A stretch of DNA of 64,000 bases. Origin: Octopus sinensis (taxonomy: Eukaryota). Positions 1 through 64,000 of this stretch are shown here, one piece after another (position 1 is the stretch's first letter; each line of letters starts with the position of its first letter). The DNA is taken from NCBI RefSeq assembly GCF_006345805.1, contig NC_043005.1, positions 93,620,001-93,684,000 of the forward strand, read 5' to 3'. Under the pieces are notes generated by a model, which was not told where the DNA came from, did not search any database, and saw nothing but the letters and a program-made list of their open reading frames with translations. Both the position numbers and the translations under genes were made by a program.

Positions 1-660
1 AAATACAGAATAGATAACACAGCAGAAAGTGATAAGTGCAGAATCTGTGGACAAAACGATAAAATCGTATAGCATATTACCAGCCAATGTACGCCACTAG
101 CCCAGAAGAAAGATAAGAGACGCCATGACAATATAATCAAGCTTGTCCATTGGACACTTTGCAACAAGTATGGACTTGACAGAGCAAAAAATGGTACGAC
201 TACAAACCTGAAGAAATGCAAAGATCCTATAGGATTTTAGGATTCAGTGTGACCATGAGATAGGAAGCCGGACATAGTCTTAATTGAGAAAGAAAACAAA
301 TTATGCTGGATCATAGATATAGCATGCCCAGCTGACAACAAGGTGTACGATAAGGAAGAAAGAAAAGTTGAGAGATATGACAGGTTGGCTTGGGAAGTTA
401 AGCAGTTGTGGTCGATGAAAAAGGAAGCTGCAGGACTAATAATTGTCGGAGCCCTTGGAACAGTGAGAAAATCTCAAGAAGTACGTAGAACAAATAGGGG
501 CACAATAAGGGTGGAGCACTTGCAGAAAACAACACTGCTTAGAACCGCTCGAATACTCCGGAAGGTGCTCGAAAAATAAGAGGTGTTACCTTAGTTCACT
601 GGTAGTGAACAGCTGACACTGTAGTACATCTCCAGCGTTAGATGCTGTGCAAAGGCAATA
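1..660 (+). mobile_element. 3' end of a Dong/R4-like non-LTR retrotransposon (restriction-like endonuclease), decayed
   Basis: Frameshifted CRICG...SHI...C zinc knuckle, ILWDF, IIDIACP...K.ERY, IIVGALG, LQKTTLLRTARILRKVL*; short 3' UTR running into a microsatellite. Confidence 0.8.
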
Positions 661-741
661 AGAAGAAGAAGAAGAAGAAGAAGATGAAGAAGAAGAAGAA
701 AAAGAAAAAGAAGAAAAAGAAGAAGAAGAAGAAGAAGAAAT
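659..741 (+). repeat. (AAG)n / (TTC)n microsatellite
   Basis: Direct inspection. Confidence 0.95.
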
Positions 742-1420
742 AATCTCTTTTATTTGCCACAAGGGTGAAAGATGAGGGGGACAATACAAAACAGACATAA
801 AGTGTGAGGGTTTACATATAAGGAAATGCTAAAATGAAAAGTATACACGATATACATTAGAAGGGTACATGACACTAGAAAAAGAGGGAAAAAAAGGATC
901 GTAATGGGATCCTCCTTATTCAGGAGGACCTCTAGAGATAATCAAGGAACCCCACCATCCAAGATCACCCTGAGTACCAAGAATGAGAGCCCACTCCAAC
1001 TTCATAGGCCTACCTATGGTACCATCCATTCTTGCCATTTTTGATAAATTCACTCGAGGACAGCACGTCCCTCTCCACCCTCACTTTCCTTTTCAAGTGA
1101 AACTCGAAAAAAATCGATGAGGGCTTTACCAAAGAGGAAAGTTTCTGTCCTCATTCTTTTCAGCCTTGTCCACCAGATAACCTCTTTCGCCACAGCCACC
1201 AGACAAAGGAACACAGCCTTGCCAGCCCGATTAAAGGAGGACGGCAGGGCAACCATCTTTATGGATTCGGACGACAGACGGATCTGTCCTACACACAACA
1301 GATGGATCTGTTGGACATAATTCCACAAGTCAGCAATGCCCGGACACTGAACGAGTGCATGCAGAATGGTTTTGTCGCTCTGTGAGCACCTCGTATAAGC
1401 CCGTCTGACAGTCTTGACTC
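742..1420 (-). mobile_element. 3' fragment of a Tx1/L1-clade LINE
   Basis: RCSQSDKTILHALVQCP..DLW zf-RVT-like motif; FFEFHLKRKVRVER..RW C-terminus; 3' end gtggcaaataaaagag abutting (TTC)n. Confidence 0.7.
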
Positions 1421-1903
1421 CAATGCAACAGTATGTGACCGTGCATCTTGTGATATTTTCTACCATGTCAGATGGCAGGTTTAGAGCTACCCTTCTCCCA
1501 TCTCTGTTTACAAATTTTCTTGCAAATTTTAATTCTCCTTCGTCTATGTGGAAGCATTCCATATTCCTCGCCGCTGACGCAAAAGACGTAGGGGCGATAT
1601 TTGCATTTTTATCTTTTATTTCTTTCGAATTGTTGTTGTTGCTGCTGCTTCTGCATCTGTATGGAAAACAATTAAATTTTAGAAAAATTAAATTGTTTTC
1701 CATACTTACAGTTGAAAAAGTCTCAATCAGTCAAACCGGTACTGAAATGGTTTTTATAAAATTATTTTAGCATTTTCTACCTTGACTTTTTTTCCCATAT
1801 ATTTCAACTCGTGTGTTCCTTTTCAACCTTCTACACACGCACACACACACACATATATGATTCCCTTCCTGGGACTGTCACATTAAGTTGACAGTATACA
1901 ACT

Positions 1904-1907
<4 letters not shown>

Positions 1908-1956
<49 letters not shown>
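1908..1956. repeat. (TA)n microsatellite
   Basis: Direct inspection. Confidence 0.95.
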
Positions 1957-1962
<6 letters not shown>

Positions 1963-2026
1963 CCAAAGTAATCGTAATCTATTCGACCTGAAAGGTACTT
2001 GTAGAAAATTTCATTAAAAAATACCC

Positions 2027-2293
2027 GGATCTTTTCCTTTTGAACAGCAGTTTTCAACACAATTTCCAGTTAACTAAACACTTTTAAACTTCGTATACTG
2101 GTAGAATGTGTCAAAATAAAACATTTTTTTCTCTTGGCTTTCTTGAGAAAATTGTAATTTGCAAGTTTAACGTAGTTTAATTTTTCAAATTTTAACCAAT
2201 CAATTGCCTCTAATTGAGCTAAAATTATTTGCTGCGTCTAAAACTGAGACAACATCCTGTCACTAACCCTAACCCTAACCCTCACCCTAACCC
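2027..2293 (+). mobile_element. Truncated copy of the GGATCTTTTC-ended MITE family, ending in (TAACCC)n
   Basis: Begins GGATCTTTTCCTTT; body aligns with the copies at 11614 and 12857. Confidence 0.7.
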
Positions 2294-2394
2294 TTTGATG
2301 TATGGTGGTGGTGGTGGTGGTGGTGGTGAAGAATTACTCTATAATATTACTCGTTAATATCTAATTATAATTACAATATAATAAATTTACTTTG

Positions 2395-2712
2395 CTGGAC
2401 CAACACTGCAAATACTGAAGTAATTTGGAAAGAAATATTATATTGCAAAGATGCTTTGGAGGAAATCCCTTCAGAGATGCTGCAGCCTTTACAAGAAATC
2501 TTTTTAATATTACCAAAATGAAATTCCAAAGCAGAAAGATTATTCCGGAGAATGAATGTTATTGAAAGAAAATTGAAAAATATGATACAACTTTCTAATA
2601 CTTGAAGCTGTTCTCTGTAAAATATGGCCTGAAATGAGATGAGAACTGCAGTAGAGATTACTATTCTTTACCTGGGGCAACGTTGAATAAGACTTACACA
2701 ATGGATATCTAA
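2395..2712 (+). pseudogene. Degenerate hAT-like transposase C-terminal (dimerisation) region
   Basis: Joining frames gives WKEI..CKDA.GNPF...LP.*NSKAERLFRRMNVIERKLKN...VKYGLK, resembling the hAT S(N)A.ERLFS motif; stops and frameshifts present. Confidence 0.5.
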
Positions 2713-3559
2713 CTCAGAAATAGGGAGTCTGTCGAAACAGAAAGATACAATTCAGAAGCTTCGTTAGTTGATGATTTAGACATTATATTAGCAAAGTTTA
2801 GCTTCTGTGCTTCTTTTTAAATAAAGTAACTGGCATTATCTATTCATTCTTAATGCTTTGGTAGATTCAAATATGAATAGATTGATCACCATTGCATTTA
2901 TCATCAGAGAATACTTTCTCCCTTTAAATAATGTGTGTTCATGACTCACAACTCATTGATGTAAGGGGACCTTGAGACATTGCGGTGTTTTGATCTCATT
3001 CTGTCTCCACAGTCACAGCTACCACAGATCAATAGATTTAACAAGAGTACTGGCACTTGTTAATAGAGATCAACAAACAAACTAATTATTTACTGATGTT
3101 GATGTCAGCCAAACTGATAATTATTCATGAGGTGCTCACAAAACAGTAAGAATCTAAACAATAATGTATCTATTCCTTCTTAAAACATTTTGGTAAATTC
3201 AAGCATGACTATACTGACCACTGTCGTAGATCATCATCAGAGAACATCTTTCCTTTAACCAATGTGTATTCATAATCTACAGGATTCATTGATGTAAGGA
3301 GATTTGCATGCACCTCATGAACTATTAACTAGAATCATCTTCTTCTCAAGTACATTCTTAGGAATCAAGCATTAAACTGAAACTTTCATTTGTCAACATT
3401 GTTGGAAAATTTTTGATGAAGTTTAATCTTTGGTTTAAGCAGAGCAACAGACATCACCTGTGGATTTTTCGTCAATGGAAACGTAAATGACTAATAGATT
3501 TGTTAGCGTGCTGTATGAACATTAATTAAACTGTGTGTATGTATCTGTGCATGTGAGTA

Positions 3560-3687
3560 TATGTGGTTAGCATGTCTGCTTCCCAGCCACTATTATGGTG
3601 CCTTGGACAAGTGTCTCCTACTGTAGAAGACAAAAGTTTTATGAGTGGGTTTTGGTTGATGGAAACTAAAAGAAGCCCATTATTTGT

Positions 3688-3718
<31 letters not shown>

Positions 3719-3720
3719 CA
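3560..3720 (+). mobile_element. Decayed tRNA-derived SINE fragment
   Basis: Aligns to the SINE at 9751-9914 (ccttggacaagtgtct...atggaaactaaaagaagccc) and ends in (TG)n. Confidence 0.6.
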
Positions 3721-4049
3721 TGTGTATGTGTGCACCTTCGTCTTACTATCATGTGATGGTTGCTGGTTTACAACCAGCATCACCATCACATGAGCAATAT
3801 TATTCATTTCCAGTCTTCTTTGAAAAAATAAAGGCTGGCCCTGGGGAGAAATATTATTTTGCTTGGAAACAGGTGAGGGTTAGCAACAGGAAGGGCATTC
3901 AGCTATTAAAAAATCATCTCAACAAATTCCATCACCTCATGCAAGCATGGAAAAATGACCATGTATGTGTCTGCTCATGTACCTCAGTAGCACTCCCTCC
4001 AAATCTGTGAACACACACTGTGCCAAGGGAAGCTCAGAATTCAGGTGGC

Positions 4050-4715
4050 TACAAGAATCAGTGTGGTAGAGAAGAGGCATTAAGCTAGCCACCAATTGAA
4101 GGTGTACAAAGCAGTTGAACTCCTATACTACTGTATGCCTGTGAGATTTCGATGGGTTATGGATACCATGCCAAAAAGCTAAAACCACATCTACATGAAC
4201 TGCTTGAGAAAGCTGTTGAAAATCTCCTTGAAAGACATGTTCCCTGACACAGAGGTCTTTACTTGAGCTGATCTGCCAAGCAATTACATACTGCTGAGGA
4301 GAATGGAAGTCAGGTGGGCAGGCCACCTTGTTTAAATGCCTGATGTGTGACTCGCCAAGAGACTGTTCTACGGCAAACTGGCAGAAGGCATGTGCATTGC
4401 AAGGTGGACAGAAAGAGTACTTCAAGAACACACTCCAAGCCTCAGTGAAGAGCTTTGAGATGAACCCTGGCACCTGGGAAATCCAAGTGCAGGAATGCCC
4501 TACCTGGCAAAGCTGCACCAACAGAGGTGCCACCTCCAACAAACAGAAGATTGCAAAAGGGGCAGAAAGAAGACAGGACCCATACAAGTCCAGAACCAAC
4601 TCGTTGTCTTCTGTTCCAGCAGACCACCAGCCCAGTAGTGTCCAGCCTGTGGCAGGGCCTTCAAAAATATGCATCAGCCAGAGCCAACTCCTTGCCATTG
4701 ACAGAGTCCCTCAAT
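4050..4715 (+). mobile_element. BovB-like RTE LINE 3' fragment, decayed
   Basis: QGGQKEYFKNTLQASVKSFEMNPGTWE...RRQ..KSR...DHQ.PVCGRAF motifs across frames. Confidence 0.75.
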
Positions 4716-4744
4716 TCCTTATATAGCAGTCAATGCAGAAACTA

Positions 4745-5332
4745 GGGATAGATTAGTGGTTGGTGTCAGCTGTACAAGCTACGTACAAGGATGCTGTCAG
4801 TAAGGAGAGGGTTGGCAATGAGTATAGAGATGAGTTCAGGGTACAAGTAGGGTTCACCAAGGATCAGCCCTCAGCCCCCTCTTGTTCATCATTGTCCTCC
4901 AGGCAATAACAGGGGAATTCAAGACAGACAGCCCCTGGGAGCTCCTCTATGCTGATAACCTTATTCTTATAGTTGAATCACTACCAGATACTAAGAAGCT
5001 TCAGGTATGGAAGCAAGGTCTAGAATCGAAGGGCCTTAGAGTTAACCCAGCAAAAACCAAAGTCTTAGTAAGTAGGAAGGCAGACAAATCACAAATCCCT
5101 TCAGGTTGATGGCCCTGATTGATCTATAGAAAAGGCATAGGTAGAAACTCCATAAGATGTACCTGGTGTAAACTATGGACACATAAGAGGTGCAGCAATA
5201 TCAGAGGAAGGTTGACAGGGAAAATAGTTTGTGGAAGGTGCCTAGGTACAATTAACACTAAAAATGTAGATTCCATCACATGCAGGGGACAAAACTAGAA
5301 GTAGTCGATAGCTTCCGTTACCTAGGTGACCA
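4745..5332 (+). mobile_element. RTE LINE (abundant family) RT fragment, 5' part, interrupted by a second LINE
   Basis: VHQGS.LSPLLF, WELLYADNL, GLESKGLRVN..KTKV; ends at TSD TAGGTGACCA. Confidence 0.85.
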
Positions 5333-8300
5333 TGTTGCACCTCCAAGGGCATCCATTGACGGTGATGCCCTCAATCTTAACAGACGGGTATCACCTGATG
5401 GAGAAGAGTCAGCCCTCAACCAAACAACACCAAACAAACACCTCATCAGCTGTAAAAATCATACGATACTCAGCACCCTCAATGCCCGCACCCTCGGCTC
5501 TCTTGGCCGTCTAATGCAGAATCACATGGCATTGATATAATAGCTGTCCAAGAACACCGATTTTACCACCCTGACAACATCCTCAAATACCATCAAGTCG
5601 GTTCTTATCAACTTGTAACCTCCTCAGCATCAAAGAATACTGTTAATTCAACAGTTGGAGGTATCGGATTTCTACTTTCATCAAAAGCTAGTGATACTCT
5701 CTTGAGTATAGAGTCAATCTCACGTAGAATTATGGTGCTTGAGATAGATGGAAACCCAAAAACAACATTGGTATGTGTGTATAGCCCACATAATTCGTCT
5801 GTGGCAGACGAAATTGAAAATTTTTATACAACCCTTCGTTCAACCATTGAACAAGTACCTCTCCATAATTTTCTGGTTATAGCTGGTGATCTGAATGCTA
5901 GACTAGGACCCGATGAGACCAAGTTTACTTTCAACTCTAAAACCAATCGGAACGGAGAAATGCTCAAAGACTTCTTGGAGGAATTTAATCTCTACACCTC
6001 CAACAATTCTTTTATGAAACCAAAAGGTCAACTTTGGACATTTGAGTCCCCACTTGGTGATAGGGCACAAATTGACTACCTCATCTTTCGAAAGAAATGG
6101 CGCAATAGTGTTAAAGACTCGAGATCCTACTCTTCCTTTAGTTCTGTCGGCTCTGACCACAGAATTGTATCAGCTACCGTTAAGCTTAGTCTTCGCTCAT
6201 CCAAAAAAACTAAGCCTCACCTGATCAAAATGATCGACTGGGAGGAAGTCTTATCTAACCCCGATATGTCCAAACAATTTACTATTGAGGTCTATAACAC
6301 ATTTCAATCTCTGTCTACTTCTGAAATAGATGCTGAGAACACTGAGGAAGTATACAGCAGCCTCATCAAATCAACAGAGGAAGTTGCACTGGCTACTCTT
6401 CCCAAAAAGAAGAGTAGGGGCCAGAGCAAACCTTCTAATTCCCCAAATGTCATCGAAGCCAGAAACCATCTAAAGTCTATATCACTAGCTTACCACCGTT
6501 CTCCATCCCAGTCACTGAAGATCCAACTCATAGCTGCCGGGAAGAATCTTGATGAGGCTTACTTGAACGCCGAGGTCGAATTTATCAATGGCAAAATTAG
6601 TAAACTATCGAAAGAGCACATTAGTAAAAAACACCATCTCGCCTGGAAATCCATCAAAGACCTATCAGGCAAAAATTCTGGGTCATCAATTAGAATTAAA
6701 GGGGGATCAGCTAAGAAGCGTTTAGAAAATTGGTCAACCCATTTTAAAAACCTCCTTGGGAAGAATGCCAAAATCCCTGATAACCCCACTCTTCCAAGTG
6801 TGCCTATATCAGACACGCTGGACATCAACACCTCCCCTTTTACCATATTTGAACTAACAGCAGCCACCAAGCAACTAAAAGCCTCGAAAGCATTTGGTCC
6901 CGACAACATCCCAGCTGTAATTTGGAAGGATGATAGATTTCACACACTTTTGCTCAACCTCTGCAACCACACACTTTCCACCTTTGTCGCTCCAAAGATT
7001 TGGCACCAATCTCAAATCATTCCAATACCCAAAAAAGGCGATTTGTCCCCCATCACCAACTACAGGGGCATATCTCTAATGTCAATTGCTGCAAAACTGT
7101 ACAACAAATTGATCCTAAATCGTCCTTTTTGTTGAACCTTTGCTCCAAAAGAACCAAAATGGATTCAGACATGGGCGCTTAACGCTGAGCCAGATACTAT
7201 GCCTGCGCAGACTTATTGAAGAATCAAAAGCATTTAATCGCGATCTTGCAATGGTATTTGTAGACTTTTCTAAAGCGTTCGATTCTGTAGATAGGTACAA
7301 GATGTTTGAAATCCTTAAGCTTTATGGGATACCAGACAAAATTATTTCTGCCATCAAGGTCCTCTACACAGATACGTCTTCAACCATCTTAACCCCTGAT
7401 GGAGAAACATCATCTTTCTCAATCAAAGCCGGAATACTGTAGGGAGACACACTCGCCCCATTTCTTTTCATCATTGTTGTTGATTATGTGCTATGTGTGT
7501 CAGTTGATACCATCTCTGGCAAGGGCTTTGAAATAAAACCAAGAAGAAGTTCCAGACACCCAGCTGAGTACTTGACAGACACTGACTTTGCTGACGACAT
7601 CACTCTTATCAGTGATTCTCTCTCCAATGCCCAGTCTCTTTTACAATCTCTTGAACAAGCCTCAAATTGTGTAGGTCTTTACCTCAATGAGGCCAAAACT
7701 GAATACATAAACAAGTGCCTGTCCAACAGTGATTGCATCATCCACACTCTCAACAGTGCGCCTTTAAATATGGTTTCTGATTATAAATATCTTGGGTCAT
7801 ACATATCATCATCTGGAAAAGACTTTCTAACTAGAAAGGGTATGGCCTGGTCAGCCTGTAATGACATGCATAAGATCTGGTCATCAAATCTAAGTAGAGA
7901 CTTCAAACTTGAAATATTCAAAGCCACAGTCGAACCAATTCTACTATATGGCTCAGAAACCTGGACGTTATCAAAGAAGCTTGAGAGGCGGTTGGATGGA
8001 ACCTACACTCGCCTCCTTATGAGAGCTCAAAATCTCTCATGGAAGCGCCATCCAACCAAAATGCAAATATATGGGAAATTACCACCTGTGTCATCTCTTG
8101 TGAAAGGTAGGAGAATCCAGTTTGCTGGACATTGTTGTAGAGCTGAAAAAGAAGTAATTTCTACTCTTCTCCTCTGGAAGCCATCTACTCGCAATACCAG
8201 AGGGCGCACACTCTCCTACCCTGATGTAATCTCCAGGGATACAGGCATCCAGCAACAGGACCTCCGTAATGCTATGATGGACCGTGAAGTCTGGCGTAAC

Positions 8301-8355
8301 ATAGTAAATTCCATTGTCTCGACCACGGTCGAACAATGATGATGATGATGAATGA
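5333..8355 (+). mobile_element. Near-full-length RTE-clade LINE (APE endonuclease + RT) with few disabling mutations
   Basis: TLNARTL, IIAVQEHR, VIAGDLNARLG, GSDHRIV (APE); NYRGISL, FVDFSKAFDS, GIL*GDTLAP, FADDI (RT); (ATG)n tail; 10-bp TSD TAGGTGACCA at 5323-5332 and 8356-8365; frameshifts near 5510 and 7130, TAG at 7440-7442. Confidence 0.95.
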
Positions 8356-8780
8356 TAGGTGACCAAGTCAGTGGAGGCGGGGGTGGATGCTCCGTGAGTG
8401 AAGCTGCTAGAAGAATAGACTGGGCAAAGTTCAGAGAGTTCCTACCTCTGCTGGTAACAAAGGGCCTCTCGCTGAGAGCGAAAGGCAAACTACTGTATGA
8501 TGCCTGTGTACGAACAGCCATGCTACACATCGGTGAAACATGGGCTTTGACTGCTGAAGACATGCATAGGCTTGAGAGAAACGAAGCTAGTATGCTCCGC
8601 TGGATGCGTAATGTCAGTGTGCCTTCACAGCAGAGTGTAAGCGTCCTGAGAAAAAAGTTGGACATAAGAGGCATCAGATGTAGTGTGCAAGAAAGACGAC
8701 TGCGCTAGTCTGGTCATGTTATGTGTATGAATGACAACAGCTGTGTGAAGAAGTGTCGCACCCTAGCCGTAGAAGGAACT
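8356..8780 (+). mobile_element. RTE LINE (abundant family), 3' continuation after the nested insertion
   Basis: GDQVSGGGG...WAKFREFLPLL...[11 protein letters not shown]...VQERRLR. Confidence 0.85.
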
Positions 8781-8998
8781 TAACCAAACTGAACCTAAGA
8801 TAGGATAGTTTATACGCGAACGTCGAGGGATGCTTAACCTCAGACCACGGCTGGTATTAATATTAACAAAAGAATAATCTACGTTGCCTGTCCACCTGCT
8901 CAACCTTACGAAGATACTTTGGTCAATATATTTTTGGTTATGACTTGAATGCCATTCATCGAAACTACCAGTATTATTTATTTGTTTAAAGTTTCTTA

Positions 8999-9092
8999 GG
9001 CGAAGGTAAAGAATATGCACACCACCTGATTCCGGCATAATCCTAACTCGAAACGCCGAAAACGGGCGGTGTGCGTATTCTTTACCCTTGCC
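8999..9092. mobile_element. 94-bp hairpin / mini-MITE with GG...CC termini
   Basis: Arms 9005-9026 and 9065-9086 are 20/22 complementary; flanks gtttctta / atttcttt resemble a decayed 8-bp TSD. Confidence 0.5.
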
Positions 9093-9237
9093 ATTTCTTT
9101 AACGGATGTTCACCAACGAAGACTGTCGCTATGTTCCCAGAATCAATCCAACATTTAAACTTCTTCAAATATTAATAAAGAGAGGAAATTTTACTGAAAA
9201 TTAAAGCCACAATCTGTAAAAGTGGAGAAAATGAAGC

Positions 9238-9705
9238 ACATCATCATCATCATCATCATCATCATTTAACGTCCGCTTTCCATGCTAGCATGGGTTGGAC
9301 GGTTCAACTGGGGTCTGGGGAGTCCGAAAGCTGCACCAGTCCAGTCAGATCTGGCAGTGTTTCTACAGCTGGATGCCCTTCCTAACGCCAACCACTCCGA
9401 GAGTGTAGTGGGTGAGTTTATGTGCCACCGACACAGGTGCCAGACGAGGCTGGCAAACGGCCACGCTCGGATGGTGTTTTTTATGTGCCACCGACACAGG
9501 TGCCAGACGAGGCTGGCAGACGGCCACGCTCGGATGGTGTTTTTTATGTGCCACCGACACAGGTGCCAGACGAGGCTGGCAGACGGCCACGCTCGGATGG
9601 TGTTTTTATGTGCCACCGACACAGGTGCCAGACGAGGCTGGCAGACGGCCACGCTCGGATGGTGTCTTTATGTGCCACCGACACAGGTGCTAGATGAGGC
9701 TGGCA
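9238..9705 (-). mobile_element. RTE 3' UTR with (ATG)n tail and internal ~62-bp minisatellite (4 full units + 1 partial)
   Basis: Family 3' end gaaagcggacgttaaatgatgatg on minus; units start near 9420, 9483, 9546, 9608 and 9670. Confidence 0.85.
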
Positions 9706-9709
9706 CACA

Positions 9710-9750
<41 letters not shown>

Positions 9751-9751
<1 letters not shown>

Positions 9752-9914
9752 CGACGGGCTTCTTTCAGTTTCCGTCTACCTAATCCATTCACAAGGCTTT
9801 GGTCAGCCCGAGGCTGTAGTAGAAGACACTTGCCCAAGGTGCCATGCAGTGGGACTGAACCCGGAACCATGTGGTTGGGAAGCAAGCTACTTACCACACA
9901 GCCACTCCTGCACC
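9751..9914 (-). mobile_element. tRNA-derived SINE (head and body) with (TA)n tail
   Basis: A-box-like TGGCTGTGTGG and B-box-like GGTTCAGTCC on minus; same family at 43130, 53060, 57385 and 58220. Confidence 0.85.
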
Positions 9915-10537
9915 TATAAAGCTATTAAAACTATTTGGAACTCTCACACATAAATCTGTCCGACTGGTTATCTAGCCATCATTTTTTACTGCTTTCTTCT
10001 TTCCTTTCATAAAATTTCATTGCAGCTAAAAGTACCCCTAAAAATAAAAGATATAAAATAGTCAAGAACTGAGAAGAAACCAAAAGCAAAACAACTGTTA
10101 CAGGAAGGAAGAAAAGTTTAAAATTGGGAGTCGGGTGGAATTAAAGTGGTCCCTTATTAAACTATTTTAACATTAATTATTAAACATATTAGTTTCTCAT
10201 AAAATGGTGTGTATTTTAATTATTAGTTTAATGTTTACATCTTGACCGGGAAACGAAAATCCCCGCCAAAATACTTGGAGTAAAAAAATGTTTAGGAAAC
10301 GAAGAGGAAAAAAATAAAATGCGCGCAAAGCAATGCGAGAGGAGTTGGGAAAATTCACAAAATCCGAGTTTTTCCTTCATAACTTTTAGGAAAATGTGTC
10401 TTTTTCAATGAAATTTTATATAAATACATTTTTTTCTACATATTATCTTTTGACCCTCGATGGCTTCAGCCATTTATGCTTGTCGTCAATTTGGTTAATT
10501 ATAAAGCTATTCTATCTCGATGTTTCATTCCATTTTA

Positions 10538-10911
10538 GGCGATCTTTCGTTTGTAGTAGCACGTTTCCGTCGATGATTTCCGTAAAAAACTTTTATTTTT
10601 TTACATATGGGTTTGCGGGAATATTTGAAGTAATGAGAGCGAAAGAGACTAAGAGGAAGCGATTTTATGACGAGGGAATTTCTTTTTGAAGTCCCCGTGT
10701 GTGTGTTTGATGGGGTGTGGGAGACAGACAGTATGTTGTGTAAGTGAAGTGCTTCTGTTAGTGTGTGTGAAGAGACAGAGAGAGTAATGTGTGAAAGAGA
10801 GAGATAACTGAAATTTTTTACTCGGTGTATGTGTATATGTATGTATGCATGTATGTGTGTGTGTGTATGTATGTATGTATGTATGGCCGATTCAGTGTAC
10901 ACTGAATCGGC

Positions 10912-10945
<34 letters not shown>

Positions 10946-11424
10946 TACATTCAGACATACATATACACATACACCGAGTAAATAATTACACTGAATCGGC
11001 CATACATACATACATACACACATACATAGATACATACACACATACATACACACACACATACATAGATACATACACACACACACATACATGCATACATACA
11101 TATACACATACACCGAGTAAAAAATTTCAGTTATCTCTCTTTCACACATTACTCTGTCTCTTCACACATACTAACAGAAGCACTTCACTTACACAACATA
11201 CTGTCTGTCTCCCACACCCCATCAAACACACACACACACACATGTACATCAATGCTTCACATGCACGGTAACTTCAAAAGAATTTCCCTCGTCATACAAT
11301 CGCTTTCTCTTAGTCTCTTTCGCTCTCATTACTTCAAATGTTCCCGCAAACCCATATGTAAAAAACTAAAAGTTTTTTACAGAAATCATCGACGGAAACG
11401 TGCTACTACAAACGAAAGATCGCC
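10538..11424. mobile_element. Foldback (palindromic) non-autonomous DNA transposon, ~360-bp arms, Merlin-like termini
   Basis: GGCGATCTTTCG...CGAAAGATCGCC; perfect 8-bp TSD CCATTTTA at 10530-10537 and 11425-11432; symmetry centre 10898/10899. Confidence 0.9.
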
Positions 11425-11613
11425 CCATTTTAAAATATGTAGTTTATTGAAAGTTGTGGAAAAAAAAGAAATCAAAGTAAATATAATACTGGAGTGCTAC
11501 GTCATATTATGGCTACCATACAATAATTATAATGCGATTTCTTAATGTTTATACGAAATAATGAAATAACCTTAAAATTAAAATAATTCCTCATTTGTAT
11601 AACCTCTCTATAC

Positions 11614-11999
11614 GGATCTTTTCGGTTTGAAAGGCAGTTTTTTCTCGCGGTGTCATATGAAATTGTCACCCATAATTATGACCCTTGTTTTAGGGTTAGA
11701 GTTAGGGGAAGGGTATCTGTTTTTCTTCACAAATGTAAATAAATCCAATCTTTCTTAAACGAGGCACATATTCATACGGCACAAAATGTTTTTTTTTTAC
11801 CTCAATAGACGTCAGTGAGTGGTTGAAATTACAGAAATTGAAGAAAAAAACAACAAATATCTTACAAACTATAGAATTTTCTCAATAAAGCCAAGAGAAA
11901 AAGATCTTTTAAAAACACATTCTACCAGTATACGAAGTTTAAAATTTTTTAGTTACCTAGAAATTATATTAAAAACTGCTGTTCAAACCGAAAAGATCC
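11614..11999. mobile_element. 386-bp MITE, Merlin-like (GG termini, 8-bp TSD)
   Basis: TIR GGATCTTTTCGGTTTGAA / TTCAAACCGAAAAGATCC; TSD CTCTATAC at 11606-11613 and 12000-12007. Confidence 0.9.
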
Positions 12000-12191
12000 C
12001 TCTATACTAGTTACCATGATTCTTGATGTGTGCGTAGCCTTTCTTTACTCATTGCCTGCCATCAAGCACTTATCCGACACTCTCACTAACCTATTTCCTC
12101 CTCCTCTCTATATATGATGGAGAAATAAACCGTTTACGTTGGCTGTTATTTTTTTTTAAAGAGGTAATCATTTATTTAAACAATGATAAGA

Positions 12192-12366
12192 CAAACATAT
12201 TCAGTTTAAGATTAATTATCACTCTCGCTACACATCGTTGAATAACGCCCATCACAACCAAACCAAAAAGATATAAAAATCTGTTATTATCACTAAAATA
12301 TTACGATTACTACTATATTGCACCATTGTAAGAAGACAGAAAACGCATAAGAAAGATTAAAAACAT
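12192..12366 (+). repeat. Left arm of a ~175-bp inverted repeat (partner 15832-16008)
   Basis: Near-identical to the reverse complement of 15832-16008. Confidence 0.9.
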
Positions 12367-12663
12367 TTGTTGAGGGAATCCATTCCTTTATGTTGCACCA
12401 TTCACACCTAATCTCTTAATATTTAACTGAAATGTTGAGATGGAAAGATTACTCAGCAGCATGGATATTTTTAGATGTTTTTGAAATATATTAACTAAGA
12501 TTTATATATATATATATAGAAGTCTAGATTTAAGGTCATTTTTCACTGTTACCAGACTACACAAGCCTTATCTACTTAAAAATCTTTTATAAGAAAACGA
12601 ACATATCTTGCAAACAACTTGCACATGCAAGTGCTACCAGTTAAAAGCTCCGTATACTGGAAG

Positions 12664-12775
12664 CTAGCAAGTGTATGGGGTCATCAGGAGAGAATGCACG
12701 CCGTTTCGGGGCCTACCTCTCGACGGCATCAATGCGCACCAGCCCCCCTCACTGATATGAGGCCCCGCTTGCTAG
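12664..12775 (-). ncRNA. Hammerhead-like structured RNA (permuted topology) in the HERO 3' UTR
   Basis: CUGAUGA (12687-12681), GAA-A (12707-12704) and GUC (12724-12722) with three matching helices and an 8-bp closing helix; activity untested. Confidence 0.45.
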
Positions 12776-12856
12776 ATCAGCTGGTTATGAAGTTAAACTC
12801 AATATACTTCTAGCCATCGCTCATCGTTTCTTTTTAACCAAATCCAGTGGTTAGCC

Positions 12857-13821
12857 GGATCTTTTCCTTTTGATGGACGGAAAACATTATTGTAAACAAA
12901 ATTGTAATTTGTAACTTTAACGTAGTTTAATTCTTTGAATTTTAACCAATAAAATCCCAGCATTTGAACTCAAATCATTTGCTGTGTTATCGATATTGAT
13001 AAAGAAACATAGCAGACGCATGCCGCATACACACACACACATATATTCAGATACATACACACGTACACTTGCACACACACACTCTCTGTCACTATCTCTC
13101 TCTCTCTCTCTCAAACACATGCATATACATTTGCACAAGCATATAGTAATTAATATATAAGTGTACACACACATACAAACAGACATATACCTGCACACAC
13201 AAGCATACATACACGTTCGTGTTTTGCCCCTTGCCGCTACAAATTTACACAAAAGCTAAAGGAACCAGAAGGGGGGGGCAATGTTTCATTGTTTCGGGGT
13301 CGATAAATTAAATACCAACTACGCACTGGTGTCGAGGATTTTTTTCCCAATTTGTATCACAGCTTCCGACAAACTGGGGCATCTTTTTATGAAAAAATAT
13401 TTCGCAAATTTTTACAATACGACTCACACTCCACGCACAAACTCTAGACCGCTTTAGGCATATCATTGTTTTGTTTTTGTTGTTTCTGGCCCTTCAAAAC
13501 TATGGGAGAAGCCTTTTCGGTAAAAAAAAAATAAAGAAAATATTCAAAAAATATTGTTAATATTTTTATTGGGCGACGAAATTCAGACAGAAGAGATAAG
13601 GATAAATAAGACGTGTGTGTGTGAGTTTTTAGACACAGCAAATGAATTGAGCTCAAATGCTGGAATCTCATTGGTTAAAATTCGTAGAATTAAACTACGT
13701 TAAACTTAGAAATTACAATTTTGTTTTCAATTATGTTTTCTTTTGACACATTCTACCAGTATACAAAGTTTCAAATTGTTTAGTTAACTAGAAAATTCCG
13801 TCCATCAAAAGGAAAAGATCC
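12857..13821. mobile_element. 965-bp MITE, same family as 11614, with internal microsatellites and extra sequence
   Basis: 26-bp perfect TIR GGATCTTTTCCTTTTGATGGACGGAA; TSD GGTTAGCC at 12849-12856 and 13822-13829. Confidence 0.92.
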
Positions 13822-13939
13822 GGTTAGCCTTCTCCACTGTAGATTGGATATCAGTCATGGTGGTATTGACTTTACGATGAGTTAGGCTTAGCAATAACAA
13901 CAGTCATCTCACGCTGTGTCCAACAAACCCTCTACATCC

Positions 13940-14267
13940 AATTTCTTTATTAGCCACATGGGCCCAAACATAGAGGGGGACAATACAGCCTGATTGGGGT
14001 CAGACACACAATGGTTATATGACTTTTAAAATTTTACAGAATATGAAATCGAATGAGATACAAGGACGAAATACAGACATGAGATGAAGCAGAGATGGCT
14101 TACGCCCCGACCCCCATTCTCCTACTGAAACTTTTGTATGTAAACTTATGACATGATCACAAGGAATCTTTCATTCCCAGCACCCTCGCAACATGCAACC
14201 ATCTTTCTTTGACAGACATCTTCTTTCCAGCCTCACCTTCCTTTTAAGGTGGAAGATAAAATATCTC
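13940..14267 (-). mobile_element. Short Tx1-like 3' end inserted in HERO
   Basis: FIFHLKRKVRLERR and 3' end gtggctaataaagaaa similar to the element at 742-1420; 17-bp TSD ACAAACCCTCTACATCC at 13923-13939 and 14268-14284. Confidence 0.8.
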
Positions 14268-15831
14268 ACAAACCCTCTACATCCGACTTCGATAGGAAAA
14301 TATTCCGCTTTCCAGCCTGCATCTTCACATTCCTCGAGGAGGTTTTCATAACGGTTCAATTTTCGAGCCCAAGCGGCGTCCATATTATCGTGAGGAACCG
14401 TTAGCTCGACTATATTTACAACTTTCTTTCTTTCACACCACATCAAAATATCTGGTTTTTTCGTAACTGGGATGGGAAAGAAAACCTGGCACCCAGGTAA
14501 ATCTGCAGTTACCTCCCAATAGCCGTTCCACTTTTCATTTTTCTCAGGAAGTTTCTTGATCTTCTTCTTGAAACGGATCCGCTGACCTGGTCGCACAAAG
14601 GTAATGAAATCTCTTGATGGTACTTTCAATGGTTTTTCCTCAGTGTTGTTGAGATGAATTTGGTTCTTTATAGCATTGAAGATAACCTTAAGGACCAAGT
14701 TGTGCTTCCATGTATACCTGTTCAATGCTAATGAACAGTTGGGAAGAATATGTTTTAGTGTACCGACCTTTCCACATTTGCTAGATTCGTAGGTGATGGC
14801 AAAACATCATAAGATGAACGAATCAGGAAACTCGGCCGGGATGTCGTCCACTTCCACATCTCATCCCAACTTATCTTCCTCTCAACATGTTCTTCTCATC
14901 TCAACATCTGACCTTGATGAACACATCGGATCAAATGAAGCTCTCTTCTCTTGTTTTGACGCTGTTGCTAACAACAGATCTGCGTTCACTCCGCATCATG
15001 CTTGCAAACGGTCAGAACTGATCTGCGCAAAAACCCAAGTCCTTTCCGATGGTTCTGCGTTGCTCCCACCATATCTCTGTGTATAAAATAACAGTTAATT
15101 TGATTTCCAAATAGGTAATTGCCACCTGACTATAAATTTTGAGTTTTTGTGTATTTTATTTTTATAGAATAGCATTAAGGGGTAGCTCCATATTTACTTA
15201 TTTTGCCTTGATACAAGTTTCCTATTATGCAATGGTTTCAGCTAAGACTCCCACCAGTAATTGGAGGGATTCCTTATTTGTGGGCAATATGCATTAATGA
15301 AAGTAATTTGAGATACAAAGAATTTGTATTGCTGTCCCACTGCATGGTACCTTGAGCAAGAGTCTTCAGTTACAACCTCAAGACGACCAAAGTCTTGTGA
15401 GTAGATTTGGTAGATGGAAACTGAAGAAATCTGTTCAGGAGTATCTCTCTCTTAAAATCAAGTTTTTACATAACTTTACTCACTGTTACAAATGTTTCAA
15501 GTAATTTGAGGAATTGCTTCCTTGCTATAAGAGAATGGTCGTGGATTAAACGAAATTATTAATTATGCACACAAGCCATTGTATATAGTGAGGAAACAGT
15601 TGAAGTCATTTGAAACGGTGAATAAAGTTATGTAAAAGACTTAGTCTCCATTCTTTGTTTAATTGCTTTCATAGTCTGTGATTAATGCCCCAATTAATCA
15701 ATTAGTGAATAATCTCCACAGTTTTTATGGATTGGCTGGTGTAGATAATCAATATTGATTCTTACACTCTTCACTGGACATTCTAAGCCAGGTTTTCTCA
15801 CATGGTACAGCGGAATGAGGTATTTTCCTAC

Positions 15832-16008
15832 ATGTTTTTAATCTTTCTTATGCATTTTCTGTCTTCTTGTCTTAACATGGTGCAATATAGTAGTAATCAT
15901 ATTTTAGTGATAATAAATGATTTTTATATCTTTTTGGTTTGGTTGTGATGGGCGTTATTCAACGATGTGTAGCGAGAGTGATAATTAATCTTAAACTGAA
16001 TATGTTTG
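15832..16008 (-). repeat. Right arm of the inverted repeat (partner 12192-12366)
   Basis: Near-identical to the reverse complement of 12192-12366. Confidence 0.9.
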
Positions 16009-16044
16009 CTGTATTGGATTTCTTTGGAGTATACTGAAGCGATA

Positions 16045-16330
16045 TTATGGTTCAGTGATTAGGGCGTCGAGCTTACGATCATGAGGTTGTGAGTTCGATT
16101 CCCAGATCAGGCTGTGTGTTGTGTTCTTGAGCAAGACACTTTATTTCACATTGCTCCAGTTCACTCAGCTGTAGAAATGAGTTGCAATGTCACTGGTGCC
16201 AAACTGTATCGGCCCCTTTGCCTCTCCCTTGGATAACATCAGTGATGTGGAGAGGGGAGGCTGGTATGCATGGGCGACTGCTGGTCTTCCATAAAAAAAA
16301 CCTTGCCCAGACTTGTGCCTCGGAAGGGAA
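16045..16330 (+). mobile_element. Second tRNA-derived SINE family
   Basis: B-box-like GAGTTCGATTCC followed by core gagcaagacactttatttcacattgctcc. Confidence 0.6.
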
Positions 16331-16799
16331 CTTTCTAGGTGCAATCCCATGATCATTTTAGCCCCAGATACTCTATCTTGCCAGATGTGTCTGACAAGCA
16401 GCAAAACTTTTTTTTTTTTTTTTTTTGTAATTTCTTCAAATTACTGCACCAGCTTAATAACAACAATGTTATTTTATTAAATTCATTATTTTCAAAATTA
16501 ATTCAAACAGTATATTTCATCAGAAATATGGCAACAAAAAAATGTTCGTGTCATCTCTGTAACTAAGTAAAAGCTGGAAGCAAAACCGTCTTGATCATAA
16601 CTGATGTTCTACCAAACTTCCCGACAGATACTACAATATGGCATTTGTCAAAGTGTCCACTAAGCCAATAAATGCCAGAATTATTTGTTCCCATCTCACT
16701 GCTTTTCTGGTAGATATTTCAGGAGAAATATAACTGTGGTTCCGTTCCTAGTGCAGGTTCTAACTCTACCTTTTTAAACTGTTAAATTGCCTTCAAAGT

Positions 16800-18065
16800 C
16801 TGAAACGCATGGTCATGTGATGTGTATGGATGAGGACAGCTGCATAAATAAATGCTGAGCTCTAATTATGGAGGGAACCTGTAGAAGGGGGTAAGACCCA
16901 GGAAGACATGGAACAAAGTGGTGAGAAAGGATCTTCCAACGCTGGGCTTCAGTGGGGGATTGATAAGGGACCAGGAGTTGTGAGATTTGCTGTACTTGAG
17001 AATCCATGCATTCGGGCTTGTCCTTTACAGGTGCCGATGCTGCATGAATGCAAGCATCCAGCACACTCTGTAAAGTGGCTGGCATTATTAGCAAGGGCAT
17101 AGATACCATGTCGCAACAGACAATTGAGGTTTGGACAATTCCCTCGCTGGCCAACTGCATGTCAAACCATCCGACCCATACCAGCAAGGAAAACAGACGT
17201 TAAGTGATGATATCTCCTTACACCTTTCACACTAATGGCATTTTAACCATGACCATCCCATCATATTTATCTAAGACTCTAGCAGAAGGAGTGAATGCTT
17301 AGTTTATCTTTGTAGAAGTTTGCTCGTCCAGTTTGAGGAGATAAGATCTGGATCAATCCAACAGCTAACGGGATTTAACTAACCGAAGACTTTCTGCTTG
17401 CTCAATATCACTGCAACATTCTAATTTTCAAGCAAAATAGAGAATTTCAACATGACAACAGAGACAGGGGGAGGGGTTCAATATTTGCATTCAGAACTTA
17501 CAATGATAGACAATTCTATTGCTTTCTGTTGAATTACTAGTTTGTATCTCAGTTGCATGTGTCTTACCAGTTCCTTGTGACCTCACTGGTGCCATGTAAA
17601 AAAAAACATCCAGTATGCTCTGTAGAGTGGCTGGCATGTTAGGAAGGGCATCCAGGTGTAGAGACCATGCCATAGCAGAGAGTGGAGGTTGGTGCAGCCT
17701 TCTGACTTGCTGGAATCCTCTCAGATAATCCAATGCCAGCATAGAAGAATGTCTGTTAAATCAAGATGATGGTATTTTATAACCAGGGGCCCTTGGCTGC
17801 ACTTTCCTCACATAATCTTCAGGAATAAACAACAACCTGAAAGGTGACAATGGTTTACACTCACACCTGCACACGTGTGGCTGTGAACATGTCTTGATAG
17901 TTGTGAGGAAGAGGTGTCCTTTGCTTGTAATCTTCAATGTCAACGTGTCTGGCGATGCAGAAATATTTGTTTAGCATTAGCAACAGGAAGGCATCCAGCC
18001 ATAAAAAATTCCATCTCAACAAATTCTCTCTGACCCATGCCAGCATGGAAAAGTGGACATAAAAT
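16800..18065 (+). mobile_element. Cluster of decayed RTE 3' fragments
   Basis: GRPRKTW-coding segment and family tails near 17200, 17760 and 18060. Confidence 0.7.
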
Positions 18066-18109
18066 GAGGTCACGTCTGATTGTGTGACTACTAAACCATA
18101 CAAAGTTAC

Positions 18110-18261
18110 AAAACACAGACATCAAATTTTATTTATAAATGATAAAAGTGACAGCTGAAAGTCTGGAGAAATATTTGGTTTGATTGATTATAAAGAAGAG
18201 GGGGAAAGAAAAATCCAAAACAGACAATTTGTTAAAGTGTTTGAAAGAGAGAGAGAGAGAG

Positions 18262-18301
<40 letters not shown>

Positions 18302-19302
18302 AAGTAAGTTGTAAAGTTAATTATAAATTGTTGATGATGATGATGACGACAAGGATCGTGTTTTAGTTGCTGCTGCTGCTGCTGCCACTGGAATCTGAAT
18401 TATTAAAGCTAACTCACTCTAATAGATTAAAGAAAAAGAAACAGAGCAATTAGAACATTGCTAAAGTCGAACACACTGTAGGAAGAAGGTAAAACGAATA
18501 AACGAAAAGGAAAATCTGATTTGCGAAAAGACAAATAGAGATGGAGAAAAAATATTTTTAAAAAGAAAATCTAAAGACTTGAACAATGTTCCCTTCATCA
18601 CTTGCTGGCTGTTTTTTTGTTTTTTTTAAGTCACTTTGCCAAGAAAAAAAAAAGCTGAATAAAAAGAAAAGAGAGTGGAAAGAAATTGCGTGAGATGTGA
18701 GATAGGATGTGTCTTGATCTTGCTGCCTTTCAGGATGGAACTGATTCTGGTGGTGCTTGTGCAGGTTCTGGTAAATACCGATGTTTTTATGAATGTTGGA
18801 CAGGCAGCTAAGCAGAAACTATACTGAGGGAACTATGTCCACCTTGGAAACAGTCAAACAAATGTATTTCTAGTTATGTAGACATTTCTTTTTTTTAAAA
18901 ACCTTTTTTCAATGCAATTTCAGTGAAACTAAACAGCCTTTAGTTCAGAAACTTGAGACTTAACCAAGTAGATGTCCTATCATGTAACACGTTGAGGAGA
19001 TTGTGGGAATATGTAAATGTGCGTGTGTGAGAGACGGAGAAAGAGAAAGAATGTGTTTTCTGAATATTGTTGTTTTATTTCTATTTTGAAGTTCTTCCAA
19101 TGCCAAAAGCTTCTGATCTGTGCACAGAAGTAAGCTTGAAAAGATTCTCTCTCAATGAAAGAGTCAGGATCTTCACAGTAGTTTATTTACACCGGCACCT
19201 CCCGACCATGCGGGCTCGACCTCTCTCTCGCTGTGTGTGTGCCATGTCCAGTTGACAGAATCTAAAACCGGAGGTTCTTGAGTAGGATTCAATCACAAGA
19301 AA
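18110..19302 (-). other. SF3B1: Probable SF3B1 3' UTR (U-rich, with simple repeats)
   Basis: Follows the stop; AATAAA on minus at 19073-19078 and 18128-18133; RTE debris begins just beyond. The true end is uncertain. Confidence 0.45.
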
Positions 19303-19461
19303 TCATAACATATAATCAAGTTCATAGCGAATGTATTGGTTTTTCACATCATTTGGTATACGAGGATAGGCTGGAATCATGCCGTCTTGGGCACCAATAT
19401 ATACAGTGTTGTACACTTTCCAGTAGACATCTCGCACTTTCCGTGCAGGATGGAAGAGCCC
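19303..19461 (-). CDS. SF3B1: SF3B1 terminal coding exon: [15 protein letters not shown]...[11 protein letters not shown]
   Basis: tttccag acceptor, 159 nt, TGA at 19303-19305. Confidence 0.98.
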
Positions 19462-22400
19462 CTGGAAAAGACAAATACAGAAATACTTTTAAAACCTCAG
19501 TCAACTGCAACTAAATTTAGTTTAAGAGAGAAACAGTCTATCACCCAACACAATTTCATATAAAATAATTCTAATCAGATACTTTATTAATATCATTATT
19601 AAGATTGGAGCTTGGTGCAGCCATCTGGTTCGCCAGCCCTCAGTCAAAATCATCCAACCAATGCTAGCATGGAAAGCGGACGTTAAACGAACGAACGAAA
19701 CAAATGTTATTCATTTCCAATATTCTGCAAAAACATGTCTGACCATAGGAAATATTATCTTGCTTGGAAATGTAGTTGTAGAAAATCAGCCTCAATAAAC
19801 TGTTCCAACCCATGCAAGCATGGAAAAGTAGACAAAATGATGAAGTTAATAAAATAACCATTCCTATCCATATATCTTCAATTTACATGCAATATTTTTA
19901 TTAACAAATTAGATTGATTTCAAATTTTCTGATTTAATTACCTTAAGAATGTTTTCCACCTGAACACTTATACTTACCAGTTACATGAAAACAAAATATT
20001 TTTATGGGTTTAATTCGAAAAGGAGGAGCATAACATACAACCCCTTTAAGGGCGCAATGGTGAAGGAAAATGTAGCGTTTCTTACATTGTATTTCTTTAT
20101 CTTTTAACATGGAAGGAAGCAATGTCCATGACCTTTCCAGGCCCTCACAGACTGGTGGGTGGAAGATATCTTTAATGCAGAATCCTGCCCTGACTGTGTG
20201 CAATAGAGTGAACTCTGTTAAATGTGCCCAACATGCCAGATGTTGTTAAATCAAACAAGTAGACCCTGGTAAAATTAGAATTCACAATGCCAAGAACCAG
20301 ATTAGATACCACAAGGTATCTGATATTCAAGATAATCATTCAGGGTGGATGAATATCTTTTGTTTTTTCATTAGCCCCAGATGAAAGGCAATGTTGACCT
20401 CAACAGGTTTTGAACTCAAAGCACACCAACTCAAATGTGTTACAATAAGGAGCAGCATACCAAGGACGCTACTGCTTTGAATCCTGGAACTGATTCGGCC
20501 AGTTCCTTGTTTACAGATGAGCAAACTGTCCGACCGATGCCAGCATGGAAAGCAGATGTTAAACGACTGCAACAACATGCTGAAGAACACAAAGGCACCA
20601 CCTGAGCTTGGAATCAAAACCATATTCTTGTGACAGTAAGTGCAACACCCTAACCTTGTGCCTATACAGCAGAAAGTATTTATTTCATAGATGGAGATTT
20701 AAATCAACAGGTACAAAGTAATTAAACTATTATCAATCAAATATCCATATCTTACCTGTAGAGCATACTGGAGAATTCTTGCCGACCCCAAACCAACTCG
20801 AAGTCCTTCGATGGCTCCCATAAATGCTTGTACAACATGTGGTGATGTTTCAAAAATATTTGGCCAGACATAGTTCATTAAATGATTCAGAGCATCTTCA
20901 CAGCCAAAACCATACACCCCAAGAGACAAATGTTGGATAGCAGCCATTGCTGTTTGACGATGAACAAGATCTCTGCAAAAGATAAACAATGTCCAGGAAA
21001 TCTATTTTTGGTGCTAATATGATATATAAACATTTTGTTCTTTTGCTCAATAATTCAAGTCTGCACAAAAATTTTTTTAACATACTCTTTCTCTCCTGCT
21101 TTGTTTTTATTTTAATAATGTGACTCCCCTTGGGGTTAGTAGTCTTGCAAGATGCATGGTGACCTTACTAGTATTAGTTGCACTAAAAAGAATCCAGCAG
21201 TAAAAAGAATCCATGCCAAAGTAGTCTCTGGATCCTGTCAAACTGTCCAACCCATGTCAGCATGGAACAGAGATGTTAGACGATGATGATTGTGCATTGT
21301 TAACACAACTAACAACTCTGATCTTATTTTGATATTTCCCACTATATTTCAACTACAATACCTGCTCTAATTACATTACAGAAACCATCTATGATGCGTA
21401 GTAAGGCATCTGAATGGTCTATAAATTTCCTTTCATGAATGTCTCTAACAAAACTTCCGAACCAGGAACATTTTAGGTTGGGGTCCTCAGTCAGTTTGAG
21501 AGACAACCATATGAACCCTAAATGTCTGTACAGGAAATGTGTCATTTATTACTATTTTGTACTTAGGCTCCTTTGTACTTCTTTTTTTTTTCTGAACTCT
21601 AAACCGCTTTTTCAAACTGGAAACTGTACTTGCAATGACAGATTCAGCCATGAGAACCATGTTGTCGTCATATAAAAGTTTCCAAGGACTAAAACTGAAA
21701 TTGCCACTAATCCTGAACCTGCTTACAGATCAACACAAGCTCTCTCTCAAAAACTTCCTTCTTACACATGGCTTTCTCAGTTCCCGTGGAAGAAGTAGAC
21801 CCAGGAAAACCTGGGACAAGGTGGTGAAGCACGACCATCGAACTGAGGCAATGACTAGCAATCAAGACCTTTGGAAATATGCTGTGCGTGAGAAGACCCA
21901 GCAGGACAAGTGAGTCCATCCCAGCCAGCCCACTTATGCATGCCTTTCCTTCCCTTGGACACACGAAGACCTGTTGAGGCAAGCGAAGTCGAAATCGAAC
22001 CTCATCCGACGACAGGCACCCATGCCAACCTCCCTTCATTGGACATTAAACTCTGCTTGCGAAGACCTGTTGGGGCAAGTGAAATCAGAATTGAAATTGA
22101 ACCAATCCTATGAATGGCATCCGGCAGTTGCCAGGGCCACTGGACTGACTCGTGTGCAGTAAAAAAACACCGTTTCAACCCTGTGCTTGAGGAGATCCAT
22201 TGAGTCAAGTACACCAACATCAAAAATCAATGGAAACTGCAGTTGTGATCCCTCCGAACGTGGCCGATGCCAGCGCCGCCTAGACTGGCTTCCATGCTGG
22301 TGGCACGTAAAAAGAACCATCCGAACGTAGCCGATACCAGCTCCGCCTTGACTGGCTTCCATGCTGGTGGCACGTAAAAAGCACCAATCCGGTTGTGGCC

Positions 22401-25400
22401 GTTGCCAGCCTCGTCTGGCACCTGTGCCGGTGGCATGTAAAAAGCACCCACTACACTCACGGAGTGGTTGGCGCTAGGAAGGGCATCCAGCTGTAGAAAC
22501 ACTGCCAGATCAGACTGGAGCCTGGTGCAGCCTTCTGGCTTCCCAGATCCCCAGTCGAACCGTCCAACCCATGCTAGCATTTAGAACGGACGTTAAACGA
22601 TGATGATGCACAGTGCAAAGTCGTAATTGTCTTACTAGACATATGGCATTTGCAACATTGTTATTTGACAATAGAGACAATATTCCAAACTATATCCTAT
22701 CCAACTTACTTTGGATTAGCTCCACTACAACTTGCTACCATTTGTATAACATGACTCAATAACTTGAGTCTATTCCAAACTATATCCTATCCAACTTACT
22801 TTGGATTAGCTCCACTACAACTTGCTACCATTTGTATAACATGACTCAATAACTTGAGTCGTCTGGATTTTCTTTCCCTCGTTGAATTCCTATTACCCTT
22901 GTAGCAAGTGATAATGGTACTGCTATTATTGGTCATTAGGGATAAAGCTTTCTTATACAATCTGATTAACTAATCAAATTACATAATCTTATGCTTCCAA
23001 CAGTTTCCTCCAATAAATCAGTAAATTTCCTTTTTCCTCAGTCATTTTATAAACTCTGCCTGCACAAAGAATGCGTAAAGCTTTTCCTATCTTATTTGCT
23101 TCCCATCAAAGATGGACTTTAAATAATGATGATGATTTATATTCAATAACTTATTGGCATAATGTTATTCACATCTAAGCTTCCTGTCTTGTAAGATACT
23201 AAGAAACAAGTGAAACTGCATAATTTTGAACACACTTTTTTCCAGTTGACATAAAAATATCTGCCAACTAACAACTTCATCTTAACACTAATCTTGTTTC
23301 AGAGCAGTCAACAGGACGACCTTAACCTGACAAATACCAGTCAAAGATATATACAGCAGCATAATAAAAAAAACCCTTACCTGTCCATTAAAGCATCTTC
23401 AAGTAATGAAGTGACTGCATATATGTAATCTTTTGCCATTTCACCAATGTACTGGAACATGAAGGATAATGACTTAAGCACACCAATTTGGACATTCAGC
23501 TCAGGAACTCTGTATTCATTCATCAGTGCAGGGAGGACAGTGAAAGGGGAGCAGGTTTCAGCTACAATGGCAATAGCTACAGTGGTACACACACGATTCT
23601 GTCGTTCTTGGACTTTCAGGTTGTTTAAAAGTGTTGCTAAGACATCATGAGGGCTATAAGAAAAATATACAACAAAGTAAATTTGTTATCACCACTAATG
23701 ATTTAATTACTCCTGTAATATAAGAACAAAAATTAGAAGCAGGAATTAATATGAATTATAAATTTTAAATGCAGTTGATGGCCAGAATCTGTTATTAAGT
23801 TTTCAAATGGTTTTTATTTTCTAATCGGACCATTTGGAAAAGACAAAGATTTGAAGCATATATGACATCATTAAGATCTAATGTTTCCAGAACAGCATGT
23901 ATTAGAAGAAAAAACTGATCTTATTTTTCATTTTTTATTGATATTAGTATGAAATTCTAAGTAAATTAATATTTTCCTAATCTAGTTAAAACAATGTCCA
24001 TAACCTGTGAAGAGCTTTTTGGTAAATATCTCTTCTGCAGCAACTGAAAAAGTTGACTTTAACAACCTATTTTTTAGAGATGCTGAAAAGGTGGTTATAT
24101 ATAATCCAAAAAAATGAAGGTTTTATTCTTATGAAAGTAATGACGTTTTTTGTTTATTTATGATTGAGAAAACAAAAACAAACATAAAAATCTTGCTCAA
24201 GAACACGATTTAATATTTAAAGTGGAAAACTGAAGTAGTACAAAATGTTCCTTGGAAAACCTTCTGTGAAAGTTCATGTTGATAATCATTTTTTAACCAT
24301 TTGATAATCACAATAAAACAATTGTTTCCTATTTTAGAGATTTAACAATGACATTGGAAAACAAATGACTAAAGAAGTTAAAAGCATAAACAATGGGGAG
24401 TTTTTTTTTAAAAACTGTATTTTACTTTCACTTTCAAAGTTAAACCATTTAATCTCAGTTATTTCTCAAAAGTACTGAGGTGTGACCTACCCAATAGCCT
24501 TTGCAATATACCCAAATGTATTCACTGTGGCTCGGCGAATTGCCTTTTTGTGAGCTTTTAACAGTTCAAGGAGTTCAAAACAGATCCTCATCCATTCTCT
24601 TGCCGATACAAATTCTGCTCCACGATCAGCAATTCGTCCAACTAAATCTATGCAGTTTTCTTGTACTTTCTCTTGTCTGGCAAAGAAAAAACAATAAAAA
24701 TGAGTGAGCTTAAAGCTAACTATTACTAAATAAACTGTTCACAATAAGCAAATAAGTTTACTAAGCATTTCTTGTTGGTGCAACAACCAATTACAAATTT
24801 AATAAGTACCCGTCTATAACAAGTGTCTCCTTTGTGTAAGCAGACCTGCTCCTCACATAAAGGAAATACTTGTTATAAACTCATGGCAATAAAACTTCAC
24901 ACACCTGAAGATTACCTTAATGATCATCATCTATGGTTGCCACAAAGACTAATTTAATGGACTTTTTATATACAATGCCCTTTAAATGGATAAGAATAAG
25001 CAAGGGCTCCCAGCATAGCCAAGACACATTAGTGGATTCACTGATGGAAAAGTCACATTCTGCCATTTAGAGATGTTGTGAACACTGCAAGCGGCAGTTG
25101 ACTGAAGAATCTTAGAGTCTCACTTTCCAGAGCTGAGCAACATATGTATTAGTATAATCTAGATATTGCTATTAACACAAACATGGTCAGAATTTGTGTT
25201 TTTTGTGCTCATATATCACAGCAGGTGAAAAAGTAGTATTCTCTGCATGTTAGTGGGTCAGTGGGAGAACAAGTGAAATGGCTTCTGCAGAAAATACAGC
25301 ATTAACTAGATTCTTCAAATCATAATATTAAAAGTGCAAAGTATCTTACCTGTTCTTTAGAATTGGTGTTAGTCTAGGGAGGAGATCTTTGATAGGAGGT

Positions 25401-28400
25401 GTCATCTTGGTCATTCCTATAACATTGACAATACCTTTCAGTGCCCCCAGGATGCTTCCTAACACTTCAGGGTATTCTTCTCCCAAGTACTCATATAATA
25501 CAACACCCAAGTGGCCCATCAATTTCTCCTACAAATCAAAATACAAGGAAGAATTCTTTCAAAATCTGTCACAAAAACCTAAAATATATTAGAATTCAAA
25601 ACAATGCTGAAGACGAATATGTGATTAGCAATACAGTTTATCAACATTCCCGGAATAACACTGGTATGTAAAAGGACGAGAATTTGAATGGCGACAACAT
25701 GCTTTGAGAAACGTCTATCATACCAGTTGTCTCCCCTTAACAACAAATCTCGTGCATCTATCAAGAACGCTTTGATATTGTAACAGCAATTCATTTCAGA
25801 GATAGGTTCCCTTCTGACATACGAAAAAAATTTACTGTTCAAGTAAGAAAGAGCTTATAGGTTGTTTTCTCAAAAAATATGCATACAATTATATATACGC
25901 CTTTTTTAAAATAATTATTGCACATAAAATTTTTACTTACAGCTGCTGCTTCCTAAGCAAAAAAAATTCTGGCACATTTACAAAATTGTTAAGGTAAAAG
26001 TTAAATAAATTGCATCTACCTCTTGACAAGTTTTCATAACAACTGCAATTCTTGATATCAAATCTGCTGCTTGCTGTCTGACCTTGGCAGATTTATTGTT
26101 AAGACGCCATAATATAGTACCACAAATCTGGGGCAAATATGGTTTTACTCTTTTCCCAAGGGCATTCACAACAGTTCCAAAGCCATTCAACATGACAACA
26201 TCCTAATGAGAGAAATTGTAGAAAATTGCACATTAATAAGCAAAAGATCCATTTATAAGCAGAAACTTTACAATCATCAGAAATAAAAAGAAGTGAATAA
26301 GAGACAACAGTATAAAAATTTATATAGAAAAAAATATACTTCACAACTTTTTTCTTCTTCAATCACTGAATTCATAAAATTTGATGTGCTAAGATTTTGT
26401 CAAAGGGAATTTTTTCACTTTTGTCTCAATCAAAATCAACTTTATTTCTCCATTTTAATTAAGAAAGTTTAACACATGTTTTATAGTTTTTATATACTGT
26501 AATAAAGAAATGGGTCTACTAGATCGTTAAAATATGCATTGACAGGTCCACAGCTCTAGTACTACAGATATGGTTAGAAAGTGACAGAAAAGAATCTCAA
26601 GACAGATTCTTCAAGTTGAGCCAACCATCAGGGAACCTAGGAATCAACCATGAGCAAGATGTTTGGATAACAACTGTAGTGTCAAATGGTCGTATTTGGG
26701 AATCCAGCTGGAGAGCTTGTTGATAGTTGTTTCTGATAGGACTCTACCTCTATGACTATTCCATGGACAGGGGGCAGCAAAAATAAGGATGATTAAAAAG
26801 ATTATTTAGAGGTAAAGAGAACATCCTGCTAAGAATGGCAGACATTATTTCTTGATAATGGTCGTTTAAGAATTAAGAACCCTTGTGAAACGTATTTTCC
26901 TTACAAGAAAATTAAATTTCCTTGATGTAAAAACGTCTTTTGCTTGTAATTCCAAGTATTAACTGAATTATTATTTAAACGTTAAAAGAATTTTATTTTA
27001 CCTGTTACAACAGAAATAAAGATTGCAAGAGGAGCAAAAAAAAAAAAAAAAAGACATTTACCTCTGTTGTCTGTTCCTGGAAGGCATATAATATACCATC
27101 AATAAGTTGTTCTTCTAATCTTGAATCTATATCAGCAGCACCGAGGTTACCCATAACCTTCTCTATTGTCTCCATAACCATCTTTCTGTATTGTTCAGCT
27201 TCATCTTTCAGATCATCCACAATACGTACTATAATTTCGGCAGCTCCAACTTTGTTAGCAATTTCCACTGTTGTGTCGACCAACTAATAAAACAGTCAAT
27301 AAAACATTAGTTATGCTCTGTGGCATTGAGGTGCTCTGGGGTGAATACATGCAACAACCATGTAGCAAGGAGTTCGTAAAAAACCCTACTTCCAAAAAGA
27401 GCTGCTTTACTTAAATCACATAAAAAAAAACACACGTGAATCAATGCAGAAACTAGGGACAGACAAGTGGTTGGTGAGAGCTGTACAGTAAGGTGAGGGT
27501 TGGCAACAAGTACAGCAAAGAAGTCAGGATACAAATAGGGGTTCACCAAGGATCAGTCCTCAGCTCCCTCTTGTTCATCATAGTCCCTCAGGCCATAACA
27601 GAAGAATTTAAGACAGGCTGCCCCTGGGAGTTCCTCGGTGCTAAGAACAAGAGAAGTTTCAGCAAGGTCTAGAATCAAAGGGCTTTAGAGTTAACCGAGC
27701 AAAAACCAAAGTCTTAGTAAGTACGAAGGCAGACAAATCACAAATCCCTTCAGATAAATGGCCCTGCTCAACCTGTAGAAAAGGCGTAGGTAGAAACTCC
27801 ATAGGATGTATCCGGTGTAAGATATGGACACATAAGAGGTGCAGCAATATCAGAGGAAGGTTAACAGGGAAAATAGCTTTCATGTGTGGAACATGCACAA
27901 GTACAATGAACACTGAAAATGTACAGAAAATAGACTCCATCAACTGCCAGTGGAGTAAGCTAGGAGTAGTAGATAGCTTCTGTTATCTAGGTGACCAAGT
28001 TAGTAATGGAGGGAGATGCTCCAAGAGTGTAGCTGTTAGAATAAGAATAAAATGGGCAAAGTTCAGAGAGATTCTACCCCTGCTGGCAACAAAGGGCCTC
28101 TCCCTCAGAGTGAAAGGCAGACTGTATGATGCCTGTGTAGAAACAGCCATGCTACACTGCAGTGAAACATGGGCTGTGACAGCCGAGGACATGCATAGGC
28201 TTGAAAGAAATGAAGCCAGTGTGTTGGATGTGCAATGTCAGTGTGCATGTACGACAGAGTGTAAGCATCTTGAGAGAAAAGTTAGGCATAAGAGGCATCA
28301 GATATGGTGTGCAAGAGAGACGACTGCACTGGTATGGTAATGTGATGTGTATGGACGACAACAGCTGTGTAAAGAAGTGCCAATCTCTGTGGAGGCAACC

Positions 28401-31400
28401 TGTGGTAGAGGTAGACCCAGGAAGACATGGGAAGGGCTTCACAGAGACAATGACTAGTGACCAAGACCTTTGATACATGCTGTGCTTGAGAAGACCTGTC
28501 AAGCCAAGTGAAATCATAGACATGGCCAATGCTGGTGTCACGTAACTAGCATCTGCTGTGCCAGTGGCATATAAAAAGCACCTTTCAAGCATTGGGCCTC
28601 ATGGAGGTAAGTGAAAAGCACCATTTGAGTATTGGGCCTCATGGATGAATAACCAAGACTTTTGGCATTATGCCGTGCTTGAGAAGACCCATCAAACCAA
28701 GTAAGATCACATTTGTGGCAGACCCACCAAGCCAAGTAGAATTGTAGCTGTGCCGATGGCATGTAAAAGCACCTATTACACTCTTGGAGTGGTTGGTGTT
28801 AGGAAGGACATCCAGCTGTAGAAACTATGCCAAATCAGACTGGAGTTTGGTGCAGCCTTCCAGCTTACCAGCCCTGGTCAAACCATCCAATCCATGCCAG
28901 CATGGACAACAGACATTAAATGATGTTAAAATTTTCTTTCAAAATTTTATCATCATTTTAAAACAGGGAATTTATATCATAAAACCAGAGGCTGTTTCCA
29001 GATGATCGGTATCAAAAGGATTAAGAGATACATAAAAACCAGTCTCTCCTCATCACACAAAATGATGAATTACAAACATATAAATACTTTACAAATGACT
29101 GCTCAGTAACTTAGTATTTTATCAGGTTATCAATAAATTTTACTTTTATTACATCAAACAATGAGTGAAAGAGAGAGAAAACCTGCAGTGGTATGCATGA
29201 CAAACAAAATTAGAACATCATGAAGAAGCCTACCTGGCGATAATTCCTTCGGTCTAAAGCCATTCTCTGGTTCCAGAAGTGCTTAAAAAATGGTGGCAAA
29301 ATTTCCTCTTTGATGTATTGGGGTTCCACACCATCCGTAGCACAACACTGCTTCACTACCTAGCAATTTCAATAATAATTCAAATATTATTAAATAAAGC
29401 AAAAATTAACAACAAAGATACTAACAGTTATATGACATTTCTTTATTACTGACATAGAGTCAAGAAACTTACAAACTGAGAAACAAAAATTTGAATTCAT
29501 AGTTAAGATATTTCTTTCTACCATAAGCACAAGGCTTTAAATTTTGTGAGGAGGGGCTAGTTGAGTACATTGACTCCAGTGATCAACTGGTACTTACTTT
29601 ATGAACCCCAAAACAATGAAGTGCAAAGTTGACCTCAGTGAGAGTTGAACCCAGAACTATGTTTACCAACCTTTAACACAATCTTTTTCATTTCTTCATC
29701 TGGAGACTGAAATTCTCGAATGAGGATTAACATCACTTCTCTGGTGTAGTAGTTGGCGTATTCAGCATCCATCAATGGAATAAGATAACCAATGGCTTTC
29801 AAAAAGGCAGCTAGACCCTGTCAATCACACAACCAGCAGAGAATTGGCTTAGAAAATAACATCAAGTTAACAAAAAAAACAAAACAAGATAATCATTATC
29901 ATCAACAGTTCACAGCTGTTTTCCATGCTGGCATGGACTGGACAGTTTGACAGGAATATGTCAGAGAATTGCATTGGGTTCCAATGTCTGTTTTGCCTGG
30001 AGGCTCTACCTAATGACAAAAATATACAAGATAATTTGTCAACAAAACAATTCCTTCGGAAACATTTTTTCATGCTAAGAGTTGCTGAAGTATGGAACAA
30101 ACTGCTGGCATCAGTTGTTAGTTGCCGGAGCACTGCATCCTTCAAAATTTCCATGCTTTCTGAGATTCGCCAACACTACACCTGATTTTCTCCCCTCCAT
30201 ACACATGCAAGCATCTATCTGACTCATACACTGTTCACTTCCCAGACATTTGTACATTACTACATATTCCTTATATGCACTTTTGAAAAGTTATGGTGCA
30301 CCTGAGCACTGTATACAATAATTTCATTATTATTATATTATTAATAAATATCTTTAGCAATCATCTCGCTTAAATATGACGCCTTATACAGCTGTTTGGC
30401 TCAAGGATGCCAAACATTTCACATGTCATCGTCATCATCATCGTTTAGCGTCCGCTTTCCACGCTGGCATGGGTTGGACAGTTCAACTGGGGTCTGGGAA
30501 GCCAGAAGGCTGCACCAGGCCCAGTCTGATCTGGTAATGTTTCTACGGCTGGATGCCCTTCCTAATCCCAACCACTCCATGTGTAGTGGGTGCTTTTTAC
30601 GTGCCACCGGCACAGGTGCCAGACGAGGCTAGCAAACGGCCACAATCGGATGGTGCTTTTTACGTGCCACCGGCACGGAGGCCAGTTGGGGCGGCGCTGG
30701 CAACAGCCACGTTCGGATGGTTCTCTTATCTGCCACCGGCACTGGTATCACAGCTGCAATTTCCATTGATGTTGATCGATTTTGATTTTCATTTGCCTCA
30801 ACAGATCTTCACAAGTAGAGTTTTGTGTCCCAAGAAGGAAAGGTATGCATAAGTGGACTGAGGCCACGGATTATGGTCTCACTTGTCCTGCCAGGTCTTC
30901 TCACGCACCGCATACTTCCAAAGGTCTCGGTCTCTAGTCATTTCCTCGGTGAGACCTAAAGTTTGAAGGTTGTGCTTCACCACCTTGTCCCAGGTTTTCC
31001 TGGGTCTACCTCTTCCACAGGTTCCCTCAACCGCTAGGGTGTGGCACTTTTTCACACAACTATCTTCATCCATTCTCGCCACATGACCATACCAGCGCAA
31101 ACGTCTCTCTTGCACACCACAACTGATGCTTCTTAGGTCCAACTTTTCTCTCAAGGTACTTACACTCTGTCGAGTATGAACACTGACATTACACATCCAT
31201 CAGAGCATACTGGCTTCATATCTTGCGAGCTTACGCATATCCTCAGCAGTCACGGCCCATGTTTCACTGCCATGTAGCATGGCTGTTCGTACACATGTGT
31301 CATACAGTCTGCCTTTTATCACCAGCAGAGGTAAGAGCTCTCTGAACTTTGCCCATGCTATTCTTACTCGGCAGTTACACTTTCAACACACCTGCCCCCG

Positions 31401-34400
31401 CTACTGACTTGGTCACCTAGGTAACGGAAGCTATCAACTATTTCTAGTTTTTCTCCCTGGAATGTGGCGGAAGTTGGTCTCTGCGCATTTTCAGTGTTTA
31501 TTGCTCCTGAGCATCTGCACATACAAAAACTATCTTCCTAGTTAGCCTTCCCTTGATGTTGCTGCACCTCTTATGTCAGTGGTTACAAATTCATAACTGC
31601 CAAGCCATCATCAGTATCTCTAAAACTAATGGTTCCTAATTTAGGCACAAAGCCAGCTTGTGATGCGAGTATGTTAGTTGACAGCATCAACACCAGTGCT
31701 TGACTATATCAACACCAAAAGGAAGAAAGGTAAAACTGACCTCAGAAGAATTTGAACTCTGAATACAAAGAGTCAGAACAAACAAGGCTTTTTTCTCTAC
31801 ACCAGCCTTATCTTTCCAGCTTTCGACCTCTTTCCAATATATAACAATTTTATCACAACTGGAAGAATGAAGATAAAGTCAAATTTCCCAGCCGTCAAGT
31901 TGCTAAATTCGTTTTTATTAGTAATGCATTAATAATCCAAAACAAGCCACAATAGGTGAGAGACAGGTTTCAGTTTTATTAAGTAACTGAATTTAGGATT
32001 AACATTTACAAAATAAATATTTCACTAAGAACATGAGTTGAAAAAAATTTGAAGACATAGTAGACGTAAGTCTCCATAAGCCAGAAGCCATGAGGATTAG
32101 CTTTGAAATACTTTTAGTTTTAGACAAAATTAATGCTTAATTAACAATATCAATGACAACTGATTGTTTCCAAATTCATATTCTATTATAACTATTATTT
32201 GTATGAATATGAGAAATACTTTCTTATAATACACTGTGTACTCCATATATACACACTGCACTTCAAATATATATTGTTCCATAAAGAACGTTTTAGTTTA
32301 TATGATGCTTGTGTAAAATAACCTTCAAAAATGAGGTTTGTCAGAAATTAAAAAGAGGAATCTGTAATAATGGCATTTAATAGATTTACATATTCATCTC
32401 ATTTACTCGAGACACCCAAACTTATTTTTGTATTTTCCCAGATTGAATTAAAGACTGAATAAATGGACCGAGAAAGCACAAATACTTTAGGATGCACATG
32501 AAAGTTAAATTTGCTCTTAAAGATACTTTTATAGAAACAAACAGGATAAAGACACTGACTGAAATGATTTGTAAATTGTATGAAAGCAGAAAAATCTAAG
32601 ATTGATGGTACTTTCACCTACCTTTCCTCTGTGTTGTCTGATACCCTTCCATAAGGGTTTGAGCACACTATCAAAGGACTCAATACCATAAGGTGTAGCA
32701 GCTTCAGCTAAAGCTGCCAACGCTAAAGCTGTGATGGTTCGCACTTTCTGCTGCTCATCAATCAGACCTATCAGAAAGAACCAAAGTAAACATCAAATCC
32801 AATAATCTCATCTAAAAACACAAGCTCATTATCTTAGCAGCAGATTGGAAAGTTACAAAGTTTTCATACCACAGCAGACATATTTTTTTAATAAAATTAA
32901 ATACAAAACAGAAAAATATAAAAGAACAAATAACAGTTCAAGAATGGCTATTTCATTTACTAAGAAAAGCTTGGTGTACCAAATGATCCACAAAGCTACA
33001 GTTTTTTGATGGATTCAAGTGCAAATATATCAATGGTGACACAGCAAAGAATAATAAAATTAATAATAATCCTCCCTACTATAGGCACAAAGTTTGATCA
33101 ACCCCCTAGTGTTTATCAGGTACTTATTTCATTGACCCCCAAAAGGATACAAGGCCTTGAACAGCATTTGAATTCAGAGTGAATAATATATATATACATA
33201 TATATATATATATACATATAAAGCTGAAGTTGTCTGTGTATGGCAGGTTTGGTAGCCTTCAACTAACACTATCTCCTCCGAGACCCTGTGGTGCAAGTTG
33301 ACCAAAATTGAGAGTATGATAGAAGAAGGCTTGCACTTCCTTCCGTAGAAGAAAAAATTCAAATCGGACCATGTTAACACCAAAAATTATTTACATCAAA
33401 AAGGTGCTTTTTTTTCTATGAAAATCCCTATTTTTTTAATGATTTTTTGACTGCTGTGTCGCCATTTTTCGGTGTATTTCAACCAGAAAAATGTTCAGTT
33501 AAAGAGAATAACATAATGCAAAATTTTTACTTTTCAAAAATTCCAATTGTAAAGGGTCGAAACAAACCCGAGCAACGCCAGGCGATACTATATTATATTA
33601 TAATATTATATATATGCACACATACACACATATTAAATAACAGAAGTTAACTCACCATGTTCAATAATTTCCACTAAACTTTTCAAATGAGGAAGAATAG
33701 CACAGCCCATAAGAATAGCAATTTGTTGGACGATTTTGATCCCAGTATGTCTTGCCTGCCAAGATTTTTTGCTTTTACAAACAGCCTTTAGGAAAGGCAG
33801 AAGGGAAGGGATCCCAAGAGCAGATGCGACAACTGCAAATGCTCTGGCTGTGGTGTTACGTACATACTCGTCCATATTGTCAATATCTGGTCTCATTGTA
33901 GAAATCATGGTGGCCAGACCTGCCGCCTGAAAATAAGAATTAAGTGAATGAGTCATAGAAAACCTTAAAACAAATAAAACTGCAGAGAAATATTTGAGAT
34001 TATACAACAGCTTCAAAACAAAGCAGGATTTAATAATACTCACTTTTGCCAAATTAGATATAATTTCTCTGCCTTCAACTCTGGCATAGTAGTCTTCATC
34101 AATCAATAACGGTTCAATAACAACAAGAATTTTGTGCACATAAGGTCGCACCAAATCATCCAGTTTGTAGAGGATACGATCAATAACTTTCACGAGTAAA
34201 TGTCGTTCTTGATCTTCAAGTGTGGGTGACATTAGCAAAGGTAGGATTTGGTTGAACAATGGACCAGCACCAAAATCTCGAGCTTTATCAGTGATTTGTC
34301 TAAGAGCAGCCTTAAAAAAAAAAGTGAAAATTCATAGATAAACACATTAAAAAAAATACACACAGATAATTCATTTTATTAATTACTTTTAAAAATTATA

Positions 34401-37400
34401 TCACTTTTACATGTGACCTAATGATAGATTCATAATTTATTTTGACACAAATCACCAAAATGTTGTCAGGGAAATTTTTGGAACACTCTTACAGCCACTC
34501 TTTACATGATGCCATAGGGTTGAACGAAATACAGTTTGAGACAAAATAGTTTTGCACATCTGCTAATGATTTATTATAGCAAATATGTTAACAGCTGAAC
34601 AATACGAATTACTTTTGTTACCATAATTCTGTAGAAATATGCTACCTTTGAAAATACTAGAAAATTTCATGAAACAATTCATCATTATTAAATTGGTGGA
34701 GGCATAACATGAAATTTTGATAGAAGATCCACTTTAAACAAATTTATATCATAGAATTAGGGGTGTCTTTGGCAGGTCAGTATCAAAAGGGTTAATATGA
34801 CAAACGTATAGTATTATGGGTTTCATAGCCAGTAATCAGAGTAACCCTTGCCTTAAAGTTACAGTTTCAACTGATGTTTGCAAGACTGCAAAGCATACTG
34901 CAAACACACAACCATTTATAAAAGAAAGTAAAACTGGTCCGTAAAAGAAATTCTCCTGAATATAATTGTTCTACCTCACTGCAAAATACCATCCATGATT
35001 TCTGAAAATATTTTTTTCTACATTAAATTCTAAATATAAATATTTTAAGACTTGAATAAAAAAATTATCGATGATGGGACAAAAACAAAGTTTCCTCAAA
35101 CGGCAGTTTAAATTTTTCAAAAGGTGAGTACTATAGTAATAACAAATATTTCTCCAAAGATTCCTAGCCTAAATAAGAAATGACAGAAAACATGTTGTTT
35201 TACCTTTCTCATAGGAGGTGTACCATTCTTAATTTTCAATAACAATTTCATAATTTTTCTTTCTTTCTGTTCTTTAGGAGTGAGTGTTTCTTCGTCCACA
35301 TCAACCTGACAGAGAAAGGATTGAACAGAGAGATGACAACATAGGTAACTAAAACAATTAGCAAAAGCATGGTGCAGGCAACAAACTTTTCTATGAAACA
35401 TTAAAGGGAAAATGTAATTCAACAAAATTCGTTTTAAGTAGAATAATTTAACTGACAAAAGAAGAGTAAACTCAATATTTTGTTTTACTATCAAATGCAA
35501 ATATATAATTCAACATTTAACATCTGGTTGAAAATTTTCAAAGTCAAAAGTTCAGTAATGATTGAGCAGAAAATACAAATGGATATTGTGTCAATTCATG
35601 TCACACAAGACACTAAGATTTAACCTTAGGATATTAAAGAACTGATCTATATCTTCAGTTATTTATTCTTTGCATTACTAAACCTAATGAGAACTAATAA
35701 CAAATCCAGTAGATTAATAAAAACAAAAGCCTTCTTACCAAGAGTTTGTCAAAATACTGCATGTCATCTGGTTTCATCATTGGTAAATTACCTTTAGGTT
35801 GCATGTCAACAATTGAAACCTTGCTGTCTGGTGTTTGCATTCGGAATCCCATTGGGGTTCCTGCCATTGGTGTGGGAGTGGCAGTTAGTTTACGAGCTGG
35901 AGTTCGAATTGGTACATAGCCAGCAGGTGGTTGGAGGATCTGAAAAATATTAAAAAATTAAATTAAAAAAAAAAACCATACAAGCATCAAATGTATTTAC
36001 CATAGGTTTAAACGAGTGTAATAGTATTTATGCTAAAATAGAATCTTATATATTGAACAATTAAGGAATAGAGAAAATATCAGTGAGTGAATGAACATGG
36101 AGAACTGTGATTAGAGTGCAAGGTTTATATATGCACATAGAGTGATGTCTCAAGTGACTCAACTAAATTGATTATATACCTACAAAGAGCAATGAGAATT
36201 ACTTACAAGCAACAGAGTAAGTTATCAAAACTCCATTCTGACCCACTACTGCTAGTGTCAATGAACATAAAAGCCAGATGCTAGAGTCATTTGTTGGTAG
36301 GATAGTAGGTCGCCAGCAAACACAAATTTCGTGAATTTTACTCGGGCTCTAACTTAAGAGTTTCATCATTAACTTACACTTCAACATTGCGTTATCATAA
36401 TTCTAAAATCCAAATAGTTATGAAATAACCTCAAAGAGAAAAGAAAATGTGAGGATGGAATAACGAAGTTTGTGGAAGACTACACTTATCACTTTTGCTA
36501 CCTTATTTCTCTTGAAATACACTGCTTTTGCTTCAGTTTTTAAAACGAAAAATTTAATAAAAAAAACTTTGCTGCTATTAAGCTCAAGTTTGAAACATGA
36601 ATTAACAAGAAATTTTCATGCAAAGTTTTAATTTAGATGACTTTAACCCTTTAGAATTCAAACTGGCCAGACCTGGCCTCCCACACCTATCCTTACAATG
36701 TCGTTCTAGAAATAAGCAATCTCGAAGCTACGAGATAATGTGAGATGAACTGAAAACAATGAGAATAAATGGACATTACATTTGACAGAGTAATCTGAAT
36801 GCTTAATGGTTAAACAAAGGATTTTATCAAAGAACAAGGGGTGGTCTTAGTCAGTTTGGTATCAAAAGGATTAAATGAAAAATAAAGGATGTTTCAAAAA
36901 CAATCTAACTCATTATGCAACTGAAAATAATTTATGAAAATCATTTAGAAACAAAAGTAGGAGCAATGAAATAACCTTATAGCCTGTAGGAAACATGGAA
37001 TCAAGTTCTTCATCTGACAGAGGTCTGTTCCTCTCATCCAACTCTCTCTGCCAAGTATAAGCCTGTAGTTGTTCAGGTGTCATAGACATGAGATGGCCAG
37101 GTGTAGGTGTAGCCATGGCCATGGCTTTCTGGCCTGTAGGTGTGGTACCACCCGGAGTCATGCCTCCAGGGGTCATATTTCCAGGTGTCATCCCACTCGG
37201 AGTCATTCCACTTGGTGTCATATTTGTAGGTGTCATGCCACCTGGTGTGGTACCACCTGGAGTCATATTTGGTGTCATACTACCTGGAGTCATTCCTCCA
37301 GGAGTTGCAGCTGCTGGAGTTTCATCCCATCTCGATCGACGTTTGCTAGCTCCAGGTGTAGGTGTATCTTGAATAAGATCCCCACCTCGGTCAGTCCTTG

Positions 37401-40400
37401 GGGTTTCAGCCCAGCCACTGCCATGGCCAGGAGTTTCTGTAAATATAAAACCACAATGATTATTAATCTTGTTTCAAAGTTAGGCACAAGGCCAGCAATT
37501 TTGGACAAAGAATTAAAGAAATTCCACTATTTTGTCCAACAATTCTACCCACTCATTTCAATAAAATCCTCTTTTACCATGGTTCCTTACCCAAAGCATT
37601 CACTCTAATAACTCCTGTACAAGTCAACAAAATATGCACTAGATGTAACAAGGCATGTCAGTGTATCATATCCATATCTGGCTAAATGCATACATTTCAA
37701 ATAGCTGTACATCTAGTATTTTTCATACCGATATGCTTAAGATGAGATCCAATGAAGATTATGTTATAAGCAGATAATTGGGAACTAGCCTTTACAGCAC
37801 ATTGTCGCTAAATTTGACTTCTCCGATGAAGCAAAATAAATATGACCACCACATAATAAATCTGATCACCATTTTTTTTTATAAATGTGAATTTGTAACT
37901 AGTTTTAAATATTTAAGGCCTGTTTTCATTAACCACTAAATTATGAAGTGGAATCATTATCATCTAATCACTGAGAAAAGAGAGAGGAGATGGAGGGTAG
38001 ATAATAGAGAAAAAGAGATAATTACCCCTTTCTGTCTTTGGTGTCTCATCCCATCTATTTCTGCGAGCACTTGGTGTCGCCTGGTGTCCGGGAGTGTCCC
38101 TCCCAGGTGTAGCAGCACCAGGTGTGGCATGACCAGGAGTCGCTTCCCAAGCTCGAGTACTCGCACCAGGTGTGGCACTGGGTGTTTCTCCACCCTTACT
38201 ACGACCTGGGGTTTCGTCCCAGCGAGTGCTGGAAGGGGTATTTGCTGTAGCTTCTGCAGCATCCCAACTGGAACTTGATGTCTTCTTTGCTGGTGTGCTG
38301 TCATCTGTTGCTTGATCCCATCGCCGTCTCTTCACCGGTTGTTTCTGAGCCACAGCAGCTGCTGCCGCCGCCGCCGCTGCTGCTACAGATGCTGATGTAC
38401 TTGAAGAATCTCCTGACGAACCATTGACTGCATGCAACTCTCCTGATTTGGCCTTCTCTACCAGTTGTTGCCGTAAAGCAGCCTGGAAATAAAGAAATAA
38501 TTCTTATGATAATGGAGCTTATATAGAGAGGAGGAAGGGACAGACAAACACAGAGAGAGAGAGAGAGCTTTTGTGTGCAGCAGATGCACAGGAGCAATAA
38601 ACACGAAGATGTTCAGAAAACAGATTCCATCACCTGCCAGGAGGAGAAACTAGAAGTAGTTGATTGATTCCACTACCTAGGTGACCAAGTCTGTAGTGGG
38701 GGTGGATGCTCTGATAGTGTTGCCACTAGAATAAGAATAGCCTAGGCAAAGTTCAGAAAGCTCCTACCTCTGCTGGTAACAACGGGCCTCTCACTTAGAG
38801 TGAAAGGTAAACTGTATGATGCATGTGGGTGAACAGCCATGCTACATGGCAGTGAAACATGGACCATGACTACTGAGGACATACATAGGCTTGAAAGAAA
38901 TGAAGCTAGTATGATCTGCTGGATGTGTAATGTCAGTGTGTACACACAACAGTGTAAATACCCTGAGAGAAATGTTGGACATAAGATGTGGTGTGCAAGA
39001 GAGACGACTGCACTGGTATGGTCATGTGCTGCATATGGATGAGAAGAGCTGTGTGAAGAAATGTCACTCCCTAAGAGTGGAAGGAGCCCGTGGAAGAGGA
39101 AGACCCAGGAAGACATGGGATGAGGTGGTGAAGCATGACTTTCAAACGTTGAGCCTCACAGACGCAATGACAGGAGGCTGAAACCTTTGGAGATATGCTG
39201 TGATTGAGAAGACCCGACAAGCTAAGTGAGATCATAGCTGTAGCCTATACCAATGTTGCATAACCAGCCCATTTAAAAGTACCCTTGAATCATCTGGTGA
39301 TATGCTGCGCTTGAGAAGCCCTATGAAGTAAAATCAAAATCAAATCAAGATCTAAATCAAAATGGATATTTGTAGTTGAGGCCGATGCCAGTGCTGCCTG
39401 ACTGGCACCAGTGCTGGTGGCACGAAATAAGTACCATTTAAGCATGTGTTAATGCCAATGCTCCTTGACTGGCTCCACATGACAGTGGCACATAAAAAGC
39501 ACCAATCAAACGTGGTCAATGAATGTGGCTGTGGATTTCATGTCACAAATTAACTGATAATCATTAAACACTCCATCTCTGACCTTGCATCTAGCAACAT
39601 GAAGGTCATTGGTATTCCAAAGTCAAGTAATTGTTGGGGGTGTCATTGTTTTAATGTCAACTTTTCCATGCTTGGATGGATCAGAAGTGACTTTGGTGAG
39701 GCAGGATTCTTCAACAGCTCATCCTCTCACTAACCCTCACCTGCTTTCAAGCAAGGTAATATTTTCCTTGACTCATGCAACACCAAACAACCTGGACATA
39801 TTTTCCTGGAGGATTGTTAACAAATAATAATGATTGTAAAAAAAAAAAAGAGTTGCTGTTCCCAAATAGTGTACATATGTTGAGATAAGGGAATACACAC
39901 ACACACACACACAGATGGACTGCTTCCAGTTACCATCTACTGAATTTCACTCACAAGCTACAAGTCAACCCATGGCAATGGACATCAACCAACAGTATCC
40001 ATGCAGTGAAAGCTTCAAACCACATAGTTCCTGAATGAACTTCTTAACCACATAACTACATATTTTGTAAAAGCTGATGAGAGAAAGAAAAACCAAAGAA
40101 CATTGTTCTCTTAATGACATGCATCAATATCATGTGCAAGTTTAAGATTCTGCTCTTTATTGAAGGTTTATTATCAAAGAAGTGAAAAAAAAGGAGACAA
40201 AATAAGCATGAGATATGAAAGCCACAACCTACCTGTTGGTGTGTGAGTCGTTGTTCAACCATCACATCAGAGAAAGTTCGTTTGTTCAGTTTTGGATCAG
40301 GAGTTTTGCCGCCTGAAAAAGAAAGCAAACAAGGTCACGACAAGATGCCGTGACAAATAAATTCATGTGTAAGGAAATATGAAAACACCTGCATTGCAGT

Positions 40401-43400
40401 TATCATCTGAAGAACACCTCCAGAAACCATTCCAAGCATTAAATCAAGTCTTGCCCTTCCAACAATATACAGTATTACAATATTGGAAAAGTTTAGAGAA
40501 ACATAGCAATGAGGAAAAAAGACACAAGACAGAAAGCTTAGAACTAAAAAATTCCTTCGCTGTAGCTTTGAAAATAATTTTACTGAATTCTTTATCACAA
40601 ATCCTGAGATGCTATCCTTGTAAAATAATCAAATGAGCTACAAAAAAAACTACCTTAGACAAAAGAAAGAAGGATCTGCAAATAATTTACATGGTATAGA
40701 TACCAAGTTGGAACAAAATAGATCCTAAGAAAGAATTTCCAATGTTGCCCCTGTAAAACTCTGGCCTAAGTAAACAAACTTGAGCAGGGATTTTGATTAC
40801 ATTAAGTTTTATGAAGAAACATATTTAAAAGATAAGAAAGTTATTCTGGCTAGAGAGGTGAAGTAGTCAGTCTTGGAAGAAGAGAAGTATGCATTTGTGA
40901 CAAATAATTAGATAAGCAGGTCACTGTCGGTCCCACTGGAATGGAATCATTCAGTTAACTTCCCAGCAAATAGTGTGTTTGGTTGGTTGCCTGAGAGTTA
41001 GGACTCTAAAAGTGTCATCTTGGCAACAGTGAGAGAATAAATAGCTTGAAAGAACTCTAGCCTTGGTATTCAACCAAAACAAGGAAAGACTGACAGAAAA
41101 AAGTATAAATCATTGTTTATGGAGCAATTTTTAAGTAACAACATAATATATAAAACAAATTTTTAAATGTTTGAAACTGATTGCCACATAAGTGAATTCA
41201 ATATCATTAAATAGATCCACTTCTCATATTGGAAAGAGTCAATCTTGTTAAACTGAAATTAATTTTCAAACTTTATCAGTTTATTTAAGAAAATACCATA
41301 GATTGGCACCTCACTCTCTTGTATGAATTACATACCACAAACCTGAGGTAATTTGAAATGTAAAGAAGATAGATTATTGAGATTGAGATAATAACAGTTA
41401 TTGTTTAGCCAAAAGTAATTTCTGATTGAGTAGACTTATGATGAAAGGCATTCCAACAATGACCATCTAGTCTTTTTCCTATGGGTAGGAGATACAGAAC
41501 CCCATTATTCAATGTATCCTTTTCTAAGATGGTAGGGTGCTATTTCTAGCAGGCTGAGAACAAAACTGGGGGCATCTTCTTTGGCTCAATAGAAATACAG
41601 TAAAACAAGGAGACCATTGAACATTTTATAAAAACGTGGCAACTTGAACAATTATCTTTTCCTTTAGCCCCAGGCTGACCAATACCTCACGGTAGCATGA
41701 GGGAAAGAAGATGTAGAAACAATGTGTGTGTGTGTGTGTGAAATGTACACACTTTTTCATGGTTTCATTATTTTTTTGTCAGTATTTTTTTACCCCATGC
41801 TGACACAGGTTAGGAGAGATTATTGAGGCAGTATTCTCCACACACACACACAGACAGACAGATAGATAGATAGAGACCAAGTGCCCTCCAAAATACCTAT
41901 AATACTGCCATCAAACAGAAGTTAGTAGATTCCAAATAGGGTGAAAACAGAAATAAATATGACCAGTCTAAAGGATGATACAGAATACAGGATTTTAACA
42001 CCTGACCTTTGAGTTAGTTCTTAATACCTTAAATACTGTTTAATGTGATAAACAGACAGAGCCCAAAGTGTTCAAAGTGATCTGTATTTATAATGTTTGT
42101 CAACTGTCAACTAATTCTATTAAGACTGAATATGTTTAGTACTGTGGACTTGCAAAACGAAACTAAAAAAACCAGCAGATAAGTAAGGATTTTGGTCACC
42201 AAACAGAAAGCCATTATAGCAAAATGAAAAACTTATGAAAACTGTGTAAGAAAGAGTAAACTTTTTCAATAAGTAAACAAATCATTGGAAAGGAAAGACT
42301 GATTAGCAATGATGTGATGGTTTTGGAAGAAGTGGAATTAAAGCAAGCATTTCCTCAGAGGGGAGATCAAATTTCATTAAATGCTACAAAAGTAGTTTAG
42401 AATGGGAAAGTAAAAAGAAATGCTTGCTCATTTCCCAGCATAAAAAAAAAATACTGTCTTCCTTTTACTATCATACGTACAGTGCAGCTTCATGAGTTAG
42501 TGCCATCTTCTGTTCGTGTCTGCTTTCATAAACACCAACCCTAAAATTAGTCTCAGATTAGTGTAGTTCTAGAAACAGAACAAGGAGAGGGTTTAAAAAA
42601 AAAATGAAGAAAAGGTTCCAGATAATTCTTCTTTTCCACCAATTCACAGCATGGAACAGCCTTGGCAAAAAAATTATCAAATATAATTTTTGTTTCTTAT
42701 TTACTTCCTCTCACCCCAAAACATAGAAATGTTGAGTAAGTTCAAAACTATATACATCTAGCATACGTGTACATCTTCTCTCTTAAATAAAATGAGAATA
42801 TCTTATAGAATTTTGCTTTTCCTACTACATGATGCTACAGAGAAACCAGATTGCATGTTTGTTGCAAAACTAGTTTGGGGGAATCATATCTTAAATATAA
42901 TTTTAGGAACTGCTAATTGCTATCAGAATAGGAAGTTTGAACAATCATCTCTCTTTCTACAACTTGGCTTGGAGAATAAATTTCTAATCTAAAGAGAACC
43001 AAAAAACACTGATTCTATCAAACTGATGCTAATTTCAGATTTTATGAAGTTTTCCTTTGCACCAGGTGAGAAAAACAAAATTACATATAGAAAATAATTT
43101 TGCTACTAATTTCATACACAGACTGCAGGCATGATTATGTGGTTAAAAAGTTTGTGTGCCAACCACCTGGTCTGAAGTTCAATCCTATTGGGTAACACCT
43201 TAGACAAGTGTCTTCTATCATAACCTTGGGATTGATTTGGTAGACAGAAACTGGAAGAAGCTCATCATATATGTGTATATATGCATGCACACACATACAG
43301 TTTGTATGTATGCATGCATAACTATGTGTGTATGCATGTTTCTACACTTTTCTGAAAATTCTCTCAGCCAGAGAGAGTGACTTTGCTGCCATTTCCTCTA

Positions 43401-43598
43401 TCAACAGGTCATCCACTGGTTTTGTGCCTTCGTAGATAATATAGGATATCCCCCACCACCAAAAAAAAGGTAAGGGGAAGCAACAAGAAGGGTATCCAGT
43501 TGCATAACAATGCTTTCTTGATACATTTGTCTAACCCAATGACAGCAGGAAAAATGAACGCAAAAACAAATGAATGAAAATATATATATGTATATATA

Positions 43599-43635
<37 letters not shown>

Positions 43636-43636
43636 G

Positions 43637-43667
<31 letters not shown>

Positions 43668-46600
43668 TACACATACACACATCCTATATACAGGGTGCAA
43701 ATGATATCCATTCACAGCTTTCAGCTGCTAATTTTGCACCAATTCTTTTTACTTTTATTGTTAGCCTATTTTTCTTAAAAACAAGAACCATTTTTGCTTT
43801 ATTTTTTTTTTTGCAGAATAACTAACATGTGGCTCACTGTCTCACCCAGAATCATGCAGATGGAATTTCCAGCAACAATTATGATCTTTGATGTCATCAG
43901 CAATGGTGACGTCATGCTACCCCACTTCTTCCCAAGAAACTCAGGCCAACAAACACCAATGACTACATTCATGTTCTGAGCAAGGTGGTAAAGCCCTAGA
44001 TCAAGTGGGAAGCTGCAGGGAGGTCATATGTGTGACAACAAGACACTGCACCCTGCTACACCAGCTGGAAGATCCAGGCCTAGCTGTCAAAGAATTTCTT
44101 TGATTACACAGCATCTCATATTTGGCCTCCCAACATACCTTACTGCAACCCTCTTGACTTCTTTGTGTGGGTCATGGTGGAATGAGAAGCCAACACATCC
44201 AGCTGCAACATGAAGAACAAGCTGAGGGCCAGGATTACCAGGGCCTTCAGGGATCTAAAACAGGAGAAAGTGACAAAAAATCTGTGGCTGGTTCCAAGGC
44301 TGCCTGGAAACTGTCATCGAGGCTAAAGGTGGTTTCGTCAAATGAGATCGACAGAACATGTCTTCATGACAAACTGAACTAAATTTGACTAATATATCTC
44401 AAATATTATAAATACTTATTTCTGTCCTGGGACAGCCATCATGCAAATGAATACTATCTACACCCTGTACAGACATATATATATAAATGTCTTGAACATT
44501 TGGAGGTTGATACCAAGGAAAAGACTCAAAGGCTTATTTTATGGACAAACTTCTATGATTATATATACACATAATGTATATGTATAATGAAAATTGATGT
44601 ACTGCTACAAAAAGAAGAACTATATTTTATGGAATTAAAAACAAAAATTTCTCTTTTTTTTACCTTCTTTCAATGAAAGTAATTCACTTAAGATGATATG
44701 TTCAAAGAAAGGGCTGACAAAATTATAGAAAGTAAATCACTGAACTTTCATTTTAGCCAAAAAAAAAGGTTTAAGTAAAAAATTGTAAACTGACAAATCT
44801 AATTGACAGAGATCAATGGTGACAGCAATAGTGAGGCATCACCAGAAGTGTTTGGGACTGTTAATTACACTGGTAATTCAAGTAGTTGGTAAGCACTCAG
44901 CCTTTCTATAGCAACATGTAGTAGACACTAAATAAGATGTGAATTACACTACAATTGTTATGTATCCTATATTGGTGAATTGTTGTGTTTCTTATTTTAT
45001 CATGGATCAGGTTAATTAACTTTTTTTTTAAATCACCTAGTTTTTGCATTAAAAAAATTAAATTAAATTAAATTTGCAAAATCCAATCTTAATATTAAAG
45101 GTTTGACAACAACAACAATGCAGAAGGAAGGGCACCGAGGTGAAAGCACCTCACATGATAGATGTCGATCAGGCACCAACGGCAGCAAGGCATTCCAGTA
45201 GCTAGAAAGGAAAGATACATTTAATTAGTACCCAGATTTTTTAAGTTGTACATCAGTTAGTGGCACTAGTGCCACAACACTGAAGGAGTAGCAGTACTGT
45301 CTACTTCATGCAGTCTTTTTAACAGCAGCATGTAAAACACAGCAGGTGATACACATTTGCAGTTGTCTCTTGAAACAGATTCTTAACTTCAAGTAGCTTT
45401 AATGATGGAGCCCTGATTAGTGTTCTATTTAGTAAATTGAGATAGAATTTTTTTTTTCCATTTTAGCTATAAAAGATTAGGCTTTTTTTTCTTCTCCTTC
45501 ACCAATGTTTTAAGAACAGAACATCAACCAATAAAACAAATATTTTTGAGATATTCTGGAAGAAAATCTATTGATACTTTAAAAATGATTTATAACCACA
45601 GATCCTTTTGAACTTTTTCATTAAGGCTCCATAAATATTCTCAGAAATCTAGAAAATTTCATAGAGCCATACAGAACCAAACAATTATCAATAAGATACC
45701 TTAAAATATCCATCTAACAAATAGTGACCAAATTTGAATGTAAAACCTGAAATTTCCAAACAAGTCATCAGACCTGTCTATAATTAATATCCCCTATTAT
45801 CACCTTTCTTCATACCTTCCCCCCACCACCACCACTATGTCATTCAATATTGTTATCTGTCACTCTTTTTCTCAGCATCACCAGTCTTATATCTCTTTTA
45901 CAATACTTGCTCCTCTATCACTCCTAAAACTCCTTCCTCCTCCACAAGCTAAATTATTATTCTCTCTTCCTCATTCCCAATACTTCCCCATCATGCACCC
46001 ACTTGCTCTGGTTCTCCCTGTATCATCACTCACTCTTCTATTCACTCCCTCAATCACATTTGGAGATATCTTAAAGTAAAAGCTCTGTACAGGGTTACCA
46101 GATTGGGCTAAGTAACATAATGCTACTTTTCTGGACTTCATGCTTCTATTATTTTTAATTTGGGTTACTAGCTCAAGTAAAATCATAATTTTGAAAGGTA
46201 AAAATCCAAATGAATATCATATTAAATTATCAAGTAAATTAGAACTGAACTGCAGACAATCTTTGTATATGCATGTATGTGTGAGTGTGTATGTTTGTGC
46301 GTATACCATTCAAACACATTCTAATTTACTAAAAAAATTTTCGTTTTGGAATACTTTCCAACATAATCTGCAACTATCTGGAGAAATTTGTTCTACATTT
46401 TATGTAATTAATCTGGCAACCCTGATTTTGCAGGAGACTTGATAATTATAACCAGTAAACTATGAGCAGTGGTTGGCAAATGAATGGACACAACACGTGG
46501 TTGAGAGGAAGCTTTGGTCTTTTTAAGGCCATGTTAACCTCTTTTGCATTGATGCCATGATAAAATGTACCAGGACATTCTGTAAAGTGGCTGGTACCCA

Positions 46601-49100
46601 AGAGAAGCCATGCCAAAATTGGAACATGTCTCAGATGTTAGTAATTCTAAATAAGAACTGACATGGACCAAGATAACAAACCCAATTGTTGAAGAGGTGG
46701 AGGAGGACAAAATTTACAAGTAAAGTAAAATATTTTTTTTACAACAGTGGATAGTAACAAGATTGAATTTTCATGATTGACATCAATCCCAAAATTGAAA
46801 CATCAAAGGATGTAATAATAAGACTAAACAGAGATGGATCACACTTCTCTAGAACTTTAAAAACCTGCTCAGCACTAACAAGAAATGTGATAAAATAAAT
46901 CTAAATGACAAACATATGAAAACAAGTTGTATGCACAAGTGTACAAATGAAATTAAATAGACATGCCAGTATTCAGCTTCCAACAAAGGAAGTTTTATTT
47001 ACAGCTTTATTTTGAACGTGATAAGGAAAATACTAAAGAACACAAATGTATGAATTCTTGTAATTAAAGATAATTCTCTTTCTGCTTACAAATAAAATTA
47101 TCTAGAGATAGGGAAGTCAACAGGTATGACCCTAGTATTTTATTAACAAATAGGATTAACCGATGTAAGAACAAAAGCAAAATAAAATAAAAGCTAAGCG
47201 AAATGGAAAGTATCAAACCAGATACACGAAATGATACAGTCCAGTATCTTACCATTTCAACCAACTCATCTACTCTAATATTAAACATGATATTAAGTAG
47301 ACTGCTGGATGGAGTTATAAACCCACTGGTCACAAAACACTTGCATTCTTCTAGCTTTCAAAGGATGCCACACACACTCACTAAGCAGGTAGGGGACATA
47401 TTCCCCCGGAACAATATATGAGTGTGTTGCAGATGAGTGAAGTATTTCACTCGAGAACACAATGTACGGCTGGTCTGAGAATTGAAACTACAACCTCGCA
47501 ACCATGAGTGAAACCACCAAGCCATGTGCCTTTACAATATTAATCATAATATAAGATAAAAAGGTACAAAGTCTAGTCTTGCAATGCAACAACATATTTA
47601 ATATTAATGCATAAAGAGGAAAGAGAGGAATTGGAGCAAACAGCAAACATAATAAAATATCTACAAGTGCTGCTTATGTTTTCAATCATTAACGGCCTTT
47701 GATACGACTATAACTAACTTTGATATTATAACAGATGAAGAAAATTCAAAGAACTAATTAACAAGCCACAGACATAAAACATATTAATTTATACAAGGCA
47801 AAAGTTGACAGAGACTTCAAAGCACTGGCTTATTTGATATAACCAGGCACTCACAAATGTGGAAGGAAGTAAATGACAACACCTTGAGAAGACCAATTAC
47901 TAATTCAAATACCTCTCTGCAACCGCAGAAAAACTTCATCAGAGCTTGCTGCAAATTTCAATGAAGCCTGCACATTAAAAATATCACCAACAACAGCAAA
48001 AAGATTTCAAGAGCACAGTCTCAAAGACTGTTAAGCAAGGAAGAAACTTTGAATTTCTCAAGTGAGCCAAACATTTTTGGCTCCAGTGAGCCAAAAATCA
48101 TAAAAACTGGAATCTTACACAGTGGTCAAATGTCATCTGGTCAGATGAAAGCAATTATCAGGTTTATAAACTGAGCTATACTCGTTTTTTTTTTCTAATC
48201 CTGACTTGCAATGAATGATGTTCTAAAGGCGAAGTTTAAATCATTTTATCCAGATTTTCAATACACCTGGCACAACTTATGTGACGAGAAGAGTTGGAGA
48301 GACCTATAATCCTGATTGTGTGGTGCCAACAGTGAAGCACAGTGATGGTTCCGTCATGGTATAGGGATGTATGTTCTCAGCAAGGACAGGAAAGATTTTT
48401 TGTGTGATGGAAGAATGAACTCCACAACCTACACTGCCATGCTGGATCAAGTTTTGGAGCCATTTACTCATCAATTGCTTCCAAATACACCTAAAAAGGA
48501 AGTATCATTCCAAGACAATGCACCTTACCATACTTCTCGCCAAACAAAAAAATTGGTTCCAAGAAGAAGGCTTTACTCCATTGGAGTTGTTATCCCTGAC
48601 CTAAATCCTATTTAACATCTTTGGAAGGTGCTTAGGAAGGCAATTAGAAGCAGCACAATTATTTGAAACTAGAAGAGTATCACAACCTCATATTATCCAT
48701 GCCACGATGAATCAAGGCAGTCATAAAAGCCAAATCTGATACACTAAGTATCAGATTACTGAAAAATAAAATAAATCATTTTTATACTTTTATTGTCCTA
48801 ATTTAACCATATACCTTAAACGTAATTAATTTTGATGGATGCTTTATACTTCTGGCCAAGGCAGTATGTATATCACCATCATATATACACACACACAAAT
48901 TTTATATATGTGCACACACACACACACACATATATATATACATATGCACTTTAGCAGTGTAACCACATGTGCCATTGGCAAATGAAGAGCTATGCTCGAA
49001 ACATCAAACTCTCTCCTTTCACCAAGTGTTGACCGTTTTTATTCATTTATTTGAATTGTTTGTTTATTTGGACTATATATATATATATATATAACACCAC

Positions 49101-49164
<64 letters not shown>

Positions 49165-50269
49165 TATACATATATATACACACATATACATATCATCATT
49201 TAATATCTGTATTCCATGCTAGGATGGACTGGACAGTTTGATAGAAGCTGCCCAGGTGAAAGGCTGTTCAGGCTCCATGTCTGTTTTGGCATAGTTTCTA
49301 CAGCTAGATGCCTTTCCTAACACCAACCACTTAACAGGGTGTGGACTGGGTGCTTTTATGCAGCACTGGTACAGGTGCTTTTTACATGGCACCAGCATTT
49401 ACAAGCCCACAAGATTAAGGATGCTCCACTAGAAGAGAGTTGCAAGGGATGAGACTGTATATATACATACATATATACCTACGCATACATACATACATAC
49501 ATACATATATATATATACACACACACACACACATACATTGAAGACAACGTACGAGCGTTCAGCTTTTGCCAAACAACCAGCACAAATTATTTATTTTTTA
49601 GTGACCAAATGTTCGTGCCACACATTAGCTCACTCCCTCCATCAAATCAAGGTGGCCTGAACACAAGCACAGGTGTACCACACGCCAGGTGGCATAGTGA
49701 TCACATTATGAGAGTGTTTTGCTCAAGAACACAATGCACCCCAGTCTAGGAACTGAAATCACAATCTAGCAATCATGAGTGCAACACCCTAACCACAAAG
49801 CCATACACCCTTACGTATATACATACACGAATACATATATATACATACATACATATGTACATCCGCATGTGTGTATGTATGTGTATATATACAAATATAT
49901 ATGTGTACGTGTGTGTATGTGTGTGTATTTATCAAGGAAAGCGGACGTTAAACGACGATGATGATGATGATGATATATATATATACATATAATCAGCCCA
50001 TTTAAGAGTACCCTTCAATCACTGGACCATAAACTGTGCTTGAGAAGACCCGTTGAATCAAGTGAAATCATTGTCATGGCCAGTACTGCCTGACTGGCAC
50101 ATAAAAAGCACCCACTACACTGTTGGAGTGGTTGGTGTCAGGAAGGGCATCCACCTGTAGAAACCTTGCCTGATCAGATTGAAGCCTGGTGCAGCTTTCT
50201 GGCTTACCAGTCCTCAGTCAAACCCTCCAACCCATGCCAACATGGAAAGTGGATGTTACACGATGATGA

Positions 50270-50306
<37 letters not shown>

Positions 50307-50948
50307 CACACACACATATACACAAACACACACCTATGAGAGAGCTTTTGTCCATATATCATATTTTTGAAAACTTTGAAAAAGTCGCAGCATAGTGTGG
50401 TCAACATTATTAAAATGAAAAATAAGGAAATTAACAAACTTTGATAGAATATCATATTTTCTGGAGAGAAGCTGACAGAAAGGCCTATTTGACTGCTGAT
50501 TGATAAAGAAAACATATTTTTCTACTTTTATGGTTTTATGAAAGCTCAACCAAAAATTAACACAAAGGAAATAATTACTTATAGAAGATGAAAGGAATGG
50601 ACATTTGCTATTCTTCACATATGGATGCAAAAATATCAAATTTCTGTCATGGCATGAAGTCTTAGATTTTCTAAAAAGGGAAATACAGAATTCCGACATT
50701 CGTAACCAATCTAATCATAAAGGAAAGCTCATACTGATAGATGAGGCAATAGTGTACAAGTAAAATATTAAAAAAGACCAGAGAAACATCTTCCAACAAG
50801 AAAAGAAGACAAATATATAAATAAAACAAAGAAAAACTTTTGTAAATATTTTTTGAATTATTTTGATTTCAGTTGGGCTCGTAACCAGCTAAAACTTAAA
50901 CTTAACATGTTGATGACCATGTGGGGCTAAACTGAATGAGGATTTCAA

Positions 50949-50995
<47 letters not shown>

Positions 50996-53900
50996 TATAG
51001 GTATGTATGCATATAAACCTGCTAACAAAATAAACAAACAGCCTCTTATTTGACTTTTTTGAGGGGTTTTTCTTTTTTTTGCTTGTTTGGAGGTTTTTTT
51101 TCTTTTGTTTTTTGGTGGAACTAAAATAGATGTATCTTATGATTCAGAAAATTCTCAAAATTGCTAAAACAATTTTAACTGGAATTTCAAGCCAACAACA
51201 ATTTTCTATTTATGGTTCAACTGATTCAATATTGGACTACTTCATGATCCTTGGAACCTAAAATGGAAAATATACAGATATATATTTATAAACTCACATA
51301 TGTATGTATTAATCTTACACATACACAGAATGTTTCTTAAATCTCTCGATAAATATTTAATAAAATACAGATCAGGATTGATGTTTTCCTAGAAAATTGC
51401 AATCAGCAAAGGAAAAGTAATCTTCAAGAAAAGGACCCCGCCTTTATAATTACATTTCTGGAAAAAAAAACCTTCTTTATTGTCTTTTCTAAAGACCGAC
51501 ATACAACAAATTGAGTGAATGCTATGAGACTTTAGGCAAATTTCTTAATTAATTAATAAGATTTTTAAATGCTTTTAAACACAAAAATAAGAGAAAAGTT
51601 TGTGCTTAAAAGTAACTAATGTATAAGTTTGTAAAACCCCTTCAAAACCGGATAAAGAATATAGTAATAAAAAAAATTGGGCAACAAATGAAAAAACTGT
51701 AAAAAATTTTTTTAATTTATAATTTTTCAAAAGAAATGACAAACCTTCAGCAAAAGGATCATATCTTTCAGGGGAAATAATCATCTGCCTACGAATAGCT
51801 CGATAGTCATCTTCTCTGTCAGCAATTCGGGCTGGCCGGTTATCAGCAAGAGGATCGTAATTCTGAAATATCAACAAAAAAAAAAATTTACAAGGAGGAA
51901 AAAGAAAGAAAAGAAAAAACTTTTATTATGCACGGTTTCCATCCTCATCGTTTTAATATGCATTTTTCGCCAAACCAAGTGAAATCATAGTTCAAGCCAG
52001 TGCATATAACACTAGAAAGATACCCACTACACTCTTGGAGTGGTTCGCATTAGGAAGGGCATCCAGCTGCAGAAACCAAGCTAAGCCAGACTGGAGTCTG
52101 GTACAGTTCTCCAGCTTACCAGTTCCAGACAAACCGCGTAACCCATGCCAGCACAGAAAATGGAGAGAATTTGCTGAGGTAGATTTTTCTACAATTGGAT
52201 GCCCCACCTGTCACTAACTTTCACTAGTTTCTAAGCAAGGTAATTAACAGGTGTTCAATCCTGGCTAGGTTTCACACAAATCAGCCAAATGTTTTGTTTA
52301 CCAATTTCTATATCAGACCAAATACTTGTTGGCTTAGCTCAGAACATCAGGAATATTTATCACCGAGGAGCCCAAACCAGGTTGGAACATCATGTCTGAC
52401 AATCAACCAGCATTCTGAGCAAATCCAGGAGCTTTTTTAACACAGAAGTCTCTTTGAGAAGTTTTTTTCTATGCAACAAAATATTACATGATACCATTCC
52501 ACATTTGTATAGACATTACGTTATATACAGAGCAATATATTTTAATCTAAGGCTGCTTCAAGTGCATGTATTAATTTTTAAAGAGTTCTGTTAATTGCAA
52601 TGTTTCCTTATTTGCTATGTTTACAAAAATCTATGGCTTACTGCCCTAAATAATAGCTATTCAAATCATACTGACAATTAACATGTAGAGTGTCTTGCTA
52701 AATAGTTAAAAAGGTCATAATGTTAAAAGGATTAAAGAGTTTTTTTTCTGTCTTCAACCATCACCTCTTTCAAAGTCCTCACTCCGTTATCTTGGACTAC
52801 ATCCAAAAATAATGACCACCCAACTAACTGGCATGGGGTTACTCATAAATAGATGAATATACAATTGAGGTATTGTTTTACAGTAAGATGCCCTTCCCAT
52901 AATTAATCCTTGCCTGCTTTTTAAGTAAGGGATTTCTTATTCCCCAAAGTGTCAAAGGTACAAAGGGAGCAGATGATTTGTTGACAAGAAAACTGACAAC
53001 ACCTCGCACCCATGTACAGCAACTTTCATACAGCAAGACATAGACAAACATACACACCTAATGGTCTTTTTCAGTTTCTGTCTACCAAGTCCTCTTTCAA
53101 GGCTTTGCTCAGCCTAGGGTTATAGTAGCAGACACTTGCTTAAGGTAGACTATGGCAAAACTGAACCTGAAGCCACATGGTTGGAAAGCAAACTTTTTAA
53201 GCACATAGCCCTACCTGAACCTATATCCTATATCTAACATGGTGTTTTGGGCATTTGGCAATAAACAACCTACTTAGTGAATATGAACAATATTTCTATG
53301 ATAATGCTCATATGCATGTATGCACATTATCACAGGCTAACATAGGTGAGTGAGATTGCTCTGCAATTAGGATCTATAAAGTGAATTGGTACAACAAGTA
53401 ACTTTACTGAATACAATTTAACTACATCAAGTCCTGGGTATGATTTGAAGCTGCATTTGGTAGTGGGGCCCTTGTTTGGGAGTTCTAGGGTTTTGAAGAG
53501 TATAGAACCACCTTTTAGCTACCATTGTTTGCAGGTCTACTCTGACCCAGAGTAATAACACCTGTCAGGGTCCCAACTACAGGTTAATTAGCTCCAGAAT
53601 AAGATCACTCACAGACATCCCAATGGATGCAGGGTAGCTAAAAATAAAAATCAAAACATAAGAACACAGACATGAAATGTACATCTTACCTTGTCATTTA
53701 ATGTGTCATTCAATAAATTCAATGGTGCGGTGAATGATGATTTCTTAGAATAAGATGGCTCCTCTTCCTCGTCCTATAAAGACAAAAACATATATTGTTT
53801 GTTTAACCATGAAGAAAGCTGCAGCGACAATCATCTACATCATCAAGAATGGAATGAGAGAAATAGCCAAGTCAATAAACAAAATAAGTGGTACCTCAGC

Positions 53901-54576
53901 ATTCCAAATTGAAATCTTGGTAATTAGCCTTTCATTTGTTTAGGATCGGTGAAAGAAGTACCAGAGAGATTCTTGGGTTGAAAGGAACACACTTCGAAGC
54001 AGTGTTGTCTACAAAGGACAGCTTACTTAATGCTGGTTGTGTGTTCTTTTATGCTTGCTAGTTAATTGCCTTTACCTAAACAGATCCCAAAACTGAAATG
54101 CAGAGTGACAGGACAAACACTGTAAAGCAGAACTCAAGAAGTCTGAACCAAGGGAATTGTAACCAACAGAGAATCAGTTTTATTGATGCTGCTAAGCTCT
54201 TCCTCACCATTTCTGTCATGCTAACGATGCACGCACTCAACCCACACAATCACAGCTTTTGTTCTGAGAATGTGTATTGATAAGATCAATTTCTACTGAA
54301 CAATAAATGGTTAATTTAACAACCTGTTCACTGATTAGAAAAAGATACCATTTATTAAGTTTTTTCAAGTTGAAAACAGAACAACAAATCTCTTTCTACT
54401 CACATCTTGATCTTCATTTGGAGCAATGGATGTAACATAACCTTCAAATTTACTTGAAGAAGATCCATAGATATCCGTGTCAAAATGGCCTTCAGCACCA
54501 AGACCAACACGTTCTCCATTATCTTGAAACAATGTATTCTTTTTTTGTTGAATAGTTCGAACTTGTTCTTCAATAT
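19303..54576 (-). CDS. SF3B1: Splicing factor 3B subunit 1 (SAP155), 20 coding exons in window; first coding exon upstream of window
   Basis: Spliced translation matches SF3B1 along its length: seven ULM Trp motifs (RWDETP etc.), p14-binding [16 protein letters not shown] repeats, C-terminal RYELDYML*. All 19 internal introns are GT-AG with consistent phases; summed length 4052 nt = 2 + 1350 codons including the stop. Confidence 0.99.
20756..20972 (-). CDS. SF3B1: SF3B1 exon (putative 20): [18 protein letters not shown]...ARILQYALQ
   Basis: ttgcag acceptor, gtaaga donor, 217 nt, phase 2-0. Confidence 0.98.
21770..22610 (+). mobile_element. RTE 3' end (ORF end + 3' UTR + (ATG)n)
   Basis: [16 protein letters not shown]...YAVREKT; tail ggacgttaaacgatgatgatg. 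Confidence 0.85.
22681..22860. repeat. Perfect 2 x 90-bp tandem duplication
   Basis: 22681-22770 is identical to 22771-22860. Confidence 0.95.
23381..23653 (-). CDS. SF3B1: SF3B1 exon (putative 19): [21 protein letters not shown]...[18 protein letters not shown]...DALMD(R)
   Basis: cttatag acceptor, gtaagg donor, 273 nt, phase 2-2. Confidence 0.98.
24491..24676 (-). CDS. SF3B1: SF3B1 exon (putative 18): (R)[19 protein letters not shown]...[21 protein letters not shown](G)
   Basis: tgccag acceptor, gtaggt donor, 186 nt, phase 2-2. Confidence 0.98.
25350..25528 (-). CDS. SF3B1: SF3B1 exon (putative 17): [24 protein letters not shown]...LTPILKN(R)
   Basis: ttgtag acceptor, gtaaga donor, 179 nt, phase 0-2. 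Confidence 0.98.
26020..26202 (-). CDS. SF3B1: SF3B1 exon (putative 16): [16 protein letters not shown]...AVVMKTCQE
   Basis: cattag acceptor, gtagat donor, 183 nt. Confidence 0.98.
27062..27283 (-). CDS. SF3B1: SF3B1 exon (putative 15): [13 protein letters not shown]...[11 protein letters not shown]
   Basis: tattag acceptor, gtaaat donor, 222 nt. Confidence 0.98.
27440..28925 (+). mobile_element. Decayed RTE LINE (RT to 3' tail)
   Basis: [38 protein letters not shown]; family tail. Confidence 0.9.
29234..29359 (-). CDS. SF3B1: SF3B1 exon (putative 14): [42 protein letters not shown]
   Basis: tgctag acceptor, gtaggc donor, 126 nt, phase 0-0. Confidence 0.98.
29671..29817 (-). CDS. SF3B1: SF3B1 exon (putative 13): [20 protein letters not shown]...EEMKKIVLK
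   Basis: tgacag acceptor, gttggt donor, 147 nt, phase 0-0. Confidence 0.98.
30050..30340 (+). mobile_element. CR1-type LINE 3' end with (ATT)n tail
   Basis: [20 protein letters not shown]....ASFK motif. Confidence 0.7.
30420..31560 (-). mobile_element. RTE LINE 3' portion, minus strand
   Basis: [18 protein letters not shown]...[14 protein letters not shown]; (ATG)n tail at 30425. Confidence 0.9.
32622..32767 (-). CDS. SF3B1: SF3B1 exon (putative 12): (G)[15 protein letters not shown]...KGIRQHRGK
   Basis: tgatag acceptor, gtaggt donor, 146 nt; K700 equivalent conserved. Confidence 0.98.
33209..33590 (+). mobile_element. Non-autonomous Helitron-like element
   Basis: 5' atataaagctgaagttgtctg after (TA)n; subterminal GC-rich hairpin cccgagcaacgccagg followed by tacta, a decayed CTAG-like end. 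Confidence 0.55.
33656..33926 (-). CDS. SF3B1: SF3B1 exon (putative 11): [14 protein letters not shown]...[13 protein letters not shown]...IIEH(G)
   Basis: tttcag acceptor, gtgagt donor, 271 nt; equivalents of human R625/H662/K666 conserved. Confidence 0.98.
34044..34310 (-). CDS. SF3B1: SF3B1 exon (putative 10): [21 protein letters not shown]...REIISNLAK
   Basis: ttttaag acceptor, gtgagt donor, 267 nt. Confidence 0.98.
35204..35305 (-). CDS. SF3B1: SF3B1 exon (putative 9): [34 protein letters not shown]
   Basis: ctgtcag acceptor, gtaaaa donor, 102 nt. Confidence 0.97.
35739..35939 (-). CDS. SF3B1: SF3B1 exon (putative 8): [18 protein letters not shown]...[13 protein letters not shown]
   Basis: ttttcag acceptor, gtaaga donor, 201 nt. 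Confidence 0.97.
36643..36813. mobile_element. piggyBac-type MITE (TTAA-flanked)
   Basis: TTAA-CCCTTTAG ... (c)ttaatgg-TTAA; related ends (tatcaaaagg(g/a)ttaa) near 29020, 34795 and 36875. Confidence 0.55.
36976..37436 (-). CDS. SF3B1: SF3B1 exon (putative 7): (E)[12 protein letters not shown]...(MTPGG)n...[20 protein letters not shown]
   Basis: tttacag acceptor, gttatt donor, 461 nt, phase 1-0. Confidence 0.97.
38026..38482 (-). CDS. SF3B1: SF3B1 exon (putative 6): [12 protein letters not shown]...poly-Ala...KRRRWDQ...[13 protein letters not shown]
   Basis: ttccag acceptor, gtaatt donor, 457 nt; ULM motifs. Confidence 0.97.
38600..39510 (+). mobile_element. Decayed RTE LINE 3' portion
   Basis: [47 protein letters not shown]. 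Confidence 0.85.
40233..40312 (-). CDS. SF3B1: SF3B1 exon (putative 5): (G)[26 protein letters not shown]
   Basis: ttttcag acceptor, gtaggt donor, 80 nt, phase 1-0. Confidence 0.95.
43691..44467 (+). mobile_element. Decayed maT (DD37D)-like Tc1/mariner element
   Basis: TA-CAGGGTG ... CACCCTG-TA ends; remnants of QQD.APC.TS and [14 protein letters not shown]. Confidence 0.65.
45037..45201 (-). other. SF3B1: Candidate poison/decoy cassette exon in the large SF3B1 intron
   Basis: TACTAAT branch point at 45230-45224, pyrimidine tract, TAG acceptor; in-frame TAA at 45095-45097; possible donor AG|GTGATT at 45037/45036. Confidence 0.35.
47850..48870 (+). mobile_element. Decayed Tc1 (DD34E) transposase
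   Basis: [54 protein letters not shown]. Confidence 0.85.
49190..50275. mobile_element. RTE 3' fragments in both orientations, SINE fragment and microsatellites
   Basis: Family tails at 49195 (minus), 49960 (plus) and 50265 (plus). Confidence 0.7.
51745..51862 (-). CDS. SF3B1: SF3B1 exon (putative 4): [20 protein letters not shown]...ERYDPFAE(G)
   Basis: tttcag acceptor, gtttgt donor, 118 nt, phase 0-1. Confidence 0.96.
53690..53773 (-). CDS. SF3B1: SF3B1 exon (putative 3): [28 protein letters not shown]
   Basis: tttatag acceptor, gtaaga donor, 84 nt; aligns with human KKPGYHAPVALLND. Confidence 0.9.
54404..54576 (-). CDS. SF3B1: SF3B1 exon (putative 2): (D)[12 protein letters not shown]...[15 protein letters not shown]
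   Basis: ttgcag acceptor, gtgagt donor, 173 nt, phase 1-0; similar to human DIEAQIREIQGKK...FAGYVTSIA. Confidence 0.93.
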
Positions 54577-56318
54577 CTGCAATGAATAGTGATAAATAAG
54601 GTTTAACAAAACTGACAACTATACCCTTTACATTTACTTTTCAACAAGGTTTACTAATACAGAATCTGACACAGGCACTTAACATCATTTATTATTCCAC
54701 TTTTCTATGCTAGCACACACACTGGACAAGTTGTTGTTATCCAGTTACTGTCTTCTTTGGTAGTTTCATCACTTCTCACTCCTATCTTCCAGTTTGGACA
54801 ATTTCCTATTACCAACCACTTAACTGAATAAAGTGGGTTCACTTTATTATGGCACCAGCACTAGAAATTGGCTTGCTACTCAGCAAGATTAAAGAGATAT
54901 CTTTATTCTCATTTCCATTCATTCACTGGAAGCTGTGAAATTGTCTCACTCCAAGGGACACCCCCCCACTGTTCTTTCAGTTATAACCATTCCTTCATTC
55001 ATTTCTTTCATTTCCATACTACTGAATGAGATGAGATCCAGAGTAATAGAGTTATAAAAGAGAAAGAAGGTGATAGATAAATATAGATATGTGTATTTGT
55101 GTGTATATTTAAATCTTACATATGTCTGCATATGTATGTATCTATGTATATCCATCTGTGTATTTGGATGTATATGTATATTGATGGTTTAGTATGCATA
55201 TATACTGTTGTAACATATTTATGTTATGCAGCATGAAAATTTTAATTTTAATTTTTTAATGTATTAATTGTATTAATCGAATTATATTTCATATATAATT
55301 ATTTGCAATACGTATTTTGAATCCGTTCTTCGATTTAAGGTTTTTCCTTGATTTTTATAATAGGATGAATTTATATTGAATTCATTTATTTTGTTCATTG
55401 CATGCTCAAGACTGCTAATGGAAAGGACCGATGAAACAAATCCATTTTTAAAGGTGTATCCTTTAACTAGTTTTGATCATATCAGTATTTCTGTTCTATT
55501 TTAACAAATCTGTCCAACAAACGGGAACATGAAACTCTGAGTAACAGCTTTTGTTATATTTGTGCTGCTTTTAAATAAAGGATATCACTCTACCTCTGGT
55601 ATTACTCTTCTTTTCCACCTTGTTTCACATTTATGTGCTTACTCCAGTGTGCATATGTATGTATGTGTGTGTATATATATATATATATATTATATATATA
55701 CACACACATACATAGACATACATATACACATACATATGACTATGTAACCTACAGCTTCTGTACCTCTAACCGTTTGTCAAGTTTATCCCTCTACTTAAAC
55801 TGCAGTTATGCCACTAGGTATCTGTAACCAACAAAAGATTGCATGTTTGTAAATGTATTTGTGTGCCATGTATTTGGTGTCAATCAACTACAAAAACCTT
55901 CACCATCTTTACCATAATCCTATCACTGCTTGTCAATTTCAATATTCCTCTGTTGACTTGTCACATGAATTTTATAAACTTCTGCAAAAATGTGAATTCT
56001 TTTTTGGAACATTGGTTCTTGAAACACATAAAGCTGTAAATAATAGCATGTAAACATTGGGTCAAGAAATAGCTTTTCAATAGAAAAATCTGAAGGCAGC
56101 CCTCAAATCTTTCTAATCAAAAGGGTTTTACAACTCGGTATTTCTCTTGACTGGAGAAATCAACCACCTAACATTTATATTGTTTATTATTATACAGAGA
56201 TTAGTTTGAACATTTAATAATTTCATGTCCAGCTTCTCACTTACAAAAATAGATTTTGGCAATATTCTTGATGGTCTTTCTTACTAAACTCTATAAACTG
56301 TTGTATTTATTTAAAATA

Positions 56319-56981
56319 TTAGGTTGTCAAGAAAGTTCTTGCAGAATTTATAATTTTGGTTTTATTTTCGTTAAATTACTTTGACTTTATCATTTTAAAG
56401 CCCGTTTTTCGCTCTATCTAATCATGTTACTCTTTTTCTTTTTGAATAATTAGGCCATTTTTCCAGAACATTGGACAAAAAGCACAATTTTCTTATTCCA
56501 GTTCAAGCTAGGCCGAAAAGCTGCTAGGCGAAACCATTACGGCGGAGAAGTACTGTCAACATATGGATGAAATACATAAGAAACTCCAACAACAACAGCC
56601 AAAAGGACCAATTCTTCTCCGCGATAATGCTCAGCTGCACGCCGCACAACTGACCCTGCAGAAGTTGAACGAATCGGGCTACAAAACTCTGCCTCATCCG
56701 CCATACTCACCTACCTATTACCACTTTTTCAAGCATCTCGATAACTTCCTGTGTGAGAAATGTTTCAAGAACAAAGACGATGCCAAACACACCTTCAACG
56801 ACTTCATCGCCACCAGACCGCAGCATTTTTATGCTACTGGCATAAATAAACTTGTTTCATGTTGGCAAAAGTGTGTTGATTCTGATGTTGTTTATTTCGA
56901 TTAATAAAGTTTTGTTTGCGCCGAGATATGTGCATCTGAATTTAAAGGTTAAAAACTGCAAGAACTTTCTTGACAACCTAA
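56319..56981 (+). mobile_element. Internally deleted mariner element (Hsmar1/cecropia-like)
   Basis: TIR TTAGGTTGTCAAGAAAGTTCTTGCAG at both ends, TA TSD; LL.DNA..H...HPPYSP.YYHFFKHLDNFL...GINKLVS.WQKCVDS.G/V.YFD. Confidence 0.92.
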
Positions 56982-57384
56982 TAGAAGTAGAACCAGACAT
57001 AGTAGCTGTGTTTAATAACAGGGAATTTATCAAAATGGAACTGATCTAATCTACAAATCTATAAATGGAATTGTTGCAGTTATATCAAATGACCATAAGA
57101 AATAGTTCATGAAGAAGTATACAAAAAAAAATCTGACAACCCTGTAGATAGCAAAAGAAGTAACCCCTCCACCAAAACCCCACCCGCCTTATATTGCATC
57201 ACTAACTTAGTACTTAAATGTAAACCAACAGCTGTAGAATGTGTGACTTTTAATCTCAATTTATGTTACCAAGGTTGACTTTCATTTGTTTATGGTCAAT
57301 AAAATATAAGTGAGATCATGAGTTAAATAGTTAAAAAGCAAAACTATATTTAGCAAACCGAAACAAAGTATATATCATGTAGGC

Positions 57385-57716
57385 ATAGGAGTGGCTGTGT
57401 GGTAAGTAGCTTGCTTACAAACCACATGGTTCCGGGTTCAGTCCCACTGTGTGGCATCTTGGGCCGACCAAAGCTTTGTGAGTGGATTTGGTAGATGGAA
57501 ACTGAAAGTCCATTGTACATATATATATATATGTATGCATGTTTGTGTGTCTGTGCTTGATCCCCCCCCCCAACATTGCTTGACAAAAGAGACTGATAGA
57601 ATAAGTACTAGGCTTACAAAGAATAAGTCCTGGGGTTGATTTGCTTGACTCAAGGCGGTGCTCCAGCATGGCCACAGTCAAATGACAAACAAGTAAAGGA
57701 GTAAAGAGAGTATTCA
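57385..57716 (+). mobile_element. Full-length tRNA-derived SINE with CR1-like 3' tail
   Basis: ggagtggctgtgtggtaag...ggttcagtcc head; tail ggtgctccagcatggccacag...aaacaagtaaa. Confidence 0.85.
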
Positions 57717-58339
57717 ATCATGTACCATCTCACACAGACAAACACAAAAACCATGTAGTTATGAAATCAATTAAACGACTTTGTACTTGGTCCTTTAGAG
57801 CAAGGCTTATAGCCTACGATTTAGAGGACAAAGCAACAAATCAGACCTTTTAAAATTAAGACAGCAATATATTCCACTATATATAAGGCAATCACAAAAA
57901 TAGTTATTAAAAAATTCTACTAGAGAAAAAAACCTATATAGTGTTATTTCCAAGAAATGCCATTTTATTAAATTTTAAACCAAAGGGAATGTAGTTTTCT
58001 ATTTTGATCTCTCTCATATAGCATCTAATATGACATTTAAATTTTCTTTTTTTTTTTTTTTTTTGAAATGTCAAAAGCCCACAAACTGATTTGCAGCACA
58101 TTTCAAGAACAAGAATTTTCATTTAGCATAAAGTTTTCTTTTTATTAAGAACTATTACAACTAACATGTGTAATAGATATACAAACAAACATAAGCATAT
58201 ATGTAATAGGTATAGGTAGGAGTGTGTGGTTAAGAAGCATCAGTTTTATTGACCTCTGGGTCAATAAAAGCCTTGTGAGTGAATTTGATAAATGGAAACT
58301 GTGTGGAAGCTCAAGGTGTGTGGTGTGTGTGTCAGCAAG

Positions 58340-59535
58340 CCCTTGCAAGACCCCTGCAGCTTCTTTTTTCAGAGCTTCCTTGCAAGTGGTAAGCTCCCAA
58401 GCAAACTGAAGAAGGGAATAATTTGCCCCTTTCATAAAGGGGGAAGCAGAGTAGATGCTAAAAACTGTAGGCCTATCTCTTTGACCTCACACATCAGCAA
58501 ACTCCTGGAACGAATAGTCCCAAGGAAACAAACTGCATTCCTTAAAATGAATGACTTGCTGACTGCCTGACACAGCTCTTGCAACATTACGACTGGGTGT
58601 TCAAGCAGCTGCTCAACAACTCAAATGTGGATGTGATGTACCTCGACTTTGCAAAAGCCTTTGATAAAGTTGACCATGGTATGATATGCCATTAGCTGTA
58701 TAATCTCAGCATAGTCAGAAAAACTTGGAGCATGGCTATCCTAGAAGATAGAAGTCAGGTAGTGGTGGGCCAACGAGACTACCTCCTAGGAAATGCAAAT
58801 AATGAGTGATATCCCAGAAGGCACTGTTTTGGAGCCACTGCTATTCATAGAGGCCCTTTCAGACATGCCCTCAGCTGCTCAGATAACTACCTTCGCTAGC
58901 TATGCAGAAGATGGAAAAGTCTCTGAGGATACAGAACCTTGGAGATGTACACTGCAAATTGGTCTACTGCTCCCAACTATGGTCCCTACAGATGTGTGTA
59001 ACACATCTGAAGCAATCCAGTACCAATTCACAAAGAAGATTGACTCAATGCAAAAGATGGGCTACTGAGAGAGGCTAATGGAGCTCAGTCTCTATTCCCT
59101 GGAGAGAAGATGAGAGAGATATGCGGTGATATATATTTGGAAGATCGTGGAGGGTTCAGCTCACAATATTTGGAATTAACTGTTATACCAATCCTTGAAC
59201 TGGACAGTACTGCATCATATCAAAGACACCATCTTCCCCCACCTAAAATAAGGACACAGTACAGCAATAGTCTTGTTTTCAAGGACCCGCAATTGTTCAA
59301 CATCATTACAGGTAACCTTGGATATCTATATGATGTTGATGTGGAAGTTTTCAAGGAACATCTGGACAGATTCATGTCTGAGATGCCAGATGAAACCACA
59401 TCAAGGCAGAAGACACAAAGTAGAGCAGCTCTGTCCAACTCGCTACTTCACCAAAAACGATATTGGAAACAATACCAAGTAACTACAGATACTGCACCAG
59501 CAGGACCTCAGCTCTGGGCTGAAACAAGTAAAAGA
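58340..59535 (+). mobile_element. Decayed CR1 LINE (RT to 3' end)
   Basis: HKGGSR.DAKNCRPISLTSHISKLLE, YLDFAKAFDKVDHG, PEGTVL.PLLF; tail ctgaaacaagtaaaaga. Confidence 0.85.
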
Positions 59536-59654
59536 TATATATATATAAATAAAAACTTACTTGGAGAAGAGAAAACAACGCGTGCGTTCAGTCATATAAT
59601 AACAATTTAATAAATAAAACATAAGCATATATACATACATATATGTACATACCT

Positions 59655-62150
59655 AGTTAGTTAGTTAGTTAGTTAATTTATGGCTCAAAAAGCAAAAAGC
59701 AAGGCCATGGAGTTATGTGGTGTTCATGTAAAGAGTTCAGGCCATTTCTGAGCAGTTGTCGGCATCTTCACCATCTCATCCGGCAGCTTATTCCAAGGAT
59801 CCGCAACCCGGACGGAGAAAGCCCCTCTCCTTCGATTAAGATGAAATCGTCGCAGATAGAGCTTTTCGGAGTGACTCCACAGCCGACGCCCTGGAGCAGG
59901 AGTGAAGAACAGCTCTTTCGAGAGGTTACACTTTCCGCTTATGATGTTGTGAGCAAGAATGAAATCACCACGGTGTCGTCGTTTTTCTAGAGAATAAAGG
60001 TCGAGCGTCTTCAGCCTTTCTTCATAAGACAAATTCTTGAGACCAAGAACCATGCGGGTAGCCAGCTTCTGGACTCTTTCGAGATGTTGTATGTCTTTGA
60101 GGAGATAAGGAGAAGAGGCTTGAATCCCGTACTCCAATATGGGTCTCACCAGCGTGACATAAAGCGGTAGGAATATGGCCGCTGTGAGCATTCCGAATGA
60201 CCGTCGAATGAAGAACAGAACTCTACGTGCTTTGTTGGCAGCATGGATACCCAGGTCCTTTACCTGGTTGGTCCTCTCCAGCAACAGACGACCCAGCTCG
60301 AAATCAAGTTGAGTTGCAGGAGGAGAGCCAACAGGCAGACGACAGCACTTTGACACGTTCAGACACAGGTCCCATTCGTTAGACCATCTCCAAATTTGGT
60401 GGAGGCATCAACGAAGATCCTCTATATCACCACGAGGAGCGACCAGTTTGACATCGTCGGCAAATAGAAGGGTGTGTTGCGTGAGGTCGTCGAGCAAGTC
60501 ATTTATAAAGACTAAGAACAATAAGGGCCCAAGCACTGAACCTTGAGGCACGCCACTGCTCGCACTGGAGACGTCGGACAGCGAACCATTAACTTGGACT
60601 TGGAAGGAGCGATCTGAGCGGAAGGCACCAACCCATCGTACAATATCCGGATGAAAACTATATGCTTGAAGCTTGACAAGTAATAGGTGGTGGTTTACCA
60701 AGTCAAAAGCTTTGGCAAAGTCCAATAAAACGATGTCAACAGCATCACCATCATCGAGGATGCGCGTCACCAATTCTTCCATTACCAGTAAGTTGGTCAA
60801 GCATGATCTCTTCGGCACGAAGCTGTGTTGGGAATCAGAGATAGAGGCTGTGTTTTGGAGGTGGAGCATCATACTTTTCTTAAGGATGGTTTCGAACATC
60901 TTGCTGATTATTGAAGTAAGGGAAACCGGTTGGTAGTTAAGTGGGTCTTCACGGCTCCCTTTCTTGCAAATTGGGCAGATTATCGCTGTTCTCCAGTCCG
61001 CAGGTATAACACCCGTCGCCAATGACATATTGAATAGACGTGTTAAAGGCTCGCAGATGACCAGAACTAACGCTTTGATAACCCATGTATGCTGTCAGGG
61101 CCGTGACCCTTGTTGACATCGAGGCCTTGAATAACGCGTTCTACTTCGTTCCGCGTGATGACCAATCGAAGCATTGGAGGTACCGATCTATCAAATAGAG
61201 GGGGTTCACGACCATCATCTTGTTTGAAAATAGTTGAAAAAGCCTCAGCAAATAATTGACTGTTGATAAGGGTCCTCAATCGATACGCCTGTTGAGTCTA
61301 CCAACGTTGCAATTTGGTTGTTCAAGCAGGAATTCCGTTGGACATGGGCAAAGAAGGTTTTTGGATTGCGACTGGCGTTTGCCGCAATTCTGTATTCATA
61401 TCTGTAGCGTTCTTCCTTTTCAATTTTCACGGCTCGGTCTCGTTGAGTTTTGTACACCTCAAAAGCTGCAGTCGAATCTAGATTTTTGAATTCAGCCCAA
61501 GCAATATCTCTGAGTATCTGAAGAGGGCATAGACCTGTAGGTGGATTTCCGAGTCCTTTACTGCTGGAGTCAGCCAAGTCTCAGTGATATCTATCACATC
61601 AGGGGAATAACGCATGGCCAGTGTAAATAGTTCGCTGAACTTTGGAAAAAAGGAGCATGAGTTGGTATAGACGATGCTGAGCTGTGAAGTTTGAGGGGCA
61701 GGAATTGGGGAACAAGCAGAATAAGGGGTATCAGAGATAGCATCGTTGTCGGGGGTATCTACTTTACTTCGATTTGCCCTCGATTCACTTTCCCTGTCAG
61801 CACTACAGCATGCGACCTGAGGTAGGACTTGATTATTTGTCCATTTGGGATGCATAAACCTTTATCACCCATCTGTTTTCTCATCTTCAGTTCGGATATT
61901 AAGTTTCTCCGGCGAATTCTCTCTCTCAGTGAGTATTCCTCACAAAAACCCATATTGGGGTCCTCCCAGGCATGCATCTGAGCTCTGTTCAGAAAGGTTG
62001 AAGCCTCCTGATCGGAAGAAAAGATTACATCTATATGTATATATACATCCATATATGAGTACAGGACACCACAAATAAACGTAGAACACAACGAGAAACG
62101 AAAACATAAAATCAAACGAAAAAACAGAGTACAGGACAAACAATACAAGG
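59655..62150 (-). mobile_element. CR1 LINE with ORF1 end, APE start and RT, internally deleted; (TAAC)n tail
   Basis: VYTNSCS...ITETWL (APE); NYQPVSLTS, LDFAKAFD, GVPQGSVLGPLLF, LFADDVKL (RT); PILEY...LERVQKLATR, YEERL..LDLYSLEKRR.RGD. Confidence 0.92.
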
Positions 62151-62329
62151 AAAACTCTCCTTCATCAGCTGCCCCTGGTTCGACTCAATGCGTATATATA
62201 TATATATATACATACATATATACCTACATACATTCATATATACATGTGTGTATATATATATATATACACACATATATATATATATATACATACCTACATA
62301 AGTATACATATACATACATTATATATATT

Positions 62330-62786
62330 ATCATCATCATCGTCGTTTAACGTCTGCTTTCCATGCTAGCATGGGTTGGACGGTTTGACTGTGGGCTGGC
62401 GAACCAGATGGCTGCACTAAGCCCCAGTCTTGATCTGGCAGAGTTTCTACTGCTGGATGCCCTTCCTGACGCCAACCACTCTGAGAATGTAGTGGGTGCT
62501 TTTACGTGCCACCGACACGGGGCCAGTCCGGCGGTACTGGCAATGATCACGCTTAGATGGTGCTCTTAGCACCCTACTAGCATGGGACACAAGTGCCAGT
62601 AAGGCGAGGCTGGCAACAATCACGCTCGTATGGTGCTCATGCCGGTCATCAAATTTCACTTTGATTTTGATTTCGGTTTCAATTTCACTTGCCTCAGCAG
62701 GTCTTCGCAAGCAGAGATTAGTGTTCAAAGAAGGAAAAGATACGCACAAGTGGGCTGGTTACACCCCTGGCACAGGCAAACGAGGT
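62330..62786 (-). mobile_element. RTE 3' UTR
   Basis: Family tail and body. Confidence 0.85.
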
Positions 62787-63245
<459 letters not shown>

Positions 63246-63249
63246 TTAT

Positions 63250-64000
63250 CATCATTTAATAATAGCATGGGTTGGACGATTTTGACTGAGGTCTGGCGAA
63301 CCAGATGGCTGCACCAGGCTCCAATCTTGATCTGGCAGAGTTTCTACAGCTGGATGCCCTTCCTAACGCCAACCACTCCGAGAGTGTAGTGGGTGCTTTT
63401 TACGTGCCACTGGCACGGGGGCCAGTCAGGCAGTACTGGCAATTACCTCACTCAAATCTTTTTACACGTGCCAGTGAAGCGACATTGGTAACGATCACGC
63501 TCGAATGGTGCCCTTTTACATGCCACGGGTACAGAAGCCAGTTGGCTGCTCTGGCAATGATCACGCTCGGATGTTGCTCTTAGCACCCTACTAGCACAGG
63601 CATAAGTGCCAGTAAGGCGATGCTGGTAACGATCATACTCAAATAGCCGCTCTGTCAACAATCACACTCGTATGGTGTTCTTTGCACCCCGCTAGCACGG
63701 ATGCCAGTCATCGAATTGATTTAGGTTTTCATTTCACTTCCCTCAACAGGTCTTCGCAAGCAGAGTTTAGTGACCAAAGAAGGAAAAGGTACGCATAAGC
63801 GGGCTGGTTACGCTCCTGGCATAGGTTATGGTCTCATTTGGCTTGCCAAGTCTTCTCAAGCACAGCATATTACCAAAAGTCTCGATCGCTAGTCATTTCC
63901 TTGGTGAGGCCTAATGTTCGAAGGTCGTACTTCATCACTTCATCCCAGGTCTTCCTGGGTCTACCTCTTCCACAGGTTCCCTCAACCGCTAGGGTGTGGC
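63250..64000 (-). mobile_element. RTE 3' end, continuing beyond the window
   Basis: Ends in [22 protein letters not shown]-coding sequence at the window edge. Confidence 0.88.

Follow-up and report, generated by a model that had tools for sequence, protein, structure and literature searches.

Conserved cryptic splicing signals in intron 4 of a lophotrochozoan SF3B1 gene as candidate decoys for unproductive splicing

SF3B1, a major cancer gene, forms the branch-point-reading core of the U2 snRNP, and its expression in human cells is tuned by decoy-exon-driven retention of intron 4. In the window (the whole 64-kb stretch of DNA that was analysed), tblastn identified SF3B1 as a minus-strand gene, and a spliced model comprising exons 2 to 21 gave a stop-free translation; exon 1 was looked for across the 64 kb and was not found. 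A search with the N-terminal part of the protein, in a collection containing neither a cephalopod nor a full-length (>1,200 aa) SF3B1, returned the bivalve Solemya velum as the nearest match (74%), which makes the mollusc of the earlier note plausible. One metatranscriptome-type invertebrate protein in the comparison (P0001) had exons 1 to 4 joined, with the reading frame continuing into intron 4, the sole hint of retention of this intron. The exons flanking this intron and the elements within it are listed below in sense-strand order, with a slash marking each splice junction.

51745–51862, minus strand: SF3B1 exon 4, encoding 39 residues plus the G of a split Gly codon; donor AAG/GTTTGT.
40313–51744, minus strand: SF3B1 intron 4, 11,432 nt in phase 1, the orthologue of intron 4 in vertebrate SF3B1.
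45189–45234, minus strand: element B, 3' splice site; branch point TACTAAT at 45230–45224, pyrimidine tract TATCTTTCCTTTCT, AG at 45203–45202.
45037–45201, minus strand: possible exon body after B in the version of the earlier note, 165 nt; donor TAG/GTGATT, stop codon TAA at 45097–45095.
End at 45155, minus strand: alternative B exon body, 47 nt; donor CAT/GTGAGG.
End at 45150, minus strand: alternative B exon body, 52 nt; donor GAG/GTGCTT.
42538–42576, minus strand: element A, 3' splice site AGAACTACACTAATCTGAGACTAATTTTAG/GG; ACTAAT at 42562–42557 and again at 42551–42546, AG at 42542–42541.
42481–42540, minus strand: cryptic exon A, 60 nt assuming splicing at the GTACGTAT donor; in-frame TAA at 42499–42497.
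42473–42480, minus strand: exon A donor, GTACGTAT; alternative donor A/GTAAAA at 42468.
40334–40354, minus strand: element C, hairpin GTCACGGC-ATCTT-GTCGTGAC, −12.3 kcal/mol, conserved in seven species.
40233–40312, minus strand: SF3B1 exon 5, encoding 27 protein letters.

The 3' end of exon 4 reads GATCCTTTTGCTGAAG/gtttgt at 51745 and the 5' end of exon 5 reads tttttcag/GCGGCAAAACTCC at 40312. These junctions bear out the boundaries given in the earlier note for intron 4 (40313–51744), which splits DPFAE/GGKTP in phase 1, and the exon coordinates agree that it is the longest intron lying wholly within the window. The orthology to human intron 4 that the same note had proposed also holds, as both the residue and the phase match the camel and human intron at DPFAD/GGKTP. 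Scans with Rfam (over the whole window) and for tRNA genes returned no matches, so the conserved blocks described here are not a known hosted RNA.

An unbiased 40-nt scan of intron 4 against the corresponding introns of Solemya, L002 and L007 gave a mean summed score of 33.2 (sd 4.2), and the sole non-microsatellite outliers in the 11.4 kb were A (score of 68), C (55) and B (50; z=4.0). No block of the intron was better conserved than the 3' splice site of A, and B ranked third among the non-repeat blocks. Profiles of the elements, run on the other 52 kb of the window, gave a best match of E=0.6. Read along the sense strand, exon 4 is followed by B, then A, then C and lastly exon 5 in every species, and an intron of just 1,277 nt in L007 retained both the order and all three elements. 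What was conserved was exactly the set of splicing signals, from branch point and pyrimidine tract to AG and donor; the exon bodies were variable (51–73 nt) and carried in-frame stops. The three elements are conserved, strand-specific and colinear, with the grammar of splice sites. ACTAAY precedes only one of the 20 constitutive acceptors of SF3B1, and was found once at B and twice at A. Inclusion of B and/or A would lead to a premature stop in six of six scenarios. A Logan contig with 78% identity in exon 4 (L046) had no clear B or A in the 1.56 kb of intron that it covers; the sequences of L003 and L004 stop short of intron 4 and fall outside the comparison.

Element B contains the acceptor to which the earlier note had drawn attention as the start of a poison exon. 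Its statements on the sequence were all accurate: TACTAAT is at 45230–45224, its branch A and the final G of the acceptor lie 23 nt apart, and it is followed by atctttcctttctag/CTACTGG, making 45201 the first exon base (junction AG/C); the surrounding island is non-repetitive, having no second copy within the window; splicing of exon 4 to B would introduce a premature stop (TAA at 45097–45095) after a 35-residue peptide in translation; and the GT of a possible donor is present at 45036–45035. B ranked fourth among 605 AGs in acceptor strength, but dinucleotide shuffles of the intron contained on average 2.5 acceptors and 1.7 acceptor-donor pairs as good as B (P of at least one, 0.84), so the strength of its splice site is not unusual and we rejected it as evidence. 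Acceptors and pairs of B-like strength were also found on the antisense strand and in other introns. A stop within 35 codons is expected in AT-rich sequence, and one results from each version of the B exon. The best-scoring pseudo-exon in the intron (44713–44664) was not conserved and was rejected.

What sets B apart is its conservation, found in five species: the window, Solemya velum, L002, L007 and L049, with its phylogenetic depth anchored only by Solemya, as four of the species compared are represented by metagenome or assembly contigs. Among the 42 pyrimidine-rich AGs of intron 4, B had the top cross-species score. It was matched in L049 by an independent profile built without that species (E=2.4e-8), was the top profile match in L002 and L007, and has a motif unique in the 64-kb window, where 0.00 matches were expected. 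The profile did not detect B in the annelid Capitella teleta, in which exon 4 and part of intron 4 are assembly gaps. The conservation above intronic background that the earlier note had set as a test was thus found for the branch point, pyrimidine tract and AG/C (in Solemya velum, L002, L007 and L049), and was lacking in the exon body: it ended about 10 nt past the AG, with no donor common to the species, and the proposed exon (45201–45037), with its 35-residue peptide and the donor placed at 45036, is unsupported. The predicted poison peptide (queried as exons 3 and 4 plus the tail) matched no protein of the collection, which lacks this species. Of the acceptor and donor that together would bound a decoy cassette, B showed conservation across species in the acceptor alone; lacking a conserved donor, it may delimit no exon at all.

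The principal conserved cryptic exon lies elsewhere, at A (42570–42473), which, like hairpin C, the earlier note had missed. Here both halves of the pair were present: a conserved AG, then a conserved GTACGTAT donor 51–73 nt on. This rare 8-mer occupies the equivalent relative place in L002, L007 and L049, and in the donor of vertebrate decoy exon E4e. Profiles built without the target species matched A in L049 (E=3.5e-4), L007 (E=0.0013 in 330 kb), L002 (E=0.0022) and Capitella (E=0.013), and an exact-pattern scan for A in JGI metagenomes returned 0 matches. Stops were also seen by eye in the A-exon frames of Solemya, L002 and Capitella. The splice sites of A score poorly (acceptor −2.8 bits; donors ≤1.7 bits). 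A shorter version, a 29-nt micro-exon running from AG to GT, was rejected since L002 lacks both flanks.

Element C ends 21 nt upstream of the AG of the exon 5 acceptor and abuts its pyrimidine tract. Its folding energy ranged from −10.8 to −13.3 kcal/mol in five species, with a loop of 3–8 nt, and profiles without the target species found it in Capitella (E=3.5e-5) and L049 (E=0.026). One pair of the stem reads A-U, G.U and G-C across species, a single pair read by eye from a gapless alignment of the arms. The two arms also constitute a palindrome at the DNA level. The hairpin was absent in vertebrates and in a mayfly.

In vertebrates, the decoy exons E4d and E4e are conserved in fish and promote retention of intron 4 (Parra et al. 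2018, PMC6097662), retention is nearly gone when the E4e donor is blocked (Parra et al. 2020, PMC7373989), and the SF3B1 decoys are described as conserved only "from fish to mammals" (PMC7373989). These papers confirm what the earlier note had stated of human intron 4, and the end of the truncated isoform that it quoted could be re-derived by joining camel exon 4 to a fish-conserved unit of intron 4, giving G-F-Y-S-A-A-stop. The elements of the window resemble vertebrate E4a to E4f, and E4d and E4e especially, in gene and intron (after DPFAD or DPFAE, in phase 1), in comprising several short cryptic cassettes that would add premature stops, and in having branch points of the consensus ACUAAY type at acceptors that are weak or AT-rich. 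Vertebrate intron 4 has just two blocks whose conservation extends from fish to camel, in the order d then e, so that each lineage has two ancient units in matching order, E4d then E4e there and B then A here. E4e and A further share a spacing of about 51–60 nt in most species and the rare donor GTACGTAT, which in E4e lies 56 nt past the AG, a likeness noticed post hoc. The two systems also differ. Exon bodies are ultraconserved in vertebrates and variable in invertebrates; the hairpin at the exon 5 acceptor is an addition in the invertebrates that vertebrates and the mayfly lack; B is without a conserved donor; and decoy function was tested in human cells only.

Alignment did not link the two sets. 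No match was found by blastn between vertebrate and invertebrate units, the best match of a vertebrate E4d profile was element B of L007 at a non-significant E=1.1, a vertebrate E4e profile had no match on A, and the best Smith-Waterman matches, assessed with shuffles, were elsewhere than E4d and E4e. A profile that included the mayfly had the fish E4e acceptor as its top match, though at E=0.07 only. Homology by alignment (blastn, nhmmer or Smith-Waterman) was not significant and was dropped as a line of argument. In intron 4 of the mayfly Ephemera danica an A-like unit could be made out by eye; profile searches for it were not significant. The earlier note had left open whether the likeness is ancient or convergent. 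The architecture and the common GTACGTAT donor favour an ancient over a convergent origin, with the alignment tests not significant.

We think it probable that the conserved cryptic splicing signals in intron 4 of this lophotrochozoan SF3B1 gene, in the order B, A and C, act as a decoy system. The elements are most likely a new invertebrate instance of the known SF3B1 intron-4 decoy and poison-exon system, and by analogy most likely function as the experimentally shown vertebrate decoys do; their conservation suggests that decoy-exon control of the human type also exists in molluscs and annelids. B offers a strong acceptor whose U2 branch point matches the consensus. A is a short non-coding cassette in which a pair of consensus branch points and a weak pyrimidine tract precede an in-frame stop and the unusual GUACGUAU donor, and C directly adjoins the pyrimidine tract that belongs to the authentic acceptor of exon 5. 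The cryptic sites would engage U2AF, U2 snRNP and U1 and pair with the splice sites at the ends of the intron. The outcome would be a retained intron, or a transcript with a premature stop if the sites are spliced, and less productive SF3B1 mRNA either way; use of B and A by the spliceosome, followed by retention or NMD, is what we infer from this architecture. As consensus branch points occur at both A and B and at one in 20 constitutive acceptors, the switch may be sensitive to U2 and SF3B1 activity and so provide feedback. The hairpin may handicap or time the authentic exon 5 acceptor.

A bolder proposal, which we advance only tentatively and think doubtful as a whole, is that the system predates the protostome-deuterostome split, with A the orthologue of E4e and B that of E4d, both kept in that one intron for over 550 million years. 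The system would then sense the activity of U2 snRNP and SF3B1, and spiralians would have added a hairpin that handicaps the authentic exon 5 acceptor. The sensor parts would be the consensus UACUAAY branch points and the GUACGUAU donor, which would bind U1 yet be poorly spliced.

Alternatively, the elements and hairpin might be splicing helpers that promote accurate, productive removal of intron 4, whether by splicing in steps or in nested rounds, by moving a remote branch point close to the exon 5 acceptor, or as a scaffold for an intronic enhancer. The intron in the window is long (11.4 kb), the elements have splice-site grammar, and the hairpin has candidate branch points upstream of it and the exon 5 pyrimidine tract downstream, a position from which it could reduce the effective distance. 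A conserved 3' splice site deep in a long intron is also typical of recursive splice sites and RS-exons. Unlike those sites, however, neither element has a juxtaposed AG/GT: the junctions at B (AG/CT) and A (AG/GG) regenerate no 5' splice site, which excludes zero-length recursive splicing. All three elements also persist in the 1.3-kb intron of L007, where help with length is unneeded, and the vertebrate counterparts inhibit intron removal (PMC6097662, PMC7373989). We therefore regard a helper role as unlikely.

It is still less likely that A or B serves as an alternative terminal or cassette exon yielding a functional truncated N-terminal SF3B1, akin to the short isoform annotated in human, which ends in GFYSAA. 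Joining exon 4 to A or B would yield short tails after DPFAE, much as the vertebrate E4e junction yields GFYSAA and a stop. The tails, however, are wholly different between species and the exon bodies unconserved, AATAAA is absent within about 200 nt downstream of A and B, and it is the splice signals that are conserved, with no coding frame. The blocks could also be DNA-level regulatory elements (intronic enhancers or transcription-factor sites) merely resembling splice signals, as conserved intronic blocks of 20–45 nt are typical of enhancers and the palindromic arms of C could be read in this way. We consider this very unlikely, given that an RNA grammar is conserved on the sense strand (a properly spaced ACTAAT, then a pyrimidine tract and AG, with a GT donor following 51–73 nt later), that the 3–8 nt spacing of the C arms is easier to reconcile with an RNA hairpin than with a dimeric DNA site, and that one stem position changes from A-U to G.U to G-C. 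Lastly, that the site in the earlier note is a functionless chance pseudo-exon, as the shuffled introns, antisense strand and other introns would allow, is highly improbable and largely refuted for the B 3' splice site, which is present, colinear with A and C, in five species and has a unique motif, but stands for the exon body and donor proposed there.

The preferred reading, that the elements form a decoy system, has parallels in other genes. OGT intron 4, SNRNP70 intron 7 and ARGLU1 have decoy or poison cassettes in retained or detained introns, and SR proteins have ultraconserved poison exons. In these splicing or regulatory genes, too, conserved non-coding cassette exons lie within an intron, and their unproductive inclusion or retention gives homeostatic control (PMC6097662, PMC7373989, PMC12017769). 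Those cases concern other genes and are backed by RNA and functional evidence. The gene regulated here would itself encode the subunit with which U2 snRNP reads branch points; its putative decoys carry consensus branch points.

A full-text literature search turned up no paper on an SF3B1 decoy exon in invertebrates. If the decoy reading is correct, intron 4 of SF3B1 would be among the oldest known unproductive-splicing controls of a core spliceosome gene. The 1.3-kb intron of L007 would then be a minimal natural version, pointing to the branch point, the AG and the GUACGUAU donor as the parts that matter rather than the exon body, and the hairpin next to the exon 5 acceptor would be a new component of the system.

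A tblastn search with a human SF3B1 probe located the gene on the minus strand, where it spans roughly 54576 to 19303. Twenty exons (exons 2-21) with canonical splice sites were defined, yielding a stop-free spliced product of 1,350 residues. The boundaries of intron 4 and its three conserved blocks are as follows (^ marks a splice boundary).

51745, minus: end of exon 4, ...CCTTTTGCTGAAG^gtttgt
40313-51744, minus: intron 4, 11,432 nt, phase 1
45234-45189, minus: block B, the acceptor flagged in the earlier note, (CC)GAG/GGT-ACTAAT, 10-11 nt, (TC)TTTCC(C)TTTCTAG^C
42576-42473, minus: block A, cryptic exon, acceptor AGAACTACACTAATCTGAGACTAATTTTAG^GG with two ACTAAT motifs, AG at 42542-42541
42480-42473, minus: donor of A, GTACGTAT
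40354-40334, minus: block C, 8-bp hairpin GTCACGGC-ATCTT-GTCGTGAC
40312, minus: start of exon 5, tttttcag^GCGGCAAAACTCC

Intron 4 spans 40313-51744 because exon 4 ends at 51745 and exon 5 begins at 40312. As the earlier note had stated, it is the longest of the introns lying wholly within the window and is orthologous to human intron 4, matching the camel (hence human) DPFAD^GGKTP intron in position and phase. Exon 1 (MAKIAKTHE-like) was not found in the window, including 54577-64000 upstream of exon 2, so intron 1 either is longer than about 9.4 kb or extends beyond the window. At 63300-64000, GC-rich sequence resembled a dispersed repeat, not a promoter. Compared with human, exons 6-7 (38482-38026 and 37436-36976, minus) encoded an N-terminal TP-repeat region with ten alanines in a row and an expanded series of (G)MTPG-like repeats. 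Non-LTR retrotransposon remnants, with ORFs matching Pfam endonuclease-reverse transcriptase (Exo_endo_phos_2) and RVT_1, lay at 5702-8339 (+) and 59724-61028 (-), one of them upstream of exon 2 and probably within intron 1. A short unmatched ORF, at 27882-28340 (+), occupied the intron between the exon ending at 29234 and that starting at 27283. Long (TA)n/(CA)n-type microsatellites were present at 43580-43690, 48866-49360, 50272-50340, 50949-51015, 55650-55740 and 62190-63260; four of the six fall within intron 4, where they give spurious cross-species 'conservation' scores and need masking.

The earlier note had proposed a poison or decoy exon in this intron, and its reading of the local sequence was accurate. 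The TACTAAT, tract and AG are at 45230-45202 on the minus strand (TACTAATtaaatgtatctttcctttctAG, then CTACTGG...), conceptual joining of exon 4 to 45201 gave a 35-residue continuation ending at the predicted premature stop (TAA, 45097-45095), the suggested donor has its GT at 45036 (TAG^GTGATT), and the stretch, described as a non-repetitive island, had no second copy in the window. Rfam and tRNA scans returned no matches. With position weight matrices derived from the 19 donors and 20 acceptors of this gene itself, the B acceptor scored 9.6 bits (rank 4 of 605 intron AGs), and its candidate donors were mediocre (45037, 5.9 bits, rank 24 of 755; 45155, 4.8 bits, rank 42). Dinucleotide-shuffled introns contained a mean of 2.5 acceptors of B strength, and in 1.7 cases on average an equally good donor lay 25-300 nt away (P of at least one, 0.84); comparable acceptor-donor pairs also occurred on the antisense strand and in other introns. 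A stop within 35 codons is expected for AT-rich sequence, and judged by splice-site strength and stop alone B would be ordinary. The pseudo-exon at 44713-44664 (minus, 50 nt), for which no cross-species conservation was found, had the best combined splice score in the intron (acceptor 8.9 bits; donor AAG^GTAAAA, 9.2 bits), a reminder that score by itself misleads here. ACTAAY within 60 nt upstream was found at only one of the 20 constitutive acceptors of this gene; B carries one, and A two, of the nine in intron 4.

Comparison introns came from Solemya velum (L001), a JGI metagenome contig (L007, complete intron 4 of 1,277 nt), Capitella teleta (L047) and three ENA contigs (L002, L049 and L050). 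The set was without cephalopod sequence and the protein collection without cephalopod SF3B1, the nearest N-terminal match there being the bivalve S. velum (74%). Also in that collection was a 152-aa metatranscriptome-type invertebrate protein (P0001) that joins exons 1-4 and whose reading frame then enters intron-like sequence straight after DPFA-x-G; because an intron precedes exon 4 in its relatives P0006 and P0010, P0001 may represent an intron-4-retaining transcript.

By blastn, the 4.6-kb intron 4 of Solemya matched the window intron at three colinear places on the sense strand, with nothing else of note: A (42578-42538, 36/41 identical, E=3e-6), B (45229-45191, 80%, E=0.02) and C (40355-40313, the intron end). 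The B match covered exactly the branch point, pyrimidine tract and AG flagged earlier. When the entire window intron was scanned without bias in sliding 40-nt segments, with local scores summed over the introns of Solemya, L002 and L007 (mean 33.2, sd 4.2), the sole non-microsatellite outliers were A (68), C (55) and B (50, z=4.0), and B scored highest across species among 42 pyrimidine-rich intron AGs used as like-for-like controls. In profile searches that left the target species out of each profile, A was recovered in L002 (E=0.0022), L007 (E=0.0013, the sole significant match in 39 metagenome loci, 330 kb), Capitella (E=0.013) and L049 (E=3.5e-4); B in L002 (top match, E=0.058), L007 (top match, colinear) and L049 (E=2.4e-8); and C in Capitella (E=3.5e-5), L049 (E=0.026) and, as an exact pattern match, L050. 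The remaining 52 kb of the window gave no profile match better than E=0.6. The B pattern ACTAAT-N6-20-TTYYYTTTSTAGC occurred once in the 64-kb window (45229-45201; 0.00 expected) and, of 48 loci, matched L001, L002 and L007 alone, in each case on the sense strand; L049, outside that set, carried it too. The order exon 4 - B - A - C - exon 5 held in every species, with A aligned in seven species and B in six. In L050 a diverged form of B was recognized by eye only, and B was not detected in Capitella, whose intron is partly lost in an assembly gap. Conservation of the acceptor above the intronic background, one of the checks named in the earlier note, was thus borne out by the scan and the L049 profile, and B is very probably a selectively maintained element.

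The limits drawn for the exon fared differently. Conservation of B ended about 10 nt past the AG, inside the 'exon', and no donor was common to the species compared, so the 165-nt exon, its donor and its peptide lacked comparative support. Exons of 47 nt (CAT^GTGAGG) and 52 nt (GAG^GTGCTT) are equally possible, and all versions carry a premature stop. The intron, the kind of element and the conserved acceptor therefore stand; the precise exon (45201-45037) is improbable. That account of the intron also missed the main cassette, A, and the hairpin, C.

Exon A was more conserved than the flagged exon. Its acceptor has only a short U-run and scored -2.8 bits (rank 187 of 605). The body, 51-73 nt across species, was unconserved in sequence and held in-frame stops; in the window it is 60 nt long (42540-42481), with a TAA at 42499-42497 after a 19-letter tail. 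The donor GTACGTAT is rare (two in the window, both strands counted; 0.5 expected) and is shared by L002, L007 and L049; Solemya has GTACGTAG, L050 has GTACGTTG, and Capitella has instead a consensus GTAAGA after 57 nt. Block C stops 21 nt short of the exon 5 AG, abutting the upstream side of the pyrimidine tract of that acceptor, and was found in six other invertebrate loci, Capitella among them; it was absent from the camel, fish and mayfly SF3B1 introns. Its fold energy was -10.8 to -13.3 kcal/mol in five species, and its arms were invariant among mollusc-like sequences; the loop between them measured 3-6 nt, and in Capitella 8 nt. At one position of the stem the pair was A-U in Solemya, L007, L049 and L050, G.U in the window and L002, and G-C in Capitella, a covariation read by eye. 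Given this stem-pair pattern, from a single pair, and the variable arm spacing, we regard an RNA hairpin as more likely than a palindromic DNA site.

In late human erythroblasts, the 1.8-kb intron 4 stays in roughly half of the SF3B1 transcripts; it contains six predicted cryptic exons (E4a-E4f, 29-56 nt), nearly all introducing stops, with E4d and E4e conserved to fish (PMC6097662). These decoy exons bind U2AF and are spliced inefficiently; in human cells retention is lost when they are deleted, and it depends on their splice sites (PMC6097662). A morpholino against the E4e donor lowered retention from about 26% to about 3%, and the decoys were described as conserved 'from fish to mammals' (PMC7373989). 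A full-text literature search found no paper tying SF3B1 decoy exons to invertebrates. Camel (L005) and darter fish (L045) introns shared only two conserved blocks (camel 741-855 and 1432-1559), which we identify as E4d and E4e because these are the exons named as fish-conserved. The second camel block (gttACTAATggtaaagagataattttctag^GCTTCTATTCTGCTGCTTGA...), joined to exon 4, gave G-F-Y-S-A-A-stop, the ending the earlier note had given for the human truncated isoform. As in the window, where B precedes A, E4d precedes E4e; both vertebrate blocks have consensus ACTAAY branch points, like B and A; and the E4e donor, 56 nt past its AG, is the same rare GTACGTAT as in A (camel L005, 9671; a second mammal, L009, 9369; fish L045, 5392). 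Direct comparison of vertebrate and invertebrate units gave no blastn match, vertebrate profiles had a single top match on B of L007 (E=1.1) and none on A, and the best Smith-Waterman matches, with shuffled controls, were not on E4d or E4e. The mayfly Ephemera danica (L048) keeps an identically placed intron 4. On visual inspection, L048 1630-2040 contained an A/E4e-like unit, cattaatcacccagataatttctag^G (also read as gataatttctag^G), 72 nt, cac^GTATGT, and a B-like acceptor, tgTACTAATg...tttttcttcccttctgag^G; profile searches of the mayfly intron for these units gave no significant match. A profile including mayfly had the fish E4e acceptor as its top match in vertebrate introns (E=0.07). Common descent of A and E4e is plausible rather than demonstrated, the chances perhaps evenly balanced; the case for B and E4d is weaker.

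The vertebrate version of intron 4 is regulated by units of this kind. By analogy, A and B may be recognized by U2AF/U2 and U1 and then form unproductive pairings with the donor of exon 4 and the acceptor of exon 5, causing retention, or alternatively be spliced in and lead to NMD. GUACGUAU would pair with U1 from +1 to +8 save for the C at +4, without any match on the exon side, so it could hold U1 yet splice poorly. Block C, beside the exon 5 pyrimidine tract, could let the authentic acceptor be out-competed more easily, and the consensus branch points could tie recognition to U2/SF3B1 activity, giving negative feedback. Conservation in the three blocks falls exactly on branch point, pyrimidine tract, AG and donor, together with a hairpin. 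Alternatively, B, A and C might be helper elements for productive splicing. Cryptic splicing to make a functional truncated isoform has to be set beside exon bodies that are unconstrained and rich in stops, and DNA-level enhancers beside the strand specificity of the blocks. Chance, with no function, would have to produce three strand-specific, colinear, conserved blocks in one intron. On balance, we think that the whole set probably acts as a decoy/poison system. Judged from sequence comparison, the invertebrate set would best be filed with the known SF3B1 intron-4 decoy/poison-exon system, with a new accessory hairpin, and there is a realistic chance that this system is bilaterian-ancient.
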